A stretch of DNA of 64,000 nucleotides, taken from Escherichia coli (lineage in GTDB: Bacteria > Pseudomonadota > Gammaproteobacteria > Enterobacterales > Enterobacteriaceae). The stretch lies in NCBI GenBank assembly GCA_002099625.1, contig GCA_002099625.1_4857.1; one strand, written 5' to 3'. The position numbers were made by a program, and so were the translations under genes. The notes under the pieces are model-generated. The model had not been told where the DNA came from and made no database searches. It worked only from the letters and a program-made list of their open reading frames with translations. Below, piece after piece: positions 1-64,000 of the stretch. Positions within the stretch are counted from its first letter, which is position 1, and each line of letters opens with the position of its first letter.

Positions 1-208
1 CACCGCCCGGACACAGTTCAGAACGCCCGTAGTTGACCACGGCAAACTCACCCTTCTCCACTGTCACGACTGGTTCATCTTTGTCGCTAAATTTTACAGG
101 TGCGTCGGTTTCCCACATCGGTTTATACTGCGGGAAGTCCTGAATGGTAAAGGCGTTTACTGGCGCAGTAACGCAGAGTATAAACACAGCTAATACAGCA
201 CGCATCAT
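1..208 (-). CDS. secreted or periplasmic protein with N-terminal Sec signal peptide (3' end lies outside window)
   Basis: Minus-strand ATG at 208 (tandem ATG ATG) with GAGGA about 6 nt upstream; translation MMRAVLAVFILCVTAPVNA/FT... has a hydrophobic core and AXA-type cleavage site; reading frame open to position 1. Not in ORF track because partial. Confidence 0.45.
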   Translation of the reverse strand, partial: MMRAVLAVFILCVTAPVNAFTIQDFPQYKPMWETDAPVKFSDKDEPVVTVEKGEFAVVNYGRSELCPGG

Positions 209-210
209 AT

Positions 211-687
211 CTAGTCCTCTTCCAGATAGGGTAGAAGCCAGTCCATTTTCTCCAAACGGTGAATCATGTTGCGAGTGTTTGGCGATACCTGTAAGGCATC
301 ATGGAACTGTTTTTTGAAGTGATGCCAGTGATAAGAGAAAGGTTTTGTTGGATAGCCCGCTTCCTTGAGAACTTCTTCCCACTCCAACCTCTGGATAAGG
401 TGCTCGTCGACCAAAACCTCAACTAAAGCCTTCCAGGCACTCCGACGAAAATGCCGGGACAACCGACGTTTTAAATCGGCATAACTTTTTCTTTTACTGG
501 ACCGTATTGCTGGTGATGTCTTACTGTGATGAAAAGAACGTCTCGTAAGATTCAGAATCTTAACAGGAGTGCCCCTAAGCGAACTGTCTGCAATATTCAG
601 TTCATGCTGAGGAACAAGCTCCACACGGCGGATGACGTTTATACGGGTTCCATCCGTATCTCGTGTTTCGTAAGCAACACGTATCAT
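211..687 (-). CDS. hypothetical basic (Arg/Lys-rich) protein
   Basis: 158-aa ORF, ATG start, tightly packed between neighbours; Arg/Lys-rich middle region. No recognisable motif. Confidence 0.4.
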   Translation of the reverse strand: MIRVAYETRDTDGTRINVIRRVELVPQHELNIADSSLRGTPVKILNLTRRSFHHSKTSPAIRSSKRKSYADLKRRLSRHFRRSAWKALVEVLVDEHLIQRLEWEEVLKEAGYPTKPFSYHWHHFKKQFHDALQVSPNTRNMIHRLEKMDWLLPYLEED

Positions 688-704
688 TATACACTCTCGC
701 TCGT

Positions 705-1190
705 TTAGACGAAATGACCTTCTGCCATCGAAAGAAAAATGGGAACGCTTTCGGCGTAATGTGTTAAAAGCTTTTCCTCCGGTGGCGTGTGTGACGAAAT
801 AACATTGTAGTTCGTCATACGAAAATACCGTTGGCCGTCAGCAGCAATATACCATCGGTCAATCTGGAAGCCTTGTTGGTGAAAGAATCCTAGCGCGGGA
901 ATGTTGGTCGGGTGAACACGACAGCTGACGTGTTTACGATCGGAGTTCTGCTGAAGATACTTAAGCATAAATCTGCCGACACCGCCCCGGCGCGATTCTT
1001 CGGGCACAACCATATAGACCAAATGGCCAGGTTCCCATGCCATGATTCCCCGCACGATATCATCCTCAACAAACATCGTGAGTTTAATAGGCTCCTCACG
1101 GATACTGTTTAAGTCGCGCACCCATTCAACCAGTTCAGGATAAACATTCGCGGGAATCTTATCCTCGACCACATTAATAACAAGCATCAC
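705..1190 (-). CDS. GNAT-family N-acetyltransferase-like protein
   Basis: 161-aa ORF; segment RRGGVGRFMLKYL fits the GNAT motif A pattern (R/Q-x-x-G-x-G/A) used for acetyl-CoA binding; ATGA overlap with upstream gene. Confidence 0.45.
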   Translation of the reverse strand: MMLVINVVEDKIPANVYPELVEWVRDLNSIREEPIKLTMFVEDDIVRGIMAWEPGHLVYMVVPEESRRGGVGRFMLKYLQQNSDRKHVSCRVHPTNIPALGFFHQQGFQIDRWYIAADGQRYFRMTNYNVISSHTPPEEKLLTHYAESVPIFLSMAEGHFV

Positions 1191-1825
1191 TTCTCTCCAC
1201 TAAGCAGGTATCTGGCTTCTGCCAATGACAGGGACGGTTTTAACAGCATGTGTAGCGGCAGGATTGTTGAACGGTGAAACTGTGCCGGTGTTTTTGCCAG
1301 GTGTTCCAGATAGCGATTGACCGACATTTCTTGCCAATCGATAGTAGGACGAACCCAACTTATCTGTAACCATTTCCCCAATGAGACGTCACGCTTACCG
1401 CGTGGCATAATTATACTTAACTTGTACCCGTGGTCAAACTGTCGCGGTGGATGACCCGGCACCCAAGGAACCTCGGGACCTAGCACATCTGTGAGAAACC
1501 CTTCTTTAATTAACACATTTCTGATGGTAGCGAATATCCGTCCTCGTTGCACGGTGATCTCTTTGACATGCGCCATGGCATTTAGTTTACGTTTGGTAAT
1601 CGCAGTAGAGAGTGCACTAACAAACTGCCCTTCAACATACGGCGCGTTCAAACAGCTACGAAACGGCACGACGTAAAACGCTTCCCACAACACTTCTTCA
1701 ACCGCCGACAATAACAACGCTTCTTTCTCAGCTGCAGTAAAATCCACAGACAACATTTTGGTAAACGAACCTAATATAGTGCTAAACGGTAGTAGTACAG
1801 ACCGTTGACGAAATTGTAATTGCAT
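1187..1825 (-). CDS. hypothetical protein
   Basis: 212-aa ORF on the dominant coding strand, tight packing; no motif recognised. Confidence 0.5.
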   Translation of the reverse strand: MQLQFRQRSVLLPFSTILGSFTKMLSVDFTAAEKEALLLSAVEEVLWEAFYVVPFRSCLNAPYVEGQFVSALSTAITKRKLNAMAHVKEITVQRGRIFATIRNVLIKEGFLTDVLGPEVPWVPGHPPRQFDHGYKLSIIMPRGKRDVSLGKWLQISWVRPTIDWQEMSVNRYLEHLAKTPAQFHRSTILPLHMLLKPSLSLAEARYLLSGEK

Positions 1826-1872
1826 TTTTATATTCCTTTTGGTCTTGCTTACACAGTAATTTACGTAGACGT

Positions 1873-1916
1873 AATAAAAAAAATAAGAAGCCTCTTCTCC
1901 CGGAGGAGAAGAGGGC
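1873..1916 (-). terminator. intrinsic terminator downstream of 1921..2493
   Basis: GC-rich hairpin GCCTCTTCTCC-cgga-GGAGAAGAGGGC (1890-1916) followed on the minus strand by a T-rich run (plus-strand A-run 1873-1889). Confidence 0.6.
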
Positions 1917-1920
1917 TTAA

Positions 1921-2493
1921 TTACTCTTTAGGTGCGGTAGTCTGTTGCTTCGCGTTGCTCTTATTCAGCTTATACTCAACGACTTTGGCACCAATGGCCA
2001 TCGAATTGTAAGCAAGCGTCTTAATCGGCCATGTAAAGAACACGGCCTGAGCAAACAAAGGTAAGAGCGCCACAATCAACACATCCGTCAATTCTTGCGG
2101 ATAGTGCAGGTGTGTATCCCAGGCCATTGCTGCGGAGACCAGTACGGTGGTAAGCACCAGTAAAGCGATAAGGACTTTCTGAGGACCTTTTAAATTCGGC
2201 CACAGGGTCAATAACGTTTCTTTGGCGAGCTTTTCATCCATACTCTCCACAGCTGCTTTCGCCTGCGATTCAAACGTCTTCGCCATATTCCCAACCTGTT
2301 CAAGAATCAGGGGGCGCAATGACGTAAGAATCACGTTAGCGGGTTTAGTAACATCAATTTCGACATCACTTCCCAAAGCGGTCTGAGCGGCTGCTTTTAG
2401 TCGGGTGCTCTCTTCCAGGCTTAATTTATTGGTGCCCGCCTGGATAAGAACATCCAACACATCCGTCGAGGCTTCTTGCAAAGACTGCGACAT
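1921..2493 (-). CDS. hypothetical integral membrane protein
   Basis: 190-aa ORF with two or more hydrophobic helices (LIALLVLTTVLVSAAMAW; VLIVALLPLFAQAVFFTWPI). Confidence 0.5.
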   Translation of the reverse strand: MSQSLQEASTDVLDVLIQAGTNKLSLEESTRLKAAAQTALGSDVEIDVTKPANVILTSLRPLILEQVGNMAKTFESQAKAAVESMDEKLAKETLLTLWPNLKGPQKVLIALLVLTTVLVSAAMAWDTHLHYPQELTDVLIVALLPLFAQAVFFTWPIKTLAYNSMAIGAKVVEYKLNKSNAKQQTTAPKE

Positions 2494-2495
2494 CG

Positions 2496-3146
2496 CTATT
2501 TCCTCCGGCGTCTTCCTTTCTGCTTACCGGCCTTAGCTTTAGGAACTTTAACCTTGGGCGGAAGGAGACTATTTAGGTTTAATAAGTTGACCCTGACGAA
2601 GATATTACCCACCGCCACGGCATCGATACTGTGTTCATCCAATACCGATAAGTCGCACCGGGTATGGTTCGCGTAGAGTTTGGTCACCGCTTGTTGCATA
2701 TGCGATTTATCTGTACCCTTTGCTTCCACACCAACGTACGACTTCACAATAATAGGATTAAACCCATGGAGATATTTTTCGGGAAACACGTCCCAAAGCG
2801 TTCGCCGCAACATCAGTTGCAATTCCACCCCAGATTCGTACGCTGAGAGCTTAGCTCTTCGCATGAACGGAGTTTCGGTAGCGACAAAAGTCGGCCTTGC
2901 CAGTTTTAAAAACTCACGAAAGCGTTCTTCTAATTCTACCAAACGCGCATCGCGTTTCCCTACGCACTCACCAAAAGAGCCATTGTGCGTAGGGTCCGCA
3001 ACATGAGCCGTGCCCGCCCAGACAACTTCACCTTGAGGTTGGCCAAATTCCCAGTCGATAACCGCCATCCCAAGATGGGCAGTACCGGGGTCAACAGCCG
3101 CAATCCTCACCATACTGTCGGGTAACCTCGGCTCAGGAATCAGCAT
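2496..3146 (-). CDS. ruvC: RuvC-like Holliday-junction resolvase with basic C-terminal tail
   Basis: N-terminal IAAVDPGTAHLGMAVID resembles the RuvC motif (I-x-G-I-DPG-S/T...G-x-G/A-VI); acidic ATETPF; C-terminal D-x-x-S-IDAVAVG resembles the RuvC D-x-x-DALAIA motif; tail PKVKVPKAKAGKQKGRRRRK. Confidence 0.6.
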   Translation of the reverse strand: MLIPEPRLPDSMVRIAAVDPGTAHLGMAVIDWEFGQPQGEVVWAGTAHVADPTHNGSFGECVGKRDARLVELEERFREFLKLARPTFVATETPFMRRAKLSAYESGVELQLMLRRTLWDVFPEKYLHGFNPIIVKSYVGVEAKGTDKSHMQQAVTKLYANHTRCDLSVLDEHSIDAVAVGNIFVRVNLLNLNSLLPPKVKVPKAKAGKQKGRRRRK

Positions 3147-4033
3147 CAGTTAGCTGTCCCTAAAAACCACGGTGCCGGCTGGCCGATACGGATGGTCAGT
3201 GACAGACGATCGTTGGTCTGTGCCAGGTTAGTGAACAGGGAGATGTAGTACAACGCCTGCACACCGATAGCTTCGTCGTAGCTGAACTGTGAACCGGTAG
3301 CCGACTCACCCGTTTCAGGGGTATCAACGCCAGAGCACAGCGCAATTTCAGAGATAATCGAACTGCGTGGCGTACCACGTAGAATCGCCGTCACGTTCAT
3401 GTATTCCTGAACATCAAACTCAGTCCATGGAATCACCAGGTCCGCGCCCGATTCAACATAACGACCGTCGGGGATCTCTACAGTGCCGTCATCGTCGTAA
3501 TCGTAGTCTGGGAGTTCTTTCGGTACCGGGTTCAGTTCCGCATCGGTATAGACGAAATCTTTGACGGTTTCAACACCGTTTTCGCGAGTGATATCCAGGT
3601 CAGTGGTCTTCACTGCGCGCATGTCGATACGTTTCAGATAATACGCCCAGTAATCCCGCGCGCCGATAGTTTCACGAGTACGGAAAGCGTACTGTTTACG
3701 TTGCTCATCAGATAAGTCATTATCCAATGTACGCAGTACCAATGGAACGCGCGAGAACATCCCTGACGTAATCGGGGATTTCGCGACAGGAACAACGTCT
3801 GCCACAACATCAGACTGATCAACGATGTGACCACGGTTACCCACGCACATGTATCCTAAATGCGGACGTGTAGCGCCATCGGGAACTTTCGAGGTCATGA
3901 GTTTATAAAACTCGTTCATCGTGGATTTCTGTGGGTACTGCACGTCAGCACCTGTCAATAACGCGGTCGTAAGTCGCATCGCGTTAAGAGTCACTGTTGA
4001 CAGTTTACCGTCGTAAACTTTGGTGTTAGCCAT
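3146..4033 (-). CDS. hypothetical protein
   Basis: 295-aa ORF, TAATG-type overlap with downstream gene; no motif recognised. Confidence 0.5.
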   Translation of the reverse strand: MANTKVYDGKLSTVTLNAMRLTTALLTGADVQYPQKSTMNEFYKLMTSKVPDGATRPHLGYMCVGNRGHIVDQSDVVADVVPVAKSPITSGMFSRVPLVLRTLDNDLSDEQRKQYAFRTRETIGARDYWAYYLKRIDMRAVKTTDLDITRENGVETVKDFVYTDAELNPVPKELPDYDYDDDGTVEIPDGRYVESGADLVIPWTEFDVQEYMNVTAILRGTPRSSIISEIALCSGVDTPETGESATGSQFSYDEAIGVQALYYISLFTNLAQTNDRLSLTIRIGQPAPWFLGTAN

Positions 4034-4553
4034 TTAAAAATTCTCCTGGGCGAAACCCGTCGAGTGCCCGTTTAGTTACCAGCTGCGCCAGCTTACGGGG
4101 AGTTGGGTCAACAAAAGTAATCGCAATCGTGCCTTTGAAAGATAGATGGTGCGGGATTAAGCGCGCCTCATACGATTCCATTTCCGGGGTAATCGGTTCA
4201 ACCATGATATCGTAGGTGTCAAGCTGGAGACCCAGCTCATCGACAATATACGGAACTAATTCATGGCTCCATTCTGCCGCACCCTTCGGGACTTCAACCG
4301 TTACGTCTTTAAGTAACTTGTTTAAGTCCGCACGAGTCAGGTAAAACTCTTGGGTGCCGTGTACCCCATTTACAAAGCGCGCCGCAACTTTAGACTCCAC
4401 ACCTTTAGCGCGTCGCTCTGCTTGGGTTAACGGCCACACCCCACGTGGGTTAAACTCGTAGTTATTTTCACTATACGATAACTTAAAAACGTAATTGATT
4501 CTCTCAACCAGAATCTGTTTCGGGGTTTTTGATAAATCTATACGGTATCCCAT
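4026..4553 (-). CDS. hypothetical protein
   Basis: 175-aa ORF on coding strand, short overlap with next gene. Confidence 0.5.
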   Translation of the reverse strand: MGYRIDLSKTPKQILVERINYVFKLSYSENNYEFNPRGVWPLTQAERRAKGVESKVAARFVNGVHGTQEFYLTRADLNKLLKDVTVEVPKGAAEWSHELVPYIVDELGLQLDTYDIMVEPITPEMESYEARLIPHHLSFKGTIAITFVDPTPRKLAQLVTKRALDGFRPGEFLNG

Positions 4554-4560
4554 AAGTCTC

Positions 4561-6744
4561 TCACTTTGGTAATTGGTCTAGCCGGAAGCCATCCATGTCA
4601 CGGTCGGCCACGCGCTCGGCAAGCGTCCACTCCTCAAATGACGTCCGCACACGGATAACATCAATAGGCGGCTGTACCATATCGATCACAACATCCTGCT
4701 CGACCTTCACGCGGATACCAGGGTAGACATTCATCCGCAACTTAATACGTTGCGGGATTGCCATTTCCTTTATCACGGGAGCGACAGGGATGGGCTTATC
4801 CGTCGTCATGAATGAACTACGGCTCACACGCTGCACGTCTGTCAGAGGGTAAATGATATTTGTTGTATCGGCAGCCTCTGCGAGAATATCATCCAGAATC
4901 GGGATGACTGGGTCGGTGACATCGTAGGTGTCAGAACCCATACGTGCGGCAAAATGGACAGTGTACGACGAGAGTTTCGTCATTAACCGCACCATCGCGC
5001 GTTGTATTTCAGCTTGTGAGACAGACGCACGTGTTTCCAGATTAGTGGCCACGTTTAAAGCGTCGGTGGCGATGTCCTGCCAGGTTTCCGCGGAGACTAA
5101 CTCGTAATCAAAACCAAACGTTTTGAAGAACTCGTCGTAATCGCGGTAAGGTAGGTCAAGATCGCACTTATAGTCACGGTAATGGTAGGTAAACAGCATT
5201 GTGCCGGCAGCACGGTCGGCTAGCTTGTGTCGATTATACGAGTAACGGTAACGACGACGCTTCTGCACCATGATTTCGCTGATTTCATCGTACAGCTCAT
5301 CTGCAGACATCAAATTGCCGATAACTTCATGATGCGTGTCCGTGTAATAGTTAATCAACGCATTAAAACGGCCGGGCCATGAGCTTGGCAGATGCTGCTC
5401 CATCTCATCAAAACCAACCCAGCGTTTGATTAGCACACCAAACACGTTCCACACCGGGATTTTATCCAGTGCTACACCCGAATAACCTTTGAAGCTCGCA
5501 TACAAGAACAGTGCCAGCAGCTCTTTTGAAGTGAGCTTTAGCGTGTCCCCGTTCGTTGGGTTAAGAATTTCGTGGTAAATGTTGTACTGTCCACGTGCCA
5601 CGATATGCATCCACTCGTTGAACAAGCCATGCATAAATTCCCAACGTTCGATGGCCTCTGGGTCAATCGCCGTTACCTCAACTAACTTCGTTGGCAGGTT
5701 CGGATACTGCGTCAAGCTCAAACGCCGATCGAGGTCTTCCTGATAGTCAGGTTCGTGCACTGGGTTATTGTACGCCAGATTGATTTCTTTCTGGATGATG
5801 TCAGTTGTGCTAACAATGTCCAGGTCACGACCCGAGTCACGTTCAGTATAGTTAAGCGATGACTGGTAGCCGATCGGGAGAGGTGTCAGGTCATCATCAC
5901 TGCCCGTCGTCGGGTCGTGAATCTGCTGGGCGACCTTATATCCAACAGCAGGCATACCCCAACCCGTCAGCAGGGTGTCAATCATCCAGGTAAAGATTTC
6001 TTCCTTACCAGAGTTACGTTCCCAGTAACGGATGTTGCGATACAGTGTGAATTTCTGCTTGAGGGTCAGGTACGGCATGAACTCGTGCAGTTCTTGGTGC
6101 GAAGCCAAGAACTCGGTCACGTAGTAGGAGTGCGTTTCGGTCGTAAACTGTAACCGTTTGCGGATGTACATGATAAGCCCCGGCCACACCGGGTACTGCT
6201 GCATGTAAAAGGCCAGTACGAAACAGTCGTTGTGAACTTTCCAGCCATCGGCCATGAACCGCACATGTGCCGCACGAATAAAGTTCTCAATATGTGTAAT
6301 TAACGACGTCTCCTGCGGTTCAACTAAAGCAGGATCGTAATACAAAATTGAGCAGTCATCGACACGTATCGCGTATGCAATATCAATCGGATTGAAAGTG
6401 CCTCGAATATATACTGCGTAGTCCGGATACTCGGCGATTAAGTCGTCGATATACTCCGGGTTAGAACGATATACGTTTGAGGTCTTTTTATGACGGGAGA
6501 GGTTCTGCGTCGTTAACTCTATCTGCTCTTGCGTGTCGAGTGACGTAATGTATATCGGCTTGTCGATTGCATGTCGTTTACCTGCTAAGTGTAGGTAATA
6601 CCGCCACGTCTCACGGTTCTCGGAAACGAAACCGCCGTTTTTGGTTATTGCCAGGTTCATCTGTTGTGCGATGCTCTCTGATTTGACAATCAGGGATTTC
6701 GCTAACTGGATAGCCTGGTCACGAAAAATGTTAAATCTCTGCAT
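4561..6744 (-). CDS. hypothetical large protein (727 aa)
   Basis: Long ORF; the track start at 6756 is a TTG, first in-frame ATG is at 6744 (MQRFNIFRDQ...). Start lies 11 bp from the divergent plus-strand start at 6756. Confidence 0.55.
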   Translation of the reverse strand: MQRFNIFRDQAIQLAKSLIVKSESIAQQMNLAITKNGGFVSENRETWRYYLHLAGKRHAIDKPIYITSLDTQEQIELTTQNLSRHKKTSNVYRSNPEYIDDLIAEYPDYAVYIRGTFNPIDIAYAIRVDDCSILYYDPALVEPQETSLITHIENFIRAAHVRFMADGWKVHNDCFVLAFYMQQYPVWPGLIMYIRKRLQFTTETHSYYVTEFLASHQELHEFMPYLTLKQKFTLYRNIRYWERNSGKEEIFTWMIDTLLTGWGMPAVGYKVAQQIHDPTTGSDDDLTPLPIGYQSSLNYTERDSGRDLDIVSTTDIIQKEINLAYNNPVHEPDYQEDLDRRLSLTQYPNLPTKLVEVTAIDPEAIERWEFMHGLFNEWMHIVARGQYNIYHEILNPTNGDTLKLTSKELLALFLYASFKGYSGVALDKIPVWNVFGVLIKRWVGFDEMEQHLPSSWPGRFNALINYYTDTHHEVIGNLMSADELYDEISEIMVQKRRRYRYSYNRHKLADRAAGTMLFTYHYRDYKCDLDLPYRDYDEFFKTFGFDYELVSAETWQDIATDALNVATNLETRASVSQAEIQRAMVRLMTKLSSYTVHFAARMGSDTYDVTDPVIPILDDILAEAADTTNIIYPLTDVQRVSRSSFMTTDKPIPVAPVIKEMAIPQRIKLRMNVYPGIRVKVEQDVVIDMVQPPIDVIRVRTSFEEWTLAERVADRDMDGFRLDQLPK

Positions 6745-6755
6745 CGGAGACCCCA

Positions 6756-9500
6756 ATGGAAGATATTAGTAAATTAACGGGCGACCCCGCGGTAGCTGCC
6801 ATACTGCGTAAGTCCACGAGCCCGTCGGCTCAGCAGCAACGCGGTAAGCGTGAAGATGGCGGCGTTACACCAACCCGTACAGAACTCACGGGCATTGCGA
6901 GTAGCCGCATTCGCACCGTTAAAAATGCCGAACGTATCTTTGATGCGCTCCCTGAGTTAGAGGTCATTGTTACCATCGCGACCTCCTCACTCCTGTCCAC
7001 AAAAGATTTGATTAACACCACGCTGATTTACGACAACGTGGCTGATATCCCGATCGACCTGCGTCAACAGTTGTTGGAACCTGTGCGTGAATTCCATGAC
7101 CACACGCGCCAGTTACCCAACAAACTGTATCAGTGGATTTACGATGCACTGAAATCCAAAGGCGCGAGCCCGGTGTTGCTGATTTCAGATACCGGATTCG
7201 ATGAACTCTTCGGCTTAAAGCCGTCTGTTGCAACCGAATCGTTGCGCCGTAGCCAATCTGACTTCTTTGAACGTCAGTTGGGTATCCTGGGCAAGATTGG
7301 CGGTGAAAACAAACCGAAGGTTGGTGTAGAAAGTATTCTGGGCCGTGCACGTGGCGCTGACAAGCCCACCAAGCCACAAACCATTAAACTTAACTTTGCA
7401 GCAGCCCCTAACAGTCCGTTTAAAGCAGACGGTATGTTAGCTTCCCTGGATATCGTTATCACCGACAACCCGCGTATTACCCTGCTACCAGAGGCTTATC
7501 GCCGTGTGGCACAGGAGAATGCTCGCACCGGCCTGTTCGGTCAGTTAGAGCAGTACGCATATGAACAACCTTCTACGCCGACAGGTGCGTCAGAGTATAA
7601 CGCTGACCAGTTCACAGACAGTGAACAAGAGAAGGCAAAACTCGGTTTAATCAACATCGGCGACCTCAACGAAGCGTACCAGAAAACGCCTGAGCAAAAG
7701 CTTTACGGCGAAGTACCGAAGATGAGTTTCTCCGATGCCAACAAAATCGAATACACGGAACGATTACTGCCAGCAGAGTCCACACTCCCGCTCGTTATCG
7801 GCGACGATGTTCGTAACCCCATAGGTTATCTGGCCATCGTTGACGAAATGGGTAACTTCATTAACTCGCGCTCCACACTTTACGGTGATGCGAACTTCAT
7901 GAACTACCTGAACAACGACGGTATGGTGGATTCAACAATCAACCGTGCGAATCTGGGGATGGGCAACACAACCCGAATCACACCAGACATTGCTAACCGC
8001 TTAACAGCGCGTTATGGTGAAATTGCTGAAGACCAGCTAACCAAAGCTCTGGGTGAGGCGTTGGGTGGTGCTGAGATTAGCATGACAGTAACCGAAACGT
8101 TCAGCCGTATCATGCTGGCGCGCCATCTGGCAAAACGTCATACGCAGGTTATCTATATTCCTGCGGAAAACCTTTGCTATTTTGCCACGGACTTTGATGA
8201 AGATGGTATCGGTGTATCTATTACCGAACGCTCGTTCGTTATCTCTACTGTCCGTATGGCGCTGTTGTTCGCTACCATGAACTCTGCGGTGTTGAACTCT
8301 GCACGTCACATGCAGTACGACATTGAGTTGGCACCAGATGACATGAACGGTCAGAAAACAATTGACCAGCTGAAAACAGACATCATGAACTCCTATAACC
8401 GTCGTCAACCGATGTGGGGGGACATGAACGACACCTGGGCAATGACGACAAACGCAGGTATTGCGTTTAACGTTATTGGTAACGACTACTACGGTAGTAC
8501 CAAAGTGTCTGTGTCGGACACTACGCCGGATTATAAATACCCGGATAAGGATTTCGACGAAGGTCTGTTACGACGTACTTGTCACATCGCAGGTGTTGAC
8601 CCTGACCTGGTAATGACCCCCGAGAACATCGAGTTTGCTTCACAGATCTTCTCTAAATCGTTACTGGTCACCCAGCAGGTTGTTAAGAAGCAAGAGATTC
8701 TCTCTAAGCCACTGACACGTTACGTAGTTAATGGGATGTTGGCCTCTCCGTCGTTGCAATCAGCGATGATTAAAATCATTGCAGAGTACATCAATGCTAA
8801 CGGCAATGGGATGACTACTGACCAGATTACGAAAAAGGTCTCTGAGTATCTGGCTGCGTTTATCAACGGTATGAAAGTAACCTTACCACCGCCAGACACC
8901 TCTGCAGCAGCTTCGCAGATGGAGCTGTTCGATAAACGTACGGAGTTCTTTGAGAAGCTGGCTGATCTGGTTGTAACGGATGACATTGCTGCGCAACTCC
9001 AGCAAGAAGGTATCTCGATGGACCCGAACGATCTGAAGACGATGATCAAATCCTTCTATACGCGCAACTGGCTGCGTAAACAAGGTATTGAAACCGACTT
9101 CTTCGATCTGGTTTACGACGATGATTCTCGTCAGGACAACATCACCATGATGACTGATGAAGCGATGGCTGCTTCGAAAACGCTGATTCAATTGGCGAAA
9201 CGTTTCACCGGGCGACTGGAAACGTTAGCGAAGAATGCCGACCTTGATCCTAACGATGCTTCCGGCGGATTCGGTGGTGGTTTTGATGCGGGCGGTGACA
9301 CCGGCGGTGGTGATGGGGATCTCGGCGGTGGGGGTGACGATGATTTAGACCTCGATCTCGATACGGATAACGGCACCGGTGGTGATAGTACAGAGGAAAC
9401 TACTGAGTCGACCGAAACCACGGAAACAACTACCGAGGGAACGGAAGGCACAGAAGGCGGTGAAGGAACTACCGACGACAACCCAGACAACGTCCTCTAA
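6756..9500 (+). CDS. hypothetical large protein (914 aa) with acidic Gly/Asp/Glu/Thr-rich low-complexity C-terminal tail; possibly virion-associated
   Basis: ATG with GGAGA 5 nt upstream; last ~75 aa are GGFGGGFDAGGDTGGGDGDLGGGGDDDLDLDLDTDNGTGGDSTEETTESTETTETTTEGTEGTEGGEGTTDDNPDNVL; followed by a strong bidirectional terminator. Confidence 0.6.
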   Translation: MEDISKLTGDPAVAAILRKSTSPSAQQQRGKREDGGVTPTRTELTGIASSRIRTVKNAERIFDALPELEVIVTIATSSLLSTKDLINTTLIYDNVADIPIDLRQQLLEPVREFHDHTRQLPNKLYQWIYDALKSKGASPVLLISDTGFDELFGLKPSVATESLRRSQSDFFERQLGILGKIGGENKPKVGVESILGRARGADKPTKPQTIKLNFAAAPNSPFKADGMLASLDIVITDNPRITLLPEAYRRVAQENARTGLFGQLEQYAYEQPSTPTGASEYNADQFTDSEQEKAKLGLINIGDLNEAYQKTPEQKLYGEVPKMSFSDANKIEYTERLLPAESTLPLVIGDDVRNPIGYLAIVDEMGNFINSRSTLYGDANFMNYLNNDGMVDSTINRANLGMGNTTRITPDIANRLTARYGEIAEDQLTKALGEALGGAEISMTVTETFSRIMLARHLAKRHTQVIYIPAENLCYFATDFDEDGIGVSITERSFVISTVRMALLFATMNSAVLNSARHMQYDIELAPDDMNGQKTIDQLKTDIMNSYNRRQPMWGDMNDTWAMTTNAGIAFNVIGNDYYGSTKVSVSDTTPDYKYPDKDFDEGLLRRTCHIAGVDPDLVMTPENIEFASQIFSKSLLVTQQVVKKQEILSKPLTRYVVNGMLASPSLQSAMIKIIAEYINANGNGMTTDQITKKVSEYLAAFINGMKVTLPPPDTSAAASQMELFDKRTEFFEKLADLVVTDDIAAQLQQEGISMDPNDLKTMIKSFYTRNWLRKQGIETDFFDLVYDDDSRQDNITMMTDEAMAASKTLIQLAKRFTGRLETLAKNADLDPNDASGGFGGGFDAGGDTGGGDGDLGGGGDDDLDLDLDTDNGTGGDSTEETTESTETTETTTEGTEGTEGGEGTTDDNPDNVL

Positions 9501-9562
9501 ACAAAAAAGAAAAAGAAATAAGGTTTACCTCTCCCTTCGGGGAGAGGTACCTTTTCTTTTTT
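9501..9562. terminator. bidirectional intrinsic terminator between convergent genes
   Basis: Hairpin TACCTCTCCC-ttcg-GGGAGAGGTA (9526-9549) flanked by an A-run upstream and CTTTTCTTTTTT downstream, so it has a U-tract on either strand. Confidence 0.7.
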
Positions 9563-9863
9563 AATCTTCTGTAGCAGCTTTGGGTTTATTAACCAGTTCG
9601 TCGAGCATGATACCAATCGCCAGAGGGTCGTTCTGGAAAGGTTCTAGCTTTTCCAATACCTTTGTATCCTTTGCTGCTTTTAACGCCTTCAGGAGGCCTT
9701 TACGGGCGTTATAGAAGATTTGCCAGCGACGTCCATGACTGATCGCTGTTTTGGCTTTGTGGAAGTCGGCTAAGAAAGCTTCAGTCGCTTTGTTTTCAGG
9801 TAACTCAAAGCGAAAACGCACACTACGCTCAAAATCCATGTTGACAACAATGAACTTTACCAT
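9561..9863 (-). CDS. hypothetical protein
   Basis: 100-aa ORF, ATG start with GAGG nearby; preceded by an AT-rich palindrome. Confidence 0.45.
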   Translation of the reverse strand: MVKFIVVNMDFERSVRFRFELPENKATEAFLADFHKAKTAISHGRRWQIFYNARKGLLKALKAAKDTKVLEKLEPFQNDPLAIGIMLDELVNKPKAATED

Positions 9864-9875
9864 GCTCGAACCTCA

Positions 9876-9894
9876 TTATAGAGCTACTCTATAA
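9876..9894. promoter_or_regulatory. perfect 8-bp-arm inverted repeat TTATAGAG-cta-CTCTATAA next to the RBS of 9561..9863
   Basis: Read directly; on the minus strand it reads TTATAGAGtagCTCTATAAtGAGGttcgagcATG, i.e. a hairpin or operator immediately 5' of the SD and containing a TATAAT hexamer. Confidence 0.4.
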
Positions 9895-9897
9895 TAA

Positions 9898-10164
9898 TTA
9901 CGCCAGCGTAATGTGGTACTTATCAATGTCAGGGAATCGCTCTTTGATCATCCCGCAGAACATATCTAGCACCGGATCAGTTTTTGCGGCCTTCTCCATC
10001 TCAGGAAAAACGCTACGCAGTGGCACGCCAGGGTTCTGCCCTGCCGTTTTCTTAAGCTCTTCTTTATACTTTGCCAACAGAGATTTAACCCCTGTTGTCT
10101 TCGGGAAGCCACACCCTGCGACCCCATCGTTTTCAAAATAGATTACTGCTTCAACACTAGACAT
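9898..10164 (-). CDS. hypothetical small protein
   Basis: Track ORF starts at a GTG (10182); in-frame ATG at 10164 (MSSVEAVIYFEND...) has GGAG about 9 nt upstream. Confidence 0.45.
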   Translation of the reverse strand: MSSVEAVIYFENDGVAGCGFPKTTGVKSLLAKYKEELKKTAGQNPGVPLRSVFPEMEKAAKTDPVLDMFCGMIKERFPDIDKYHITLA

Positions 10165-10184
10165 TTTAATACTCCATTTCACGG

Positions 10185-10222
10185 TAGAATAAAAAATAAT
10201 AATAGGAGACCCGAAGGTCTCC
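10185..10222 (-). terminator. intrinsic terminator downstream of 10230..11906
   Basis: Hairpin GGAGACC-cgaa-GGTCTCC (10205-10222) followed on the minus strand by a T-rich run (plus-strand GAATAAAAAATAATAATAG). Confidence 0.6.
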
Positions 10223-10229
10223 GTATTAC

Positions 10230-11906
10230 TTAGTACAACACTGGTGCAGTTTTCTCACCATTGCTCAGAAGCAGATAGGTGTGCTGCGGCAGCTGCATCA
10301 ATACAATTGCATGTGGCACGTTTTCCTGCACAGCTTCGTAGATAGATACAACAGGGTCTGCGGTATTGCCCAAAGACGCTACCGTAACCACATCATGCTT
10401 ATCAACGGAATGGTACATGCCTGGAATTACAATAGTGAACTGGCTCTGAATCAGATTAACTACTTTGCCGGAATCGCTCAGCTTAATAGTCAGTTTGCGC
10501 AGAGAGTTCGCCACCATCAAGAACAGGTCACGGAACCAGTCTTCATATTCACTGACGCCGTTGTCGCCAGCGGTTGCAGTGAACAGATCTTTTACGAAGA
10601 AATCAATATCGCTGATTTTGCGTTCGAAATCGATGGCTTTGAACTTCGGCACATCTTTACCGCGCTTAGTGCCCAGCGACAGCGCATTGTGTACCAAGAA
10701 CGTGATGTTCGCCAGGTACGCATTAGCAAAGCGAGAAATCTCACTGATAACCACTTCTGCTTCGCTGCTGTTCGCAATCGCATAATCGTGCAGTTCTTTC
10801 GTGTTCTTACGCAGTTCATCGATCGTACGTTTCACCTTAGCCATGATAGTTTCAACATCTTCTACCAGCGCCAGGCTGTCGAGATCGGATTTCAACGCGT
10901 CGTGCTTAGCAACAAATTGCTTCATGCGTTCGCACATATCAGTGTTAACACCGACCAGATACGCGCGATAACTATCCCGTGCACGCACAATCAGGTCAGC
11001 CCCGTCGTAGAAAACAACCTCTTCATTACCGTTAAAGATATCTTGCAACGGTGTAGCCCAATCACGCGTTTCCGCGTAAACAGATTGCTTAATGCGACTG
11101 TTAGCTTCCTTCGCTGGAATCGACATTTTAAGCTCGGGGGTTTTCAGCTCGTGAAGTGCGTAGTCTTCCATCAAATCAATCTCCTGCAGAATGTTGTTAA
11201 TTGGGCCATTGGTAGTGTCCTTCTCGGTTTCTTCTGTTGCGCCGAGTGGGGAAAGCACTGGGTTATTAACTGTAGCATTAGACACCGGCATTGGTTGTAC
11301 AGGCACCTGTGCTGGTTCAGGCTGGGGCTGTTGTGCTGTGGCTGGGACTACTTGCGCCGGTTGTGGGTTCAGGATAGGATCACTAACCAGGTTAAGACCT
11401 GCACCGCCAGCAATCACGGTTAGTGCCGCATCCGTGTTACCAATCTTAACGCCACCGGATGGCGCAGAAGACATGGTCAAGCCATCAGTAACACGCACAC
11501 CGCCAGAACTGTTACCGCCCAGTAACCCGCCTGCGTTGCTACCACCACCTAAACCACCACTGCCACCCAAACCGCCGGACTGCTGAGAACGAATTTCGGC
11601 AAGAATCTTACCGACTTGTTCCCAAGCATTAACCAGTTTGGTGTGACGATCGTCGTTATACGCGTCGCCTGCGTTATGCACCTGCTGATAGGCAGCTGCT
11701 TTATACGCATCGACTGCATATGCGATAACCTGTGCTTCACTACCCCCTTTGGATGCTGCCCATGCCGCAACATACGTCGCAATCTTTAACGCCTGATCTG
11801 GCGGAATGCTACGACTACGCATCACGTTATTCAACTGCGACAGTACCGCGTCCTGATCGAGGTGTTTAACGATGACGTTTTTGATTTGTTCAACAGTAAT
11901 GCTCAT
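10230..11906 (-). CDS. hypothetical two-domain protein with internal Gly-rich and Pro/Gln-rich linkers
   Basis: 558-aa ORF; internal SGGLGGSGGLGGGSNAGGLLGGNSSGG followed by PQPAQVVPATAQQPQPEPAQVPVQPMPV; AGGAG RBS upstream. Confidence 0.55.
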   Translation of the reverse strand: MSITVEQIKNVIVKHLDQDAVLSQLNNVMRSRSIPPDQALKIATYVAAWAASKGGSEAQVIAYAVDAYKAAAYQQVHNAGDAYNDDRHTKLVNAWEQVGKILAEIRSQQSGGLGGSGGLGGGSNAGGLLGGNSSGGVRVTDGLTMSSAPSGGVKIGNTDAALTVIAGGAGLNLVSDPILNPQPAQVVPATAQQPQPEPAQVPVQPMPVSNATVNNPVLSPLGATEETEKDTTNGPINNILQEIDLMEDYALHELKTPELKMSIPAKEANSRIKQSVYAETRDWATPLQDIFNGNEEVVFYDGADLIVRARDSYRAYLVGVNTDMCERMKQFVAKHDALKSDLDSLALVEDVETIMAKVKRTIDELRKNTKELHDYAIANSSEAEVVISEISRFANAYLANITFLVHNALSLGTKRGKDVPKFKAIDFERKISDIDFFVKDLFTATAGDNGVSEYEDWFRDLFLMVANSLRKLTIKLSDSGKVVNLIQSQFTIVIPGMYHSVDKHDVVTVASLGNTADPVVSIYEAVQENVPHAIVLMQLPQHTYLLLSNGEKTAPVLY

Positions 11907-11937
11907 TGTAAATAATACTCCTTAAGAGATGTAATAA

Positions 11938-13716
11938 TTAGCGGCCGATTTTAGCAATGTCTTCTTCGGTCGGTCTGATGTACGGGTCCAGTTTAGGATT
12001 CCGCATCATTACCAAACTTGGGTTGGTCTTCATGTACGGGTTGAGGATGTTCGCCTTAAACGGTGCCGACTTAGGAATATAATAGACGTTACCACATTCC
12101 AGATGCGACGCGGATGCGTGCTTAGTACGGTCGTTCAAGTTAACGGTCTTGCCTCCTTTCTTCGAACGCTTAGCATCGGTTTCGGTTTGACCGATGGCGT
12201 GCGTAGACACTGCCAATACCATTGATTCTGTAGAGGCATTGAAGAAACTGATACCGCCGTTGCTCGTAATGGTGCGCATCACCAGATTGAGCACGATCTG
12301 TTTGTTCAGTGCGTCTCGAATAGACTTCGCCGCTGTCTCTGGAGTCCGATGTTCCAACTGCCCCAGCTTCCAACGTATTTTCGAGATCGTTGTGGTAAAG
12401 CCACGTTGGCCCAACAGTAAGTAATCGGTTACCGTGAGACGTTTTCCGTACATAGACGGAATATCATCTTGTTTGGTAAGACGAGTACGCACCATCAGCT
12501 GCGTGGTATACCAGAGGAAATCAAACATATCCAAATCATCAGGGATGGACGGATCGTTTGCCATCAGCTCACCACGGAAGGTGCTGTTGACATAGCGTTC
12601 ACATTCCTGGAAGTGGCTGTCCATACTGCGACTCAGTTCGATATCCGAAGGCTTCAGTCCGCGAATACTGCGGCCCAACACTTCACGCCAAGACGCTGCA
12701 GAGTTGAGGTTTGCAATATCTTCGTCCATTGCCATTTCATTAATCTGTGTAAACAGCCCCGGCAGTGTTGGTGCACGACCGTTCTTACTGTTCTGTTTAC
12801 CTGCGTAATAGTGCGCCGCTTTGAAGAATGCGGCAGTCGCTACCAGCAACAGATGTTCGTTTTGATCCCAACGCCCTGCATCGGTGTTAGGCATATCTTC
12901 ACGTTTAACCAACAGCACGTACTGGATGGTCTTCGCGAGTTGTGGCTCACCGGATTGAATCACCACATACTTCGTTAAGTCCACATCACGTACTTTAATT
13001 GCTGGCCAAATCGCCACATCAACGCCCGCATAACGCTTCACGGCTTGTTTAAAGCCATAACGCCCAAAGAGCCAATACATCAGTGGCTTCTCATCGGTGT
13101 CGTGTCCAATCTGTCCGGTTGAGACAAACAGATTCGATGTACCTGGCAAGAACAGCTGCTCAGGGCGACCATTCACCAGAATCTTCGTTGGTTTCTTACA
13201 GAACTTGATCGACACCTTGCGAGTGAAGTCAAAGTTAATAAAGATACCACCATGCTCACGACATATACCAGGTTGATGGATTACAGGTGCTACGTGGTAC
13301 GTTGTACCATAGTAGTTCATTAAGCCGCCACGACGAATAAACGGCAGGCTCATTGGTCGTTGTACCGGGCGAGGATCACCTGGAACTCGGAACGAGGCCA
13401 TTACCATATACGTGTCAGTGGATGAGATGTTAATAATTGACCGGCCACGATTATTTCGTGAATTGTTATCCGACTTCGATAACTTAAAGATAAAAGCTTC
13501 AAACGGCGACATTTGGCGACAACCTAGTACCGTTAACCCTTCTGGTAATTTCGGGTTATCGATTTCATCATACGTCAACTCACGACGTAGAATGGTTGCC
13601 ACACGATCATGTATCCCATCTTTAGCTTGTGTGTACCCAACTCCTTCTGCAATTGCACGATTAAAAGGCACTATTTCGCCTGCCTCTTTAATCTTCCTAA
13701 TCGCATCTTTAAACAC
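11938..13716 (-). CDS. hypothetical protein (592 aa)
   Basis: Long ORF on coding strand; no motif recognised. Confidence 0.55.
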   Translation of the reverse strand: MFKDAIRKIKEAGEIVPFNRAIAEGVGYTQAKDGIHDRVATILRRELTYDEIDNPKLPEGLTVLGCRQMSPFEAFIFKLSKSDNNSRNNRGRSIINISSTDTYMVMASFRVPGDPRPVQRPMSLPFIRRGGLMNYYGTTYHVAPVIHQPGICREHGGIFINFDFTRKVSIKFCKKPTKILVNGRPEQLFLPGTSNLFVSTGQIGHDTDEKPLMYWLFGRYGFKQAVKRYAGVDVAIWPAIKVRDVDLTKYVVIQSGEPQLAKTIQYVLLVKREDMPNTDAGRWDQNEHLLLVATAAFFKAAHYYAGKQNSKNGRAPTLPGLFTQINEMAMDEDIANLNSAASWREVLGRSIRGLKPSDIELSRSMDSHFQECERYVNSTFRGELMANDPSIPDDLDMFDFLWYTTQLMVRTRLTKQDDIPSMYGKRLTVTDYLLLGQRGFTTTISKIRWKLGQLEHRTPETAAKSIRDALNKQIVLNLVMRTITSNGGISFFNASTESMVLAVSTHAIGQTETDAKRSKKGGKTVNLNDRTKHASASHLECGNVYYIPKSAPFKANILNPYMKTNPSLVMMRNPKLDPYIRPTEEDIAKIGR

Positions 13717-13727
13717 ACCGGCCTCCC

Positions 13728-14732
13728 TCAGAGAATCATCCCAACGAGTGCTACCCCTGCAGCCAAATACGCGGGAATGGATTTCAAGAACTCCGAGCTA
13801 TCTTTTCGCTGATAAGCTCGGGACTCGTATTGGTCTTTACGAACATCGGAACGCAACTTAAGCTCATTCGTCTGGATTGCGTTAAGGGTGTTAATCCTCT
13901 CCTTCTCCAGCGCCAGATTATTAAGTTGCGTACGATAATCGAGGTCTTGCCGATTCTTTTTCTCATCGAGATCTTGCAACTTGGCCTGATACGTGGCTTC
14001 CAGCTTCGCACGAACATCTCGCAACTCTGGAATGTTATCGAGCCACCGATAACGCCTCGCTTCATCTTCAGATGCAAACGCCCGGAACGGGGACATCGGG
14101 TCATCGAAAGCGTACATTATCATCTTACCCCCTTCGACACACTCCGCACCACCGATTACCATGTAAATACCCTCGTCGTAATACTTCGATCGAATCGGTT
14201 CGACTTCCAACATCGTTGTATAGAACCTCAGCCACTTTAAAGGTGCTGGGTCTTCGTACTTCTGCACAACTACCACGCCCAAGGCAAATTCTTTACGATC
14301 CCCTCCAGGCTTACCAATAACCTCAGAATCGAGTTTTACTGGTTGGGTAGAGAAAGCCATTCCTAGCTTCTTCAACACCACCAAGTCGCCTCGCATTAAT
14401 GCACCGATATCATCAACTACATACATCAGCGTTGTTTCGCCGTTCGTAGTTAATTCCTTACATATCTGCGCATACTGCTTTGGCGAATGTGCGTCGCGCA
14501 AACCAGATAGGTTAGCACCGTTCGCAAACACCGTATAGGTCACGTAAATAACAATCCCAAATTCCGCCGCTGTGGTGGACGACGGGGCTAAAACAAAATG
14601 CCCGCCACTGAGTTCAGTGACGTAAATGGGAAACCCGGTATTATTTTCGTACGTGATAGTCTTCGACACGGCACCACGGTGCATGGGCCGCTGGGTTAGC
14701 GTTGGCTGAACGTCTAAATCATAACGGTTCAT
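13728..14732 (-). CDS. hypothetical protein with coiled-coil region and C-terminal transmembrane anchor
   Basis: Track start at 14756 is a TTG; first ATG at 14732 (MNRYDL...). C-terminus ...FLKSIPAYLAAGVALVGMIL is hydrophobic; 15-mer promoter motif lies 39 nt upstream of the ATG. Confidence 0.5.
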   Translation of the reverse strand: MNRYDLDVQPTLTQRPMHRGAVSKTITYENNTGFPIYVTELSGGHFVLAPSSTTAAEFGIVIYVTYTVFANGANLSGLRDAHSPKQYAQICKELTTNGETTLMYVVDDIGALMRGDLVVLKKLGMAFSTQPVKLDSEVIGKPGGDRKEFALGVVVVQKYEDPAPLKWLRFYTTMLEVEPIRSKYYDEGIYMVIGGAECVEGGKMIMYAFDDPMSPFRAFASEDEARRYRWLDNIPELRDVRAKLEATYQAKLQDLDEKKNRQDLDYRTQLNNLALEKERINTLNAIQTNELKLRSDVRKDQYESRAYQRKDSSEFLKSIPAYLAAGVALVGMIL

Positions 14733-14771
14733 TGAGCATCCCAGTAATAATACCAAAAGAATTATTCACGT

Positions 14772-14786
14772 AGATAATATCTATCT
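14772..14786 (-). promoter_or_regulatory. conserved 15-mer AGATAATATCTATCT (copy 1 of 5), putative phage promoter
   Basis: Exact 15-mer shared with four other sites; 39 nt upstream of the ATG of 13728..14732 on the minus strand. Confidence 0.55.
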
Positions 14787-14837
14787 CAGATTACTTTGGG
14801 CACGGGTTCATACCCAGTGCCCGTAACGTAAAAAACT

Positions 14838-15536
14838 TTAGGGTATTAGGCGTTGGGCTATTTCGCGGAGTTGGTCGCGGGTTAAATCAGCCAACTTCTG
14901 GTCGCCGAAGCCCAACTTCAGACCCAGCTCGTATCCAGCTTGCGGATACGTGTTCGTGTTTGCTACTGAGAGGAGTGCATCGGCTATCTTTACCATCGTT
15001 AACTCGAGAGACGCATACGGGGCGGGGATCGGCTGATTCACGATTTGGTAATTATAACGCACTGCGGCGTTATCGTAGTCAAACTCCATCCTTCTGCCGA
15101 GAACGTTAAACGACTCCGCAGAATAACTACCAAATGGGTGATTGGCTTTTTCCCACAAATCTTTCCGTTCAGTAAACCCAGTCGCGAAGTTCTGACGTAT
15201 GGTGTCGAATATTTGCGTTGCCTGGCTAGGGTGTATATTTTTCAGCTCATTGTAGTCGTAGTCGGCGATGGAATATAGAGTGAACACAACACCGTTTATA
15301 TTTAACTGCGGATAATCCATCCGCAGACTATCATCACCTTGTAAATGAAGTTCCCACATCCTCACCCACTGCAATATCGCACTTACCGCATCGTGACTGA
15401 GATAAAAATTAGTAGGTTCTTCAGAATTTTCACGGAAGGGAACAGAGCATTCCGATGCAAAAAAGCCGGCTGCCATAAATCCTCTGCCGTCGAACATAGG
15501 CGCAACTAATCTTGATTTTTCTAAATTGATTACCAT
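14838..15536 (-). CDS. hypothetical protein
   Basis: 232-aa ORF, ATG with AAGGAGA RBS; promoter motif 40 nt upstream, terminator further upstream. Confidence 0.55.
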   Translation of the reverse strand: MVINLEKSRLVAPMFDGRGFMAAGFFASECSVPFRENSEEPTNFYLSHDAVSAILQWVRMWELHLQGDDSLRMDYPQLNINGVVFTLYSIADYDYNELKNIHPSQATQIFDTIRQNFATGFTERKDLWEKANHPFGSYSAESFNVLGRRMEFDYDNAAVRYNYQIVNQPIPAPYASLELTMVKIADALLSVANTNTYPQAGYELGLKLGFGDQKLADLTRDQLREIAQRLIP

Positions 15537-15576
15537 TACTGTCTCCTTAAGTTAAAACCGAACGACTCTCTCCCTA

Positions 15577-15591
15577 AGATAATATCTATCT
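15577..15591 (-). promoter_or_regulatory. conserved 15-mer AGATAATATCTATCT (copy 2 of 5), putative phage promoter
   Basis: Exact 15-mer; sits between the capsid-candidate terminator (15602-15640) and the start of 14838..15536, 40 nt from the ATG. Confidence 0.55.
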
Positions 15592-15601
15592 ATAAATTTT
15601 T

Positions 15602-15640
15602 AGAAAAAAAGAAAAAGCTTACTCCCCGAAGGGAGTAAGC
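15602..15640 (-). terminator. intrinsic terminator downstream of the major capsid candidate
   Basis: Hairpin GCTTACTCCC-cgaa-GGGAGTAAGC (15617-15640) followed on the minus strand by TTTTTCTTTTTTTCT. Confidence 0.7.
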
Positions 15641-15671
15641 TAATCTTAGGCAACGTAATCCTTACGGATTA

Positions 15672-17969
15672 TTAGCCGCCAGCGCCTTCACCGCCAGTAC
15701 CTGGCTGGGTACCGCCGCCAACATCACCAGCATTACCACCGTCAGTACCGCCGGTACCGTTGGAAGTAGTAGTGACGTTGAACGCCAGTTTCTCTTCCAC
15801 GAACTTGGTGATACCTTTAATCCAGATCAGACCAGTGATCGGGCAGTGGCAGATGTGCGCGTTACGAGGCTGTACTGCCAGCTCTTTGCTGGTAGCGCCG
15901 TTACGCTGGATGTTGATGTTGGTTACCATGATCGGAGACCAGAAGTGGTTACCCCAGTTCAGAACACAGTAAGAACCATCATCAGCGGTTGGAACTTTCA
16001 GAACCCACTGCAGGCGGCGAGTCCAGCTGCCGTCAGCTTCGTTCTTCACACGCCAGCGGTCATCGTTGGTGGTGATAACTTCGTACTCGTAGCGATCGCC
16101 CAGCAGACGCTGGTCACCCTGAACCAGCAGCAGCATTGCAGCAGTCGGTTCGTCAGTTGCGATAACAACTTTCGGCAGTGCGTTCGGGTCCGCAGTCAGC
16201 AGGCGCAGAGCCGGCATGAAGCGAGAGTCCTGGATAGCACGAGTTACCTGGTCACCGATACGCTGTACCAGACCCTGACGGGCGTTGATGAGCGCATCTT
16301 TGGTATCCAGAGACTGGATCACTTTGTCCACTTCGTAGTCGCTTTCGCTGTACCACGGAGCAACCCAGTGACGGCCCAGGCCGCGGATAGCAGGTTTGTC
16401 CCACGGAGTGATCATGGACGCAGCTGCGTTCTTAACCGCTTCGGTGTAAGACAGAGTCTGAGTGATAGCCAGCATTTCGTTACGGATGTTAACCGCAGAA
16501 ACGAGGTCGTCCAGACGTTCGGTGTCGTCGTATTCAACGCCAACCGGAGATTTGGTCATGATCGGAGAACCGTACTGCAGTTTGTAGTTCTCTTGTTCCC
16601 AAATCGGGTCGAGCAGAAGGCCCTGGGTTCTCCGGTTCTCGTTGGTACGAGTACCGTCGAAGCGCCAGCCCAGCAGCTCCAGTTTCAGGTTGTCGATGAT
16701 CACTTTACCGGTGCCGCTTTCGATATCAACAGCAGTACCAGTTGCGTCGTACAGACCTTCGATTTCCAGAGACGGTGCAGTCACGTCAACACGACCAGAG
16801 AACTGACCGTTGGTGAACAGAGACATGCTGATGTTCATGGAATAACGAATGGTGTAATCGTTCTGTGCCAGAGCGGCCAGTGCCGGGATTTCAGCACCTT
16901 TCCAGTCCAGAGACTTGGCGTTCAGGGAGAACACGGTGCGACGGAACTGCAGGACCAGCTCACGGCCATCACCTTCAGGAGGACGCTGGAAAGTAGCGAA
17001 CTGCATGTCGCGTACGTTCAGTTTGATCAGCGCACCATCTTTCGCTTCTTCGGTCGGCTTACGCACAGACAGCAGCAGGCTACCCAGCGCCGCACCCGGT
17101 GCGATTTCGTCGGTTTCATCGTAACCTTCCTGCACGATACCCGGATGGGCAGACAGCTGGAACAGGTTCAGACGACGTTCAGAGAAGCTCAGGTAGTTGG
17201 TCGGATACGCCGGCACACGACCCAGCTGAACGTTTTCGTTTTCGATGATGTCTTCGGATACGAAGAACTTCGCGTTCTCGCCGGTTTCCATCACGTAAGG
17301 AACGATACGGATAGCATCGTCCTGCAGGACTTTGTGGTTAGACAGCGCGTTATGCAGCGGCTGACGGTTGTCTTCAACCACGTCTTTGGTCAGCAGGGCG
17401 TTCAGGATACCACGAGTTACAGTAGTAACTTTGGTACGAACGGTGATGCCGACGTCGTTGGTGTCCACAGTGATGGTCGGGAACAGGGTTTCTGCAAACT
17501 TGGATTGAGTTTCCAGAGCACGCACGTTCAGCGTCCAGGTCAGACCCAGGTTTTTGTCCAGGTCTTTGTTGGTGTAGTATTCGGTTGCGACCAGCGGAGT
17601 TTTACCGTAGTCAGCAGCCAGAGATGCTGCACCGGAAATAGCGATCGGCATGTAGCTGGCATATTCCGGCTTCGCGCTCTCAGCAGCAACACGGGTCATG
17701 AAGTCATCTTCGTGACCGGCAGCAGCCAGAATCATCGCAGAAGCAACCTGAGCAGCGTGGCTCATGGTTTTGCCAGGGTTTACAGCTTCGTAGTGCTGCT
17801 GAGCAGTGTCACGCAGGTTGGTGAAGCCGGCAGCATTTTTACGTACAGATTCGCCAACGGCTACGGTTTGCCATACGTCATTAGCGGAAGAGCCTGCCTT
17901 GGCAGCAGCGACCAGAGCATTGCCCTGCTGAACCAGCTGGTCCAGACTAGCGATACGGGTATCTTTCAT
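15672..17969 (-). CDS. putative major capsid protein (765 aa) with Ala-rich propeptide-like N-terminus and Gly-rich C-terminal tail; tail sheath is the alternative
   Basis: Strongly host-like codon bias (CTG, CGT, GGT, AAC dominate), own strong terminator, size in the range of phiKZ-type capsid proteins; N-terminal ~130 aa contain several S/A/G-x-E sites (AGHE, VGE, VATE). No homology search done. Confidence 0.45.
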   Translation of the reverse strand: MKDTRIASLDQLVQQGNALVAAAKAGSSANDVWQTVAVGESVRKNAAGFTNLRDTAQQHYEAVNPGKTMSHAAQVASAMILAAAGHEDDFMTRVAAESAKPEYASYMPIAISGAASLAADYGKTPLVATEYYTNKDLDKNLGLTWTLNVRALETQSKFAETLFPTITVDTNDVGITVRTKVTTVTRGILNALLTKDVVEDNRQPLHNALSNHKVLQDDAIRIVPYVMETGENAKFFVSEDIIENENVQLGRVPAYPTNYLSFSERRLNLFQLSAHPGIVQEGYDETDEIAPGAALGSLLLSVRKPTEEAKDGALIKLNVRDMQFATFQRPPEGDGRELVLQFRRTVFSLNAKSLDWKGAEIPALAALAQNDYTIRYSMNISMSLFTNGQFSGRVDVTAPSLEIEGLYDATGTAVDIESGTGKVIIDNLKLELLGWRFDGTRTNENRRTQGLLLDPIWEQENYKLQYGSPIMTKSPVGVEYDDTERLDDLVSAVNIRNEMLAITQTLSYTEAVKNAAASMITPWDKPAIRGLGRHWVAPWYSESDYEVDKVIQSLDTKDALINARQGLVQRIGDQVTRAIQDSRFMPALRLLTADPNALPKVVIATDEPTAAMLLLVQGDQRLLGDRYEYEVITTNDDRWRVKNEADGSWTRRLQWVLKVPTADDGSYCVLNWGNHFWSPIMVTNINIQRNGATSKELAVQPRNAHICHCPITGLIWIKGITKFVEEKLAFNVTTTSNGTGGTDGGNAGDVGGGTQPGTGGEGAGG

Positions 17970-17981
17970 TTCAAGTTTACC

Positions 17982-18506
17982 TTATTTAGATAAATGACAT
18001 GCGTACAACTGCGTCAGCACTTCGTGCGCAGCAAACTGCGTCGACGTACTGAACGTATCATCCACGACACGAGTCTTGGGACGCATATATTTAAAAAGTT
18101 CTGCGCAGAACATCTTTTTCGCAGCGTGGTCTTCACTTAAAGAAAAACCCGGTCCGGATTTAGCTTCTGCAAAAGACGCCACAACAACATCGCCACGTTG
18201 TGAGAACACCCAACGTAAACGACCGTCGAATGATTCCCCATATAAATCAGCAAGGGTTTCATTCGTACCTTTCTCAACCAGGTTTAAGACCTGGTCATAA
18301 TAAAGAGTCGGAAGTGCAGGTGGTGCCATAATCGATTTATAAATCGAAATAGGGTCACTCACTGGCAGTATGATGGAACTAAAGCCCGACGAGCAGTCAT
18401 ATAACCAGTTAAAGAAGCTTGCTTGGAGTTCCTCCAACTTTTTAACGCCAGCCCCTTTATCTATGTTAGATTGAACTTCCCACGGTGGACTAAAACGAAT
18501 TTGCAT
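17982..18506 (-). CDS. hypothetical protein
   Basis: Track ORF extends to 18560 and overlaps the divergent plus gene; the ATG at 18506 (MQIRFSPPWEV...) with GGAG about 10 nt upstream is the likelier start. Confidence 0.45.
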   Translation of the reverse strand: MQIRFSPPWEVQSNIDKGAGVKKLEELQASFFNWLYDCSSGFSSIILPVSDPISIYKSIMAPPALPTLYYDQVLNLVEKGTNETLADLYGESFDGRLRWVFSQRGDVVVASFAEAKSGPGFSLSEDHAAKKMFCAELFKYMRPKTRVVDDTFSTSTQFAAHEVLTQLYACHLSK

Positions 18507-18520
18507 TTTAAGGATGCTCC

Positions 18521-20083
18521 ATGAATAGTAAAATGATGTTGATAACCGCCTTAGCCGCACTGTATACAGAATCTATGCTGACGGACCCTAGCAAGGATCA
18601 TGATGTCATAAGAAAAGTTCTGATGCAGATCAAGCTTCCGGAATATGCGGAAGATGGCGAAGAGCGCTTTGCACTCATCGAGATCAAGGACATTATCACA
18701 TCTATCATAGACGGCGGCATGGAATACGACCACGCGAGCGTTATGAAGCGCTTGAAGCTGGCCACCACTCAAGTACGTCCTCTATACGATACGATTACCA
18801 AATTCCTCGAAGACGATTTGCCCGAGGAAGAAGACAAACGTACCGAGCATCTTAATCGACAACTGTCTCAATATTATTTCCAATTACGTCAATGTTTACA
18901 GAGCGTCGAACTCAAAACAAAAATGGGTCGCGCGTTCGGAGCATTGAATGGAACTGAGACACGTGTTGATCTGAACACCGCAGTGCTCGAACTCAAAGAG
19001 GCGCTATCTACGTTCGGTGAACGCTCTCATAATAAGATTCCATCACTGGTTGGTGAGCTGGTTACGGATAATCGTGCTCCGTTTGTTAAAGTGTTCGACT
19101 CGATTAACAAGAAAGCAGCAGGTAATGGTTTGCAGACGGGCTGGAAAGCCATTAACCAAATGCTCGGTTGTAACAAAGGGATTACCGAAGAACTGTGGCT
19201 AATGCCGGCGTTACCTTTTAACTGTAAGTCTTTGTTCAGTCTCTTACTGAGCTTGTCGATTCCTATCTTCAACACGCCTGAGAAAGTAATGGCGGATGTG
19301 AAGGGCACACTGCAACCAATTATTCTTGACTTGAGTTTAGAAAACGAACTCGACGTTAACTTAGCTTACGGCTATCAAGCACTGTACGGTCATTTTGAAG
19401 GACAAGTTCCACAGATGACCATTGCCCAAGATGCGACCGCTGAAGAGAAGTTAGCACACACAACAGCAATGTCTGATTACCTCTGTGGTAAGATTCGCGC
19501 AAACGGTTGGGACTACGTTTTCCAAAAGCACACCAACTCCGATTTTAAAGTGCACTACATCAACGACCTTATTCTCGACTTACGTCGTCGCGGTTATCAT
19601 GTTGTTGGCATTCGCGCAGACTACTTAGGCACAATCAGCAAAGCAGGACACGGCAACGGTATTGCCGGGAGTGATATCAAAGAAATTTATCGTATTGCTC
19701 GTAACATCCAAGTGGTACGCAACCGTGGGTTCTTAATTGCCCCACACCAGATTTCCCCAGAAGGTAAGCGCTTAAAAGCGTTAGACCCGGTAGGTTTCTG
19801 TAAGAACTTACCTGGTCGTGGTCTTTACGATAGTTGTTCGAGCCTTGATAACGAGGCCGATGGTGAAATGTATTTTAACAAGCGTGTGGTCAACGGCCAT
19901 AGCTTCTTAGAAGTTCAACGCGGTAAGCACCGCACCATTATCGATACTAAAGAATCTTATCACTACACAGTGATACCTTTCCAGGATGTTGGCATCCTGC
20001 CTTGGGATTGTGATAAAGAAGAAACCGTAACAGCGTCGTCTATCAACTTCTTCACCGGTGGAATGGGTGATGATTTGTTCTAA
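18521..20083 (+). CDS. hypothetical protein (520 aa)
   Basis: ATG with AAGGA 6 nt upstream; lone plus-strand gene in a minus-strand block; followed by GC-rich hairpins. Confidence 0.55.
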   Translation: MNSKMMLITALAALYTESMLTDPSKDHDVIRKVLMQIKLPEYAEDGEERFALIEIKDIITSIIDGGMEYDHASVMKRLKLATTQVRPLYDTITKFLEDDLPEEEDKRTEHLNRQLSQYYFQLRQCLQSVELKTKMGRAFGALNGTETRVDLNTAVLELKEALSTFGERSHNKIPSLVGELVTDNRAPFVKVFDSINKKAAGNGLQTGWKAINQMLGCNKGITEELWLMPALPFNCKSLFSLLLSLSIPIFNTPEKVMADVKGTLQPIILDLSLENELDVNLAYGYQALYGHFEGQVPQMTIAQDATAEEKLAHTTAMSDYLCGKIRANGWDYVFQKHTNSDFKVHYINDLILDLRRRGYHVVGIRADYLGTISKAGHGNGIAGSDIKEIYRIARNIQVVRNRGFLIAPHQISPEGKRLKALDPVGFCKNLPGRGLYDSCSSLDNEADGEMYFNKRVVNGHSFLEVQRGKHRTIIDTKESYHYTVIPFQDVGILPWDCDKEETVTASSINFFTGGMGDDLF

Positions 20084-20216
20084 CGAACACTGGGGAGCTT
20101 AGGCTCCCCTACGGGCAGTTTATGCGTCCTGCCAAGATCAAAAAAAAATACGACGAACTATTTATATGCATGGAATTACCCGAGTGTTCCAGCACTCGGG
20201 TAAGAGTTATTTCATG

Positions 20217-20363
20217 TTAACTTTTGTTTAGTAGTATTTCACCTCCTAAACCCTTGATACGACGAACAGTGTTCTGCTTGGGCGCAGTCAACTGTTGTAC
20301 ACGTTGGTTGAATTGGGTTTGCTTAACGTAATAGTTAAGTATTTGCGAACGTAGTTGTTCCAT
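20217..20363 (-). CDS. small Gln-rich protein (48 aa), paralogue 1 of a tandem pair
   Basis: ATG at 20363 with AAGGAGG RBS; MEQLRSQILNYYVKQTQFNQRVQQLTAPKQNTVRRIKGLGGEILLNKS; followed by hairpin CCCGAGTG-ttccag-CACTCGGG (20179-20200). Track ORF is a longer upstream extension. Confidence 0.4.
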   Translation of the reverse strand: MEQLRSQILNYYVKQTQFNQRVQQLTAPKQNTVRRIKGLGGEILLNKS

Positions 20364-20476
20364 GTAGTGCCTCCTTAGGCAGGTTGTTAATATATCGCTG
20401 CGCTGTGGTGGTACACAATGCACCGATATACTGTCACGGGAGTTAAAAGGGGTGCTCGAACACCCCTGGTTAGTGT

Positions 20477-20632
20477 TACTTCTTATTGAAGATGATGTCA
20501 CCTCCTAGTCCTTTAATGGTACGGGTGGAAGTCTGCGTTGGGCGGCTAACCTCTTGCAGACGTTGTTGAAAAGCGACTTGTTTCAGCTGTTGCTGACGCA
20601 GTTGTTGCATAAAGGTATTCATGTTAACCTCT
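20477..20632 (-). CDS. small Gln-rich protein (51 aa), paralogue 2 of a tandem pair
   Basis: ATG at 20632 with GAGG RBS; MNTFMQQLRQQQLKQVAFQQRLQEVSRPTQTSTRTIKGLGGDIIFNKK; shares the C-terminal motif R-x-IKGLGG(D/E)I with paralogue 1; followed by hairpin AGGGGTG-ctcgaa-CACCCCT (20448-20467). Confidence 0.4.
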
Positions 20633-20648
20633 AAGTGGATGTGAATAA

Positions 20649-20688
20649 GCTCTCTCCTTCGGGAGAGAGCGCCTTTTATTTTCTTTTC
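20649..20688 (+). terminator. plus-strand-oriented hairpin plus T-tract with no plus-strand gene upstream
   Basis: GCTCTCTCC-ttcg-GGAGAGAGC (20649-20670) followed by GCCTTTTATTTTCTTTTCGG on the plus strand; sits back-to-back with the minus terminator at 20691-20729. Confidence 0.4.
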
Positions 20689-20690
20689 GG

Positions 20691-20729
20691 AAAATAAATA
20701 TAAAACCCTCTTACCCGAAGGTAAGAGGG
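20691..20729 (-). terminator. intrinsic terminator downstream of 20736..21596
   Basis: Hairpin CCCTCTTAC-ccgaag-GTAAGAGGG (20706-20729) followed on the minus strand by TTTTATATTTATTTT. Confidence 0.6.
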
Positions 20730-20735
20730 GTACTA

Positions 20736-21596
20736 CTACGGTTTATAATCAACTTCGTTGATCTTGCCGCAAGCCGGACAAGCAATGTTCATTGTCTGCG
20801 AAGTATAGCGATGGGTTCTCGGTACTGTAGCGACATGGTTGCGGTTACAGCCGGAACACGTCCAGCCAACCACTGGTGCCTTCGATTGTTTCTGGGCAGG
20901 TGTGTCTTCTTTTAACAATGCGACTACCGCGTGAAATTTACGAAGCTCTGCGTTAACATGCGCTTCCCAGTCGGCGTCCAAACGCGCCGTGAACCAACGT
21001 TGAATCTTCTGGCCAAGTCCGTCTTGATTTTCTTCTTCATGGGACATCACAAACTTGAGATTTGCACGACCCCATTGCACGACGTTCTCTACTTTAATCC
21101 CGTCTACGGTGTCGCTGATTGGCGTATAGTTAAAAGTTGGATAGGTGAGATAACAAGCTTCAGCTGTTGCAAAGACAGTATTGCCTTCAAACAGTGCCAT
21201 GGCCTCATCGCCCTTAGCATCCTTCTGTGCGGCTTCCAATCGTGGGCAATGGAAACCTTCAAGTTGCTGGATTTTGGTCGTTAGCACATTGATACCCTGT
21301 AGCACGGCAATGCGCTTTTTGCTGTCTGTGATCGTCGCCATTACCTTGCACAACGCGCGCGAGATAGCGCTATACATTGACGTTTTGCGGTTTTCATCGA
21401 GGAAACGCTCTTGCTGCTCCAGGTCGTAAGAAGACAGGCCGTAGCTCTGCCCTTCGACCAACACGACATAAGTACGACGTTTGTCGCGGTCCAGCTGGAC
21501 AATGGCCGCATCGGTTAACGGATCGCTAGCCAATACTTCGTGGTTGGGAGGTAGGGGGAAATCCGAACTTTTGATAAAATCAGTAATGCTGTACAT
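20736..21596 (-). CDS. hypothetical protein with C-terminal zinc-ribbon (four Cys)
   Basis: 286-aa ORF; C-terminus CSGCNRNH...CPACGKINEV is a C-x2-C...C-x2-C pattern; AAGGA RBS. Confidence 0.55.
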   Translation of the reverse strand: MYSITDFIKSSDFPLPPNHEVLASDPLTDAAIVQLDRDKRRTYVVLVEGQSYGLSSYDLEQQERFLDENRKTSMYSAISRALCKVMATITDSKKRIAVLQGINVLTTKIQQLEGFHCPRLEAAQKDAKGDEAMALFEGNTVFATAEACYLTYPTFNYTPISDTVDGIKVENVVQWGRANLKFVMSHEEENQDGLGQKIQRWFTARLDADWEAHVNAELRKFHAVVALLKEDTPAQKQSKAPVVGWTCSGCNRNHVATVPRTHRYTSQTMNIACPACGKINEVDYKP

Positions 21597-21599
21597 TTT

Positions 21600-22022
21600 T
21601 TAGTCCTTAAGAGAGTTAATAAAGTCATCTAAACTAATATCACGGAATGGGAAGTAAACACCTTCAAGCGGAATCGTGTAGTGTTCACTAATGGCACGTT
21701 GCCAATCCAGAACAGTTGCAGGGTAGTTCACAACCTCAAAGTTAGGATGCGTGATTGGCGGAATTGCGTTGTAAACATAGCCGTTAATATTTTTCGATGG
21801 GAACGCTGCACGGAACTTCGGCTCCATGTAGAACATTTCTTCTTTTACTTCCTGGCCTTCCCAGAAACGATAGCCACCCTTACCGTCAGGAATATAAATC
21901 GCCTTGTCACGGGGTATAGGGGAATCCTTGGATAGCGGAACAAATCGCCCGTACTGGTCAAGAACCATCCAGTCAGTGTCATTCTTTAAATACTTTTGGA
22001 GCTTCTCATTAATCATTTTCAT
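21600..22022 (-). CDS. hypothetical protein
   Basis: Track ORF extends to 22097 across a terminator hairpin; the ATG at 22022 (MKMINEKLQKY...) with AAGGA RBS is the likelier start. Confidence 0.45.
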   Translation of the reverse strand: MKMINEKLQKYLKNDTDWMVLDQYGRFVPLSKDSPIPRDKAIYIPDGKGGYRFWEGQEVKEEMFYMEPKFRAAFPSKNINGYVYNAIPPITHPNFEVVNYPATVLDWQRAISEHYTIPLEGVYFPFRDISLDDFINSLKD

Positions 22023-22033
22023 GTTCCTTAGGC

Positions 22034-22061
22034 AAAAAATAATACCACCCGTAGGTGGTAT
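22034..22061 (-). terminator. intrinsic terminator downstream of 22075..22263
   Basis: Hairpin TACCACC-cgta-GGTGGTA (22043-22060) followed on the minus strand by TATTATTTTTTGCC. Confidence 0.5.
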
Positions 22062-22074
22062 TAAATTATCTATA

Positions 22075-22263
22075 CTACTTCTTCCCGAGTTCCCCACGGA
22101 ACTTCGCCAGCTCTTCTTTCCAGTCCGGCTTCGGTAGTGCGCTTTTCGGCCCCACGATAAACGTACGTTCTGAGGTTTGCGGATTCACCTCTACTGTTTC
22201 GTTATCTTCCACTTCGCGAAGCACGATTCCGTTTTTACCATCGTAATTAACTAAAACGCCCAT
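22075..22263 (-). CDS. hypothetical small protein (62 aa)
   Basis: ORF in a chain of TAATG-overlapping small genes. Confidence 0.35.
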   Translation of the reverse strand: MGVLVNYDGKNGIVLREVEDNETVEVNPQTSERTFIVGPKSALPKPDWKEELAKFRGELGKK

Positions 22264-22445
22264 TAGTAAATCTCCTGCTGCATTGGAAACACATTACCTG
22301 TCGGTGAGACGAGTAAGACTTGCGCGGTAACGTGAACAATTTCTTCTTCGTCCTGATGACGAACACCGTTAGTGAGATTATCCCACTCACGTTTAACACG
22401 AGGGTGAGATAAGAACTCGGCAAACTGCGTATCAGAAAAGTCCAT
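22263..22445 (-). CDS. hypothetical small acidic protein (60 aa)
   Basis: ATG at 22445 shares a TAATG overlap with the stop of the upstream mini-gene; MDFSDTQFAEFLSHPRVKREWDN... Confidence 0.35.
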   Translation of the reverse strand: MDFSDTQFAEFLSHPRVKREWDNLTNGVRHQDEEEIVHVTAQVLLVSPTGNVFPMQQEIY

Positions 22446-22588
22446 TAGCCGCGACCTGTGCACATGGCAACAGAGTTACCGTTATCGATGCATTTGTTGT
22501 AATCTTGAGTTACAGTGATAGACAGTACCGCGAAAGCAACAACAGCAACGATTGCGAAGATGGCACGTTTATGGTTACGAGTTAACAT
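22445..22588 (-). CDS. small single-pass membrane protein (47 aa), below the ORF-track size cutoff
   Basis: ATG at 22588 with AGGAG 8 nt upstream; MLTRNHKRAIFAIVAVVAFAVLSITVTQDYNKCIDNGNSVAMCTGRG; first gene after the 24-bp promoter motif. Confidence 0.4.
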   Translation of the reverse strand: MLTRNHKRAIFAIVAVVAFAVLSITVTQDYNKCIDNGNSVAMCTGRG

Positions 22589-22640
22589 GGTAATACTCCT
22601 TTAGCTTAATAGTCGATTGAGTTGATAGATTGTCTTCTAT

Positions 22641-22664
22641 CACCTAGGTAATATATATCTGAAA
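22641..22664 (-). promoter_or_regulatory. conserved element CACCTAGGTAATATATATCTGAAA (copy 1 of 2), putative phage promoter
   Basis: 24/24 identity with 31146-31169 and similar over ~40 bp; about 50 nt upstream of the ATG at 22588; minus-strand reading contains TATATATTAC. Confidence 0.5.
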
Positions 22665-22695
22665 TTATTTTTATTCAGAGTACACCCTCTATAAC

Positions 22696-22725
22696 GCTCT
22701 CAAACGCGTTTTGAGAGCTTTTATC
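22696..22725 (+). terminator. perfect 9-bp-stem hairpin with downstream TTTT on the plus strand, in an intergenic regulatory island
   Basis: GCTCTCAAA-cgcgt-TTTGAGAGC (22696-22718) followed by TTTTATCAC; no plus-strand gene upstream, so it may be an RNA structure or a binding-site palindrome rather than a terminator. Confidence 0.35.
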
Positions 22726-22727
22726 AC

Positions 22728-22786
22728 TTTAGAGGGTCGTTCTACCGTTAGAGTGGCTTTAGAAGGTTGTGTGTGCGTTTAGAGGG
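22728..22786. repeat. four imperfect direct repeats of TTAGAG(G/T)G-like units
   Basis: TTTAGAGGG (22728-22736), GTTAGAGTGG (22747-22756), TTTAGAAGG (22758-22766), TTTAGAGGG (22778-22786), spaced 11-20 bp. Confidence 0.45.
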
Positions 22787-22823
22787 CTAAAATAAAGAGA
22801 CCTGGTCTCACAAGGAGACCAGG
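22786..22823 (-). terminator. intrinsic terminator downstream of 22831..23628
   Basis: Hairpin CCTGGTCTC-acaag-GAGACCAGG (22801-22823) followed on the minus strand by TCTCTTTATTTTAGC. Confidence 0.6.
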
Positions 22824-22830
22824 CACACTT

Positions 22831-23628
22831 TTACATCAAATCCAGGCTCTGAGAGACCGCAACTTCCGGTTCACTGATGCCGCTGGTCACTGACAATGTA
22901 AAGCGACGATCGTTAATCACTTCAACTGCCTCGCTCGCACGCAGTGAATACTTATCGGCGATTGGCAGTACACTGTTATCGTTCTGTGGCGGCAGAATCT
23001 GTGCCGGGAACGGAATGTACGAGTTGAAAGTGATATACGGACCGACTTGCATCATCGGGAACACTTCGTTCACGTTATTCGACATCCCTTCATCCGAAGA
23101 GATAACGGAGTGACGCAGACAGGCACGCAAGCCAACGGTGTACTCCGGATCGCGCGATTCGCCGATCAGTGCGAAACGGAACACGTTGAAATCGTAGTCG
23201 TCTGCAGCGAAGTGTTCTGGCAGGATACGCTGTACGTATTCAGGGTAAGTGGTCACGTCACCCGGAATAACATTCACGGCGAGTTTCTGTGCCAGGAAAT
23301 ACGCATTCGCGAAACCGTACTGCCCCGCCAGCGCAGCTGATATCGGTGCAGTGGTTACGCAGTGCAGGAACAAGTGATAACCCAGCCCGCCTTTATCTTC
23401 GATTGCCAGGTCCTTCTTACTCTGCACACCGTCAGCAGTATAAATAACTGCCACTGTTTTATCCAACGTTGATGCCATGACAAAATCCAACTGCACCTCA
23501 CCGCTTTGCGGCAGTACCTTAACCAGGCGATCCCAGAGCTTGGTCGGTTTGGTGAAGTTAGCGGCTTCGTACGCATCAATGTCGAGAACAGTTTGGCCGG
23601 TCATGCGAAAGGTGTGAATCGCTTTCAT
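22831..23628 (-). CDS. hypothetical protein
   Basis: 265-aa ORF on coding strand. Confidence 0.55.
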   Translation of the reverse strand: MKAIHTFRMTGQTVLDIDAYEAANFTKPTKLWDRLVKVLPQSGEVQLDFVMASTLDKTVAVIYTADGVQSKKDLAIEDKGGLGYHLFLHCVTTAPISAALAGQYGFANAYFLAQKLAVNVIPGDVTTYPEYVQRILPEHFAADDYDFNVFRFALIGESRDPEYTVGLRACLRHSVISSDEGMSNNVNEVFPMMQVGPYITFNSYIPFPAQILPPQNDNSVLPIADKYSLRASEAVEVINDRRFTLSVTSGISEPEVAVSQSLDLM

Positions 23629-23671
23629 TGCAATATTTTCCTTAAGGTTACTTACGGGTCATACTAGATGA

Positions 23672-24985
23672 CTAAGCTGTAAATTTTTCATCTTTGAGCC
23701 AAAGACTCAGTTGTGATTGGGTGTTATAGCGTCCTGATGCCATCGTTTGACCGTCGACAGCAGACTGGAACACTTCACCCACCAACGTGCCGTAGCGGGT
23801 ATAGACCCCATACTCGTTGGCAAAAACGTATTTTACTGGCATACCGGGATATAGGATGCCGTGCGTTGATCGGTTCCAGGTTGTTTGCACAATCGTACCC
23901 AGACCCATCTCCAGTTTAGACCGCTGTGGTTTATCGGTATCGCTAAAGTGCTTATCAGGATCGATTGGTGCGTTAACCACACCACCTGGATACGCAGCAG
24001 GGTCGGCCTGTGCCACAAATTTATCAGGTGTGGTCATACTGATGTCGCCAGGCGTAAATGAACTACTACGCCCATCCAACACACGTACAGACCCTACCCG
24101 GTAACCCGTACCCTGGTTAAGCGCGGCCTGGTCACGGTATTCCAAACTACTGGTGTCGCCGCCACAAATCAGATAGATAACATTACCCGCGATATCGGTG
24201 GTGCGGTCAATGTGAGCAGCCTGTTCACGAGGCAAGTTATAAATGACCAGTTTAGGCTTCGTTGTGTTATTAAACTTCAACGAGTCCCAAGGTCGATACA
24301 GATACCATCGTTGTAGGTATTGGAAGACCCCAATACCTTTGCTGTAAACACCGTAATGGTTCTGCAGATAATCAAACACGCTTAAGAAGTCTTCGGAGTC
24401 TGGTATAACGATGTCCCGATATGCCTGCTGTTCTTCTTCATCGTATTCAATCCCTTTCAACTGCCCCTCTGCAGCCACCCCTTCCGGCAACGTATCCGCC
24501 AATATCGAGCGAGCCACTGTTAACCCATCTGTTTCGTGGTAGATGCCGCCCACTTGACGATTACGCAGGAACCACATCGACTCATCCATCAGCTCCAATG
24601 TTACCAATGCGATAGATTTCTCATCAGACTGACTCAAGAACATCGTCGGTGATTCCGCGTTGTGGTCGCGGTTATTTATCACGATGCCGCGGTAGTTAAA
24701 GACCCCTGCGATTTTCTGTCCACGACGCAGTAACAGCTTTACCTTCAAATCCCCTTCTGCGGACGATGTGATCATTCGCATGTGGCTGTAGGGGATAGCC
24801 AAGGTGAGATGTGTCAATAAACAGATATCACGCGTAAAGTGACCGGTGTGAATGATAGACAGCATCTTCAACACCGTCACTGGGGCACCGTGCACCGTGA
24901 GGAATATCCCGTAGTCGATAGCCGGTAACCCCCGAGCATTAGCGATGTGACCGTTCGCCATCTGTTGTAACCGACCAAACGACAT
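23672..24985 (-). CDS. hypothetical protein (437 aa)
   Basis: Long ORF on coding strand; no motif recognised. Confidence 0.55.
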   Translation of the reverse strand: MSFGRLQQMANGHIANARGLPAIDYGIFLTVHGAPVTVLKMLSIIHTGHFTRDICLLTHLTLAIPYSHMRMITSSAEGDLKVKLLLRRGQKIAGVFNYRGIVINNRDHNAESPTMFLSQSDEKSIALVTLELMDESMWFLRNRQVGGIYHETDGLTVARSILADTLPEGVAAEGQLKGIEYDEEEQQAYRDIVIPDSEDFLSVFDYLQNHYGVYSKGIGVFQYLQRWYLYRPWDSLKFNNTTKPKLVIYNLPREQAAHIDRTTDIAGNVIYLICGGDTSSLEYRDQAALNQGTGYRVGSVRVLDGRSSSFTPGDISMTTPDKFVAQADPAAYPGGVVNAPIDPDKHFSDTDKPQRSKLEMGLGTIVQTTWNRSTHGILYPGMPVKYVFANEYGVYTRYGTLVGEVFQSAVDGQTMASGRYNTQSQLSLWLKDEKFTA

Positions 24986-25524
24986 TAGCGACCTCCTCGG
25001 GCTCTATAAGCGTACTCAATACGTTTCATAATCGTATCATTAAAACGGTGGAGTTTAGACTCCAGGCGGACCTGTCCAAATAACGACTGAACACAGTCCG
25101 CCATCGTTGCGGTGGGTTTCTTGAAATACCCGTAGCGGTTAGCCACAGGAAACAGTTTCGAAGCCAGCACATTGAACTGACGCAACCCTTCGATAGGGAC
25201 TTCCCGGTAAATCAGCGTCGGGTTCTCCAGATAGTTCAGCCAGTCCGCAAGGTGTTCCATAATCCACCCGTACACTTTAATCCCGTCATGCGGGTCGTGT
25301 ACATCCAACGCACCACCTGTCGCTAAATACTCGGCAGCTTCTGAGGGGTGCAGATAGATAGGCTTCATGTTCAGTAACAACGCTTGTCGTTTCTTCGGGT
25401 CTTCTGGCAAGAACAATCCGTGTTCCTGACTGGCGTAGGTTGTGATGGTTGCGTATTCCGGTACCCGGAAGAACACCCACGCTTTAAACAGCATAAATGC
25501 TGCACTGCGCTTCTTCTCCGACAT
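24985..25524 (-). CDS. hypothetical protein
   Basis: 179-aa ORF, overlap-coupled to neighbours. Confidence 0.5.
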   Translation of the reverse strand: MSEKKRSAAFMLFKAWVFFRVPEYATITTYASQEHGLFLPEDPKKRQALLLNMKPIYLHPSEAAEYLATGGALDVHDPHDGIKVYGWIMEHLADWLNYLENPTLIYREVPIEGLRQFNVLASKLFPVANRYGYFKKPTATMADCVQSLFGQVRLESKLHRFNDTIMKRIEYAYRARGGR

Positions 25525-25526
25525 TA

Positions 25527-26882
25527 CTACCTCGCGTATTTCAAAATCACGTAGACCATCGGGACGTAATAGAACTGACTGTCCTTCGGTAAAGCCAGCA
25601 CCAATTCTGCTAAACGCGCAGCCACTTCACTAGGTACTGGTTGTTTGTTCAGATACAGGTACAAACAATGCTCCAGAACCGAGCTATACGAGCCGCTATA
25701 GAACGTTTCGCTTAACAGGTAGGGTTTATACGTCAACGGCAGAAAAGCCACCATATCCTCGCCTGCGTTGCCCTGATACTCAGGGAACATAACCGGTTCG
25801 AATGCTTCGAACTCTGGCCACTCCCCATCGTACGTTGCCAACTGACGAATCTGTGATGTAAAGTAACGCGTTGAACTGAACTGTGACCATGCGATGGTGT
25901 TGCGGGTCTGCATCGTTCTGAACGTGCGCGGGTTAACTGCGCTGCATTCTTTCTCGACGTAAGGTAGCAGTTCTGGCTGTTGATTTAACAACACCGTGAA
26001 CAGCGTTTCGATATCTTGCACGGGTTTCGGCGGGTGCGGGTAAATACGGATATCTTTACCAACGGTTCGAAGACCGATACCCTTCACAAACATCGCCAAG
26101 AAGACGTCGTAGTAGCCGCCTGCCTTTAACCCGTCGAGTTTCCAGTCGCGTGGATAAGCAAGGGTTTCTAAACTGGTATCGTAGAAGCGACGGACAAACG
26201 TCGTCTCAATGTCCTTAATGCGGTCTCCCAGCTCCAGGAACGTACGATATTCGTTGGGGGTCAGTAAGGTATCACCACCGGTCCACGCACGCTCACGGAC
26301 GTAATGGAGCGTTCTGACGGTACACAGACGAATCGTCTCTGCAATCTGCGGCGTAATCTCGTACAACATCGTGTAACGTATTTGATACGTTGCAATTTTG
26401 TTGTTCGACATTCGGGTAACGGTAGTGATGTTAAACAGTCCGTGTCGATGATCACCTATTGGGGCAACGAAGAAGTCTCCTTCATTCGGTGTAATCGATG
26501 CTACCAAGGTCGACGTCCCGGTCAGTTCGAAAGTCTTACGTTGTTCGTCCTGCGTACGGTCGAGCGGTGCGTTAACACGTAATGACAGATTAACAATCTT
26601 AAGCAGCTGTTGCGTAGGGCTGTCATTCTGAGTATCGAACATCGTCTTCGGATCGTTACGACCCGACAACGCGTGATAAAAATCAACCGGCCATTCAGAA
26701 CCTTCGTTGTATTGCAGGAGATACTGTTTCGGAATCCTGTCGAAGTCCGTTACCGTGGTGCGGGTTGGAATCGTTACCAAGTTGCTGGCTTCTTTCACCC
26801 CGTCCTGCGGTTTATTGATAATCGGAATTTCAGGTTCAACAGGAACGAATTTAGTATCACCCCTCTTGTTCGCCTTGAGCAT
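25527..26882 (-). CDS. hypothetical protein (451 aa)
   Basis: Long ORF on coding strand. Confidence 0.55.
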   Translation of the reverse strand: MLKANKRGDTKFVPVEPEIPIINKPQDGVKEASNLVTIPTRTTVTDFDRIPKQYLLQYNEGSEWPVDFYHALSGRNDPKTMFDTQNDSPTQQLLKIVNLSLRVNAPLDRTQDEQRKTFELTGTSTLVASITPNEGDFFVAPIGDHRHGLFNITTVTRMSNNKIATYQIRYTMLYEITPQIAETIRLCTVRTLHYVRERAWTGGDTLLTPNEYRTFLELGDRIKDIETTFVRRFYDTSLETLAYPRDWKLDGLKAGGYYDVFLAMFVKGIGLRTVGKDIRIYPHPPKPVQDIETLFTVLLNQQPELLPYVEKECSAVNPRTFRTMQTRNTIAWSQFSSTRYFTSQIRQLATYDGEWPEFEAFEPVMFPEYQGNAGEDMVAFLPLTYKPYLLSETFYSGSYSSVLEHCLYLYLNKQPVPSEVAARLAELVLALPKDSQFYYVPMVYVILKYAR

Positions 26883-28359
26883 TATCGGCTCCTCTGATGG
26901 CTATAATCGTGGTATTAAATTGCGTCAACAGGACACGGCGATAGAACTTCGTGATTTCATCAATCACACTTGGTGGTAACACAGGTTTATCCCACCACCA
27001 ATCCGGGCAATCCCAATCTGGGAATAACCACTCAATAAGCACTTTTGCCGCTTTTGGATAAAGATGCAGTGGCCATAAGTCCAGATTACGCCAGTCGTGT
27101 ATTGCCGACTCTGTTAAGTAGTACGCTTTCTCGACATGAACTTCACGGTTACGTAGCGAGAAGACACCGTTTTCCCAATGGTAGAAACGTGGTTCAATGA
27201 TTTGACCGTTCTCGAACAACTCCATACGGATAATGCCCGTCTGACCTGTCGGGTCTATCGTGCGGCAGTGTTCAATATAAGGAACCACCTCAGCGTTCCA
27301 AACATACGGCAGGTCGTCAATGCTACAAACTTCAGGATCGGTCATGTTTTCTTCACCGAATGCTACATCGGTGCCGAACACATGCAGAAGCTTTGCTTTT
27401 AGCGGCGAGTGTGTACGTTCAAACTGTTCTGTCGGTGACAGCAGATACGGTAGGCGTAAGAACTGGCGAGATTCATTAATCCACCAAGTACCGTCAAGGT
27501 TCTTTTGCTGTTGGTGACGTTGCACGCCCTCTTCATTACTCACAAACGGTGGGTCTATCTCAGGCCACCATTCATCAGGCAACGGTGTCTGGTTGATGAT
27601 GTACGGGTAGGTAATCACCACCTCTTCGGGTCGCTGATATGAGAAGCGTATAACGAAGCTGGTCTCGTAATGGTTTTCGTCGTTATCCCAGGTAGGAGAG
27701 ATAACATCGTAAACCGTCTCGATACGGGTTGGTGCGTAGCGTACCGCTAAGACATTCTGACCACCGGCGACATTACCTGTGGTGAAAACGTCTGGTGTGA
27801 AGTGCGCCTTTAGATAATCTTTAAAGTCGTCGTACTTCGGCACACGTGTCCCTGCGGCGATATAGCATTCGTTCAATAGCTTAAGCGCGGGCTTTGGAAT
27901 CAGGTAGTACGCTTCGGATTCCGTCATGGTCGAATAGCGACCCATGTCGATAAGTGAATCCAGGCGGTTCGCCCAACGTAACAATTCGTCGCGTGATGGG
28001 CCGACACGCCGGAGCGTGATGGTCACGTTATACATTACGCGGACAGGAGCAGCGCGTACTTGGTCTTCGGGATTATGGAAGAATGGAATCTCTGCCGCTA
28101 ACCCAACTTGACGGTTAATGCGTGCGCGTTCATCACGTTCTTCTTCCACTTCGACGTAGACACGGTTCGGTGCTGAATAGTCCACCGGTGTCTCATCGCC
28201 GAGCGTAGAGCCTGGCTGATGGGCGGTGTTGAAGCTATCCGTGAAAACAACACTGGCACGTTCAATACCAGATTCGTTTAGCACACGTTCTACGACGCCG
28301 TCGACCACAGCTTTGCGCATGGTCTTGTCCAACGACGGAATTTCAAAATACTGTTGCAT
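26857..28359 (-). CDS. hypothetical protein (500 aa)
   Basis: Long ORF on coding strand; Trp-rich N-terminal region. Confidence 0.55.
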   Translation of the reverse strand: MQQYFEIPSLDKTMRKAVVDGVVERVLNESGIERASVVFTDSFNTAHQPGSTLGDETPVDYSAPNRVYVEVEEERDERARINRQVGLAAEIPFFHNPEDQVRAAPVRVMYNVTITLRRVGPSRDELLRWANRLDSLIDMGRYSTMTESEAYYLIPKPALKLLNECYIAAGTRVPKYDDFKDYLKAHFTPDVFTTGNVAGGQNVLAVRYAPTRIETVYDVISPTWDNDENHYETSFVIRFSYQRPEEVVITYPYIINQTPLPDEWWPEIDPPFVSNEEGVQRHQQQKNLDGTWWINESRQFLRLPYLLSPTEQFERTHSPLKAKLLHVFGTDVAFGEENMTDPEVCSIDDLPYVWNAEVVPYIEHCRTIDPTGQTGIIRMELFENGQIIEPRFYHWENGVFSLRNREVHVEKAYYLTESAIHDWRNLDLWPLHLYPKAAKVLIEWLFPDWDCPDWWWDKPVLPPSVIDEITKFYRRVLLTQFNTTIIAIRGADNAQGEQEG

Positions 28360-28395
28360 TAGCTGTCCCTCGTTGTAGTCATATCACTGGCCTAA

Positions 28396-28430
28396 AACGC
28401 AAAAAAAAGAAAGGGAGCCGAAACTCCCTT
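28396..28430 (-). terminator. intrinsic terminator downstream of 28437..28766
   Basis: Hairpin AAGGGAG-ccgaaa-CTCCCTT (28411-28430) followed on the minus strand by TCTTTTTTTTGCGTTTT. Confidence 0.65.
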
Positions 28431-28436
28431 CGTGTT

Positions 28437-28766
28437 TTAGTGGGCCAGCCAAGCTAGCTGCCACTTCTTACATTTTATTCCGCTGTGTCCAACCGGATTG
28501 CGGATAATGTCCATCGTTTTCCCGACAACGAATTCAATCATCTTGTCTGATAGCATTTTACCCATCGCGATAGAGAGGGCCGTAACCTGATCAGGGTCAT
28601 CGATGTACGCATAGACCGGCTCATTACTGCCGAAGATAAGATAGAAGGAACCCTCGCAGGCCACGATTGAGGTCAGTGGCACGATGCACCCGGTATACAC
28701 TCTCGCCAGTTCAGCCGCTTTTGGGGTTACTTCCATTACGTAACCCTTAACAGATTTCTTTTCCAC
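28437..28766 (-). CDS. hypothetical protein
   Basis: 109-aa ORF immediately downstream of the DHFR gene. Confidence 0.5.
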   Translation of the reverse strand: MEKKSVKGYVMEVTPKAAELARVYTGCIVPLTSIVACEGSFYLIFGSNEPVYAYIDDPDQVTALSIAMGKMLSDKMIEFVVGKTMDIIRNPVGHSGIKCKKWQLAWLAH

Positions 28767-28767
28767 T

Positions 28768-29319
28768 TTAAACTCCAGCGATACGATTTAAAATTTGATA
28801 CGTCCAACGGTGCGTGTGTTTCTGGCCGTCGGGTAAATGGGTCATGGTGTAGTCGACTTGAAAAACATCTCTGTCGATTTCTGGGAAGAAAGCATCGGCA
28901 CCTTCAACAGCGATGTCAATACGCGATAGATAGATACGATCCACTCGAGCGAGGGTTTGATGATAAATTGATGCGCCACCAATAATCATCACCTCTTGCT
29001 CTTTCCCGGTATCTTTCTCAATACGTTCCAGAGCTTTGATAGCTAAGTCAATACTCGTGTGATACGTCACCAAACGCATGTCCGTGTGTTCTTCCCGGCC
29101 ACTAATATAAGCTTCTGGGTTACGAGTAACGATTAAGTTACCGCGGTTAGGCAAAGGACGACAACCTAACGATTCCCAGGTCTTACTACCCATGATAACG
29201 TTCTTCCCTGTGGTAATTGCCTTAAAGTTAGCCAGGTCGGCAGGCAGACGCCACGGCAGTTCATTGTTTTTACCGATGGCATTGTTGCGGTCCATCGCGA
29301 CGATAATAGAGAGTTTCAC
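28768..29319 (-). CDS. folA: dihydrofolate reductase
   Basis: 183 aa; IVAMDRNNAIGKNNELPWRLPADLANFK... and VIMGSKTWESLGCRPLPNRGNLIVTR... match the canonical DHFR N-terminal half (compare E. coli FolA [32 protein letters not shown]...[21 protein letters not shown]), plus MIIGGASIYHQTLARVDRIYLSRID. Confidence 0.85.
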   Translation of the reverse strand: MKLSIIVAMDRNNAIGKNNELPWRLPADLANFKAITTGKNVIMGSKTWESLGCRPLPNRGNLIVTRNPEAYISGREEHTDMRLVTYHTSIDLAIKALERIEKDTGKEQEVMIIGGASIYHQTLARVDRIYLSRIDIAVEGADAFFPEIDRDVFQVDYTMTHLPDGQKHTHRWTYQILNRIAGV

Positions 29320-29687
29320 GGTTTGCTCCTACGGGCTTTAGATAATTCTTTCATTGCGTGGCGTAAATGGCGACTAAATTCAAGACGGCTATACGAGAAT
29401 GTCACCGGATAGTCCAGAATCACCGACAGTGATACCGTTCTGGCATCCACATCGACCAACAGACTGTTCGTACAGCAACCTGCAAACATCCCACCACCAA
29501 CCAACGGCCTCTTAAGCCTAATAGTTAGCGTGCCAAGCCATTCCCTGTCGCCGAGCAGCAACAAGGCCTCTGCCAGGTCTTCTTCAACTATCGCTAGACA
29601 GTATTCGTCATCTCGTACACGGAGGCGAATCTGCGGTTCTACGTTTGCGGTTTCTGGCATCATCTCAAATTTAAATTTATCGGTCAT
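29316..29687 (-). CDS. hypothetical protein
   Basis: 123-aa ORF, ATGA-coupled to the DHFR gene. Confidence 0.5.
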   Translation of the reverse strand: MTDKFKFEMMPETANVEPQIRLRVRDDEYCLAIVEEDLAEALLLLGDREWLGTLTIRLKRPLVGGGMFAGCCTNSLLVDVDARTVSLSVILDYPVTFSYSRLEFSRHLRHAMKELSKARRSKP

Positions 29688-29693
29688 CTCACA

Positions 29694-29727
29694 ATCCCAA
29701 AAAAGAAGGTGGCTTGTTAGGCCACCT
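29694..29727 (-). terminator. intrinsic terminator downstream of 29735..30280
   Basis: Hairpin AAGGTGGC-ttgttag-GCCACCTT (29705-29727) followed on the minus strand by CTTTTTTGG. Confidence 0.55.
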
Positions 29728-29734
29728 TATTAAA

Positions 29735-30280
29735 TCATTGAACCATACGCTGCGCGTCGTAAGACGGTGCGAGGTTCACAACACGACCATGTAGAGTTTG
29801 CTCTGCTTCGTCTAACAGGTCATCGCGTACGAGCGTCTGGCGAATGTAAAGCGTTGCCCGTATCCCCTCAGCGCTGTAAGGCGCGGTGACCATTTTGGTC
29901 TGGTAACCTTCAATCGTCACCGGAACACGCTCGCCATTACGACGAACAAAATGCTCCAGCTTACCGTAATCGTGACTGCAGACTTTAGACATGTCAGACA
30001 ATCCCGCATCGATTAAGTATTTCCAAAGACTGACGATGCCTTCTGAGCAATGTTTGTTAAGTTCACCTTCGACGACAAACTCGTACCCACCGTACGTTAG
30101 AATGTGCGTGCCTGCTGAACGACGGTCACATTCTAAAATGAACACGCCCAGACCAATCATAACCGGACGTGGGATTGTCATGACACTGGTACTAAATTGC
30201 AGCGTAGTAACCTCATCCCAAAGGGGCGATGATTTGTCGTTGCTTACACTAATAACATCTTTGAGATTGACACGTTTCAT
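29735..30280 (-). CDS. hypothetical protein
   Basis: 181-aa ORF on coding strand. Confidence 0.5.
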   Translation of the reverse strand: MKRVNLKDVISVSNDKSSPLWDEVTTLQFSTSVMTIPRPVMIGLGVFILECDRRSAGTHILTYGGYEFVVEGELNKHCSEGIVSLWKYLIDAGLSDMSKVCSHDYGKLEHFVRRNGERVPVTIEGYQTKMVTAPYSAEGIRATLYIRQTLVRDDLLDEAEQTLHGRVVNLAPSYDAQRMVQ

Positions 30281-30338
30281 TATAAATACTCCTTACGATT
30301 AATGGTCGATTACATACGGTTTCAGGCTAACGTAATAT

Positions 30339-31100
30339 TTACGCTGCTGGTTCTTCAGCGGTTTTCACTTCAACTGGTTTCATCAACGAGTTCGCACAGT
30401 CGAAGATAGCATCCAGGAAACCACGGAACGGCTTCATGGCTTCACGCTGGGCGTTCTGACGTTCTTCTTCAATTGCTTCTTCTTGCGCCTGAATTTCTTC
30501 AGCAGTCAGCTCTGGGTGTTCCGTCATGCTTTCTGCCAGGGTCATCACTTTCGGCTGCGCATTCAGAATCGGAATACGGCGGATGACCTTGGTGATATTC
30601 CCGAGCTTCATGCCACCCAGCATGGTATCGAACAGCGTACCGAAATCTTGCAGTGGGTCTTCGCTGATTTCCAGTACCGCCGGAGTCGCAACCAGACCAA
30701 AGGCAATGACCAATTCAACGGCAGTGTCAGTGACGTGCGCAGCGAACGGGGTGTCTTCCATCTGCAGGTAATTGTTGCCATTATAGGTCACCGGAATGAA
30801 TTTGATTTCTTCCCCTTTCTTCAGTCGCAGTGTATCGACTGCGGCTTTGTACTGAACTTCGTACAGTTCCGGTTTAACACCGTCAACGTTATCCAGTGTA
30901 AAGAGCAGGTCACCAACCGCCATACGGCGCGGCAGTTTGCGTTTGTTGATTTCGCGCAGCCAGACTTGTAAGCCGGTGAATTGAATTGGGGACAGTCTAA
31001 TTTTAAAGCCGTTGGTTGCTTGCAGGATAGCACCGTCGTCTTCGCTACGTTCGATAGAGCCATTAGCCAGAGTAAGCAGATTGATAGTTTTCATTTTCAT
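30339..31100 (-). CDS. hypothetical protein
   Basis: 253-aa ORF; first gene downstream of the second copy of the 24-bp promoter motif. Confidence 0.5.
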   Translation of the reverse strand: MKMKTINLLTLANGSIERSEDDGAILQATNGFKIRLSPIQFTGLQVWLREINKRKLPRRMAVGDLLFTLDNVDGVKPELYEVQYKAAVDTLRLKKGEEIKFIPVTYNGNNYLQMEDTPFAAHVTDTAVELVIAFGLVATPAVLEISEDPLQDFGTLFDTMLGGMKLGNITKVIRRIPILNAQPKVMTLAESMTEHPELTAEEIQAQEEAIEEERQNAQREAMKPFRGFLDAIFDCANSLMKPVEVKTAEEPAA

Positions 31101-31145
31101 ATTCCTTAAGTAATGGTCAGTTAGTAAAGCAAATCATTGTTTGCT

Positions 31146-31169
31146 CACCTAGGTAATATATATCTGAAA
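31146..31169 (-). promoter_or_regulatory. conserved element CACCTAGGTAATATATATCTGAAA (copy 2 of 2), putative phage promoter
   Basis: 24/24 identity with 22641-22664; lies between the terminator 31187-31227 and the ATG at 31100, about 45 nt upstream. Confidence 0.5.
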
Positions 31170-31186
31170 ATTATTGTAATCGGAGA

Positions 31187-31227
31187 CAAAAAAAGAAGAG
31201 GTAAATCCCCCACCGAAGTGGGGGATT
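31187..31227 (-). terminator. intrinsic terminator downstream of tandem paralogue A
   Basis: Hairpin AATCCCCC-accgaagt-GGGGGATT (31204-31227) followed on the minus strand by TACCTCTTCTTTTTTTGTC. Confidence 0.65.
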
Positions 31228-31238
31228 CGCCAGTCTAA

Positions 31239-32498
31239 TTACTTAGACTTTTCATACGCACCGATACCAGCGCTGATGTAGCCGTTAACGCCGGCGATCA
31301 GGTTTTTCTGGCCAGTTGCAACGCAACGTTCGGTCCAGGAGATGTACTGGTTCGCAACGGTGATTGCACGACGCGCAACACGGACGTTGGAAGTCAGTTC
31401 AGCATTGTCATCGATCTTCACGCCGTCGATACGTTTCAGCAGCGCCTCAATAGCCCGCTCGTACGATTCTTGAGCCTGGTTATTTTTGTGGTACGCTTTC
31501 ACGTTCTCTTCGACTGCTTTACCCAGCTGGTTGAAGAACGCAACCAGAGAAGACAGCGTCTGAGCAGACGGAGTAGAAACAGATTTTTCTACGCTGCCTT
31601 CAGCATCGATAACGGTGAAGGAAGCTTCCAGGTCATCCCCGTTCACTTTCACGTCAGCTTTACCGATCTGGTTACCCAGCAGTTGAACTTCGCCCGCTTT
31701 GCCTGCAGTGGCTTTGTTAACCGCTGCTGCGAAGCCGCTGTTCAGTTTGCCGCCTTCAACTGCGCTGACCATGCTGGTTGCAGCTTTGACCACTGCATCC
31801 TGCTCGCCGTAGATGCTGCCGATAGTAGACAGAACACCTTTCAGTGCATTGATGTCGTCACCAACAAACTTACCACCGGTGGTCAGGTTCTTAATGAACC
31901 CACCGCTAATGGTGTCTTTCTTCTGCTTGCCCAGGCCACGCAGAGCCGCGTCATATTTCTTAGCGCGCGCCTGAATGGATTTACCCTGGTTGCTGAACTT
32001 GAGCCAGCGATCTTTGATTTTACGGCCTTGTTCTTTCAGCCAGTCGAAGATACGCTGCAGGAACGCTTTGATGTCGTCCCACAGTGATTCGCGAGCAACC
32101 TGACGGCGTTTACGTGCGCCGTAAGATTCCTGCGCAACGCTTACGCGGTGATCAAATGCCCAACGTTTACGGATAGATTCCTGCGCAACGTCCAGCTGCT
32201 CAGCAGCTTCGTCAGGCATATCTTCTTCCACTTCCATTGGCTCTTCGCCATCTTCGCCTTCACCGTCAGCGGCGGCTTCAGCAGCATCAACTGCATCCAG
32301 CTGTGCATCAGTTTCGTCACCGTCTTCTGCCAGCACGTCTGCTTCTGCGTCCAGCTGGTCGATCGGTTTGGTGTCATGCTCGATGTCAGCCAGAGTACCT
32401 TCCACGGACTCAGCCGGCAGCTCGATACCATCTGGAACGACAGTGCCTGCGCCTTCGACAGATTCACGAGCGAGTTTACTTTTTACAAAGTTTGCCAT
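31239..32498 (-). CDS. abundant alpha-helical Ala/Lys-rich protein, tandem paralogue A (419 aa); candidate internal head or scaffold-like virion protein
   Basis: Strong codon bias; N-terminal 15 aa (MANFVKSKLARESVE) and C-terminal AGIGAYEKSK identical to the neighbouring gene; acidic N-terminal ~105 aa ending VAQE then basic SIRKRWA. Confidence 0.6.
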   Translation of the reverse strand: MANFVKSKLARESVEGAGTVVPDGIELPAESVEGTLADIEHDTKPIDQLDAEADVLAEDGDETDAQLDAVDAAEAAADGEGEDGEEPMEVEEDMPDEAAEQLDVAQESIRKRWAFDHRVSVAQESYGARKRRQVARESLWDDIKAFLQRIFDWLKEQGRKIKDRWLKFSNQGKSIQARAKKYDAALRGLGKQKKDTISGGFIKNLTTGGKFVGDDINALKGVLSTIGSIYGEQDAVVKAATSMVSAVEGGKLNSGFAAAVNKATAGKAGEVQLLGNQIGKADVKVNGDDLEASFTVIDAEGSVEKSVSTPSAQTLSSLVAFFNQLGKAVEENVKAYHKNNQAQESYERAIEALLKRIDGVKIDDNAELTSNVRVARRAITVANQYISWTERCVATGQKNLIAGVNGYISAGIGAYEKSK

Positions 32499-32575
32499 CT
32501 TTTTCTATCCTCTAGGCGGTACGCCGTGTACCGCCATTAATGATTTGTCAACTGACGTTCAGTACGTAAAGCGGA

Positions 32576-33853
32576 TTAAGCTTTAGACTTTTCGTACGCG
32601 CCAATACCAGCACCGATGTAGCCGTTCAGGCCGCTGATAACAGTGTTACCAACGTGAGCCACAGCACGGTTCAGAGTCTGGTAGTTACGCACAGCCTGGT
32701 CAGCCGCAGTGCGTGCATTACGCAGCGCTTCCCACTCGCCTTCGTCGTTGGATTTTTTCAGAGCGGCAGCAGCTTTGGCAGCAGCCTCTTCCAGTTTCTC
32801 AACGTCAGCGTCGTAGCTGCGGAAGTCTTGCAGGACTTTCTCGAAGCCTTTACCGATAACGTCCAGGGCAGACGCAGCAGATGCCAGTGCAGAAATAGCC
32901 GGAGTAGCGATTTCTTTCGTTTCAGAAACGTCACCCGTCGACAGGAAGGCCACTGCGGTGAATTCCTGACCGCCTGCCAGAGTTTTGCTGCCGGTCTGTA
33001 CATAGGCGTTGCCTGGCAGTGCCAGAACTTTCTGACCGCCTTCGCCGTCTTCGAATTGCGGCAGTGCGCGCAGTTTCTTCGCAGCGGTACCAAACAGGGC
33101 AACGTCAACAGCGCCTTTAGCAGCGGTTGCGGTACCGTCTGAAGTTTTGGTGATCGCTACAGCAGAGTCAGCCGCCTGAGAGGACAGCTTGTTGATGGCA
33201 TCTTTCGCTTTACCGCCGGTCAGCTCTTTCGCGATAGCGATAGAGTTGGCCACATCGAATTCACCTTCGATAGACAGTTTGCTAATAAAGCCACCAGAAA
33301 TGTTTTCTTTCTTCTGTTTGCCGAGCTTACGCAGCATCTCCTGGTAAGCTTTCGCACGTTTCTGCGCGGACTTACCAACGTTGATGTACTTCAGTTTCAG
33401 CTCTTTCGCTTTCGCGATAACTGCTTTACACAGTTCAACGAAGCGTTCGAACAGATCTTTCAGGGTTTCTTTCCAGCCTTCCTGAGCTGCTTTGGTCATG
33501 CCACGGCCGCGACGATAAGATTCGCGTGCCAGTTTGGTACGATCGATAGCCCAACGCTTACGGATAGATTCCTGCGCCACTTCGGTGTGAGCGATGGCTT
33601 CTTCAGGCATCTCTTCACCGTTTTCGATTTTTTCGTCAGCAGCGTCGATAGCAGCTTCGGTACGCTCGGTATCAGCAGCCAGGGTTTCCTGGTCACCATC
33701 GAGCTGTTCCAGCTGACCGTCGATAGACGCAACTTCTGCCAGCTGAACGTCGATGTTCTCTTCTGCCGGTTCAACGTTGCTCAGACCGTCGATTACGTCG
33801 CCGGTAGCTTCAACGGACTCGCGGGCGAGTTTACTTTTTACAAAGTTTGCCAT
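32576..33853 (-). CDS. abundant alpha-helical Ala/Lys-rich protein, tandem paralogue B (425 aa)
   Basis: Same N- and C-terminal peptides as paralogue A; shared internal blocks AQESIRKRWA, LGKQKK-x-x-ISGGFI, GLNGYI-x-AGIGAYEKSK; codon-biased. Confidence 0.6.
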   Translation of the reverse strand: MANFVKSKLARESVEATGDVIDGLSNVEPAEENIDVQLAEVASIDGQLEQLDGDQETLAADTERTEAAIDAADEKIENGEEMPEEAIAHTEVAQESIRKRWAIDRTKLARESYRRGRGMTKAAQEGWKETLKDLFERFVELCKAVIAKAKELKLKYINVGKSAQKRAKAYQEMLRKLGKQKKENISGGFISKLSIEGEFDVANSIAIAKELTGGKAKDAINKLSSQAADSAVAITKTSDGTATAAKGAVDVALFGTAAKKLRALPQFEDGEGGQKVLALPGNAYVQTGSKTLAGGQEFTAVAFLSTGDVSETKEIATPAISALASAASALDVIGKGFEKVLQDFRSYDADVEKLEEAAAKAAAALKKSNDEGEWEALRNARTAADQAVRNYQTLNRAVAHVGNTVISGLNGYIGAGIGAYEKSKA

Positions 33854-33886
33854 TTGTTTCGGTTCCTTTGGTTATAACCCAATTAC

Positions 33887-33920
33887 ACGCCCCTAGATAA
33901 GGGGCCCCCTTAGGGACGTG
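33887..33920. promoter_or_regulatory. nested dyad symmetry (CACGCCCCTA ... TAGGGACGTG enclosing TAAGGGG-c-CCCCTTA) between 33910..34467 and paralogue B
   Basis: Read directly; overlaps the stop codon of the upstream gene and lies about 35 nt upstream of the paralogue B start; no U-tract on the minus strand. Confidence 0.35.
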
Positions 33921-34467
33921 CGATTTTTAAAAACACTGCTAACGACGAGATCATATCGGATAACCCGTTCGGACGTGTCAACCAACGTGCCAGCAGTTCG
34001 TGGTCTGCATAAGATAATAGACGCCGGTCAGGCGTGTACGTCTGATGCGCAGTTCCCATACGGCGAACTTGCCCACTACGACCGTAAGCCGCAGCAAGAA
34101 GTCGTGAGCCCAGAGAACCAGTTCGCTCTACTTGCTTAGTAGAGTGGATATCGTTCATGTACGATACCAGAAGAACGGACCACTGTCCTGTTGACACTGT
34201 ACGGCGTTTACCGTCAAGTATGAACGATGCAGTTTCGTTATAGAACGTATTAAACGTAAAACCGACCTGCGGATATTCGTCATATAATACTTGTTGGACA
34301 GAGTCAGCGCCCATCATGCGGAAATACGGCAACACAACGGCTGCAGCTTCCAGGGTTTCATGTATCAGTTCGTCGTCATGAACCAGCACGGGGTTTTGGG
34401 TCAGTTTCGCCATGTAGTTTTTAATCAACTTCTCGGCGAGGTTAAAATTCTGGTCATTGTCAAACAT
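33910..34467 (-). CDS. hypothetical protein
   Basis: 185-aa ORF on coding strand. Confidence 0.5.
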   Translation of the reverse strand: MFDNDQNFNLAEKLIKNYMAKLTQNPVLVHDDELIHETLEAAAVVLPYFRMMGADSVQQVLYDEYPQVGFTFNTFYNETASFILDGKRRTVSTGQWSVLLVSYMNDIHSTKQVERTGSLGSRLLAAAYGRSGQVRRMGTAHQTYTPDRRLLSYADHELLARWLTRPNGLSDMISSLAVFLKIARP

Positions 34468-34490
34468 GAGACTCTCCTGATAATACGGTC

Positions 34491-35423
34491 TTAGACCAGA
34501 CCGTATTTTTTCTCCAGACGTTCACGTTTGTACTTGAGTTCCATCAAACGCTTTTCGTGCGCTTCGATGAGTTTCTCAATGTGCACGTCCCCTTCACCGG
34601 CAGCCAGTTGTTTCTTGTACAACAGAATACGCAGCTCAGTCGCTTTCGCGGCTTCCACGCACTCGTCGTAACGATCCATTTGCCATTCTGCAATGTTCAG
34701 ACGCACGCGGTAAATAATCGACAGCGGGAACGGAACGGAGGACATACCCAGTGGGTCAGTGGTGTTCGAACCGAACTGCTGAACCAATTGGCTATATGTC
34801 TCTTCGTCAAACACCGCTTCAGGTATCTCAGCGTAGTCTGCTTTCAGTTTGGTAATGGGGGTTGCCAGGACGCGCACCGCAATACAGAAAGACGTCTTAC
34901 GAGTTTGCAGATACTGAAGGTCTTTCGGACCGATTCCCTTCACTGCAATGTTCGAGTCTTGTACAGCGGCAATCTCTTCGGCCGTGATGTAGTTAATCAG
35001 GGTGCTAGCGTAACCGACGAAGAATTCGATCATATCCAGCAACTGCAACACGGTTTGTTTGTTGAACGTTAGAGATGATGTCACTAACGTCTTCCCGATG
35101 TCGCGGTCGATACACTGCTCCAGGAAAGGTCGCAGCGCCTGTACGTTCTGCATAGACGCGATGACGTACTCCAGCATACTTGCGTTACGTAACCCTTTAA
35201 CTTCCAAACCGGAGCTATGCAGGTACTTAACGATTTCAGTAGAAAGGTCAGCAACAGGCTTCGCTTTAAATGGCTTACCCTGGATACTTCCTACCAGTTC
35301 CTGGAGGTTCTGGAACTGTGGCTCTAACGCAGCAATCGAGTCGCAGTTAGATGACAGTTGGTTTTTTAAGTTCGTGGCTTCGAAGCTCGGCAGCAACATC
35401 GCCAACATATTCGGAATCGGCAT
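34491..35423 (-). CDS. hypothetical protein
   Basis: Track ORF starts at 35468 and overlaps the upstream gene by 35 nt; the ATG at 35423 (MPIPNMLAML...) just after the upstream stop is the likelier start. Confidence 0.5.
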   Translation of the reverse strand: MPIPNMLAMLLPSFEATNLKNQLSSNCDSIAALEPQFQNLQELVGSIQGKPFKAKPVADLSTEIVKYLHSSGLEVKGLRNASMLEYVIASMQNVQALRPFLEQCIDRDIGKTLVTSSLTFNKQTVLQLLDMIEFFVGYASTLINYITAEEIAAVQDSNIAVKGIGPKDLQYLQTRKTSFCIAVRVLATPITKLKADYAEIPEAVFDEETYSQLVQQFGSNTTDPLGMSSVPFPLSIIYRVRLNIAEWQMDRYDECVEAAKATELRILLYKKQLAAGEGDVHIEKLIEAHEKRLMELKYKRERLEKKYGLV

Positions 35424-35433
35424 TCTTTTCCCC

Positions 35434-36552
35434 TTACAGTACCGGATTCGCGCCGACGCGATAGGCATCGATGATTTTGTTTACATCGCCGCTACCGGAC
35501 TTCGCCTTGCTAAAGTCTGATTTGTCGAGTTCTTGAGACCCGGTCTGACCACGCGTATAAATGGTTACACGGTTCCAGGTCTGGTCGACAACCACGTAGT
35601 AAACAGTCAGGGTGTCTTTGAACACACGCTGGCGGATATTGTAATCATCGAAGTCACCGCCCAGCTGAGCAGTCAGATCGTCGATAGTTTCTTGAGAAAC
35701 CACCATAACCGAAGACGCGTTGTTGATGGATGGGCTCAGCGTCAGCAGGCCAGACAGCCAGTTGGCGTTTTTCTTTTCCATCATCTTACGGTAATAACCG
35801 GACTTATCACGGAAGCGGTTCTTACGGTATTCTTCAATGAGGTCATTACACAGCGCGATATCTTTCGCGTAGCTGAGAGAACCGACCTTCGCACGCAGCA
35901 CACGTTCCCAGAAGGTTTTGGTTTGATCGCTGAACGCAATGAGCGTTTTCATTTCGTCGGTCGGCAGAGACTTCACATCAAGACGCAGACGCATCGGCAG
36001 CTCGACTTTATTACCGTCACGTTCGAAGGTAACAGAGAACACTTTACCGTTGGACAGACCTTCTTGATCATGCAGGAGCTTCAGCGTGTTGTTCGGCAGC
36101 ACAGAACCTGCGGACGATTCAGTCGCTACTTTGTTATCGGATTTCTGGCGACGGGATTCACCGACCGCAAGCCCGATTTTATCGTATGACGGCAGCGCGT
36201 GACGGGAGGACTCGCCGATTGCGAAAGACGCTAAGCGAGAACCCGAACGTGCAGCCGCGTCGAGGGCATTACGACGGGTGCTAACCTGGTCAAGCGTACC
36301 AAGGATATCAACCTCAGGAACACCTACCAGAATTGAGATGGCGGTAAGTTGGTTGCCCGCGAGCAGGATTTGGATTTTCTCCAGAATACCTGGCAGGTAA
36401 TCTAAGCCCAACAGACTTTGTTCAACCAGCGTGGTGTGCTCGTTGTACAGCACAGAGTTGAATTCTTCCGTCGATTCCGCCCGCTGGCGAAGCAGCATGG
36501 GAAACTTAGAAAGAAAGGAGACGAGCGATGTCTCAAATGTTTTTTCTGCCAT
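35434..36552 (-). CDS. hypothetical protein (372 aa)
   Basis: ATG at 36552 with GGAG on the minus strand inside the palindrome CTCCGGAG shared with the divergent plus-strand gene. Confidence 0.55.
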   Translation of the reverse strand: MAEKTFETSLVSFLSKFPMLLRQRAESTEEFNSVLYNEHTTLVEQSLLGLDYLPGILEKIQILLAGNQLTAISILVGVPEVDILGTLDQVSTRRNALDAAARSGSRLASFAIGESSRHALPSYDKIGLAVGESRRQKSDNKVATESSAGSVLPNNTLKLLHDQEGLSNGKVFSVTFERDGNKVELPMRLRLDVKSLPTDEMKTLIAFSDQTKTFWERVLRAKVGSLSYAKDIALCNDLIEEYRKNRFRDKSGYYRKMMEKKNANWLSGLLTLSPSINNASSVMVVSQETIDDLTAQLGGDFDDYNIRQRVFKDTLTVYYVVVDQTWNRVTIYTRGQTGSQELDKSDFSKAKSGSGDVNKIIDAYRVGANPVL

Positions 36553-36574
36553 TTTTAACTAAACTCCGGAGTTA

Positions 36575-37837
36575 ATGATGAGTAACGAGACCGATAAGAA
36601 CGATCCGGGGTATGACCCGAATACCGACTACGACAATTCGTATCAAAACCCGAATAATATCGATGCAGTACCATCGGTCGCCGACTACTTTGACCGTCGA
36701 CTGTCCGATGCGAAACCCACCACGGCGTACAACGTTAATGATGAGTTATCGGGTTGGAATGACCGTATCCGTCTTACGTTAGGTTTGGGTCTGGCTGCGC
36801 AGCGTGTGACCAACCCCTACATGGGGTTCAACCATATGATGGCGTCGAACCCGACGCCTGTTAACCGTGAGTACGGTGGCCTAACCTTCATTACCCGCCC
36901 TGACTTCAACTTGTGCTTTGACAACATTGCCAACTCGCGCAAGATGTCGAACATGGCTTCTCAGCCGAAATCGTCACTCGACTATTCCATTCTGGCAGCG
37001 TTAGACCCAGATTTTGAATTGGGGTTCTCTGATTCACCGATGGAAGATGGACGAAGAAAGAACCGTTTGGGCACGCCATTCATGAAGGACATTATGTTTG
37101 ACAATCTTCAGGCATTCATACCATTGCTGAGTACGCAGATGCTGAGCCTCTCGGGGATGCCTGACCAGTCTGTCGATAACTGGATGTCTGAAGAAGGTTT
37201 AATGCGCGAACAGTGGGGTATGGTTGACTCCACACATGAAATCAATAACCAGTACAGCATGTCAATGTCGCTGAACAACCCATACGGCAACCCTATCATG
37301 CGAATGATGGGCGTGTGGCTGGAATATATGTCCGGCATTAAGATGGGTAAGTTCAAACCGAAGATGCGTAATTCCATCCAACGTCGCATTGACTACCAGT
37401 CGAGGATGTACGGGTTTAAATACGACGCGCTCGGAAACATCACTCGTTTCTGGACAGCGTGTGTTTGTTGGCCAATGAACGATAACGCCGGTCAAATGGC
37501 GAATGTCGATAACACCAAGCCTCAATTAAATGACGACACCACAATTAACCTCAACTGGCAATGCATCGGGGCGCGCTTCGATGACCCATTGTACATGGAG
37601 ATGTTCAACTTGACGGTGTCTATGTTTAACCCGGATATGATGCCGCAACCAGGGAGCGTTGCAGCGGGCAACTTTATCCCGATTGCTGAAGACCAGCTTG
37701 TGCCGATTGCACCACAGCTACTACCGCTGTTCAACTACTACGGCTATCCGCACATCGACTCCCTGCGTCGTAAACTGACCTGGTATGTTTATCAGGCAGA
37801 TTACCAATTCATCCTTAAACGAGCGGGCTTACTGTAA
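36575..37837 (+). CDS. hypothetical protein (420 aa)
   Basis: ATG at 36575 with GGAG 10 nt upstream; only 22 bp separate it from the divergent minus-strand start. Confidence 0.55.
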   Translation: MMSNETDKNDPGYDPNTDYDNSYQNPNNIDAVPSVADYFDRRLSDAKPTTAYNVNDELSGWNDRIRLTLGLGLAAQRVTNPYMGFNHMMASNPTPVNREYGGLTFITRPDFNLCFDNIANSRKMSNMASQPKSSLDYSILAALDPDFELGFSDSPMEDGRRKNRLGTPFMKDIMFDNLQAFIPLLSTQMLSLSGMPDQSVDNWMSEEGLMREQWGMVDSTHEINNQYSMSMSLNNPYGNPIMRMMGVWLEYMSGIKMGKFKPKMRNSIQRRIDYQSRMYGFKYDALGNITRFWTACVCWPMNDNAGQMANVDNTKPQLNDDTTINLNWQCIGARFDDPLYMEMFNLTVSMFNPDMMPQPGSVAAGNFIPIAEDQLVPIAPQLLPLFNYYGYPHIDSLRRKLTWYVYQADYQFILKRAGLL

Positions 37838-40797
37838 TGACTACGAAAACGTACGACGCATTATCGAAAGACTTGCTACTGATGGCACATAACCCATCAG
37901 CAATGCAGTCATTAATGCTGAACCAGCTCCAAGACGTGCAGGACGCCGACGGGCAAATCCTGCTACGTGACCCGACCGACCCGGTGGTCTACATGACCGA
38001 AGTCGGAATTACGATGGGTCACACGATTATCCAGGGCGATCGGGACACCATTCCGAAAATGTTCCCCTCTATGGCACAAACTCACGACGATCTGTTTCGC
38101 CATATGTCTGACGTGGATTATGTCGATGTTTTTGCCCAGCCATCACAAGCGACCTTACTGTTGCTTCTAGATGTCGACTCTCTATTAGCGAAGGCGATGC
38201 CGTTAAACGTGGCAGGTATTCGTAAAGTCGTGATTCCACGGGATACCGTCTTTACTGTTTCAGGTTACAACTTTGCCATTCAGTATCCCATCGAAATTCG
38301 AGTGCTGCCGTATGGTACCGTTGATAATCCAGCCTTCCAGGTCTTGTGGATTACCGAAACCCAGTCACCGATATCGCCCGTAACCACTAACGCGTTGGAC
38401 TGGGAACTGACAAGTGTTCCTAGCACACCGTCGCAGATACTGGCTATCCGTATTCCGGTGATGCAGTACAGTGTAAAGGACGAGAACGATACGTTGTTGG
38501 GGCAGAACACGTTTGTGATGACGCGCACGTTCACCAACAAGTTCTTCTACGCACGGGTGTGGAATAAACCGTCCAATTCAAACACCTGGACAGAAATCCA
38601 CCACACGCACAGTCGTGACGTTTACGATCCAAACACACCTACGGCGCTGATTCAAGTCGTTAACCAATCCATTCGCTGTACGATACCGTCTATCTACATG
38701 GCGAAGAACCTGGTAAGTGGTGAAATCCGCATGGACGTATATACGACCATCGGGCCACTCGACCTCGACGTTTCTGCATTTCCGGCGGACGAATACACCT
38801 TCTCATTGCGCGACTTGAACGGTGAATACGACGCGGGATACATCAATCCGTTGAAATCATTCTCCATCAAAATGTTGGTTGCGGAAGAAGGCAGTTACGC
38901 CACCGGGGGGCGTACACAACTTTCGTTTGATGAGCTGCGTGACCGTGTGGTAAACAATGCAGTGGGGATTCGCAAACTGCCAGTAACAGAGAAACAGTTA
39001 GAAGCCACGGTATCGGATTACGGCCTGACCTTGTCCAAGCCGAACGATTACGTAACTGGGCGTACTTACTTCCTGACTGCGCCGATGCCGGAGTCCACGT
39101 TATCTAAAGTGAGTTCCCCTATCGGGACCATCACCGCCCCGCTGTACTTTAGCTGGGATGAACTGGTGAAACTGCCGACGGTCCGTATTAACGGCAACCG
39201 TTTGACGATTGAGCCGGATACGCTGTATCGCTTCACGGATACCAGTCTGCAAATCGATGCGGAGATGACCATCCTTGCGAAGACCATGCGTAAAGAAGAT
39301 TTGGTTAACGCGGGTAACACTAACCGTTACCTGTTCACGCCGTTCCATTACGTGGTGGACATTAACAACAAATCTTGCGATGTTCGTATTTACCAACTCG
39401 ATAAACCGCAGTTGAACTCAAAACGTTTCGTTAGCACCAACGTGACAACGGAGCTGAGTGTTGTCACTGCAGATTATCAGATTGAGAAAACGAGCGAAGG
39501 TTATATCCTGCGCACTGTGACTAAGTCAGAACCGCCATACCAGGCGTTAAGTGATGACCAAGTCTTTGCACAGATTTCCTTCTCGCCACGCAACGCAGAC
39601 GGTAAGTTGGCGTACATCAACGGCACCTTAGTGGGTCGTCAAGGTTCGGAGCGTGTATGGGAATTCTTGTTGAAAACCAATCTCGATGTTGACCGTAACG
39701 ATGAGCTGATTATCAACAACACCCGAATCACCACCGAAGTGGATGTGGACACACCTGCACCGTTGTTAACCGAGTATAACGTGTTCTACGGCTGTACGGG
39801 TTACTACCCCGGTAATTACGAACGCGCTGAAATGGATACAATGATTGTACCGCCTGCACGCGATGGTATTGGGATTACTCATGAGATTTTCAAAATCGAG
39901 CTGGGTAAAGCCATGTCCTATTACTGGCGAAAAGCACGTGCAGTAACAGACAGCATCAACTACGAATACTACCAGAAGGATGTTCTGGCGTATTGGGAAA
40001 AGGATGTTATTAAAACCAAAGACGATGGTGTAACGCCTGAGTATACGTACGACCCTAATGCTGTTCCACCGTTGCAAATCACGTACCTGCATCGCAAAGG
40101 CGATCCGAAAATAGACCCGGCCACCGGTGAACAAGAAATCGCACACCACGTTGGGGAGCAAATCTTCGACGGGAACGGTCAGCCTATTATTGCGAAGCCG
40201 CGCAGTATTAAGTTCCGTAGTGAAATGGCTGTCTTTGATGCCCGTTATAAGTTCGCAACCACGAAAGCGGTTAAAACGTACCTTGATAGCGTAATTGACA
40301 ACATCATCAACTATGTTACGGTGGTACTGCCTAATCTGAAACCGCTGCTGTTGGAGCAAACTGAAGGCTTCTTTGTTCCTATCACCACGATGGGTTATAT
40401 CGACGTACGTACCGAAGACGGGGTTGTGTCACCACTGCCTGCTGAAAACCAGTTCACTGTCAAATATTACCTCACGGCAGCGAACCGCGCAAACAGCGAG
40501 CTTCTGGCACAAATCCGGAAACGGACTTCGCAAGTCATTAACGATTATCTGTCAACACATCTGACCGTTTCAGCAACCGAGATTGGTAATGCGCTACGCA
40601 CCACGCTTAACGATGCCATTATCGGTGTTGAACTCGACGACATGGGGCCAGATAAAGACCTGCGACTGTTCACTGTCATCACCGAAGCGGCACGTGCCAC
40701 GATTGGTAAGAAGCTCGATATCGAAGCCAATGGCGACATCGGTTTGAAAGATGACATCGTACTGTCGTACAACCGTCACGATACCGAAAAAGAATAA
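37837..40797 (+). CDS. hypothetical large protein (986 aa), possibly virion structural
   Basis: Long ORF ATGA-coupled to the upstream gene; followed by a strong bidirectional terminator; no motif recognised. Confidence 0.6.
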   Translation: MTTKTYDALSKDLLLMAHNPSAMQSLMLNQLQDVQDADGQILLRDPTDPVVYMTEVGITMGHTIIQGDRDTIPKMFPSMAQTHDDLFRHMSDVDYVDVFAQPSQATLLLLLDVDSLLAKAMPLNVAGIRKVVIPRDTVFTVSGYNFAIQYPIEIRVLPYGTVDNPAFQVLWITETQSPISPVTTNALDWELTSVPSTPSQILAIRIPVMQYSVKDENDTLLGQNTFVMTRTFTNKFFYARVWNKPSNSNTWTEIHHTHSRDVYDPNTPTALIQVVNQSIRCTIPSIYMAKNLVSGEIRMDVYTTIGPLDLDVSAFPADEYTFSLRDLNGEYDAGYINPLKSFSIKMLVAEEGSYATGGRTQLSFDELRDRVVNNAVGIRKLPVTEKQLEATVSDYGLTLSKPNDYVTGRTYFLTAPMPESTLSKVSSPIGTITAPLYFSWDELVKLPTVRINGNRLTIEPDTLYRFTDTSLQIDAEMTILAKTMRKEDLVNAGNTNRYLFTPFHYVVDINNKSCDVRIYQLDKPQLNSKRFVSTNVTTELSVVTADYQIEKTSEGYILRTVTKSEPPYQALSDDQVFAQISFSPRNADGKLAYINGTLVGRQGSERVWEFLLKTNLDVDRNDELIINNTRITTEVDVDTPAPLLTEYNVFYGCTGYYPGNYERAEMDTMIVPPARDGIGITHEIFKIELGKAMSYYWRKARAVTDSINYEYYQKDVLAYWEKDVIKTKDDGVTPEYTYDPNAVPPLQITYLHRKGDPKIDPATGEQEIAHHVGEQIFDGNGQPIIAKPRSIKFRSEMAVFDARYKFATTKAVKTYLDSVIDNIINYVTVVLPNLKPLLLEQTEGFFVPITTMGYIDVRTEDGVVSPLPAENQFTVKYYLTAANRANSELLAQIRKRTSQVINDYLSTHLTVSATEIGNALRTTLNDAIIGVELDDMGPDKDLRLFTVITEAARATIGKKLDIEANGDIGLKDDIVLSYNRHDTEKE

Positions 40798-40843
40798 AAA
40801 GCACTACCCTCTCCTTCGGGAGAGGGTAGCCTTTTATTTTATT
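40793..40843. terminator. bidirectional intrinsic terminator between convergent genes
   Basis: Hairpin CTACCCTCTCC-ttcg-GGAGAGGGTAG (40804-40829) with CTTTTATTTTATTC downstream and an A-run upstream. Confidence 0.7.
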
Positions 40844-42572
40844 CGCCGTCAAGCATGTTTTTGCGATTATTGCCTTTCACCAACGGGTTACGTTTGGCCA
40901 GGTTCAGTATCGTCTGCAGTGTAGCGGCAGCACCGCAACAACGACGCACCAACGACAGGTTACGTCGCAAGCCGACGAAGAGGTCTTCATCCCCGTCTGG
41001 GGAGAATAACACCATCGAGAGTTCACGACCGTCGGTACGCAGGCCAGAAGGCTGATTAAGCTCATTCATGATGACTTCGCTAATCAGGTTAACGTATTCA
41101 ACGTTATCCTTGGTTGCTTTCTGGAACTGCTCCAACACTTTAATCGTGTTGTTAACCGCCTTATCCAGCGCACTGTAACGATTCAGGTTAGTCGCAGCGG
41201 TGTCGTTGGTAAAGCCTTGTTTACCTAACGTTACCACTACAGCCAGCAACTCACGTTCGTCACCAACCGATAACGTGCCTGCCTGGCGCATTTGCTCTAA
41301 GCACTCGCGTCCCAAGAACGCAGATGCTTGTGCGTTGACCAATACCTTACCAGGCACGAAGTCCACACCATCATCATGACCCACTAAACCACGAACTTTG
41401 TTTTCTGGGATAACGACCAAAGGTGCAGTAGCGTATTCGAATCCTTTGCGGGAAACGTCGCTGATGATGAAGTTCATCGTGGTGTTCAGCTGCGCTAACG
41501 CCTGACCGAAAATAAGCGCGGTGTCGTGTGCTGCTTTGTTAACTTGCTTACCGTTGTGCGTGGTGGTTGAACCTTGCTGATTCTTAAAACCTTCGGCGAC
41601 GCTTGGGTCAATCATCGCTTTAAAGGCACTCTGGAGCGAGCCAAAGTAGCCGATAAGTTCGCTGGCAACATTCGACATCTGATGGAAGTTCAACAGGTTC
41701 GGAATACGCACACCGGCTTCGCGAGCAGACTTCGGTAACGCCTGCCAGGCTTTCTTACCCACTTCAATCGGGTAGATACCGTACGTCACGTTATGTTGTA
41801 ACAGGGTATCTAACAGATCGTGAATAACCTGCTGGCTTGACTGACGTTTCTTAGTGTAGCCTTTGAACAACTCAGTGAACGGCGAACGACCCAGTGCGCT
41901 GCTCAAGTCGTTCAGATACTCTTCCGCGTTCATGTTCGTAAACACTTCGTCGGCCATCGCGATAGCCAAGTTCAGGTTTTCCAGGTCACGACCTTTCAGA
42001 CCCTTAGAGGCTTCGATGTATGCATCTTTCACTGCGCTGATTTTCAGCTGACCGATGATAGTGTTTTCGGTCTGGGAGAAACTCTCTGCTTTTTCGCCGA
42101 CTTTCTCAGCGTAACCTTCGCCGTCGAATTCGCCATTACCAGCAAACCCGTTACCATTGCTGATAATCCAACCGATGATTTTGATAATCGCGGTCATGAT
42201 TAACACAACCAATCCCACTTTACCTGCATTTGCCCAGGATTCGAGCGCAACAATAGTCTCTTTCTGGTGCGTGCGGGTATAGTTCGAGGTCAGGATTTTG
42301 CGAACGGCTTCGGGAATTGTACCTGGGCGAGAAGATTCAACCGCGACGGCGACATCTTTCGACAGACCTGCGCGACGAACTTCGTCAAGAATCGCTTCAA
42401 TTTGCAGAATCAGTCGAGAGCCGTAGATTAAGTCGGCTTCGTTGCGTTGCATGTACAGATTGAGCTGGTTGACAGAATCAATACGCTCGGCCATACGTGA
42501 ACGCAGGACTTCACCGATCTCCCCCAAACGCCATTTGGGGTGGGTGGCGTTACCTGTCATTTCCATGCTCAT
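40839..42572 (-). CDS. hypothetical protein with one predicted transmembrane helix (577 aa)
   Basis: Long ORF; hydrophobic segment VGLVVLIMTAIIKIIGWII. Confidence 0.55.
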   Translation of the reverse strand: MSMEMTGNATHPKWRLGEIGEVLRSRMAERIDSVNQLNLYMQRNEADLIYGSRLILQIEAILDEVRRAGLSKDVAVAVESSRPGTIPEAVRKILTSNYTRTHQKETIVALESWANAGKVGLVVLIMTAIIKIIGWIISNGNGFAGNGEFDGEGYAEKVGEKAESFSQTENTIIGQLKISAVKDAYIEASKGLKGRDLENLNLAIAMADEVFTNMNAEEYLNDLSSALGRSPFTELFKGYTKKRQSSQQVIHDLLDTLLQHNVTYGIYPIEVGKKAWQALPKSAREAGVRIPNLLNFHQMSNVASELIGYFGSLQSAFKAMIDPSVAEGFKNQQGSTTTHNGKQVNKAAHDTALIFGQALAQLNTTMNFIISDVSRKGFEYATAPLVVIPENKVRGLVGHDDGVDFVPGKVLVNAQASAFLGRECLEQMRQAGTLSVGDERELLAVVVTLGKQGFTNDTAATNLNRYSALDKAVNNTIKVLEQFQKATKDNVEYVNLISEVIMNELNQPSGLRTDGRELSMVLFSPDGDEDLFVGLRRNLSLVRRCCGAAATLQTILNLAKRNPLVKGNNRKNMLDGE

Positions 42573-43012
42573 GAAATTTGCCCTTTCAATTCTGCCATGT
42601 AGAAACCAACCACTTCCATAAAGCGGCTAATCCACAGACCGACGGTTTCCCAGATATCTTCCCCGAGTGCCTGGTTGAAAATCTCACGAACTGAGAAACT
42701 TTCCAGAGCTTTAGCGCCACCATACACGTTGCAGTAACGATTGCAGTACAGACCCACGGTCATGTCCTCAATCACGCCCAAATCAACACAGTACAGCTCG
42801 TTAACGTCAGAGACGATGTTACGCATTACCGGACGTAAAAACGTCCCAGCGGCCTCTGCAGCGCCATATTGGCCATTATCAGCCAGTACCGCGTTATACG
42901 CCAGTGAGAAAGCAACCAGGCCGGTCAAAGCACGTTGGGCGTGTACACCTTTCCCTTCGTTGGTACGTTTGAAATCCAGTACCAGGTTATTTAAAGAAAC
43001 TTTATGCGTCAT
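42569..43012 (-). CDS. hypothetical protein
   Basis: 147-aa ORF, ATGA-coupled. Confidence 0.5.
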   Translation of the reverse strand: MTHKVSLNNLVLDFKRTNEGKGVHAQRALTGLVAFSLAYNAVLADNGQYGAAEAAGTFLRPVMRNIVSDVNELYCVDLGVIEDMTVGLYCNRYCNVYGGAKALESFSVREIFNQALGEDIWETVGLWISRFMEVVGFYMAELKGQIS

Positions 43013-43027
43013 GTTAAGTACCCTTAC

Positions 43028-44380
43028 TTAGGAAGAAGTCGCCTGACTAAGCTTCGCAGAAGCCACACGCAGGTCATTAGAAAGATAGCGTTCCATCGTA
43101 CGCTGATAATCCACCCCAGCACGTTCACGACGACCACCAGGGGTCAACGTTTTCATGATGAAGCTAAAGACGTTGTCTTTGTCTTTCACGGTTTTCAGTA
43201 ATTCGTCGATAGACGCAATGCCCTGCAGAATACGTTTACGATGTTCGTTCGCTTCTTTCGTGGTGCTACCTTTTAAGGTGTTCAGCTCCTCCACTAAGTT
43301 ACGACGCATCGTCTCAAAACGTTCCTGCGGCGGATCGTAGATGGTGTTGCGTGGGTCGTTCACAATCAGGCCGAACGCGACTGAGATAGTCGTGAAGAAC
43401 AGGCCGACTGGGTTGGACGATGCCACAATCAGCAGCGAAACGTTAAGCATTTCCAGCATCAGATGCACACCGTAGTTCATGTACGACGCGTTCCGGCAGA
43501 GATAGAATTGAGACGTTTCGATTTTGTACAGGGCTGACGCCAGGTACGGGGCTGCACCAAAGCGAGCTGCGAAGTCATCTGCAGCACGTTCCCAGGTACG
43601 GTTAGCGAACCCTTCCGAACCGGTAACAAACGGACGCTCAAGCAGAATGTCTGTCACCAGATGCATGTAGATGTTCTCTTTAGACATCTCTTTGCAGATA
43701 GTTTCCGGCTGATTCACTTTGGTGTTCAGCATACGTTCAACGTCTTTTACGACTTTCAAACGCACAGTCGGGTCTTCGGTTTGCATCATGCGGTTCGCTG
43801 CAGCATCCGCAATCAGGTTCGTTACTACCGTACGCATCAAGGTACGGAAATAGTAATAGACGTGGCCGACTTCATGTAGAATAATCGCCGCGACTTCTAA
43901 ATCCGTTAACTCGATACCGGTCAGTAGTTTCGGGGTCAGCCAAAGTGGGGACGGCACCTTGCTGAGTTCGCCTGAAAGCTTCGCATTTTTATCGTCGAAC
44001 TCGCCGTTCAGCTCGTTCTCTTTTAAGAACTTACTGTAGACATCCAGGTCGGTGTTGCCCTGCACCATCTTGCGTTGCAGGTCGGCGATGATTGGGTTGT
44101 TCGCGTCGAGCTTCGGTGGCTCCACACCCGCAAACACAACGTCCGCCACACCTAAGTCGGACCCGTTACGAGGCAGGACTGTAATACCGTTGTTGTCAAA
44201 GACCCAGGCAGCAATACCAGAACTCTGATAACCCGCTGGCGAGAAGTCGCCCGCATCACGGAACTTACGTACCACTTCCGCCAAAGAGGCGAGTTTCTTT
44301 TTATCTTGGAATCCGATGGACTCCGAGGCCACGGCTTTCGCGTCGGCCAACGAGGTTATGTGCTTTTGCCAGTGTCCCAT
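43028..44380 (-). CDS. HExxH zinc-metallopeptidase-like protein
   Basis: 450-aa ORF containing AAIILHEVGHVYYY (HExxH in a hydrophobic helix context); the third zinc ligand was not identified. Confidence 0.45.
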   Translation of the reverse strand: MGHWQKHITSLADAKAVASESIGFQDKKKLASLAEVVRKFRDAGDFSPAGYQSSGIAAWVFDNNGITVLPRNGSDLGVADVVFAGVEPPKLDANNPIIADLQRKMVQGNTDLDVYSKFLKENELNGEFDDKNAKLSGELSKVPSPLWLTPKLLTGIELTDLEVAAIILHEVGHVYYYFRTLMRTVVTNLIADAAANRMMQTEDPTVRLKVVKDVERMLNTKVNQPETICKEMSKENIYMHLVTDILLERPFVTGSEGFANRTWERAADDFAARFGAAPYLASALYKIETSQFYLCRNASYMNYGVHLMLEMLNVSLLIVASSNPVGLFFTTISVAFGLIVNDPRNTIYDPPQERFETMRRNLVEELNTLKGSTTKEANEHRKRILQGIASIDELLKTVKDKDNVFSFIMKTLTPGGRRERAGVDYQRTMERYLSNDLRVASAKLSQATSS

Positions 44381-44450
44381 TTAGACGTTCCTTTTAGAAA
44401 ATACGTTACCCACAAATCAGTATAGCAGACACCATATTTGAGAGTAGACC

Positions 44451-46235
44451 ATGGAAATCAATACCTATTACGCACCCGAGGATGTCATCGCTAAAGAGTG
44501 CAAGCACGTCGCTTATGCGACGGACGAAGAAAAAGAAAATGACTTTGTCCTCATCAAAGAGGTCATCCATACTAAGGATGGCAGGCTTATCCCGCGCTTG
44601 GTAATGCGTGAGAATTTAAAGCGTCCGGTGTACGTTACCCGTGAAGAATATCGTAACCACCAGGAGAAAAAAGAGTTCGAAGAAAAAGGAAAATGTCAAG
44701 AACTCTGGACTACTGATGCGCAGATGGCGAAGACGTTGCAGATGGGTTTAGGTGCGCGTTTCCCTGACCCGAAAAAGAACCTGCGGCGTGTTTGTACTAG
44801 CCCGTACGTTTATTGGGCCGACTTACCGATTACCAGCTGGATTAAACAGAAATACTTAAAACGCTGGCCGAACAACATCAGTCCTAACCGTCTTTGCGTA
44901 TACGACGTGGAGACCAACGAAAAGGACGGCACGAAGGAACCCTGGATCGTGTCATTTATCTTAGATGATGAAATCCATTTCTTTGGTGCTAAGAACTATA
45001 TGGACCGTATCGGTAAAAACGCGGAAGAAGTCATTCTCAAAAAAGCACAGGAACTGTTAAGCAAAATCGAGTTCGACGAGAAAGACAAAAAGACTGGCGA
45101 GAAGGTGACAAAGACCAAAGACATTATCAGTGGTTATAAAATCTTCACCTATACCTGCGCTACAGCAGGGCAGTGTATCGTCAGGATGTTCGAAGAGATT
45201 CATCCGCGTCTTCCTGATTTGCTGGTCGCATGGAACCACCAGTTCGATATTTCACGCATGTTAGAAACCTTGCAGAAAGAAGGTATCGATCCGCTGGGTG
45301 TCTTTAACCATCCGGATGTGCCGGAGAAATACCGTCGTCTGTGGTTTAAAGAAGACCAGGCGAACAAAAAGACGGAATCCAAGTCACTCACCAAAGCACC
45401 GTCTCAACAGTGGCACGTACTCTACTGTACTGCGTCTTTCTACTGTGTGGATGCCATGGTGCTGTTTCGTTCGTTGCGTGTCCACGAAGGGCAACGTCCT
45501 TCGTACAAGTTATCTGCCATACTGTACACCGAACTCGGTTTACACAAACTCGACATTCCTGGACTGCCGTATGAAGATAACCTGCAATGGCACATAAAAG
45601 CACAACGGGACTACCCTGCCGAATATGCCGTATACAACATGATGGATAACTTGTTAATCGTGTTGCTGGATAAGAAGACGAACGACCTGTCTTCAGCAAT
45701 ATCCATTCTGGCAGGTTTCTCAATGTACGATATCTTCCCGTCGCTACCAAAACGTATCTGCGTGGCCTTTACCTATTATCTGTATGACAAAGGATACGTC
45801 ATCGGTTCCGTAGGGTCTGCAATGCGTAACGATTACGATGAAGAGGTTATCGGTACAGACGGTTGGATTGTTACCCTGACGGCATGTATGAATGCTGAGA
45901 ACGGTCTGAATAACATTCTGGAGGAGATTGACGAATATTACTCTGCGTTCCGTGGTCAAACTGCGGATGCGGACTTAACCCAGGCTTACCCATCGGCCAC
46001 AAACATGATGAACCAGTCTCGTGAGACCACACTCATTGAGCTGCTATCCATCAATGGGGTTAGTGAAGAGATTCGACGTCGCACGGGCGTCAACTTAACT
46101 GCTGGGCGAGTTAATGCCATGGAAATAGCGACAGACTTCTTCTGCTTACCGGACAAAGACACTGTCCTGTCTACGTTCTTACGTAAGCAAGGGGAAGTAG
46201 TGACAGAGCCTATGGAGTACATCTGCGGGTTCTAA
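44451..46235 (+). CDS. DnaQ-like 3'-5' exonuclease domain protein, probable N-terminal fragment of a split family-B DNA polymerase
   Basis: Exo I LCVYDVETNE (D-x-E), Exo II AWNHQFDISRM (N-x2-3-FD), Exo III YAVYNMMDNL (Y-x3-D) in the correct order and spacing; no clear polymerase motifs A/B/C in this 594-aa ORF. Confidence 0.6.
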   Translation: MEINTYYAPEDVIAKECKHVAYATDEEKENDFVLIKEVIHTKDGRLIPRLVMRENLKRPVYVTREEYRNHQEKKEFEEKGKCQELWTTDAQMAKTLQMGLGARFPDPKKNLRRVCTSPYVYWADLPITSWIKQKYLKRWPNNISPNRLCVYDVETNEKDGTKEPWIVSFILDDEIHFFGAKNYMDRIGKNAEEVILKKAQELLSKIEFDEKDKKTGEKVTKTKDIISGYKIFTYTCATAGQCIVRMFEEIHPRLPDLLVAWNHQFDISRMLETLQKEGIDPLGVFNHPDVPEKYRRLWFKEDQANKKTESKSLTKAPSQQWHVLYCTASFYCVDAMVLFRSLRVHEGQRPSYKLSAILYTELGLHKLDIPGLPYEDNLQWHIKAQRDYPAEYAVYNMMDNLLIVLLDKKTNDLSSAISILAGFSMYDIFPSLPKRICVAFTYYLYDKGYVIGSVGSAMRNDYDEEVIGTDGWIVTLTACMNAENGLNNILEEIDEYYSAFRGQTADADLTQAYPSATNMMNQSRETTLIELLSINGVSEEIRRRTGVNLTAGRVNAMEIATDFFCLPDKDTVLSTFLRKQGEVVTEPMEYICGF

Positions 46236-46287
46236 AACAAAAAAAAGAAAGGCCTCTCTACCCTAGGGTAGAGAGGTACTTTTATTT
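46236..46287. terminator. bidirectional intrinsic terminator between convergent genes
   Basis: Hairpin CCTCTCTACC-ctag-GGTAGAGAGG (46253-46276) with TACTTTTATTT downstream and AAAACAAAAAAAAGAAA upstream. Confidence 0.7.
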
Positions 46288-46786
46288 AGCCGCCGAAGGC
46301 GTGCATAACCAGCGAACGCAGGTCCGGGTCGTTCAAGCGACGGGCCAGGCGGTCAACGTCGTTGGTATCACGGAAACGGCCTTTATCGGCGCAACGTGCG
46401 TAACGAATCAGCATGTTAATAAAGATAACGAAGACTTCACGTTCGTCACGATTCGGGAAGTTCTCACTGATACGGTTATTAGCAGCCGGTGCGTAGAAAA
46501 TACCGTTACGGTGCTTATTAGCCGCTTCTACAAAGGCGTAGAAACCATCCAGGAAGGCCTGACCGCGCAGTTTAAACAGCTCACGGAAAGAGTGATGCAG
46601 CTTATTATACGCATCTTTCTCAGCCTGGGTACCAGATGGTTTACGTGGGCCGGCATTGTTACCTGCTTCATCGAGCATCGTGGTGATCAGTTTAACACGA
46701 TATTGGTCGTCGTTGCTGTAAGAAGCGCTATCACGGACCACGCCTTCTGTACGCGGGTCAAGGGTAGTAGTGTCTTTCTTAGTCAT
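46286..46786 (-). CDS. hypothetical protein
   Basis: Track ORF starts at 46861 and overlaps the upstream gene by 62 nt; the ATG at 46786 (MTKKDTTTLDPRT...) is the likelier start. Confidence 0.45.
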   Translation of the reverse strand: MTKKDTTTLDPRTEGVVRDSASYSNDDQYRVKLITTMLDEAGNNAGPRKPSGTQAEKDAYNKLHHSFRELFKLRGQAFLDGFYAFVEAANKHRNGIFYAPAANNRISENFPNRDEREVFVIFINMLIRYARCADKGRFRDTNDVDRLARRLNDPDLRSLVMHAFGG

Positions 46787-46799
46787 GAGGAAACAATCC

Positions 46800-48098
46800 T
46801 TAGGTGATGTGGAATTTAGGGATGTACTCTTTAACCACGGTTTCACGACCGTGCATCGCACCCATTGCAGTGGTCATAACGTTCGAGAAGCCGGAAGAGA
46901 TATCCGCAGCGATTGCCCGTGGCTCTTCTGCTTTGTGTGCAGAGGCGCACGCCGCACAACAGTCTACGTGACCTTGCTGACATAAGATGGGTCGGCGGAG
47001 TCGAACAACTTTACCAAATTGAGTTTTCAAATACTCTTCAGTAAGTTGGGTAACTTTACCGTTAATCATCGCGTTCATGCCAACATAACGCTTGTAGTTA
47101 TACTGGTTAATTACAAGTGCATGTGTCAGTTTTGTCCCGCAATCTCCAGGCACGATTTTGTGGTTCTGGAAGATCATCTGGATGATACGTACTTGCTCCC
47201 CGCCCTTGGCAGTTTCTGCACCACGCATGAAGGAACCTTCTCGCGTATCATTGAATTTCTCTACCAGATACTTCATCCCGGTCTGATCAACTTCCATCAG
47301 ACTCGTTGGGATTAAGGTAAAATCTGCCCCTTCTTTAAAAGCGGTCTGAATACCGTACATCAGCATCAGCTTACGGCGACGCATACGCGCTTTAGGCGAG
47401 CTGTAGAACTCAACGGACTGGTCGCCACTCAACCACTCTTTATCAAGTTCGTCGAGAGCTTTTTCAATCATAACGATAACCGCAGGGTTATCCAGCTCGT
47501 CTTTATGCTTCAACAGCAACGCATCACGTACCTTATACGCGTCAGGATGCGTTGTAAGGCTTCTAATAGTACCGGTTGGGGCTATCCCACGACACAACGG
47601 GGCAAGCTCGTGTAGACCCCCTACAAAGCGTCCTATCATGTATGGTCGAATCGCGTCTTCGTTGTCTGGATCGGTGTCATCATATTCCACACAACGTTCG
47701 TACATCTCTTTACGGTAGGCTAGCGGGTCACGAGACTCTGCCAGATACGGGAGACGGGTACCGAAAGCGTAATAGATAGCAATCCAGTTAAAGACATAGC
47801 GACCCACGGTAGTCGGAATAGGACCAGCTAAACCTGGGTACATCTCAGGACGCAATTCAAACTGCTCTTCCGGCACGAACAGCTCTTCATCTTTTTTGCA
47901 CCCTTCAATCGGCACCCACTTGGTTTCTTCGTTTTCCCAGTAATGGGGCAAGCCGTCAATGTAGTTCAGGTCGTATTGCTCAGGTGGCTCACCTTTTTCA
48001 TTAAAGATAGCCACGTTGAAAACCGCAATACGCCACACCAGTCTACGCCAAGCTTCTGCTTTACACGCAGCGACCAGATAATCAATCTTGTTCATCAT
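46800..48098 (-). CDS. hypothetical protein with Cys-rich C-terminal cluster (432 aa)
   Basis: Long ORF; C-terminal CQQGHVDCCAACASAHK suggests a metal-binding site. Confidence 0.55.
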   Translation of the reverse strand: MMNKIDYLVAACKAEAWRRLVWRIAVFNVAIFNEKGEPPEQYDLNYIDGLPHYWENEETKWVPIEGCKKDEELFVPEEQFELRPEMYPGLAGPIPTTVGRYVFNWIAIYYAFGTRLPYLAESRDPLAYRKEMYERCVEYDDTDPDNEDAIRPYMIGRFVGGLHELAPLCRGIAPTGTIRSLTTHPDAYKVRDALLLKHKDELDNPAVIVMIEKALDELDKEWLSGDQSVEFYSSPKARMRRRKLMLMYGIQTAFKEGADFTLIPTSLMEVDQTGMKYLVEKFNDTREGSFMRGAETAKGGEQVRIIQMIFQNHKIVPGDCGTKLTHALVINQYNYKRYVGMNAMINGKVTQLTEEYLKTQFGKVVRLRRPILCQQGHVDCCAACASAHKAEEPRAIAADISSGFSNVMTTAMGAMHGRETVVKEYIPKFHIT

Positions 48099-48966
48099 CT
48101 ACCTCCGCGTCCCCACTAGCGTATATGACTTTCAACGCTTCCAATCCTTTCCGCAAGATTTCTCCAGGCGGGACGTTGTCGACGTTCAACAGGGCAAGGT
48201 TCTTTTCTAAGTCACCGTAAGCCCCGTCAAACTCCGCATGAGGAATAATCGATAAGCCCACTGCATACATTGTCAGCAAATCAATTTCGCTAATGTCTTC
48301 TACGCGAAACTCTAACGACTGCTGCACTACCGTTAAGTCTGGCTCAGCAGGCAGATTCATAAAGACAAACGCTGACGGGTTCTCAGGGAACAACCGCAAG
48401 TAAGTGACGATACGCTCTTGGCGCACATCATCGCTGTTTCGTTTCTGGCTTTCCAACGACTCTGCTGCTAAGAAGTTTTCCATCACGGTAAGCACGCGTG
48501 GACTTACAACAGTAATCAGGTCTTCAAAGTGCAGGTTTTCGTCACCGTAAACATAACGACACATGTTCTCCAGGATATACTCTGGTGTCTCACCAGAGGA
48601 GACGATCCCGTAAAGAGCGTCGCTATCTTCAAACTCTTCGAAGGCTTCCAACACACCGTGAAGGATACGTACGGTTTCTTTCGGTTTCTGGAAGACGATT
48701 TGTGGATTAAGTCCGATACCGAGGCGGTTGCCTAATCCAACCGCTACCTTCACGATAATGGATTCCAGACGGACAGTTTCGTCCGCGGGGTCAGACAACG
48801 GGTTGCTATAAACATCGGATAACGCCACATCGTAACCGTAATCCATACCGAGCGTCACTAAATCTAGCATCGGTGCTGCACGACCTTCGTGACGGTTGAC
48901 TGTCAATACAGCCGCATAGTCGGTATAAATATCAATCATGGCTCTGTTCCATAGTGAAAAGGGCAT
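48082..48966 (-). CDS. hypothetical protein
   Basis: 294-aa ORF on coding strand. Confidence 0.5.
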   Translation of the reverse strand: MPFSLWNRAMIDIYTDYAAVLTVNRHEGRAAPMLDLVTLGMDYGYDVALSDVYSNPLSDPADETVRLESIIVKVAVGLGNRLGIGLNPQIVFQKPKETVRILHGVLEAFEEFEDSDALYGIVSSGETPEYILENMCRYVYGDENLHFEDLITVVSPRVLTVMENFLAAESLESQKRNSDDVRQERIVTYLRLFPENPSAFVFMNLPAEPDLTVVQQSLEFRVEDISEIDLLTMYAVGLSIIPHAEFDGAYGDLEKNLALLNVDNVPPGEILRKGLEALKVIYASGDAEVDDEQD

Positions 48967-48979
48967 TCATACCAAGGCG

Positions 48980-49010
48980 AATAAAAAAAGAAAACGGGGC
49001 CGAAGCCCCG
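48980..49010 (-). terminator. intrinsic terminator downstream of 49019..49390
   Basis: Hairpin CGGGGC-cgaa-GCCCCG (48995-49010) followed on the minus strand by TTTTCTTTTTTTATTCGCC. Confidence 0.6.
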
Positions 49011-49018
49011 AATTTCTA

Positions 49019-49390
49019 TTAATGTCCCGTCAGATCTTTCTCCAGCTCCTTTAACGCACGTTCACCTGCCACCTGTTCGCCGGCTTTGGCGATAATCGCT
49101 TTGCGACGACGGATGTTGTCGAGCATCAGGAGTATCTGCCAGCGAGGGCGGTCGAGGAACTCGTCTATCGACATCCGGTAGTTTTCACCGACCTCTTCAC
49201 GTAAGTAAGTGGCGTACCAGATATCGTAAAGACTACCGTATACCGGGTTTTCAAAATCCGACAACCCTACCTGATGGTCGCCGGTATTAAGAGCCAGTGT
49301 ACGGTCATACGCTTCCAGAAGCTCGTTATGGGCTTCCTGATACGTAATAGGACGTGTGCTACGCTGCTTGAAGAGAGAGGTGGTATCCAT
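49019..49390 (-). CDS. hypothetical protein
   Basis: 123-aa ORF. Confidence 0.5.
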   Translation of the reverse strand: MDTTSLFKQRSTRPITYQEAHNELLEAYDRTLALNTGDHQVGLSDFENPVYGSLYDIWYATYLREEVGENYRMSIDEFLDRPRWQILLMLDNIRRRKAIIAKAGEQVAGERALKELEKDLTGH

Positions 49391-49434
49391 CTTGAGCGTT
49401 GTGATGATTTGCTCGGACGGAACGTCTTCCTGGT

Positions 49435-51405
49435 CTAGCCAATATCGGCGTATTGATCCAGCAAGAATTTCTGAATCTCGGACACCACTCGAGAGAGCAC
49501 GAAAAAAACCCTGTCCGGTGAGATGGTAACAATACCACGATACAGACCGTCTTTCTCGCCGTGTGTTTTACCGCACGCCGGGCAGCGTTTACCCATGTAA
49601 CCGAATACCGCTAAACGTGTACGTTCGTTGTATTCAGCAATTGCGTTTTCAAACTGGCCAACGTAGATACGGTCGGAAGACAGCTCTTCTAGCATCTCAA
49701 CGATTTTCGCTGTGTCGGTTTCAGTTTGTGGGATAACCTGCATTTCACCGTTTACTTCACGTTGCTCGTTAACAGTGATAGATTTCACCATGTGAGCATA
49801 GCGCGTTAAGCGACGGGCTTCCGCAGTTAAACGCATATGGGATTCACGTTCACGCTCGGTAGCAAATTCAGACAGCGCTGCCGTAGTTGACGCGTTAACA
49901 TCTTCAATCCACTTCTCAGTGGAGTCAAAGAAGCTACCCAGGGTAGAACGGCCAAATTCAACACGCACGTCGTGGTATTCAAATACCGAGGATGGGTCAA
50001 CCTGATGCGCCGCGATATATTCGCGCTGTTCAGCAATGGAAATCACTGGACGCTCAGTACCGCGTTGACGTGCCCACAGTTGTTTCTGCAGGTCGCTAAA
50101 CAGACCGGAACCGAAACGGATACAGCGTGCGATATTCAGCTTCACATCTTCCTGCTGAGTACAACCGTCCTCACCGCACATCAGCGTCCATGGAATACCA
50201 GACGGCCATTTCGCTTGCAGCGGACCCAGAATTACCAGCCAGTAGTCAGCCAGATCAATGGTATCCAACAGCACAGTACGCAGATCGTTACCCGCGCAGT
50301 CGATGGTTGCTTCAGTAACAAACTGAAGTGCGAATTCAACCATGTGACGCATGTACACACCAGAAGACGACGACAGCATCAAACCGTAGGTCTGCATACC
50401 GATGGTCGCAGTTTCCAGTGTGAGGCGCATGTCGAAGTCACAAAGGTCACGTTCATGCGGTGCGCGGAAGCCCACGTAGATACCTGTGGCCGGCAACCAA
50501 ACCATATTCGGAATACCCGACTTACGTACACGGCGCAAAGCAGCCAGCGCGCCAGTGTGCATATTGTCACGCGGTGCAATAGCACCAGAAGCCTTACCGT
50601 CCGGCAACATCACACGCTGTTCCCAAGCGGTGTCGCCACGGTCCAGTGCACCCGCGAATGCTGGTACGCCGTCCTGTAGACGTGGCGGGGTCATGTTCAA
50701 AGCACGATAGATGTCGTCGTATACCTGTTGCTGTTCAGGGCTTTCGAATAGCAGCCGGCCGTCTTTCGGTGAACGTTTAATATTACCGAGGAACTTTTGC
50801 AGGGAGTCTGCAATGATGTTAGGGTCTTGTTTCAGACCAATCAACATCTTCGACTGTGTCAGAATACGATCAGCTTCGTCTTCACCCATTTCGGCAGTTT
50901 CAGCTAAATGGGTATTACCGAAGTTAATCTCACGCACCTGTTGTTGTTCCGGAACCTTCGGTGCTGCATCTTCCATTTCTTTTACAGCCGGCTGGGCCGG
51001 TGCAACCGCTTCCGGAGCTTTTGGCTGCGGAGCAGGTTCTACCGCAGGCGCTTTCTCTACTACCGGTTCCGGGGCACGATGTAGGTGCTCCTGCACCTGT
51101 TCAGCAAAAGTCTGAGGTGCCGGTGGTACAGGCGCAGCAGGTTCAGGCAACGCCTCTTCTACAAACGTCGGACGCTCAAGCTTAGGCTCAGGACGATGAT
51201 AGTGTTGGTGATAAACTTCTTCTGCACGGGCAAAAGAAAAATCGGGATTGGCTTGTTTAATAGCCATGATGATTGCATCCGAGGTCGCGTCATCAGGCAC
51301 GGTCGGAAGAATCATCTCTTGTTGGGTAGCAGCCGCCACAGGGGCTGGCTGGTCGGGATTAGGGCGACGGGCATTACCCGGACGCTGATCTTGGATCTCA
51401 GACAT
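49435..51405 (-). CDS. hypothetical protein with Pro/Ala-rich N-terminal linker and C-terminal CxxC motif (656 aa)
   Basis: N-terminal PAAPVPPAPQ...APAVEPAPQPKAPEAVAPAQPAV; C-terminal KRCPACGKTHGE. Confidence 0.55.
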   Translation of the reverse strand: MSEIQDQRPGNARRPNPDQPAPVAAATQQEMILPTVPDDATSDAIIMAIKQANPDFSFARAEEVYHQHYHRPEPKLERPTFVEEALPEPAAPVPPAPQTFAEQVQEHLHRAPEPVVEKAPAVEPAPQPKAPEAVAPAQPAVKEMEDAAPKVPEQQQVREINFGNTHLAETAEMGEDEADRILTQSKMLIGLKQDPNIIADSLQKFLGNIKRSPKDGRLLFESPEQQQVYDDIYRALNMTPPRLQDGVPAFAGALDRGDTAWEQRVMLPDGKASGAIAPRDNMHTGALAALRRVRKSGIPNMVWLPATGIYVGFRAPHERDLCDFDMRLTLETATIGMQTYGLMLSSSSGVYMRHMVEFALQFVTEATIDCAGNDLRTVLLDTIDLADYWLVILGPLQAKWPSGIPWTLMCGEDGCTQQEDVKLNIARCIRFGSGLFSDLQKQLWARQRGTERPVISIAEQREYIAAHQVDPSSVFEYHDVRVEFGRSTLGSFFDSTEKWIEDVNASTTAALSEFATERERESHMRLTAEARRLTRYAHMVKSITVNEQREVNGEMQVIPQTETDTAKIVEMLEELSSDRIYVGQFENAIAEYNERTRLAVFGYMGKRCPACGKTHGEKDGLYRGIVTISPDRVFFVLSRVVSEIQKFLLDQYADIG

Positions 51406-52060
51406 TAGCCGCTTCCTCGGTTTCTACTACAACGTCGTTGTGATCGACGATGGCGTTTTTAGGGAGTTCTTTCGAATTATTAGCCAAAGCTTCGGCCAAC
51501 AGAACTTCGGCTTGTTCCACGGTATGACCGTTATTCAGCGCCTGCTTCACGAACTTCACTTTCGCGTTATACGTGGAGAAGATTTCGATACTGGTGCCCT
51601 GAATATCCATCGCAAGCATGTTTGCCCGCTGGTCAATCAGGGACAGTTCGGTGTGGTCGACGTGGAACTGGTCTTTGATTTCTTTCCACGTTTTGCTGTT
51701 ATCGTTCAGCATGTCAAACACCGGCACCGCCTTAGCGTCTGCCTCAACAATCAGTTTACCGAACAGCTCTTTGCCCTGTTGGCACATGCCAAGGAAAGCC
51801 GCCTGTGCTTCATCCAGCGCTTTCAATGTGAAAGCTTTCAGCTCTTCGTGCGCAATGGCTTCAGTTACTTCACGCTCCCGATCGATTTTGCCTGACAGGA
51901 ATTCGGTACTTTCGATAAACACAGCTTGTTTTTTCAACACAGACTGCATCATCGCCTTGACGAAATCGCGTGCGTCTTTACGTGGGTTATAAGCGGGTTT
52001 CTTTTTGCGACGACTCATCGTAATAATCCTTTTGAAATTAGGGGTTGGGTGTATACACAA
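51398..52060 (-). CDS. hypothetical protein with basic N-terminus
   Basis: 220-aa ORF; MSRRKKKPAYNPRK... Confidence 0.5.
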   Translation of the reverse strand: MCIHPTPNFKRIITMSRRKKKPAYNPRKDARDFVKAMMQSVLKKQAVFIESTEFLSGKIDREREVTEAIAHEELKAFTLKALDEAQAAFLGMCQQGKELFGKLIVEADAKAVPVFDMLNDNSKTWKEIKDQFHVDHTELSLIDQRANMLAMDIQGTSIEIFSTYNAKVKFVKQALNNGHTVEQAEVLLAEALANNSKELPKNAIVDHNDVVVETEEAANV

Positions 52061-52078
52061 TATACACCCAAAACGTGA

Positions 52079-52462
52079 TTAACTTGCATCGTGTGGAACA
52101 GTCACCCAATCGTGCCATTTTTCAGAGTAAAGCCGATAAGCCATCTTTGGATTCTGATCGACGCTACCGGCCGGGTTCTCATTCCACAACACGTACGTAT
52201 ATAACTCGTACGACGAAGTGTTACGGATACTTGACGTGCGGGTGACGTAGTACGTCAACCCGCGTTGGTTAAGGAACAGGCCGCTGTAATGTTCAGTGAC
52301 CATGTAGTAGTGAAACGCCTGGTTGATAGTGGCGTCGGTGCAGAGTTTCTTAGCGACGTCTTCTACGCCGGGATACGCCTTTAGAATGTTTTCGAGAAAA
52401 CTTGCTAAAGTCATTCCGATGTAGGGTGGCAGCGGCTCTGCTGGACGCGGCGGAGTGAGCAT
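52079..52462 (-). CDS. hypothetical protein
   Basis: 127-aa ORF; overlaps the 3' end of the helicase ORF in another frame, so the exact start is uncertain. Confidence 0.35.
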   Translation of the reverse strand: MLTPPRPAEPLPPYIGMTLASFLENILKAYPGVEDVAKKLCTDATINQAFHYYMVTEHYSGLFLNQRGLTYYVTRTSSIRNTSSYELYTYVLWNENPAGSVDQNPKMAYRLYSEKWHDWVTVPHDAS

Positions 52463-54056
52463 GTGATTTCCTTACAACGTAGGGGGATGTCGCGATACGG
52501 AACGACAATACGACATCCTTGAGTGATTTCTGGCGGGCATTCAGGTAATTGCAATGCTTCGGTACGTTATACGCATGGAATAACCACACCGTTGGGTCTA
52601 TTTCACCCCATTCGTTGTGGAGAATCTTACGTGGACGACCGGCCATCTGTTCGTTCAGTTGCTGGTCTTCTACCGGGGTTGAAATGTACATGTGTACCAA
52701 CCCAGGTTTATCGACCGCAGTCCCCGCTTTCCCCGGTGTGGAGATAGAGAAGTCTGCTTGGATAAAGTCGTCATACGAATCGCCTGCATTATATTTCGCC
52801 ACCATCAACGGATGGAATACAGGGTCACGCGATAACTTATCTTTCACATACTCGGTAAAGAACTCACACATCGCTACCGTAGCAAAGAGTATCAAACATT
52901 TTTGGCCAGGTTGATACCGTTTAAGGAACGATTTCTCAACCACATCCCAGATCATGTTCGCGTATTCTAAATGCAAGTTCTCTTTAATCAGCTTCCCTTC
53001 GAAGAGTTTGTGGTTATACGGCGTCATCTTCGACGCCCACCACGCAAACTTCTTATCATCCAGTCGATAGTACAACGCCTTCACGTCAACCACCGGAATG
53101 ATTGGAATACTGATTCGGTACTCCATTGGGAAACGTTCTAAATACCGCTCCGCGATAAAGGCTTTACTGCTACCCGGCTTAAGGGTTGCAGACATCTCTA
53201 TCGATGCCGGAGGGTTCAACATTATACCAGCCATGTAAACGAGGTGAAAATGCTCGTGCACCTCATCCATCGCCACCAGACCCACACCCAGAACATCATA
53301 AAACGTATCCAGGTCCACAGGGTTAGTCGCAGCAGTGTTAATGTACTCCTTCAGGAAACGCTGTAGAGAGACCGTGGGGAGGATTATTACCTTAATACCA
53401 CGACTATCTAACTCTCCCGACTTACCCATCTCCAGCGCGTCGTAAATCGCCTGTACGCCTGTACAAACTAACACCTCGTCACGAAGTATACGAAGTCCTG
53501 TTTCATCATCACAGACGTCAAACAGCCATTTGGGAACGTACGACGGACGGTGAATCAATGCGGTACGGGTTCCCCGTTTAACCATCGACTTCATACACGA
53601 CTTCGTCTTCCCACGACCTGTCTGAATGGCGAAGATTGTCTGTGGTCGGTTTGGATCGGACGCTGCATCCACAACCTCGTTCTGATAGTAGAAACGCGAC
53701 TCCGGATCGCTTTCTACCATCGAGAAGCCGTAGTTATCAAATGTACAGCAGTAAGGTGTTCCTCGCTCAGGATGGTGCTCTGTCAGCTTGTACTGAAAAG
53801 CATATTCAATTGCTGCTCGTTGGAGGATATGTTTAATCTTCTCAGCGAACACTTTATGGAAAATGAACGTCCTTAAAGACGGAATGTGGGCGTAGTACGC
53901 GTCACCGCGTTCCGTAGTTATTCGTCCATGTTGCTTGCCCATCTTTGGGGCGTGCATATTCTCTTCGGCCCACGCGAGTATGGCCCTTTCAGCCTGGCGG
54001 ATAGGGACTTCAACCCGTACCCCCATACTCGTGTAAGTCATTTGAATTTCTACCAT
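52350..54056 (-). CDS. superfamily-2 DExH-box helicase
   Basis: Walker A AIQTGRGKTKS; Walker B/DExH LVAMDEVHEH; motif III MSATLK; motif VI-like QMAGRPRK. Track start at 54113 translates the terminator hairpin; the ATG at 54056 (MVEIQMTYTS...) is the likelier start. Confidence 0.7.
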   Translation of the reverse strand: MVEIQMTYTSMGVRVEVPIRQAERAILAWAEENMHAPKMGKQHGRITTERGDAYYAHIPSLRTFIFHKVFAEKIKHILQRAAIEYAFQYKLTEHHPERGTPYCCTFDNYGFSMVESDPESRFYYQNEVVDAASDPNRPQTIFAIQTGRGKTKSCMKSMVKRGTRTALIHRPSYVPKWLFDVCDDETGLRILRDEVLVCTGVQAIYDALEMGKSGELDSRGIKVIILPTVSLQRFLKEYINTAATNPVDLDTFYDVLGVGLVAMDEVHEHFHLVYMAGIMLNPPASIEMSATLKPGSSKAFIAERYLERFPMEYRISIPIIPVVDVKALYYRLDDKKFAWWASKMTPYNHKLFEGKLIKENLHLEYANMIWDVVEKSFLKRYQPGQKCLILFATVAMCEFFTEYVKDKLSRDPVFHPLMVAKYNAGDSYDDFIQADFSISTPGKAGTAVDKPGLVHMYISTPVEDQQLNEQMAGRPRKILHNEWGEIDPTVWLFHAYNVPKHCNYLNARQKSLKDVVLSFRIATSPYVVRKSHAHSAASSRAAATLHRNDFSKFSRKHSKGVSRRRRRR

Positions 54057-54070
54057 GCTGCCCCTCTTCG

Positions 54071-54099
54071 CACAAAAAAAGAGGGGCGCAAGGCCCCTC
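54071..54099 (-). terminator. intrinsic terminator downstream of 54103..56208, overlapping the helicase RBS
   Basis: Hairpin GAGGGGC-gcaa-GGCCCCTC (54081-54099) followed on the minus strand by TTTTTTTGTG; the downstream CGAAGAGGGG can alternatively pair with the 3' arm. Confidence 0.55.
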
Positions 54100-54102
54100 G
54101 GT

Positions 54103-56208
54103 TTACAACTCAATTACCACAGCGGCTCCTAGGTCATCGTACAACGATGCCGGGATTTTGTACTCGGTATAAAAACCAACGCGATCGATATTCCCCTGCT
54201 GTCCTTCAAACAACAACATCGGAATTGCCGAGCGCAAACTAATGAGCGTGTTGTGATCGACAAACCGTTTCCCGGTGGCATTAGTAGAATCCTCACTGTC
54301 AAATCCTACTGCCGGGAACGGATTGGTTGGCGACTCTACACGAGATATCGCCAACATAATCGCAATATGCGTCATCGGTATACCACTCAGCTTACGCTGG
54401 ATATACTTAAACGTGTCCATCAACGCATAAGTACACTGTTTCTCTGTAGCACCACCCATCTCAACCAACGTCACTGGTTTCACACGACCTTGTTTCTTGT
54501 TCAGCTTCACAGTCGATGCCGTGTTGATGATTTCCACAATGTCTTCGTTCTTATCGGCAGCAATCGAACGGAGCTTGGTTTCTAAGCCGGCTACGAACTC
54601 TGCCATCGATTCAGAACGGTTGGTGTAGACCAGGACCGGGTGTTTCGGGTTCCATCCTTTTAAGGGGATTTCTACTGTCTTCTTCTCGATACGAATGTTC
54701 GCTCGTTGTTTCAAGAAGTAGTGCAGGAACGGTTTAGAGAAGTTCCCACAAACACCCATTCGCACATCGATAGAATCCGCAGCGATTATCTGCCCATCTT
54801 CTAAACGACGTTGGAAAGTTAAGTCGGTGATTTCTGGTAATGCCGTTTCATCAATTGCATCGAGATCTTCATGATACGCAATCTGGCTCAGCTCCGAATA
54901 AATTTTGTCGGTAACAACCAACTCGTATTCTGACCAATTCCCACGCTGTGGTTTTGGCAGCAAGCACAACCCTTTCAGAGAGTTATGTTTGTATTCGGTC
55001 ATATACTCACGCATACGTGGGGTGAGTACCAGGTTGAGCAGATAACGCAAGAAGTCAAGGTGCTTGGTAGAGAGAATTCCCTGTGTACCCTTTTCCGAGA
55101 TGGACGTGGACGCCAGGTGACCTGGTGACGTACCTTCAGAGAGGTTATAAATCAAATCCCCCATACAGGTCGCACAGATGGACTGATTCGCCATCTCTTT
55201 ACAGGTCATGGCACTACGGAAGACCAGCGGTTTGCCAACCAGGTCTGCGTATCCACCTTTCTCAAATCTCAACCACGGACCATTATCGCCTTCTAAACGA
55301 TAACGCATCCCCACCATCGCTTTATAGGCACGCTCATCCAGCTGCGTATCCTTAAACGTGTAGCGGTGTGCGTGAGTTGTACCGCAGTCGTCGTACGTGA
55401 AATACATCAGTACGTTTGCTGCCAACTGCAGTTTACGTGAGGCGTATTCTGCTTCGGCAATCTTGTCAGTGTTGTACAAGTGGGAACGTGAAGTTGCACC
55501 GGATTCTTTCAAACGCGAAATAACCGAGTGCATTCCGGTAAAGAAGCCTTCCCACACCTGATTGGTGTATACACGTGAGTCAATTTCTGACGTTTTACCA
55601 CGCACGAAGGCTTGCAGTACCTGGTTCATCTTCACAGTACCGTCCAGTACCGACATCACGACCGGGTTATACCGTAGCGCAGGGTCTTTGAAGATTTTCT
55701 CGATAAGCTTGTACGCTTCTTCAACCATATCCTGACCATCTTCATCGTAGCCAGTAGGGTATTGCACTTCCCACTGACGGATGAGTTCGAAGTTCGGGTG
55801 GTCGTAGATCTCCATCATCGTATCAAAGTCGATTGTCGTACAATAGGACAGCAAGTTCTTCACTGTCATGTTGAACGCATCGGCGTAGACATGTTGACTC
55901 AGGATATAACGCGTTTCAGCAAGGTCGACACCTGCTTTACGGGCCAGTACCGCTGCTTCCGACATAAAGTCCAGATGCAGGTCATCTGTTGCTACCTGAC
56001 CTGGACGATACGCCATGGTCGATGGAGTGGGCACCTGCGGATACAGACGCGACACACCCCAATACGGCCAGCTGAGTTTGATGTGGCGACTAGACATTTC
56101 CAACGACTTACCATCGTCGAATGTCACGTAATAACGCCCGCGTAGTTTCCACACCTGATCAGAGTTAAGCATACGCAAATCACGTACGTGTACAGAACGA
56201 CCCGCCAT
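54103..56208 (-). CDS. hypothetical large protein (701 aa); possible RNA polymerase beta-prime-like C-terminal fragment
   Basis: TAATG overlap with the RNAP beta fragment gene; EKGTQGILSTKH weakly resembles the beta-prime trigger-loop motif GTQLTMRTFH. The RNAP assignment is tentative and the NADFDGD motif is absent. Confidence 0.5.
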   Translation of the reverse strand: MAGRSVHVRDLRMLNSDQVWKLRGRYYVTFDDGKSLEMSSRHIKLSWPYWGVSRLYPQVPTPSTMAYRPGQVATDDLHLDFMSEAAVLARKAGVDLAETRYILSQHVYADAFNMTVKNLLSYCTTIDFDTMMEIYDHPNFELIRQWEVQYPTGYDEDGQDMVEEAYKLIEKIFKDPALRYNPVVMSVLDGTVKMNQVLQAFVRGKTSEIDSRVYTNQVWEGFFTGMHSVISRLKESGATSRSHLYNTDKIAEAEYASRKLQLAANVLMYFTYDDCGTTHAHRYTFKDTQLDERAYKAMVGMRYRLEGDNGPWLRFEKGGYADLVGKPLVFRSAMTCKEMANQSICATCMGDLIYNLSEGTSPGHLASTSISEKGTQGILSTKHLDFLRYLLNLVLTPRMREYMTEYKHNSLKGLCLLPKPQRGNWSEYELVVTDKIYSELSQIAYHEDLDAIDETALPEITDLTFQRRLEDGQIIAADSIDVRMGVCGNFSKPFLHYFLKQRANIRIEKKTVEIPLKGWNPKHPVLVYTNRSESMAEFVAGLETKLRSIAADKNEDIVEIINTASTVKLNKKQGRVKPVTLVEMGGATEKQCTYALMDTFKYIQRKLSGIPMTHIAIMLAISRVESPTNPFPAVGFDSEDSTNATGKRFVDHNTLISLRSAIPMLLFEGQQGNIDRVGFYTEYKIPASLYDDLGAAVVIEL

Positions 56209-58445
56209 TATTTATCCTCCCGAATTGGACGCACTAATTCAAAACCTTCACAGCGATGGATGTTACGTATCATCCTGTCAATCTGCGAATCACCCATTGG
56301 TAGTTTCTTACGATCGACCAGCACCCCTGGATTGGTTGGTGTTGGCGAGTTATACAGCCCCGTTACGATCGCACGGTGTACCGCTGGGTTATTAGCGCGG
56401 TCATGAGTTTCGGGGAAGTTGCCCGGACCAAAGCCGTCGGTAAGACGCTGCTCGGAAGGACCACCCCACTTCAACCCTTTCAGGTTAATCGGATATGAAC
56501 CACGTCCTTGGTTGGATGCATCAATACAACCCAAATAGTTCGTGTACATCGACGAGATACTGGAGAACTCACGACCGGTTTTATCCAGGCGCAGAGTCTC
56601 TACCATGCCGACGTAGAACTGGTTCTTCGTCCACTCTTTCTCACCCTGATAGTTAGTAATCAGTAGCTTAGACTTGCGTGGTGCATACTCGCCTAGAGCA
56701 CGGCAGATTTCTACCTGGGTGGCATTCAATTCGTGGGGAAGCCAGATACGAATCGTGAAGTCGTAAATCTCTTTAAAGAGTTCCAGACGTGACCCAGTAT
56801 CCGGGTGACTGGCATTGAGATAGAATGTCCAGCGTGGGTTATAGCGATCGATATAGTCCATCAGGATTTCCCAGGCTTCATCAACCTGGTTGGCGGCAAG
56901 TAATGGTTTCAACCGCATCTTCAACTGCTCGGATGCAGCAGACCAATACATGTGGAACAGCGCAGCATAAGTCGAACGACGAATTACGGCGTTCATGGAA
57001 CGAATGACATGCACACGTTCTCCGAACTCGTTAATCGGCATTTCTTCATCAGGCCGCACTGCGCCCACGATACCTTTTGTACCTGAACGGTCGGTGATTT
57101 TCGATGAGACGGTAACTGGGATTGGATAACGTACCACGATGCGTATCGTGTAACTACCAATTGGGTCCCAGAGACCACGCTGAACCGGCTGCGCCAGTTT
57201 GTTCAACACGTTCTTATCAGCAGAACGGTTATACTCGCCTTTGCGCATGGCTTCATCGTATTCACGACCAATCTCTTCACGGAAGTCGTTATAGACTTCA
57301 TACGTCTCAGAACAGAACGCCTTGTCGAGAATCTCAAACGCTTTCGGTGACCAGACAATATTCTTGTCCTTGGACATCGCAAAATAGAACCGCACGATAT
57401 CATTGTAAAAACGTTTCAAAGCGTTCGCGTAGTGATCTAACTCGCGTTTGTTCTCTTCGGTACATGCGATATTGTTAACACCACGATCGCATTTGGTTTC
57501 GTCCCGCCATACCTGAATATCAACGACACGAGAACCAGTACGTTCCATCTTTTCAAAGTCGCCAGCCTGACGCGCTTTGTAATGCTCAGGGTCGGCATCA
57601 ACATACTCACAACGGTCGAAGTGCGGAGAGATATGTTGTGTTTCGCCCACGTGTGAGTCAATAGCCGCCCACAGCTTATCGAAACGACGCGCGGCTATAA
57701 CCAACCCATCATCGCGAATTGCCTGTCCTTTATTGGGCAGGTACTGTGGTCGACGAACGCCATCAATACCCGTTGTCCCATACGTATCAAGCAGGTACTC
57801 GTCGTCGCGCAAGGTAAAGTCGATTGCACGCAAACCATAAGCGTGCATCGCCTTCGCTGCAGTTTCGGAGATGGTGTACGAGTCCTCGATAATGTCCGGG
57901 TGCGACATTGTCACAGTGTGCAGGTTGACCCCATCGACAAACTCACCGTCTTTCTGTGCCGGCAGCACGGTAAGCATTTCATCTTTTTCCAGGTGCTGAG
58001 TCTGCCCGCGCAGCAACGCCTGAAGTTTCCCAGTAGCCTCTTTCTTAGACGAGAAAATGTTATCGTGGTTGGTGTAATACTTGATATCGATTACATCAAT
58101 CATCACTTTGCGCTGGTTGGTTAAATCTGCGCGCGTGAAGAAGATAACATGTTGGAGCGGATCGTGATCCCCTTCACGACCATAGCGTGCAAAAACAGCT
58201 GCACGAGTAACACCTTCTTTGGTTGTGTAACTGCACACGGTACCACTATCTTCCACGATATCGTTAAAACAATAATCGTGGTAGTTCACATCAGCGCCGG
58301 TAAAATGGATAGTCGGGTCTGGATTGTCCAGTGGTACCGCCGACTTCATATGTCCACCCACCATTGAGGCACGTGCCCCAGATACGCCAGTGATATTCAC
58401 CTCACGGTCAGCAACGCTTGACATGAGTTCGACTGGTGTTTTCAT
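56208..58445 (-). CDS. multisubunit RNA polymerase beta subunit, C-terminal fragment (745 aa)
   Basis: DRSGTKGIVGAVRPDEEMPINEFGERVHVI aligns with the conserved bacterial RpoB block [30 protein letters not shown]; downstream LKGLKWGGPSEQR resembles LGGKAQFGGQR. ATG with AAGGAG RBS; promoter 15-mer 30 nt upstream. Confidence 0.65.
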   Translation of the reverse strand: MKTPVELMSSVADREVNITGVSGARASMVGGHMKSAVPLDNPDPTIHFTGADVNYHDYCFNDIVEDSGTVCSYTTKEGVTRAAVFARYGREGDHDPLQHVIFFTRADLTNQRKVMIDVIDIKYYTNHDNIFSSKKEATGKLQALLRGQTQHLEKDEMLTVLPAQKDGEFVDGVNLHTVTMSHPDIIEDSYTISETAAKAMHAYGLRAIDFTLRDDEYLLDTYGTTGIDGVRRPQYLPNKGQAIRDDGLVIAARRFDKLWAAIDSHVGETQHISPHFDRCEYVDADPEHYKARQAGDFEKMERTGSRVVDIQVWRDETKCDRGVNNIACTEENKRELDHYANALKRFYNDIVRFYFAMSKDKNIVWSPKAFEILDKAFCSETYEVYNDFREEIGREYDEAMRKGEYNRSADKNVLNKLAQPVQRGLWDPIGSYTIRIVVRYPIPVTVSSKITDRSGTKGIVGAVRPDEEMPINEFGERVHVIRSMNAVIRRSTYAALFHMYWSAASEQLKMRLKPLLAANQVDEAWEILMDYIDRYNPRWTFYLNASHPDTGSRLELFKEIYDFTIRIWLPHELNATQVEICRALGEYAPRKSKLLITNYQGEKEWTKNQFYVGMVETLRLDKTGREFSSISSMYTNYLGCIDASNQGRGSYPINLKGLKWGGPSEQRLTDGFGPGNFPETHDRANNPAVHRAIVTGLYNSPTPTNPGVLVDRKKLPMGDSQIDRMIRNIHRCEGFELVRPIREDK

Positions 58446-58475
58446 TCGTAAATGCTCCTTTTGGTTACCTCGGTA

Positions 58476-58490
58476 AGATAATATCTATCT
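58476..58490 (-). promoter_or_regulatory. conserved 15-mer AGATAATATCTATCT (copy 3 of 5), in a 66-bp divergent intergenic region
   Basis: Exact 15-mer; 30 nt from the minus-strand ATG at 58445 and 21 nt from the plus-strand ATG at 58512, so it could serve either gene. Confidence 0.55.
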
Positions 58491-58511
58491 GTTTTATTTT
58501 AAGGAGAGACG

Positions 58512-58835
58512 ATGCTAGATAAATTTGCTACCTTATCCGAAATAATACCTTCGCCTGATTCGACCAAGTATAAGGTGTTGCATGACTATACAGACTTCCT
58601 TCGCAAACACCCAGATACTACAGAAGAAGTTGTTGACCCAAAATATGCCTACCCAGAGGTACACAGTTTCTACGCGTACTGTCGTCTCAAACAGTACGAT
58701 AATAGTATTATTTATCCGATGATGTTAATGAACGGAATTTCTACTCCGTTTGATTTCACGCCAGAGATAAGGACCTTATTGGTTCCTAGTGTCGGTGTGG
58801 TAAGTAACATCTTATCGACTATCGTAGAATCTTGA
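58512..58835 (+). CDS. hypothetical small protein (107 aa), visibly more AT-rich than its neighbours
   Basis: ATG with AAGGAGAG RBS; lone plus-strand gene; lower GC and different codon usage by eye. Confidence 0.5.
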   Translation: MLDKFATLSEIIPSPDSTKYKVLHDYTDFLRKHPDTTEEVVDPKYAYPEVHSFYAYCRLKQYDNSIIYPMMLMNGISTPFDFTPEIRTLLVPSVGVVSNILSTIVES

Positions 58836-58866
58836 AAAAAAGAAGGGACGCCCAGTCCCTTCTTTC
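58834..58866. terminator. terminator hairpin between convergent genes
   Basis: Hairpin GAAGGGAC-gccca-GTCCCTTC (58842-58862) with an A-run upstream (U-tract for the minus strand) and a weak TTTCT downstream. Confidence 0.5.
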
Positions 58867-58872
58867 TAACGC

Positions 58873-60240
58873 TTAACGTAAATTAGCTGATGAGAATGGT
58901 AGGTTGCCTAAACTGCTGCTACTTCCGCCACCTAAACCACCCAGACCACCTAACACGTCACTACTCCCTCCTAAGAGGTTGGTGCTACCGCCGCCCAACT
59001 GCGTGCTACCCCCCAAGAGATTATTACTACTTCCCAGCAAACCAGAACCCAGACCACTTTCTTTCGTCACCGCATTACCACGCAGCGCCTCACCGAGAGA
59101 CAGTTCTTTAATTGTCCCTTTCGGTAAATGGCCGTTGTTCTCACGCAGCGCTTCCTGAATCTTCGGTGCTAACGCATTGAAGCTATTAGCTGAAGACGCC
59201 TGTTGCGCTTTCTTCGCACGGAAATAGTTTACCGGATCGTTGAGATCAAGATTTTCCTGCGGAGCTTGTTGAGAAGCTAAAGCAACGACCGGCTTTGTGC
59301 CGGCAGGTGTACGCCCGATACGGAAATCCGTTGCGGTGGTGTCTGTTGCCTGATCGGTGCGTGGGCCGGTATTATACGGCAGAGTTTGGATAACGTTATC
59401 ATAAACGCTCATGTTATCCAGTTGGCCAATCCATTCTTCTTCTAACGGACGCAGTGGAGTGTGGTCACGCAGACCACGAACCACTTGATTGTAGTTGGTC
59501 ACGTATTGTGCCCAACCGCGTGCCAAAGAACCGAAGTACGGACGCGGATCGTTAGAACCCGTAACCGAAGGATACCAACCAAACACTGCAGTGAGCAGGT
59601 TAAAGATAATGACCTTATCCTGCTTACGCTGGAGCTTGGCACCGAAGAATGTTGCCGTACCATCCAGCGACTCTTCTTCAAACATGTGTTTGTAGTTCGC
59701 CACACGGATATATTTGATACCTTCAATGGTCATATCGCTGGAGATGAAGATACTGGTGATCTTTGTCTTTTTATCTTCTTCCAGCAACCCGTAAACGTAG
59801 TTCTTCACTGCGTGCCAGCTCTGAACCAGTTTCTTATCCATCGTTGGATCTTTCAGGTCAGCACAAACCACATCGCTTAAAAACTTCTTGTACGCTGCCA
59901 GACGGATATTTTTTCCTTCGGCTGCTGTTTCCAAAATCGCATCGATTAACTCGAAGCTTTTCAGGAAGAGGTTCGCGTTGATGGCTTTCTTCAGGAAACG
60001 AATCGTTCCAGATTCGCCAGCCAGTACCGATTCACACAGTGGGTGGAACGCATGACATTCACTACCTTCGTCATCTTCCAACCCACGCTTAATCATCGCT
60101 GCAGTTGGAAGCACCAAGCGGCGCTTCACTTTGTTGTAGGTGAACATTGCCGGATGACCATCATCGATAGTCAGCATGTCACCTTCGAATCCGTATCCGA
60201 GCGAGGTCAGAAACGAACGGTAGAATTCAATCAATTTCAT
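58873..60240 (-). CDS. hypothetical protein with Gly/Leu/Ser-rich low-complexity C-terminal tail (455 aa)
   Basis: C-terminal ~60 aa GLGSGLLGSSNNLLGGSTQLGGGSTNLLGGSSDVLGGLGGLGGGSSSSLGNL... Confidence 0.55.
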   Translation of the reverse strand: MKLIEFYRSFLTSLGYGFEGDMLTIDDGHPAMFTYNKVKRRLVLPTAAMIKRGLEDDEGSECHAFHPLCESVLAGESGTIRFLKKAINANLFLKSFELIDAILETAAEGKNIRLAAYKKFLSDVVCADLKDPTMDKKLVQSWHAVKNYVYGLLEEDKKTKITSIFISSDMTIEGIKYIRVANYKHMFEEESLDGTATFFGAKLQRKQDKVIIFNLLTAVFGWYPSVTGSNDPRPYFGSLARGWAQYVTNYNQVVRGLRDHTPLRPLEEEWIGQLDNMSVYDNVIQTLPYNTGPRTDQATDTTATDFRIGRTPAGTKPVVALASQQAPQENLDLNDPVNYFRAKKAQQASSANSFNALAPKIQEALRENNGHLPKGTIKELSLGEALRGNAVTKESGLGSGLLGSSNNLLGGSTQLGGGSTNLLGGSSDVLGGLGGLGGGSSSSLGNLPFSSANLR

Positions 60241-60252
60241 GGTTAATAATCC

Positions 60253-61953
60253 TTAATCAATGAGACCGTTGCCGAGTCCGTTTCCGCCTATACCGCCTAA
60301 GCCACCACCCAGGTCAAGACCTCCAAGAGGATCTAAGCCACCTGTGTTAGTTGGAATGTTAGATAGCATTCGACCCCGGCCTTGGCCTTTCTCGAATTCT
60401 GTATAACCTTCTTCCACGGCTTTCAACAGCGTTGCGGTGTTCTGTGCCAGCTCACCAACGTATTTGAGATCGGTGGTGTTGCCGGTATGGAGACGGAATT
60501 GCATAAACGACGCGTAGGTGTAATATTCCAGCGGTTCGTCGTCGACACGGATTTCAATACGAGTAACGGTCCCCAACAATGCGGTGACCAGCATGTGGCA
60601 GCGAATATGGTTATGTTTAGTAACCTGAACCATCGCTTCTTTCATGTTCTGCAAGAAACGACGACCTAATGCAGCAGGTAACTGATGGTGCGTGATGCTG
60701 CTGACTGAGTTAGGAATAACTTCCAACGTAGGCTCTATCATGATATCTGTGTTGCGGTTATCAAAGACAAAGCTCACTTCACCAATCAGGTTACGTGACA
60801 TAATCGGCCCGATAGACATAGCCAGATCATACGCAACTAGACTACCCTGCGTGGAGAAGCCATTACGTCCAATCCAGTGGTCGGTTTGGTTAACCAGCCC
60901 TGCACCCAACCCACGGCGACTTGCCAGCGCCAGCGATTCACGGATACATTCATCCAACCGCATTGGGTTGACAATCGCATTACGCAAATCAGCCAAACGG
61001 AACGTCGCCTTACTGGTTGCTTTCCAACCGCCAGATACATCAGACATCCCGTTCTGGAGTGCTTGACGCATCGCAGCAATCAGTTCGTGGTTGCTGTAGT
61101 TACGGATAACACCACGCTGCTTCAATTCAGATTCAACGCCGATGGAGTTATTACCTGCAAAGAAGCTTTCCACGCTACCGAGTTCGGTATCTACCCCAGA
61201 GCTTGCCAGATACGCATTACTGATGGCAGATACGTAGTTTTCTGGACGCTGGAGTTGGGATACCATCAACTGTGGTGCAGAGCTACTGGTTGCGGATAGC
61301 ACAGAGTCGCTCGTTGGGACGAACTTCTCACCGCTATTCATTTCAATACGTTTTACCATGTCCGCTGCTTTCGCGATCGAAATGATATCTACCGTACTTT
61401 CTGTTTGACCTTCAACAGACAGCGCTTTCGATAAAACGTAGTTATCCAGTAGACGGAATGAGTCTGGGTTCAATGTTTTGCCGCCCAGGGCATCGTGTGT
61501 ATACGTTGCCTGTAAGCCGTAGATGTCGTTAATGTACAACACCATATCGTCCGGCAGCAGGCTACCCAGGCTGGTTTCTGCCTGACTGGTATAACCGGAT
61601 ACGATGTATTGCGTTTCCTGAGTGCGTGTTGCATTCAGAGGTTTAGCAATAAACACCGCCACGAAGTTAAAGATACCGGTATCACGTGATTCCCATTGGA
61701 ACTGTACAGGACGATTGTCATCATCGGACACGTTGATGAATGGACGCTCAAAACCATTCTGGGTGCCATCGAAGCCCACGATGGCAGATAATGCTTCTTG
61801 ATACTGCTGTGTTCCCACAGCTTTTTCCCCGCCCAGTTCAACCGCTGCTGCTAAGTCATCCAGTGCACCCGTCGATGCGTTAAAGCCGATGCGGCGACGA
61901 ACTTGCTCTGGAACATCGTAGACCGGATACATCAGTAGATTTACAAGCTGCAT
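60253..61953 (-). CDS. hypothetical protein with Gly/Leu-rich C-terminal tail (566 aa)
   Basis: C-terminus GGLDPLGGLDLGGGLGGIGGNGLGNGLID; adjacent to another Gly-tailed protein. Confidence 0.55.
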   Translation of the reverse strand: MQLVNLLMYPVYDVPEQVRRRIGFNASTGALDDLAAAVELGGEKAVGTQQYQEALSAIVGFDGTQNGFERPFINVSDDDNRPVQFQWESRDTGIFNFVAVFIAKPLNATRTQETQYIVSGYTSQAETSLGSLLPDDMVLYINDIYGLQATYTHDALGGKTLNPDSFRLLDNYVLSKALSVEGQTESTVDIISIAKAADMVKRIEMNSGEKFVPTSDSVLSATSSSAPQLMVSQLQRPENYVSAISNAYLASSGVDTELGSVESFFAGNNSIGVESELKQRGVIRNYSNHELIAAMRQALQNGMSDVSGGWKATSKATFRLADLRNAIVNPMRLDECIRESLALASRRGLGAGLVNQTDHWIGRNGFSTQGSLVAYDLAMSIGPIMSRNLIGEVSFVFDNRNTDIMIEPTLEVIPNSVSSITHHQLPAALGRRFLQNMKEAMVQVTKHNHIRCHMLVTALLGTVTRIEIRVDDEPLEYYTYASFMQFRLHTGNTTDLKYVGELAQNTATLLKAVEEGYTEFEKGQGRGRMLSNIPTNTGGLDPLGGLDLGGGLGGIGGNGLGNGLID

Positions 61954-61965
61954 TTTAAATACTCC

Positions 61966-63600
61966 TTAAGAATTAAACCATTCAACTTCTTCTAACTTGC
62001 GACGTGCATTCAACACCATAAACTCCGCCAGGCTATTGTGCAGTGACAAGTGAGGTATATAGTTTGGCTGATCCGTCTCACACTTCAGCAGCGCAGCTGC
62101 TTCTGGTGTAGCCCTGAGATGGAACAGATACGGGTTGATGTGATCCTTGTGTAACAAGGTCAGTGATTCCCGTGGTGTAGATTGCGGTTCGAGATTACGC
62201 GGGTTGCGATACTCCTGAAGATAATATCTATCTAAATCTGCTTTGAGTTCAGATCGAATTGGGTCGGCTGCATAACCGGCAGACATCTCAGAACGCACCA
62301 TATTGCAACTTAACAGTTGCGCAACGTCATACATTCCATAATTGAGATAAGTTGCCTGTGCCAACGCCATACCGTAGCGAAACGCTTCTGGCCCACATTC
62401 AGTATACGTCTTATAATGCGCGCTACGATGGAGTGCTAATGCGACTAACCATTCGTGCAACGTATAGACAGGACCGTCATGTGTTGCCAGTTGCGAATCA
62501 ATCAATAACTTAACATCTGCTGGAGCGGCATTATCCAGACGCATTGTTTTCAAGAAAGAGCGGTATTCTTTAAATACGTACTCGGTACGGACGTATTCTT
62601 TCATCTGTGCAGGAGAACGTGCCTGCACCAAATCCATGGCGTTTATCTTACCCTTTTCGCCATTGAATACCACACTTTCCGGATGCGCTTTTAACAGCAC
62701 CGGCTGGTTAGAGATTTTGTTTGCAAAACCTGTTTCAATCTCTTGTTTAACCAGAAAATACATGCCGGTGACGATATTGTTGTTAACCATGATTTCAACC
62801 GGTAATTCACCACCGACTTCACGGACAGCCAACAATTTAATAATAGCATACGCCAGGATATAATCTTCCATCATATCCGTGCCATAGCCCCGCACCGTAG
62901 CCAGTACCGACAAACTGGTGCTGTTCGTACCTTTGTTTGCCAGTTCTTTTTCTACCTTTTCCATCACTGTCTGTAGGAACCCACGCAGTTTCGGAATAGC
63001 AGGTAAAGACATGACTTCCGTGTCTTGAAGCATCTCCAGACAGTATGTCAGATTGTACACCATTTTCCGGTGTGTTTCGATTGGCAAGTTCTTACCTATC
63101 GGGAACGTCCCCATGGTGAGGAACACCGGAATATACGGTTTAATCATCAGAACCAGTATCAACAACTCGTAATAGTCCGGACGAATGTACGTCATCGCTT
63201 CCGGATAATTACTGTTCATTTCATCGTGCGTATCTTCCATGTTCTGCGGAATCCACAGCTTATCGATGGGATACAGCTTACGATACACTTCGGCCTTGTG
63301 GAACTTCGCAATCGTCTGCACAATCTTCGGCATGTGCTTACGCTGCGTTTCCGTCGATTCGTTTGCCAGCTCGTCCAGCATCAGATACGCCATGAACAGT
63401 TCATCTTGTTCGTCTGGCGTTAAATAATCCCACACGCGTTGTAATTCCATGAAGAGAATGTTGTCGCGTGCAATCTGTTTACCTTTAACAGTGATGTAGT
63501 CGGGTGCGTTGTTATCCTTCCGATAACGTAAGCCAATAAATGTGACCTCTTGACCGTGATGCTCGATTGTCATCCGGTCTTTAATCTTCGTAATTTTCAT
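61966..63600 (-). CDS. hypothetical protein (544 aa)
   Basis: ATG with GGAG RBS; promoter 15-mer 34 nt upstream; one further 15-mer copy is embedded in its 3' coding region. Confidence 0.55.
   Translation of the reverse strand: MKITKIKDRMTIEHHGQEVTFIGLRYRKDNNAPDYITVKGKQIARDNILFMELQRVWDYLTPDEQDELFMAYLMLDELANESTETQRKHMPKIVQTIAKFHKAEVYRKLYPIDKLWIPQNMEDTHDEMNSNYPEAMTYIRPDYYELLILVLMIKPYIPVFLTMGTFPIGKNLPIETHRKMVYNLTYCLEMLQDTEVMSLPAIPKLRGFLQTVMEKVEKELANKGTNSTSLSVLATVRGYGTDMMEDYILAYAIIKLLAVREVGGELPVEIMVNNNIVTGMYFLVKQEIETGFANKISNQPVLLKAHPESVVFNGEKGKINAMDLVQARSPAQMKEYVRTEYVFKEYRSFLKTMRLDNAAPADVKLLIDSQLATHDGPVYTLHEWLVALALHRSAHYKTYTECGPEAFRYGMALAQATYLNYGMYDVAQLLSCNMVRSEMSAGYAADPIRSELKADLDRYYLQEYRNPRNLEPQSTPRESLTLLHKDHINPYLFHLRATPEAAALLKCETDQPNYIPHLSLHNSLAEFMVLNARRKLEEVEWFNS
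62219..62233 (-). promoter_or_regulatory. conserved 15-mer AGATAATATCTATCT (copy 4 of 5), embedded in coding sequence
   Basis: Exact 15-mer inside 61966..63600 (encoding DRYYLQ), about 265 nt upstream of the start of 60253..61953; candidate internal promoter. Confidence 0.4.
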
Positions 63601-63634
63601 TATAGTTGAACTCCGCGAATAGTCGATTGCACTG

Positions 63635-63649
63635 AGATAATATCTATCT
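63635..63649 (-). promoter_or_regulatory. conserved 15-mer AGATAATATCTATCT (copy 5 of 5), putative phage promoter
   Basis: Exact 15-mer 34 nt upstream of the ATG at 63600. Confidence 0.55.
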
Positions 63650-63696
63650 CAATCTTCTTACAGTGTGTGTTGCAGGACCACGCATAAGCGTTAATA

Positions 63697-63735
63697 GCCC
63701 AAGGTTTCCCTTGGGCGTATTTTTTATTTTGTTTC
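63697..63735 (+). terminator. hairpin plus T-tract oriented for the plus strand, located just past the stop of a minus-strand gene
   Basis: GCCCAAGG-tttc-CCTTGGGC (63697-63716) followed on the plus strand by GTATTTTTTATTTTGTTTC; on the minus strand it is preceded by an A-tract and lacks a U-tract. Confidence 0.45.
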
Positions 63736-64000
63736 TTAGAGGAATTCGTCGTAAGAATCAGTGGTTGCTGGAGGTGCAGATTGTTGCTGTTGATAACCGC
63801 CGCTACGCTGACCGCCACCCTGGCCACCGCCGTATCCGCCACGACCGAAGCTACCACCACCTTGCTGGAATTCACGCGGCTTATATTTCTCTTCCAGGTT
63901 CTGTAAGAACTTCTCGAAGTTAGTGATAAACGCACGTGCACAGCGCTCAGCAAGTTCTAAATCAGAAACCTGCTGGCCGTCGCGGAAAATACGGAAACCT
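63736..64000 (-). CDS. protein with Gly/Gln-rich RGG/YGG-type tail and acidic C-terminal tip (N-terminus outside window)
   Basis: Frame read by hand: ...NLEEKYKPREFQQGGGSFGRGGYGGGQGGGQRSGGYQQQQSAPPATTDSYDEFL-stop. Differs from the track ORF 63600..63953, which runs across the promoter and hairpin in another frame. Confidence 0.45.
   Translation of the reverse strand, partial: GFRIFRDGQQVSDLELAERCARAFITNFEKFLQNLEEKYKPREFQQGGGSFGRGGYGGGQGGGQRSGGYQQQQSAPPATTDSYDEFL

Follow-up and report, generated by a model that had tools for sequence, protein, structure and literature searches.

A three-unit repeat array beside an early promoter of an SPN3US-like jumbo phage belongs to a sequence family carried by unrelated phages, plasmids and prophages

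Between a terminator and a promoter of an SPN3US-like jumbo phage lies a cluster of short repeats, and the question raised by this locus is whether the repeats serve that promoter or have a wider meaning. The DNA analysed here (the window, 64,000 nucleotides) is matched at 97–99% identity by SPN3US and its close relatives (Seoulvirus, jumbo phages of ~240 kb). The original prediction had described a 240-bp regulatory island within it, in which a terminator, four direct repeats, a palindrome and a promoter element precede a chain of small genes, the repeats being taken as a binding array for a regulator or as a small structured RNA. The island is indeed there, as a gap of 242 bp (22589–22830) flanked by the stop of a 265-aa gene (ORF end at 22831), which is a homolog of SPN3US ACQ60_gp201, and by the ATG at 22588 of a 47-aa gene, the genes around it being carried by the minus strand. 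It forms a composite of five elements (Table 1), namely the terminator, a lineage-specific set of inverted unit copies, a three-unit array, an early promoter, and a 5' stem-loop with an operon of small genes. The terminator and the promoter appear to be parts of ordinary, known kinds, and the family to which the array belongs appears to be the new one.

Table 1. Features of the gap and of the start of the downstream operon, in window coordinates.
Feature	Position	Strand	Basis
Intrinsic terminator of the 265-aa gene	22791–22824	-	Terminator scan and folding
Four inverted unit copies	22728–22788	+	Repeat scans; set specific to the SPN3US lineage
Inverted unit GCGTTTAGAGGG	22775–22786	+	+ strand reading
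Inverted unit GGCTTTAGAAGG	22755–22766	+	+ strand reading
Inverted unit CCGTTAGAGTG	22745–22755	+	+ strand reading
Inverted unit CACTTTAGAGGG	22725–22736	+	+ strand reading
Perfect 9-bp-stem palindrome GCTCTCAAA-cgcgt-TTTGAGAGC	22696–22718		Inverted-repeat scan, 9 perfect pairs
Canonical three-unit array CTCTCAAAAC / GCGTTTGAGA / GCGTTATAGAGG, with an AAAAG lead before it	22686–22717	-	Consensus match, alignment with other genera
Putative phiKZ-group early (virion RNA polymerase) promoter element AATAATTTCAGATATATATTACCTAGGTGATA	22638–22675	-	Recurrence, conservation, published consensuses
Promoter-proximal stem-loop GATAGA-agacaa-TCTATC	22620–22645	-	Inverted-repeat scan, folding
Three small genes (47, 60 and 62 aa), start of the downstream operon	22075–22588	-	Two TAATG stop/start overlaps

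The terminator, which had been placed at 22786–22823, was found at or near that site. On the minus strand it reads GCCTGGTCTC-cttgt-GAGACCAGGT (22824–22800) followed by the T-run CTCTTTATTT, with a GC-rich stem of 10 bp and a loop of 5 nt that start 7 nt past the stop codon, directly 3' of the gene as in intrinsic terminators. Its folding energy is -17.9 kcal/mol (z = -4.9), and the stem structure is kept, with sequence changes, in 11 related jumbo-phage loci. The terminator stands behind a late-type upstream gene, and the small genes downstream of the gap are early. These had been counted as a chain of four TAATG-coupled genes, which has to be shortened to three, as there are only two TAATG junctions, at 22447 and 22265. 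A Pfam search with the 47-, 60- and 62-aa proteins gave no match, and a further hairpin comes after the three genes (22040–22063).

The promoter element was also borne out. Its core, AGATATATATTACCTAGGTGATA, lies at 22660–22638, and the element is found at four other places in the window (31165, 15591, 14786 and 63649; five copies in total). The SPN3US genome has 23 matches with up to 3 mismatches, roughly 16 of them convincing, which lie upstream of several operons and mostly directly after terminators, and across 12 jumbo-phage loci the element is almost invariant. Early-promoter consensuses have been predicted for phiKZ (TATATTAC), for OBP and N1M2 (...AWWWWWTTTCARRYAKATATTATYWAAGTG...) and for 201phi2-1 (PMC7058600, Table 2), and a review defines the early promoters used by the injected virion RNA polymerase through AT-rich motifs centred near -10 (PMC7598289). 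Since AATAATTTCAGATATATATTACCTAGGTG of the window fits the conserved AT-rich consensus together with TATATTAC, we infer that the island promoter is of this known kind, and transcription in SPN3US would start here; the array is not part of the phiKZ-group consensus. The GATAGA stem-loop probably lies at the 5' end of the transcript. Its folding taken by itself is not significant (z = -1.1), and equivalent inverted repeats follow other AGATATATATTACYTAGGTGAG-class promoters as well as the homologous promoters of related phages.

The four direct repeats are also present at or near the positions given for them, but the unit is longer than had been thought and there are seven copies in two orientations. 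On the plus strand, TTAGAGGG-like copies start at 22779, 22759, 22748 and 22729, with an inverted copy at 22685; read in the direction of the genes, these are CCCTCTAAA-like copies at 22786, 22766, 22755 and 22736, with TATAGAGGG (22693–22685) as the inverted one. The unit is ~10–12 bp long, the first repeat reading GCGTTTAGAGGG on the other strand, and the palindrome adds two further units, one in each arm, with a third in the copy that follows (GCTCTCAAAACGC, inverted, GCGTTTGAGAGC and GCGTTATAGAGGGT), so that five copies point away from the promoter and two towards it. Nowhere else in the window, or in the 240 kb of SPN3US, do five TTAGAGGG copies fall within 120 bp, one mismatch being allowed, and 60 random 240-kb sequences reached a maximum of 2–3 copies, a post hoc comparison, as the motif was picked after the locus had been seen. 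A second cluster of the TTAGAGGG motif, at ~20627 of the window, turned out to be a terminator stem (CCCTCTTACC/GGTAAGAGGG) and a ribosome-binding site. The four inverted copies look like one or two decayed arrays directed away from the promoter. The nine perfect pairs reported for the palindrome were confirmed; it lies where an inverted unit meets a forward one, and is the core of a longer imperfect palindrome (22684–22737), the region folding with -23.8 kcal/mol (z = -4.7). It occurs only in the SPN3US lineage and is missing in other genera, and in SPFM2 one of its pairs is broken (GAGAGC to GAGGGC).

The forward units belong to an array that can be defined independently of this locus. The family consensus has an AAA lead followed by CGCTYAGAAY-GCGWTNNAGN-GCGTTTTAGAGG, that is, ~35 bp with three units in 10-bp phasing. 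The window copy departs from the 32-nt degenerate consensus (CGCTYAGAAYGCGWTNNAGNGCGTTTTAGAGG) at 3 of 32 positions, in a test free of the post hoc weakness noted above, and shuffled 240-kb genomes gave 0–1 matches even at up to 8 mismatches. We compared the syntenic gap in relatives in which the upstream protein is 40–80% identical, and found three tandem units with 10–11-bp spacing (GCGYTTAGAR GCGTYWSAGR GCGTYT..RGGG) just upstream of the same promoter in Erskinevirus, Machinavirus (ChrisDB, Caitlin, pEa_SNUABM_9 and Huxley), Wellingtonvirus and uncultivated jumbo contigs, with four units in the Erskinevirus phages phiEaH2 and Asesino. The forward units are also kept within Seoulvirus, and in all, four further jumbo-phage genera have the array at the syntenic site. 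The window array aligns column by column with those of the other genera, its first unit having been turned, in the window lineage, into the mirror image of unit 2, and the spacers that flank the array blocks are not conserved. The set of four inverted copies is found in no genus outside the SPN3US lineage, although single inverted copies (CTAAACGC) adjoin the terminator in phiEaH2, Asesino, Caitlin, pEa_SNUABM_9 and Huxley. Conservation in related genomes, on which the prediction was to stand or fall, is therefore found for the forward units and, beyond these single copies, is lacking for the inverted set. In Derbicusvirus relatives (Phobos, CR5, Derbicus) terminator and promoter are present without the array.

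The array is not confined to jumbo phages. A search of IMG/VR with a degenerate pattern of two and a half units matched 37 loci, which comprise the jumbo relatives and many contigs of 83–150 kb with near-identical sequence, for example aaaaCCGCTTAGAATGCGTTTGAGAGCGTTTTAGAGG. With a 40-nt consensus as BLAST query, 569 phage records were matched (Salmonella 242, Klebsiella 136, Escherichia 69, Erwinia 40, Vibrio 27, and others, judged by organism name), of which 441 cover 80% or more of the query, together with 1,345 plasmids (923 conjugative, often with two copies each) and 1,114 of 5,426 complete E. coli genomes, where the matches are chromosomal as well as plasmid-borne. Among the phage carriers are T5-like Demerecviridae, Klebsiella siphophages of ~48–52 kb, Erwinia phages of ~85 kb, myophages of ~140–150 kb and Vibrio jumbo phages. 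Most plasmid carriers have IncX-type origin modules, in which two direct copies lie 400–650 bp past the 22-bp iterons and a DnaA box, at the side opposite to rep and ~55–105 bp upstream of stbDE/relE genes. Among the small plasmids, one of 2 kb with Rep and iterons has the array ~240 bp beyond the iterons and an A-rich stretch, and a 4-kb MobQ plasmid has it 375 bp upstream of rep, inside the 3' end of mobQ. In one group of prophages it comes directly after a DnaT-domain initiator and a lambda-P-like loader, and in a second group before strong sigma70 promoters and an HTH_36 replication-type protein. A 225-kb contig (L099/L101) carries a plasmid-type array directly upstream of the same jumbo-phage promoter, and is a direct intermediate linking the window array to the wider family.

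Among 59 distinct instances retrieved with a second pattern, the AAA lead at -9 to -7, a T at -1 and a T at +10 are conserved although the pattern did not fix them; what is conserved is the primary sequence of the array and its 10-bp phasing. In most cases the next gene is read in the same direction as the array. A sigma70-like promoter on the same strand was found no more than 200 bp downstream in 15 of 47 instances, compared with 5 of 47 upstream, a modest enrichment driven mainly by one group of elements. An all-against-all comparison of the ORFs within 2.5 kb of 60 instances revealed no protein family common to the element groups, the clusters merely mirroring the separate groups, so that a shared neighbouring protein was discarded as the binder; in the window, no protein near the array has a DNA-binding Pfam domain. 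A literature search by topic and by sequence found no description of the array, older papers possibly lying beyond its reach, and the family appears not to have been described before.

Within the jumbo phages, too, array and promoter can be separated. The array lies ~25–70 bp upstream of the promoter core, an arrangement kept in most jumbo relatives, but in SPAsTU, pEa_SNUABM_29 and pSal-SNUABM-04 a gene of ~135 aa begins 6–20 bp past the third unit and the early promoter comes only after that gene. Its product is a standalone Nlig-Ia (NAD+-binding ligase domain Ia) protein, which by its domain is not a DNA binder and was rejected as a candidate for binding the array. In SPN3US only the island promoter, among the roughly 16 convincing copies, has an array upstream, and a second array (137,546–137,577) sits among tail and lysis genes, between convergent genes, with a terminator hairpin after it and no promoter nearby. 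As it is also found in unrelated phages, plasmids and prophages with different RNA polymerases, the array is independent of any single promoter type, polymerase or replicon, and the role implied for it, as a dedicated regulator site of this particular promoter, is not supported. What stands of the proposed regulator binding is its general form, as a protein-binding array is the most plausible reading of a sequence that is phased at 10 bp and conserved beyond its spacers.

We propose that the array is an architectural DNA site with three same-face binding sites for a conserved host protein, a reading to which we give a probability of roughly 0.4. The array would work as double-stranded DNA, offering three successive sites on one face of the helix. 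Because the carriers share no protein family, its binder would be a DNA-binding protein that they do not encode in common, most likely a conserved gammaproteobacterial host factor. The site would be positioned by mobile elements at the borders between modules, as a rule behind a terminator and ahead of early or maintenance genes, where it may organise the local DNA architecture (bending, anchoring or insulation) while being tied to no one polymerase. In SPN3US-like phages the site would have been multiplied back-to-back in inverted orientation, which may allow more copies or a higher-order oligomer to bind. The array is missing from the E. coli core genome, about 80% of the genomes being without it, so that a host factor would have no chromosomal site of the same strength. 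Most host proteins are presumably kept off the DNA of nucleus-forming jumbo phages, which makes a role of a host factor weaker in this particular phage. The units are not known to match a host regulator motif convincingly, and this speaks against a host factor: of the sites of PhoP, ArcA, OmpR, CpxR, PmrA, Fis, Lrp and IHF, and of Tus/Ter, boxA, the lambda cosB R elements, the P2 cox box, KorA and the R6K iterons, none appears to fit across the family. The heterogeneity of the contexts, with the second SPN3US copy between convergent genes, the copy in mobQ coding sequence and the ~1 kb without genes downstream in T5-like phages, likewise counts against it, as does the dependence of the promoter enrichment largely on one group of elements.

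In T5 the array (NC_005859, ~9348–9380) falls within the annotated injection stop signal (iss, 'Repeat Region 3'), ~50 bp past the last pre-early terminator. It is followed by TACTGTATAAATATACAGTA, a LexA-box-like palindrome, and by two pairs of DnaA boxes, and the repeats that come after it resemble what we take to be the Fur-box consensus; that the array lies among apparent LexA, DnaA and Fur-like sites agrees with a host protein as its binder. Many other T5-like phages have the array as well, Shivani, SHSML-45 and Seafire among them, and in this group no gene follows for about 1 kb. T5 and the window share the same three-unit array, placed directly after a terminator and conserved as non-coding sequence amid variable genes. 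They differ in that the T5 array is followed by the LexA-like palindrome, DnaA-box pairs and further repeats and not by a promoter, and in that it is located in a terminal repeat, the first DNA to enter the cell. The non-coding region of T5 is far better conserved than the neighbouring genes and its function is unknown (Davison preprint). The published T5 analyses consulted, this preprint included, name many repeats and treat the region as specific to T5-like phages; they do not single out the array and mention no homology outside that group. The array may play a part in stopping T5 injection, what is shown being the shared sequence and its place within the annotated iss. A link to the T5 nick site was considered and rejected, as the annotated major nick is ~370 bp away and the BF23 paper gives no nick consensus.

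The strongest of the rival explanations, which we nevertheless regard as unlikely, is that the array is a replication-linked cis element, either an auxiliary part of an origin or a site at which host-type replication proteins are loaded or priming takes place, kept near replication modules, and in the jumbo phage it would mark or aid an origin. Its neighbourhood often points in this direction, as the IncX-type arrays lie near 22-bp iterons and a DnaA box, those of the 2-kb Rep/iteron and the MobQ plasmids near iterons or rep, those of the prophages beside the DnaT-domain initiator and lambda-P-like loader or the HTH_36 protein, and those of T5-like phages beside pairs of DnaA boxes; in the phage studied here a DnaB-like helicase gene is ~2.6 kb away. 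In some T5-like phages a stretch ~55 bp upstream of the array also resembles what we take to be the oriC 13-mer. Against this, the initiators among the carriers are unrelated, and the arrays can therefore not be initiator-specific iterons; DnaA boxes adjoin the array only in the T5-like and IncX contexts, which led us to discard a general link between the two, and none was found within 1 kb of the array in the window. The second SPN3US copy lies among tail and lysis genes, and the origins of T5 have been mapped near the centre of the genome and not in the terminal repeat (Davison preprint). No initiator-like gene adjoins the array in the window, and the cumulative GC skew, which follows gene direction, has no inflection near 65 kb of SPN3US, where the array is situated, and is uninformative about an origin.

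Short direct repeats spaced by about one helical turn, sometimes in both orientations and beside promoters or origins, are well known from iterons, operators and centromeres, as in the 22-bp iterons of R6K/IncX, the 11-bp repeats of R1 parC, the 12-bp repeats of pBtoxis tubC and the TTGC-N6-TTGC site of lambda CII, and the array resembles them in these respects. Such arrays, however, are bound by a cognate protein encoded nearby and vary with the replicon, whereas the array described here stays constant across replicons whose Rep, partition and regulator genes are unrelated. Both it and the true 22-bp iterons, from which it is distinct, are present in IncX modules, and no partition NTPase or adaptor genes, as would be expected for a centromere of the parC or tubC type, lie beside the array in the window or in SPN3US.

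Improbable, and ranked next, is an element that acts through topology or without any protein, be it a curved stretch of phased A/T tracts, a preferred gyrase or topoisomerase site serving as insulator between transcription units, or a passive shared linker for the exchange of modules among mobile elements. The A/T runs every ~10–11 bp (AAAA, AGAA, TTTTA) would suit curvature, and the location of the array, typically behind a terminator, in the gap of two convergent genes or in that separating an origin from the operon that follows, and in three phages next to the inserted accessory gene cassette, would suit an insulator or a linker. The pSC101 par locus, a gyrase site by an iteron origin, presumably has a similar layout. 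The G/C positions (GCG, AG.GCG) are stricter than curvature alone demands, however, and a passive linker is unlikely to remain more than 85% identical across unrelated phage families and plasmids.

We see still less prospect for a structured nucleic acid, in which the array would form the conserved loop or core of a hairpin, of RNA or ssDNA, serving for example in a small RNA, in RNA processing or as a priming signal. Some instances have flanks that are perfectly complementary to each other and differ from one instance to another (CCCCTT/AAGGGG, CCCCG/CGGGG, CCGCT/AGCGG, GCGTT/AACGC), the lead AAAACGC, which is conserved, is the complement of the unit heads GCGTTTT, and the window lineage has a strong extended hairpin. 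Over 46 distinct combinations of lead and tail, the duplexes of own pairs were slightly more stable than those of swapped pairs (-4.39 compared with -3.75 kcal/mol, permutation p about 0.01), with many instances lacking a stem, and a closing helix around a conserved loop, attractive in single examples, proved marginal overall and was not retained. The complementarity can also be explained by partial inverted copies of the unit, the palindrome is restricted to one lineage and broken in SPFM2, and the window array, lying between a strong terminator and a promoter, is not obviously transcribed. Rfam searches with the window region and six carrier loci returned no relevant match, and a tRNA search was negative. 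The small structured RNA offered in the original prediction as the alternative to a regulator site thus finds little support.

Equally poor is the standing of a dedicated operator or activator array, at which a phage-encoded regulator would act on this early promoter. The position of the array just upstream of the promoter in most jumbo relatives agrees with it, and in this lineage a regulator acting as a dimer or oligomer would match the back-to-back arrangement of inverted copies and the palindrome. Against it speak the occurrence of the array in phages, plasmids and prophages that are unrelated and share no protein, the SPN3US promoter copies without an array and the array without a promoter, the Nlig-Ia gene that separates the two in three relatives, and the Derbicusvirus relatives, which retain the promoter without the array. 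A coding explanation, finally, is unlikely, as the variable positions show no spacing by three and a possible mini-ORF of 6 codons does not keep its ATG.

The host-protein reading can be carried one step further, to a more doubtful proposal, in which the array is a horizontally shared cis element of gammaproteobacterial mobile DNA that recruits one and the same host protein in at least six unrelated groups of virulent phages, in IncX-type and small plasmids and in prophages. Such an element might hold or organise incoming DNA, as is suspected for the T5 injection stop, and nucleus-forming jumbo phages would have kept the shared site and amplified it before an early operon. If a nearly unchanged site is indeed used by T5-like, jumbo and other phages, by IncX plasmids and by prophages, it probably exploits a single conserved host function, which mobile DNA may need at entry, in early expression or in replication. 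Already as a sequence, the array is a simple, searchable marker for annotating the module boundaries of mobile elements. The factor that binds it, once identified, would be a concrete handle on the long-unexplained injection stop region of T5, and would tell whether nucleus-forming jumbo phages still rely on a host DNA-binding protein.

The array and the early promoter are not always contiguous: in three phages belonging to two genera, they are separated by a gene of ~131–134 aa that encodes a standalone NAD+-binding ligase domain Ia (Nlig-Ia), and the ribosome-binding site of this inserted gene overlaps the third repeat unit (GCGTCTGGAGGctattcgcATG). No recognisable early promoter was found upstream of the inserted gene in SPAsTU, pEa_SNUABM_29 or pSal-SNUABM-04. 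The coordinates of these and the other features are collected in the table.

The promoter itself also varies. Across the SPN3US genome it falls into two sub-classes (window 31165, 22660, 15591, 14786 and 63649), one (AGATATATATTACYTAGGTGAG) in which a stem-loop comes after the element, at the likely 5′ end of the transcript, and the other (AGATAGATATTATCT) in which the element is palindromic in its own right. In Salmonella phage SPFM2 the promoter core is duplicated, which creates two tandem early promoters; in the palindrome of the same phage an A is replaced by G, with the loss of one pair.

In addition, SPN3US has a second good array copy, flanked by ACQ60_gp108 and gp107, two convergent genes; a terminator hairpin comes after it. 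Within the window, positions 9686–9717 (+) match the array consensus weakly (CCTTCAGGAGGCCTTTACGGGCGTTATAGAAG, 8/32 mismatches), probably by chance. In several of the element groups a semi-conserved TGTAC is present ~15 nt upstream of the array.

Features of the analysed region and of related phages
Feature	Location	Strand	Remark
Standalone Nlig-Ia gene	SPAsTU (L015) 2449-2853; pEa_SNUABM_29 (L007) 2820-3215; pSal-SNUABM-04 (L019) 2434-2838		
27-bp tandem duplication of promoter core, agatatatattacctaggtgatagaag x2	SPFM2 (L002) 488-541 = window ~22660-22634		
Second good array copy, CGCTTTTAGAGAGCGTTACAGAGCGTTTTAGAGG	SPN3US genome 137546-137577		Outside window
Perfect 10-bp-stem hairpin, TAATACCACC-tacg-GGTGGTATTA	Window 22040-22063		T-runs on both strands
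286-aa protein, downstream operon	Window 20736-21596	minus	
Pair of neighbouring small paralogues, ~48 aa	Window 20476-20622 and ~20217-20363	minus	
T5-type injection stop region	T5 (L154) 600-920; Shivani (L060) 1790-2090		

Downstream in the window, the 10-bp-stem hairpin separates the third small gene from the gene that follows it, overlaps the GTG-extended version of this following ORF, and looks like a bidirectional terminator within the early operon. The 286-aa protein, for which there was no Pfam match, carries two CxxC pairs at its C-terminal end (CSGCNRNH...CPACGKINEV), a possible zinc ribbon. The two small paralogues have a C-terminal ...TRTIKGLGGDIIFNKK motif in common, with a separate hairpin ahead of each gene.

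In T5 and Shivani, the injection stop region contains a near-consensus LexA-box palindrome, TACTGTATAAATATACAGTA, alongside the known DnaA-box pairs, as well as repeats such as AAATGAGAATCATTATCATT, which match the Fur-box core at 14/15 positions. Three further T5-like contigs (L027, L036 and L043) have, ~55 bp upstream of the array, a GAGATCTATTTGTTTT-type sequence resembling the oriC 13-mer, GATCTnTTnTTTT. Because the LexA-box palindrome, the Fur-box-like repeats and the DnaA-box pairs occur together, the T5-type injection stop region may be a cluster of sites for host factors.

Follow-up and report, generated by a model that had tools for sequence, protein, structure and literature searches.

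A repeated element in an SPN3US-like jumbo phage is a probable phiKZ-like early promoter linked to a 5′-terminal leader hairpin

Early promoters of coliphage N4 are served by an injected virion polymerase and require an upstream DNA hairpin for recognition. In phage T7, the phi10 promoter is followed by a gene 10 leader in which the conserved first transcribed bases are paired in a 5′ stem-loop, with an upstream ribosome-binding-site (RBS) box and a strong Shine-Dalgarno (SD) sequence behind it; this stem-loop is reported to stabilise the mRNA. The systems closest to the element analyzed here are the early promoters of phiKZ-like jumbo phages. The early core of phiKZ is TATATTAC, and the early consensuses of 201phi2-1, OBP and N1M2 read ..TTTRARR_BTATATTACDWHDGTG and ..TTTCARRYAKATATTATYWAAGTGWA (PMC7058600, Table 2). 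In 201phi2-1 and phiKZ, the early motif lies ~10 bp upstream of the transcription start, and conservation at −10, −20 and −30 has been described in 201phi2-1. In Goslar, chmA transcription from the early infection vesicle is seen at 5 min.

The window, a stretch of 64,000 nucleotides to which all positions refer, shares ~97% identity with SPN3US, a jumbo phage of Salmonella, and represents an SPN3US-like Seoulvirus. An earlier note had described in it a 24-bp repeat and had taken this repeat to mark a promoter class different from that of a recurrent 15-mer. The repeat itself is real: CACCTAGGTAATATATATCTGAAA is present on the plus strand at 22641–22664 and 31146–31169 and at these two sites only, with no further match in the window at up to 3 mismatches and a chance expectation of 0 (100 dinucleotide shuffles). 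The identity, given as 24/24 bp, in fact reaches 25/25 (22640–22664 versus 31145–31169). Beyond this stretch the copies are alike upstream, into an A/T-rich tract, and downstream likeness returns at a CGACYATTA box and the RBS. As had also been claimed, both copies lie upstream of minus-strand open reading frames (ORFs), 52 nt from the ATG at 22588 and 45 nt from the ATG at 31100 (51 nt from an alternative, better spaced ATG at 31094), and the 31-kb copy directly follows a terminator, namely the minus-strand intrinsic terminator of the internal-head-protein gene (31228→31203; an 11-bp stem and a T-run). The minus-strand intrinsic terminator closing the operon upstream of the 22-kb copy (22824→22800) is ~135 nt away. 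The operon behind the 22-kb copy starts with a 47-aa gene (phrog_8574, 22445–22588, minus strand) followed by small ORFs, and has internal terminators at 22063→22040 and 20729→20706. The presumed early operon at 31 kb (28768–31100, minus strand) comprises three hypothetical genes and dihydrofolate reductase (DHFR, 28768–29319), with terminators at 29728→29706 and 28431→28410.

In gene sense, the element reads TTTC-AGATATATATTACCT-AGGTGA, with TATATTAC inside; its minus-strand reading includes TATATATTAC, and TATATTAC occurs in the window only at the two copies. The core, AGATATATATTACCT, occupies 22646–22660 in copy 1 and 31151–31165 in copy 2 (PWM scores of 41.7 and 45.5 bits, respectively). 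Upstream of it lies an A/T-rich tract ending in TTTC (ataaaaataatttc, 22661–22674; ttacaataattttc, 31166–31179), with a conserved A at −10 and a T-rich stretch at −4 to −1; similar tracts are found in relatives. The AGGTGA on the other side (22640–22645 and 31145–31150) is the putative transcription start region, placed there from the spacing to the SD in hairpin-less sites, where the SD lies 17–22 nt past the core, and from the ~10-bp distance known in 201phi2-1 and phiKZ; its G is invariant in 22/22 SPN3US sites. Next come a potential 5′-terminal RNA hairpin of the leader (TGATAGA-agacaa-TCTATCA, 22623–22642; GAGCAAA-caatga-TTTGCTT, 31127–31146) and the box preceding the SD (AATCGACTATTA, 22607–22618; AACTGACCATTA, 31111–31122), all on the minus strand.

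Each copy is probably an early promoter of the phiKZ-like (Chimalliviridae) type, sharing one motif with the 15-mer and forming a TATTAC sub-class with a 5′ hairpin. The earlier note had pointed to a similar core in phiKZ-like early promoters, and correctly so, the published phiKZ core being TATATTAC itself. The flanks are shared as well, which supports a promoter-type element: the first 50 kb of phiKZ, read directly, contain tTTTAAACAG-TATATTAC-TAAnTTGA at 7 sites, and the 201phi2-1, OBP and N1M2 consensuses agree with the element almost base for base. The 36-nt consensus of the sites, with an invariant A at −10 and an invariant G at +19 of the core, also fits the conservation described in 201phi2-1. 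The sole Goslar match, tttcAGGGTTATATTACCTaggtga, has the same core and flank and lies directly upstream of chmA. Thus, the phiKZ, 201phi2-1, OBP, N1M2 and Goslar chmA promoters resemble the element in the identical TATATTAC core, in TTT(C/A)A upstream and (G/T)TGA 5–7 nt downstream, in an A/T-rich tract further upstream, and in numbering ~20–30 copies per genome at the head of non-structural operons. They differ from it in two respects: the Seoulvirus and its Erwinia relatives keep two sharp variants together, TATTAC and TATTAT, and TATTAC is tied here to a 5′-terminal hairpin that is irregular at the phiKZ sites examined.

A motif search, which the earlier note had proposed, found that the element recurs across the genome and in related jumbo phages. 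Of the 22 sites in SPN3US, 20 precede a co-oriented start codon by no more than 100 nt. All seven sites in the window are co-oriented with non-structural operons, including genes for DHFR and the non-virion RNA polymerase (nvRNAP), and none lies in a structural cluster; together they probably make up the early-promoter set of this genome segment. A 21-mer core is present at 41 sites in ~14 jumbo contigs, and a 44-nt consensus has 287 matches, spread over 79 records of chimallivirus-like phages, almost all of them unannotated DNA. No description of these sites came up in literature searches on the exact motifs or on SPN3US transcriptomics. As in phiKZ-like phages, both virion and non-virion multisubunit RNAPs are encoded: the SPN3US virion RNAP consists of gp42/218/240/241/244 (PMC5694885), and the phage carries annotated RNAP β/β′ genes as well as genes for a non-virion RNAP. 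For SPN3US ChmA, synteny alone suggests a candidate, the 617-aa gene RefSeq gp244 (original gp22), whose downstream neighbour is the PHIKZ055 homologue. If this gene is ChmA, 15-mer-type sites would drive the earliest essential gene of the phage, in favour of a single early class. A tblastn search with phiKZ gp054 and a phmmer search of this protein against the PDB found nothing; BLASTP against Goslar ChmA gave E=0.08, and the PHROG annotation is 'unknown'.

The 15-mer, AGATAATATCTATCT on the plus strand and AGATAGATATTATCT in gene sense, lies at 14772, 15577, 58476, 62219 and 63635. The site at 58476–58490 is 30 nt upstream of the nvRNAP β-like gene 56208–58445, which contains an Rpb2_6 domain. 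The others lie upstream of a 232-aa ORF (15577–15591; ORF 14838–15536), upstream of ORF 13728–14756 and a 'polymerase' gene (14772–14786), upstream of ORF 61966–63600 (63635–63649), and inside this last ORF, ~265 nt upstream of the next gene (62219–62233); all are in minus-strand orientation. The 15-mer and the element align in register at 13/15 positions; at core position 6 the 15-mer carries G where the element has T, and at position 13 it carries T where the element has C. An A upstream at −10, a T-rich tract and a G downstream are common to both. A PWM built from the 22 SPN3US sites yields one 36-nt consensus; scanned over the window, it gives exactly 7 matches at 35.8–45.7 bits, with the next best at 12.6 bits and none in shuffles. 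The degenerate consensuses of OBP and N1M2 likewise take in both variants (PMC7058600). The proposed separate promoter class is therefore not borne out. Of the suggestion that the element shares a core with the 15-mer yet is distinct, the shared core stands, and in register, and the separate motif does not, although a discrete sub-class, defined by C13 and the 5′ hairpin, does exist.

The variants fall into discrete types within the clade: two combinations, (G6,T13) and (T6,C13), are common, whereas (G6,C13) is seen rarely and no (T6,T13) site was found. Orthologous genes retain their own variant down to 23–37% protein identity in 15/15 assignable cases, which suggests that the difference matters functionally. 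The sequence lends no support to the idea that the variants represent two temporal classes, since the 15-mer variant stands ahead of nvRNAP genes and intermediates exist. The 15-mer variant is probably early too, because one of its sites drives nvRNAP genes, whose products are needed early. This argument is weakened by 201phi2-1, in which middle, not early, promoters precede some nvRNAP genes.

The hairpin sets the TATTAC variant apart. Of 39 distinct TATTAC leaders, 28 have a stem that begins in the first 4 nt and spans at least 6 bp; shuffled leaders give 8.2 on average and 18 at most. The share is 72% among native leaders and 27.5% among chimeras made from non-cognate arms (Mann–Whitney p=1e-8). 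Several pair types are seen at stem positions 5–9, that is, the arms covary, and stems are longer when G-U pairs are allowed than when A-C pairs are, which indicates the sense RNA. The leader of the SPN3US ortholog of copy 2 has a different hairpin sequence (GAGATTGC-attg-GTAATCTT) and the same structure. The 15-mer sites of the same genomes have no hairpin (mean z of −0.26 versus −2.2). Each of the two hairpins in the window is weak when considered alone (−6 and −8.9 kcal/mol; z of −1.1 and −1.5). RNAalifold predicted no pairs on an ungapped MAFFT alignment of the leaders, as loop lengths vary between them, and the anchored-stem, shuffle and chimera tests were used in its place; Rfam 15 gave no covariance-model match at gathering score anywhere in the window. 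The TATTAC variant with its hairpin is a sub-class and not a new class.

The CGACYATTA box is an extended RBS motif and not part of the promoter, as it is also found at RBSs without a promoter. Its possible role as an enhancer complementary to 16S rRNA was rejected: the longest complementarity is 5–7 nt, no better than in shuffles, whereas T7 epsilon, used as a control, showed 9 complementary nt at position 458.

The arrangement is reminiscent of T7 phi10 and gene 10, which combine a phage-polymerase promoter, a 5′-terminal stem-loop of the initial bases, an RBS box and an SD. The T7 promoter, however, has an unrelated sequence and is read by a single-subunit RNAP, and the box in our leaders, unlike T7 epsilon, has no 16S rRNA complementarity beyond chance. 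With N4 the element would share an injected virion polymerase and a hairpin tied to the promoter, but the hairpin here is downstream of the core, is favoured as RNA by its G-U pairs, and is missing from the 15-mer variant. The T4-type PeSLs, which are promoter plus stem-loop cassettes (PMC2839356), are likewise short conserved early-promoter units located by stem-loops or terminators and repeated among small non-essential genes. In PeSLs, the promoter is of the sigma-70 type and the stem-loop is a terminator, whereas the present promoter would be one for a phage RNAP, with the hairpin at the 5′ end of the RNA, and no recombination was seen at the sites.

The main alternative to a single early motif, and in our view an unlikely one, is that the TATTAC element and the 15-mer are functionally distinct, as immediate-early versus delayed-early or middle promoters, in strength, or in the polymerase forms or cofactors that serve them. 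The dimorphism is discrete with few intermediates, both exact variants stand side by side in every related genome sampled, the variant is kept by orthologous genes over 23–69% protein identity (15/15), and the 5′ hairpin occurs only with C13, all of which such a division would accommodate; nevertheless, architecture and register are alike over 36 nt. The genes behind the variants point the same way, the 15-mer standing ahead of nvRNAP, 'polymerase' and thymidylate kinase genes and the DNA polymerase operon, and TATTAC ahead of small ORFs of unknown function, DHFR and an HTH protein. Yet the 15-mer sites lie directly ahead of nvRNAP genes with no TATTAC site nearby, and with ~70% of Goslar genes on at 5 min, seven TATTAC sites alone would hardly be enough. 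Middle promoters at some 201phi2-1 nvRNAP genes would fit a division into classes, but the 15-mer resembles neither the middle motif of phiKZ, a weak one whose centre falls near −22 to −24, nor the late motif, which is a TATG at the start. Moreover, the early consensus predicted for OBP and N1M2 has the TATTAT of the 15-mer, and a K at position 6 (PMC7058600).

It is very improbable that the copies are a mobile terminator-promoter cassette akin to PeSLs (PMC2839356), identical through recent duplication or recombination and not through selection on a promoter. Half of the TATTAC sites do lie at a fixed distance after a terminator (T-run end at about −25), and the 25-bp identity of the copies could reflect recent copying. 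However, the 21-mer is exact in genomes whose proteins are 25–40% identical and whose flanks and hairpin sequences differ, which argues for purifying selection; no sigma-70-like promoter was found at either copy; and the sole indel examined near such sites, by which the window and SPN3US differ by 625 bp in the stretch from one 15-mer site to another, is an intra-ORF deletion and not a promoter-to-promoter exchange (one case). More improbable still is that the element serves host sigma-70 as a promoter or a DNA-binding protein as an operator. The core does contain −10-like hexamers (TATATT, TATTAC), and that of the 15-mer is nearly palindromic, but a scan of both sites found no −35/−10 combination, the sites are strictly oriented and lie at a fixed distance from start codons, and the homology is to early promoters of phiKZ, whose transcription is independent of host RNAP.

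The sequence itself shows the architecture of the element, its recurrence and orientation, the covariation of the hairpin, and homology to validated early promoters of phiKZ and Goslar. We infer the start site, the polymerase and the timing by homology, as the literature searched yielded no start-site or timing data for SPN3US-like phages. On the reading as an early promoter of the phiKZ-like type, the element would be read by the multisubunit RNAP that the virion injects with the DNA. Behind the terminator and the A/T-rich tract ending in TTTC, the core AGATATATATTACCT would place TATATTAC ~10 nt ahead of the start, and transcription would begin at AGGTGA. The first ~20 nt of the RNA, in which the conserved initial bases (GAGAGTT or GAGATT) are paired, would fold into a 5′-terminal stem-loop of 6–10 bp, followed by the CGACYATTA box, the SD and the ATG. 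Most plausibly, the stem-loop would protect early mRNA against 5′-end-dependent decay. A more speculative extension, to which we give little credence, is that TATTAC sites with hairpins form an immediate-early tier of promoter-leader cassettes, from Salmonella and Erwinia phages to Goslar chmA, whose stem-loop would tag virion-RNAP transcripts for stability, translation control, handling, or export out of the early infection vesicle; TATTAT sites, which have no hairpin and stand at replication and nvRNAP genes, would have other kinetics.

The element thus belongs to a known kind of promoter and adds to it a sub-class trait of modest novelty. No transcript map was found in the literature searched for SPN3US, which serves as a genetic model of nucleus-forming jumbo phages, and the sites provide a checkable map of early transcription units in an SPN3US-like phage, with seven promoters in the window and ~22 in the genome. 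What is modestly new is that the clade maintains two sharp versions of the early promoter, and that a covarying 5′-terminal hairpin accompanies the one also present in phiKZ and Goslar. As compact promoter and leader parts, presumably independent of the host, the elements could find use in engineering these phages, and the hairpin offers a handle on how early mRNAs made by the injected polymerase may be stabilised or sorted, and on the question of two tiers of early transcription.

The 24-mer CACCTAGGTAATATATATCTGAAA occurs exactly at 22641-22664 and 31146-31169 (plus-strand coordinates of the whole window); no further copy was found in the window with up to three mismatches, and shuffled sequences gave zero matches. 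Pairwise alignment extends the identity from the 24 bp of the earlier note to 25 bp (22640-22664 against 31145-31169), with weaker likeness upstream, in an A/T-rich tract, and again downstream at the ribosome-binding region. As that note had described, both copies precede minus-strand ORFs, whose first ATG follows at 52 nt (22-kb copy) and 45 nt (31-kb copy), and the 31-kb copy comes right after a strong intrinsic terminator (31228->31203, minus strand); before the 22-kb copy, another (22824->22800, minus strand) stands at a distance of ~135 nt. Dihydrofolate reductase is among the products of the operon that follows the 31-kb copy, and internal terminators end this operon ahead of the virion-protein genes. 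Part of the likeness between the two copies comes from a CGACYATTA box, which is associated with ribosome-binding sites and also present at promoter-less start sites. This box, AATCGAC(T/C)ATTA, is found at a subset of genes (22607-22618 and 31111-31122 in the window; 57149, 167595 and 224200 in SPN3US), 3-5 nt upstream of a TAAGGAG Shine-Dalgarno sequence, with or without a promoter, and its complementarity to 16S rRNA is not beyond chance.

In the gene sense, the element reads TTTC-AGATATATATTACCT-AGGTG and contains TATATTAC, listed as the phiKZ early promoter in Table 2 of PMC7058600. It matches almost position by position the consensus of 201phi2-1 (TTTRARR_BTATATTACDWHDGTG) and that of OBP and N1M2 (TTTCARRYAKATATTATYWAAGTGWA). 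In the first 50 kb of phiKZ, read directly, all seven TATATTAC sites are preceded by tTTTAAACAG and followed by TAAnTTGA, a layout equal to that of the element. The promoter identity and the resemblance to phiKZ-like early promoters that were proposed earlier agree with the published consensuses and with the phiKZ sites. The Salmonella jumbo phage SPN3US and its relatives (Seoulvirus) are ~97% identical to the window in reverse orientation; SPN3US is a phiKZ-like phage in which the genes of the non-virion RNA polymerase (nvRNAP) are separate from those of the virion RNAP, the five-subunit enzyme injected with the phage DNA (gp42, 218, 240, 241 and 244, original numbering; PMC5694885). In the phiKZ-like group, the injected virion RNAP transcribes the early genes, a conserved AT-rich promoter element lies ~10 nt before the start, and the early AT-rich motif is bioinformatically detectable in every RNAP-encoding jumbo phage (PMC7598289, PMC11512511).

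A mismatch search with the second repeated motif of the window, the 15-mer (AGATAATATCTATCT on the plus strand at 14772, 15577, 58476, 62219 and 63635; AGATAGATATTATCT in the gene sense), recovers both copies of the element, each in register and with just two mismatches, at core positions 6 (G/T) and 13 (T/C). When the whole SPN3US genome was scanned with the degenerate core AGATAKATATTAYYT, ~22 promoter-like sites were obtained, all on the main coding strand and 20 of them no more than 100 nt upstream of a co-oriented start codon. These align to a single 36-nt consensus, cTcAAAAAaaTTTC-AGATAGATATTATCT-aaGTGAG, in which an A ten bases upstream of the core and a G downstream of it do not vary. 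A matrix derived from these sites has exactly seven hits in the window (35.8-45.7 bits; next best 12.6) and none in shuffled sequence. Given the shared register, the single consensus and the matrix result, the element and the 15-mer are, at the level of sequence, two versions of one promoter architecture; the earlier note had wrongly taken them for distinct motifs.

The 15-mer copy at 62219-62233 (minus strand) lies inside ORF 61966-63600, ~265 nt upstream of the next gene (60253-61953), and could serve as an internal promoter. The core of the 15-mer comes close to a palindrome (AGATA.ATAT.ATCT), as at SPN3US 191602(+)/191606(-) and 15614(+)/15618(-) and at 14768-14786 in the window; at 191.6 kb in SPN3US, where it lies between the divergent genes RefSeq gp045 and gp046, it could act in both directions.

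The two predicted promoter variants are discrete, with TATTAC forming a real sub-class. In SPN3US, the 6 sites with T6 all have C13, and ~15 sites combine G6 and T13; a single site is intermediate (G6/C13), a pairing that is rare across the clade, in which T6/T13 was not found. Every related genome sampled has both exact variants, and in each of the 15 cases in which an SPN3US counterpart could be assigned to a distant relative's downstream protein (23-69% identity), the variant is that of the SPN3US site.

The C13 variant is further distinguished by its leader, the first ~20 transcribed bases of which are predicted to form a hairpin. In 28 of the 39 distinct leaders, a perfect stem of 6 bp or more begins no later than the fourth base after AGG; when the 3' part is shuffled, 8.2 leaders on average and at most 18 have such a stem, and in chimeras that combine each 5' arm with a non-cognate 3' part the proportion is 27.5%, as against 72% for native leaders (Mann-Whitney p=1e-8). 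Several pair types occur at stem positions 5-9, and stems are lengthened more by allowing G-U than A-C pairs, which points to sense RNA rather than DNA. The rare G6/C13 sites have the hairpin, which 15-mer sites of the same genomes lack (mean z -0.26 versus -2.2). The two window hairpins are individually weak, and support for the structure is comparative. Between the 31-kb copy and its SPN3US orthologue, the hairpin sequences are entirely different and the structure is the same. At SPN3US 165687, outside the window (~15687 in L005), a strong intrinsic terminator (ggctaccttcgggtagcc and a T-run) begins ~10 nt beyond a TATTAC promoter and its 5' hairpin; this unit is predicted to yield an RNA of ~50-60 nt resembling the 5'UTR-derived small RNAs of phiKZ and 201phi2-1 (PMC11512511). 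At two Erwinia-phage sites (L023 and L214), a hairpin and a T6 run stand right at the transcript start.

Beyond the window, where the earlier note had suggested a motif search, the element recurs in SPN3US and other jumbo phages. The 21-mer AGATATATATTACYTAGGTGA has 41 sites in ~14 jumbo-phage contigs of IMG/VR, and matches to a 44-nt consensus, nearly all in unannotated DNA, number 287 in 79 phage records; these records comprise Salmonella Seoulvirus, Cronobacter CR5, Vibrio pVa-21, Pseudomonas PA1C, E. coli phage Goslar and the Erwinia phages phiEaH2, Stratton, Asesino, Caitlin, Huxley, Machina, ChrisDB, Kwan and Phobos. The single match in Goslar, tttcAGGGTTATATTACCTaggtga, immediately precedes the nuclear shell gene chmA. 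Transcription of chmA, from the early infection vesicle, is under way by 5 min, when 175 of the 249 Goslar genes are already on. By analogy, this match would come nearest to an experimental indication that the element is an early promoter.

The proposal that the two motifs mark two temporal classes receives no support from the sequence evidence, as they share one architecture and the 15-mer precedes nvRNAP genes. The copy at 58476-58490 sits 30 nt upstream of ORF 56208-58445, which has an RNA_pol_Rpb2_6 domain and whose counterpart is an SPN3US RNAP beta gene outside the virion subunit set; the SPN3US homologue of the phiKZ nvRNAP gp055 is preceded by two 15-mer-like sites, and no TATTAC site was found near either gene. 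Since the virion enzyme must make the non-virion enzyme, the 15-mer variant would most simply be an early promoter too, with the caveat that middle promoters precede some nvRNAP genes in 201phi2-1 (PMC11512511). Neither the phiKZ middle motif (weak, centred near -22 to -24) nor the late motif (TATG at the start) is like the 15-mer, and the structural-gene clusters of the window contain neither variant. We consider a difference between the two versions in timing, strength or RNA fate unlikely; it keeps some probability because the dimorphism is discrete and stable in evolution and the hairpin is specific to one variant.

A mobile cassette akin to the promoter-early stem-loop (PeSL) cassettes of T4-type phages would fit the terminator T-run found at a fixed distance before half of the TATTAC sites, but the promoter scan detected no sigma-70-like promoter at either copy. 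In addition, the one indel examined, of ~625 bp between two 15-mer promoters, is a deletion internal to a gene: the window has an intact 232-aa ORF (14838-15536, minus strand; phrog_15414, unknown function), of which SPN3US keeps a 27-codon remnant. The cassette explanation is therefore not supported.

Several neighbouring features were also recorded. Between the terminator 22824->22800 and the 22-kb promoter, region 22685-22790 holds four direct repeats (CCCTCTAA, CCTTCTAA, CACTCTAA and CCCTCTAA, gene sense) spaced roughly 10-20 bp apart, then a hairpin (22693-22721) and, ~25 nt upstream of the promoter core, an inverted copy, TAGAGGG; a regulator may bind this region, or it may give rise to a small RNA. 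The motif gcgtt(c/t)TAGAGGGT and a ~135-nt non-coding spacer are kept before the orthologous promoter in distant relatives (L015, L018, L038 and L042). SPN3US RefSeq gp206 (591 nt), located between the orthologues of 28437-28766 and 26857-28359, is missing from the window, where only a 77-nt gap with a terminator is present (28360-28436). Outside the window, the 617-aa gene RefSeq gp244 (SPN3US 15768-17621), preceded by two tandem 15-mer-like sites, lies immediately upstream of the gp055 homologue, the position of chmA in phiKZ and Goslar; it has no detectable sequence similarity to ChmA, and synteny alone makes it a candidate for the nuclear shell gene.

Overall, the element appears to belong to a known kind of promoter, its sub-class feature being modestly new. 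Most likely, the virion RNAP would recognize the A/T tract and core and start at the G/A of AGGTGA, and the conserved first RNA bases (GAGAGTT or GAGATT) would be sequestered in the 5'-terminal stem-loop. In E. coli, a 5' stem-loop blocks 5'-end-dependent attack by RNase E and RppH, and the leader of T7 gene 10 is built in the same way. By this E. coli rule, the stem-loop should stabilize the early messages of these phages.

Follow-up and report, generated by a model that had tools for sequence, protein, structure and literature searches.

A FolA-type dihydrofolate reductase gene and two clade-restricted orphan genes within the head and neck gene block of an SPN3US-like jumbo phage

Introduction

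In phage T4, the genes for dihydrofolate reductase (DHFR; frd) and thymidylate synthase (TS; td) are adjacent, and the early phage DHFR supports a ThyA-type TS. The underlying biochemistry is established: a ThyA-type TS yields dihydrofolate together with dTMP, and DHFR regenerates it using NADPH. DHFR and classic TS also co-occur across jumbo phages (PMC7824862), where both count as 'soft-core' genes, and all SPFM phages carry DHFR, TS and thymidylate kinase (PMC6614189). Early promoter motifs have likewise been described for several jumbo phages, with TATATTAC in phiKZ, the predicted promoter TTTRARR_BTATATTACDWHDGTG in 201phi2-1 (PMC7058600 Table 2) and a mapped early consensus of AAATATATATTAT-(6N)-G in AR9 (PMC5312081).

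Here, we analyse a DHFR locus in a 64,000-nucleotide stretch of DNA (the window), which belongs to an SPN3US-like Seoulvirus and shares 96-97% nucleotide identity with Salmonella phage SPN3US and its relatives. A first-pass annotation, made from the sequence alone, had described a DHFR in an operon with two small proteins and suggested that these might be partners in nucleotide metabolism.

Results

The three minus-strand open reading frames (ORFs) are orthologues of SPN3US gp57, gp58 (DHFR) and gp59, and they lie exactly where the first-pass annotation had placed them (Table 1). All are under purifying selection among Seoulvirus genomes, and are therefore no chance ORFs. SPN3US (JN641803 / NC_027402) and about 30 other Seoulvirus genomes carry the orthologous locus with an identical three-gene order and, as in the window, with matching internal-head and neck genes on either side, although SPN3US has an additional gp60 (196 aa) between gp59 and gp61 that the window, SPLA3 and the SPFM phages do not have. 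The locus is already known, and more than 30 GenBank records carry annotation for it.

Table 1. Features of the DHFR locus and its surroundings, in window coordinates; pN/pS values are pooled over 7-8 Seoulvirus genomes.
Feature	Coordinates	Strand	Basis
Terminator-like hairpin with 8-U tract at the end of the cassette, ahead of the neck gene (gp61 orthologue)	28410..28431	-	pattern scan; -12.6 kcal/mol, z=-3.0
gp59-like orphan gene, 109 aa, GTG start	28437..28766	-	phrog_17656, pN/pS 0.16
FolA-type DHFR gene, 183 aa, GTG start	28768..29319	-	PF00186, FolA alignment, pN/pS 0.07
Predicted coupling junction: AGGAG (29330-29326), 6-nt spacer, DHFR GTG (29319-29317) over gp57-like TGA (29318-29316)	29316..29330	-	read from sequence
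gp57-like orphan gene, 123 aa, ATG start, predicted to be translationally coupled to DHFR	29316..29687	-	phrog_9893, pN/pS 0.14
Hairpin and U-tract directly upstream of the gp57-like gene	29706..29728	-	pattern scan; -12.3 kcal/mol
gp56-like gene, 181 aa	29735..30280	-	phrog_12369 E=1.9e-83
gp55-like gene, 253 aa, first gene of the predicted unit	30339..31100	-	phrog_18643 E=1.5e-101
Putative early-type promoter motif TTCAGATATATATTACCTAGGTGA	31145..31168	-	exact 24-mer repeated; conserved in relatives
Strong terminator-like hairpin with U-tract at the end of the internal-head-protein gene (SPN3US gp54 orthologue)	31203..31228	-	pattern scan; -22.8 kcal/mol, z=-5.5

The identity of the central gene, which the first-pass annotation had called with confidence, is supported far beyond chance by PF00186, which aligns at profile positions 2-159 of 159 with E=3.4e-47 and scores 160.5 bits where the cut-off is 25, by phrog_316 (E=5e-52) and by 149 PDB DHFR sequences matched at E<1e-10. 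An alignment with Escherichia coli FolA, which is consistent with the PDB DHFR matches, gives 41% identity over residues 3-179. The equivalents of FolA Trp22, Asp27, Phe31, Thr46, Arg52, Arg57, Gly95-Gly96 and Tyr100 (E. coli numbering) are kept, and Thr113 is replaced conservatively by Ser. Judged by its profile match and active-site residues, this is a complete FolA-type enzyme. It differs from E. coli FolA by two insertions of together ~20 residues, around residues 70-80 and 97-105, which occur in variable form in related phage DHFRs; since they vary in both length and sequence, they are not informative as a clade-specific docking site, and we rejected that idea.

The deposited records of SPN3US, SPLA3 and JN03 start DHFR at an internal ATG (175 aa). 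Homology supports instead the upstream GTG or TTG, overlapping the preceding gene, as the probable start, and several deposited annotations would accordingly cut off the first β-strand, a correction that is a modest but useful output of this work. The same three records start gp59 at an internal ATG (99 aa), whereas homology supports the upstream GTG; residues 4-11 of the gp59-like protein, ahead of the database start, form a β-strand in its model.

An HMM search of the two flanking ORFs, as proposed by the first-pass annotation, assigned both to families but to no function: the gp57-like protein matches phrog_9893 (E=3.6e-46, positions 2-119 of 119) and the gp59-like protein phrog_17656 (E=1.5e-54, positions 2-111 of 112), both PHROGs of 'unknown function', and neither has a Pfam, NCBIfam or PADLOC match. 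AlphaFold gave confident models for both, the gp57-like protein with a pLDDT of 81.9 and a pTM of 0.71, as a β-β-α-4β-α fold, and the gp59-like protein with a pLDDT of 81.6 and a pTM of 0.76. Profile searches of the PDB with both alignments returned nothing credible, and Foldseek searches of the PDB with both models gave best E values of 0.3-0.5 and TM scores of at most 0.46; weak resemblances with a TM of about 0.45, to Borrelia OspE/Erp and MRP1/MRP2, are non-significant and were set aside. In the BFVD, the gp57-like model found family members alone (TM 0.70-0.85).

Sequence space gave a similar picture. Word-indexed homologue searches with the orphans returned close relatives alone, a search with the two families fused into one alignment brought in Erwinia-phage members of each, and an exhaustive profile search with the gp57-like family gave 11 matches among 1.84 billion representative proteins, all within the phage clade or marginal. 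The gp59-like family occurs in Seoulvirus and Erskinevirus genomes only; ORFs downstream in ChrisDB, Wellington and pEa11 were considered as remote members and rejected on comparison. A relationship between the two orphans was likewise rejected (hhalign probability 0.6%). In these searches, neither showed sequence or fold similarity to any known folate or nucleotide-metabolism family; by charge and pI both are near-neutral and soluble, with no nucleic-acid-binding signature. The two flanking ORFs encode genuine soluble orphans, and by these searches their families appear confined to the SPN3US-like phage clade. Conserved gene order and coupling are their sole link to DHFR.

The first-pass annotation had described DHFR as ATGA-coupled to the gene upstream. 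The 4-nt stop/start overlap is real, but it reads GTGA in the window; ATGA is the form found in eight related lineages. As ATGA, GTGA or TTGA, the overlap is conserved in 11 genomes and kept in four genera (Seoulvirus, Erskinevirus, Machinavirus and Wellingtonvirus), across which the gp57-like proteins share just 22-41% identity, a persistence that counts against the gp57-like protein being a generic accessory. In all lineages checked bar JN03, the gp57-like gene immediately precedes DHFR, and the DHFR start codon in SPN3US-type phages is a weak GTG or TTG. On the other side, the gp59-like gene follows DHFR as the first-pass annotation had it, its GTG lying 1 nt past the DHFR stop (TAA-A-GTG). 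The operon-like arrangement also held up, with overlapping or abutting genes on one strand and two terminator-like hairpin and U-tract sites either side. Together, shared strand, overlap and an AGGAG ribosome-binding site inside the upstream gene point to a translationally coupled gene unit.

The hairpin ahead of the gp57-like gene may act as an internal terminator, an attenuator or an RNA-stability element. Its position is kept in SPAsTU, pEa29, Wellington, pEa11 and Huxley, with differing stem sequences that include compensatory changes, and it is missing in Asesino and phiEaH2, where just 9 nt separate the genes. The strong hairpin behind the internal-head-protein gene has equivalents at the matching place in Huxley, ChrisDB, Wellington, pEa11 and CR5. 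Between these two hairpins, the gp55-like and gp56-like genes have no Pfam, NCBIfam or PADLOC match, the latter being matched by its PHROG alone. An Rfam scan of 28000-31400 found no THF riboswitch and no other RNA family.

Upstream of the gp55-like gene lies a motif with TATATTAC at 31160-31153, a predicted start G at 31146 and the gp55-like ATG at 31100. The window holds two copies of its exact 24-mer, against a chance expectation of 0, and the SPLA3 genome has six gene-sense copies of the exact TATATTAC core in promoter context. All 18 matches to a relaxed pattern are gene-sense, with 0 on the opposite strand. The motif is found at the matching position in Asesino, phiEaH2, SPAsTU, pEa29 and JN03, and in variant forms in Huxley, ChrisDB, Wellington, pEa11 and CR5. 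With its AT-rich core, downstream G, gene sense, intergenic position and repetition, it has the sequence features of the phiKZ-like early promoter class, and we infer that it functions as a promoter. Sigma-70 promoters, which have no relevance to phiKZ-like phages, were not enriched in a scan (7 against an expected 6.8). Separately, a relaxed-pattern copy at window position 58489 lies upstream of an RNA-polymerase-beta gene (56208-58445), which probably encodes a non-virion polymerase subunit, as no protein of such a size is among the SPN3US virion proteins.

Gene order is collinear throughout the gp53-gp64 block in these phages. The locus has the character of a hotspot for accessory genes. 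In JN03, a deposited phage isolate genome, an added 173-aa ORF stands between the gp57-like gene and DHFR; in SPAsTU, a different ORF, of 184 aa, separates DHFR from the gp59-like gene. The two inserts were compared as possible homologues and are unrelated. The gp60 slot, empty in the window, is variable among relatives, and Huxley has no gp59-like gene. In JN03, moreover, a gp57-like allele of SPAsTU type (41% identical) goes with a DHFR of SPN3US type, and the jumbo phage FLC6 has a DHFR without a gp57-like neighbour. In CR5 and Phobos (Derbicusvirus), the gp57-like gene and DHFR are both absent from the equivalent slot, a hint of more than chance neighbourhood.

The first-pass annotation had also tied its reading to thymidylate and dNTP genes elsewhere in the genome. 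Such genes do occur in the 97%-identical SPLA3 genome, which encodes a ThyA-type TS (PF00303, E=3e-113), a thymidylate kinase and a MazG-like gene, so this part of the reading stands; in these close relatives, however, the TS gene is no neighbour of DHFR, about 137 kb separating the two. Their genomes have no annotated nrd gene, and the phage dNTP pathway is therefore incomplete as annotated.

A place for DHFR in the virion, raised by the same annotation from other phages, finds no support in the proteomics of SPN3US, a 96%-identical phage rather than the exact window isolate: gp58 has 0 peptide-spectrum matches (PSM) in CsCl-purified wild-type virions, in supD and supF virions and in DNA-full heads (PMC7411985 Table S2). 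Three PSM were recorded in one prohead preparation, in which thymidylate kinase and Dam appear at similar trace levels; gp57 and gp59 are absent from the listing, and gp55 is not in wild-type virions but is seen in crude prohead preparations (PMC7411985 Table S2).

Discussion

We consider it somewhat more probable than not that this is a non-structural DHFR cassette within the head and neck structural block of an SPN3US-like jumbo phage, most likely expressed early, with orphans that may be generic accessories. DHFR itself is an ordinary nucleotide-supply enzyme, and of the whole locus just the upstream coupled orphan is mildly intriguing. Given established biochemistry and the intact active-site residues, DHFR would use NADPH to re-reduce the dihydrofolate released by the phage ThyA-type TS for each dTMP made, and would thus keep the thymidylate cycle going during replication of the 240-kb genome. 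Little of this is new: the pairing of DHFR with ThyA for nucleotide supply is recognised as 'soft-core' in jumbo phages.

As for expression, the nearest upstream promoter-like element is the phiKZ/AR9-type motif ahead of the gp55-like gene, and from this motif match we read a probable early timing of the cassette. Transcription would run through gp55, gp56, a leaky hairpin, the gp57-like gene, DHFR and the gp59-like gene to the terminator; read-through must be assumed, since the conserved hairpin and U-tract come after the promoter motif and before the gp57-like gene. By sequence, the GTGA overlap and the internal AGGAG tie DHFR translation to the end of the gp57-like gene. Bounded by conserved terminator and promoter signals, the cassette looks like a unit of early-type transcription set into a block of late structural genes.

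That the gp57-like and gp59-like proteins are generic early accessories, sharing the expression unit of DHFR but standing outside folate and dNTP chemistry, is the reading of them that we find likeliest, at about even odds. The main alternative, which we hold to be less likely though worth serious thought, takes the gp57-like protein as a dedicated non-catalytic partner of DHFR (a small subunit, stabiliser, regulator or tether to the phage's complex for dNTP synthesis), kept in fixed ratio by coupling, with the gp59-like protein as an optional third component. The overlap retained across four genera despite the divergence of the gp57-like protein speaks for it, as do the joint absence from the CR5 and Phobos slot, the conserved hairpin that is always upstream of the gp57-like gene and never between it and DHFR, and the weak DHFR start in SPN3US-type phages, which should depend on upstream translation. 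Yet conserved adjacency within a collinear block may be plain vertical inheritance, and the pattern of presence and absence amounts to roughly one evolutionary event. The two genes are moreover separated by the JN03 insert, the mixed alleles of that phage argue against allele-specific co-adaptation, the FLC6 DHFR does without such a neighbour, and the searches gave no folate or nucleotide protein as a homologue of the gp57-like protein. A bolder form strikes us as rather improbable: that the gp57-like protein, which has no fold neighbour in the PDB, is an unrecognised dedicated partner of viral DHFR, a small subunit or regulator whose ratio is fixed by the overlap kept in four genera, controlling DHFR stability or activity or recruiting DHFR to a phage nucleotide-synthesis assembly in cells where a phage nucleus surrounds the phage DNA. 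The gp57-like gene is in any case a clean, small candidate for an SPN3US amber-mutant test of whether a coupled orphan modulates viral DHFR.

Two further readings concern DHFR itself. A drug-insensitive enzyme of the trimethoprim-resistance type, carried as an auxiliary or resistance gene, would fit the NCBIfam search, in which type 3 DHFR and a number of trimethoprim-resistant Dfr families match best, and one relative's GenBank record is labelled 'dhfrIII / type 3'; it is nevertheless very unlikely, as the scores reach 121.6 bits against 168 for type 3 (NF008037) and 111 against 350 for DfrA3, far under all Dfr family cut-offs of 250-420 bits, and ordinary chromosomal FolA is equally close at 41% identity. 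Hardly credible at all is a structural virion component resembling the DHFR historically proposed for the T4 baseplate, with the small ORFs as assembly factors. Gene position invites that thought, with DHFR on one strand between genes for internal head proteins (PF12699) and neck or head-tail joining proteins (PF24214; PMC7411985), but the virion counts of zero, the trace in one prohead preparation and the unlisted gp57 and gp59 oppose it, and a cassette with its own terminator and promoter boundaries and an early-type motif is unlike what is expected of late structural genes. The idea of a virion DHFR can be set aside for the SPN3US-like phage group, and we return to the non-structural, probably early cassette as our preferred reading.

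Set against known systems, the DHFR shares with bacterial chromosomal DHFR/FolA (PF00186) the fold family, a full-length alignment and conserved substrate- and NADPH-binding residues. The putative promoter element of the window, ATATATATTAC-(6N)-G, matches the early (virion RNA polymerase) promoters of phiKZ, 201phi2-1 and AR9, the last core base being C in the window and phiKZ and T in AR9. Nothing in the SPN3US-like DHFR corresponds to the virion association proposed for T4 DHFR, and frd and td are adjacent in T4 whereas DHFR and TS are about 137 kb apart here; what the locus would have in common with T4 frd/td is a phage-encoded, probably early DHFR serving a phage ThyA-type TS for dTMP.

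Phage identity and gene neighbourhood

Judged by sequence, the window belongs to an SPN3US-like Salmonella jumbo phage of the genus Seoulvirus; over 4.4 kb around the DHFR locus it shares 96-97.6% identity with SPLA3, the SPFM phages, SPN3US, SEGD1 and others. The three minus-strand ORFs, with exactly the boundaries first annotated, are orthologues of SPN3US gp57, gp58 and gp59. Many genomes already carry annotations of this locus, whose DHFR is an ordinary enzyme.

Features of the DHFR locus and folate/dNTP genes of the relative SPLA3
Feature	Coordinates	Strand	Remarks
Two internal head proteins, phiKZ_IP (SPN3US gp53, gp54)			PF12699; upstream of cassette
gp55-like	30339-31100	-	unknown; upstream of cassette
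gp56-like	29735-30280	-	unknown; upstream of cassette
Hairpin+U-tract, upstream bracket of three genes	29728-29706	-	-12.3 kcal/mol
gp57-like	29316-29687	-	123 aa in SPN3US
DHFR (gp58)	28768-29319	-	
gp59-like	28437-28766	-	
Hairpin+U-tract, downstream bracket of three genes	28431-28410	-	-12.6 kcal/mol
Neck proteins gp61, gp62			PF24214/PF24215; downstream of cassette
Thymidylate synthase, ThyA-type	SPLA3 208,945-209,982		PF00303 E=3e-113, with insertion
Thymidylate kinase	SPLA3 105,838-106,461		PF02223
MazG-like pyrophosphohydrolase	SPLA3		by annotation only; not borne out by Pfam
Two radical-SAM proteins	SPLA3		annotation

SPN3US differs in having an additional gene, gp60, between gp59 and gp61, which is absent from the window. 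gp60 (196 aa, phrog_23313; 7635-8225 of the SPN3US locus L001) is carried between gp59 and the neck gene by SPN3US, SPAsTU and JN03, and its counterpart in Asesino is the C-terminal half of the 354-aa gp77; the slot is variable, and the window (~28360-28436), SPLA3 and the SPFM phages have no gp60 in it. The assemblies of SPFM1, 5-10, 12, 14, 15 and 20 (LR535901, LR535903-LR535908, LR535911-LR535913, LR535917) align to the region in no more than 20-40 short pieces, and the proteins predicted from them (P0004-P0008, P0012-P0016) are fragmentary or chimeric, which suggests indel-rich, low-quality assemblies and not real divergence. Elsewhere, a 715-aa ORF (15846-17993, plus strand) lies antisense to the gene for the 765-aa major capsid protein (15672-17969, minus strand), where the window reaches its highest GC content (0.546). 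Codon bias has most likely produced it as a shadow ORF.

A generic FolA-type DHFR

The DHFR call was sound: PF00186 is covered over its whole length (E=3.4e-47) and 149 solved DHFRs match at E<1e-10. Aligned to E. coli FolA (41% identity), the protein keeps the equivalents of Trp22, Asp27, Phe31, Thr46, Arg52, Arg57, Gly95-Gly96 and Tyr100, with Thr113 replaced by Ser. Its scores stay below cut-off for all NCBIfam DHFR subfamilies, those for trimethoprim resistance included, and it is best described as generic FolA-type.

Solved DHFRs align to the 183-aa ORF from its residue 3 onwards, which points to the GTG at 29319 as the true start, whereas the annotated DHFR of SPN3US (L001:8584-9135), SPLA3 and JN03 is a 175-aa product from an internal ATG, a form that would delete beta-strand A; several deposited annotations likewise give gp59 as 99 aa from an internal ATG. 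Homology points to the upstream GTG or TTG starts instead (DHFR 183 aa, gp59 109 aa), as do the conserved overlap and the AlphaFold model; the MET_P1, Proteus phage 7 and SPFM4 records already use these starts. Wellington gp71 (L015:4827-5345; MH426724.1 58322-58840), labelled 'putative diacylglycerol kinase', is actually a DHFR (PF00186 E=1e-48), and its label looks like a database misannotation.

A non-structural cassette with a distant thymidylate synthase

The first-pass annotation had raised a virion role for DHFR, against which the SPN3US orthologue speaks: by mass spectrometry, virions (wild-type, supD, supF) and DNA-full heads gave 0 PSM for gp58, a single prohead preparation yielded 3 PSM, a trace amount equal to that of thymidylate kinase and Dam, and gp57 and gp59 are listed nowhere (PMC7411985 Table S2). 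In contrast, gp53 and gp54 reach >600 PSM each and gp61 and gp62 35-44 PSM (PMC7411985 Table S2). The cassette is thus non-structural despite its structural neighbours.

The proposed company of other folate and dNTP genes was borne out in part. SPLA3, a relative at 97% identity, has in its full annotation a ThyA-type thymidylate synthase and a thymidylate kinase but no ribonucleotide reductase. ThyA is the synthase type that oxidizes its folate cofactor to dihydrofolate, which makes DHFR its logical companion; the two genes are not adjacent, lying ~137 kb apart. All SPFM phages carry DHFR, thymidylate synthase and thymidylate kinase (PMC6614189), and across jumbo phages DHFR co-clusters with classic thymidylate synthase (PMC7824862). 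In Burkholderia phage FLC6 (L009; LC592711.1 80215-81428), two tandem DHFR-like genes lie within a radical-SAM, Fe-S oxidoreductase and 2OG-Fe(II) oxygenase gene cluster, a context wholly unlike the SPN3US type that may be tied to the modification of bases or cofactors.

Two orphan proteins and their linkage to DHFR

Both small ORFs are under purifying selection, with pooled pN/pS over 7-8 Seoulvirus genomes of 0.14 for gp57-like and 0.16 for gp59-like (DHFR 0.07). Their products are soluble, near neutral in pI and unrelated to each other. AlphaFold models both with confidence: that of gp57-like (pLDDT 81.9, pTM 0.71) adopts a beta-beta-alpha-4beta-alpha fold that independent BFVD models of its relatives match at TM 0.70-0.85; gp59-like is modelled at pLDDT 81.6 and pTM 0.76. 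Neither protein had a match in Pfam, NCBIfam, PADLOC or a PDB sequence search, and Foldseek against the PDB returned no fold neighbour (best E 0.3-0.5). Their PHROG families, 9893 and 17656 respectively, are both labelled 'unknown function'. An exhaustive profile search with gp57-like gave 11 hits only in 1.84 billion representative proteins, and sequence, family and fold searches detected no relative of either protein outside the phage clade.

Gene order around DHFR by lineage
Lineage	Upstream of DHFR	Downstream of DHFR
Seoulvirus (window, SPN3US, SPAsTU, pEa29)	gp57-like directly, 4-nt overlap	gp59-like; in SPAsTU after an extra 184-aa ORF
Seoulvirus JN03	gp57-like not adjoining; unannotated 173-aa ORF between	gp59-like
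Erskinevirus (Asesino, phiEaH2)	gp57-like directly	gp59-like
Machinavirus (Huxley, ChrisDB)	gp57-like directly	no gp59-like (Huxley without one, ChrisDB with an unrelated ORF)
Wellingtonvirus (Wellington, pEa11)	gp57-like directly	no gp59-like; unrelated ORFs instead
Derbicusvirus outgroup (CR5, Phobos)	slot without gp57-like and DHFR	no gp59-like

Small partners in nucleotide metabolism had been suggested, and the distribution across lineages does fit a gp57-like/DHFR pair won or lost as a single unit, with a stop/start overlap that survives across four genera. We nevertheless consider it rather unlikely that gp57-like is a true DHFR partner: their co-presence amounts to roughly one evolutionary event, and these phages are collinear over the entire gp53-gp64 block. 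JN03 is moreover a mosaic, with a SPAsTU-type gp57-like allele (41% identical) beside SPN3US-type DHFR and gp59, and its insert is unrelated to that of SPAsTU. Together with the variable gp60 slot, this allele mix and these unrelated inserts argue for a locus that behaves as a hotspot of accessory genes, where 4-nt overlaps routinely form anew. Gene linkage by itself is no demonstration of a functional partnership, and the gp57-like orphan is the sole mildly interesting residue, as it combines the lack of a PDB fold neighbour with the DHFR overlap across four genera. The JN03 insert itself (L017:4378-4899, MT799840.1 ~59946-60467) has 4-nt overlaps at both ends and a weak phrog_33431 match only.

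Gene junctions and predicted expression

The ATGA coupling described in the first-pass annotation stands as a 4-nt overlap of the gp57-like stop and DHFR start, with an AGGAG inside the gp57-like gene 6 nt upstream of that start, but the tetranucleotide is GTGA; in 11 genomes it is ATGA (eight lineages), GTGA (SPN3US type) or TTGA (JN03). DHFR is indeed followed by gp59-like, whose GTG lies 1 nt past the DHFR stop, and the overlapping or abutting minus-strand genes between two hairpin+U-tract sites form an operon-like unit, as had been claimed. The upstream hairpin keeps its position in SPAsTU, pEa29, Wellington, pEa11 and Huxley, with differing, partly compensatory stems, and is missing in Asesino and phiEaH2; the interval from it to the gp57-like ATG is too short for a promoter. 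An Rfam scan of the cassette region (28000-31400) found no RNA element.

Ahead of the gp55-like gene, at 31168-31145, lies the exact 24-mer TTCAGATATATATTACCTAGGTGA, with a second copy at 22663-22640 (0 expected by chance). The exact core TATATTAC has six gene-sense, promoter-context copies in SPLA3, each ~65-90 nt upstream of a gene, and all 18 copies of a relaxed pattern there are gene-sense, with 0 on the other strand. This promoter-like family comprises two sub-types, GATATATATTAC-(6N)-G and GATAGATATTAT-(6N)-G/A, and its relaxed copies in the window start at 63648, 62232, 58489, 15590 and 14785 (minus strand). The copy at 58489 precedes an RNA-polymerase-beta gene (56208-58445) whose product is presumably a non-virion subunit, because SPN3US virion proteins list none of that size. 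All relatives, CR5 included, have the element or a close variant in this position, immediately behind the strong terminator that ends the internal-head-protein gene.

The cassette would then be expressed from an early-type promoter ahead of the gp55-like gene; in the simplest model, transcription would run from this predicted promoter through gp55, gp56, a leaky hairpin, gp57-like, DHFR and gp59-like to the terminator. The element agrees with promoters predicted for phiKZ (TATATTAC) and 201phi2-1 (PMC7058600) and with the experimentally mapped early virion-polymerase consensus of AR9, AAATATATATTAT-(6N)-G (PMC5312081); early promoters in phiKZ, too, are rich in AT and used by the virion polymerase (PMC10914365).
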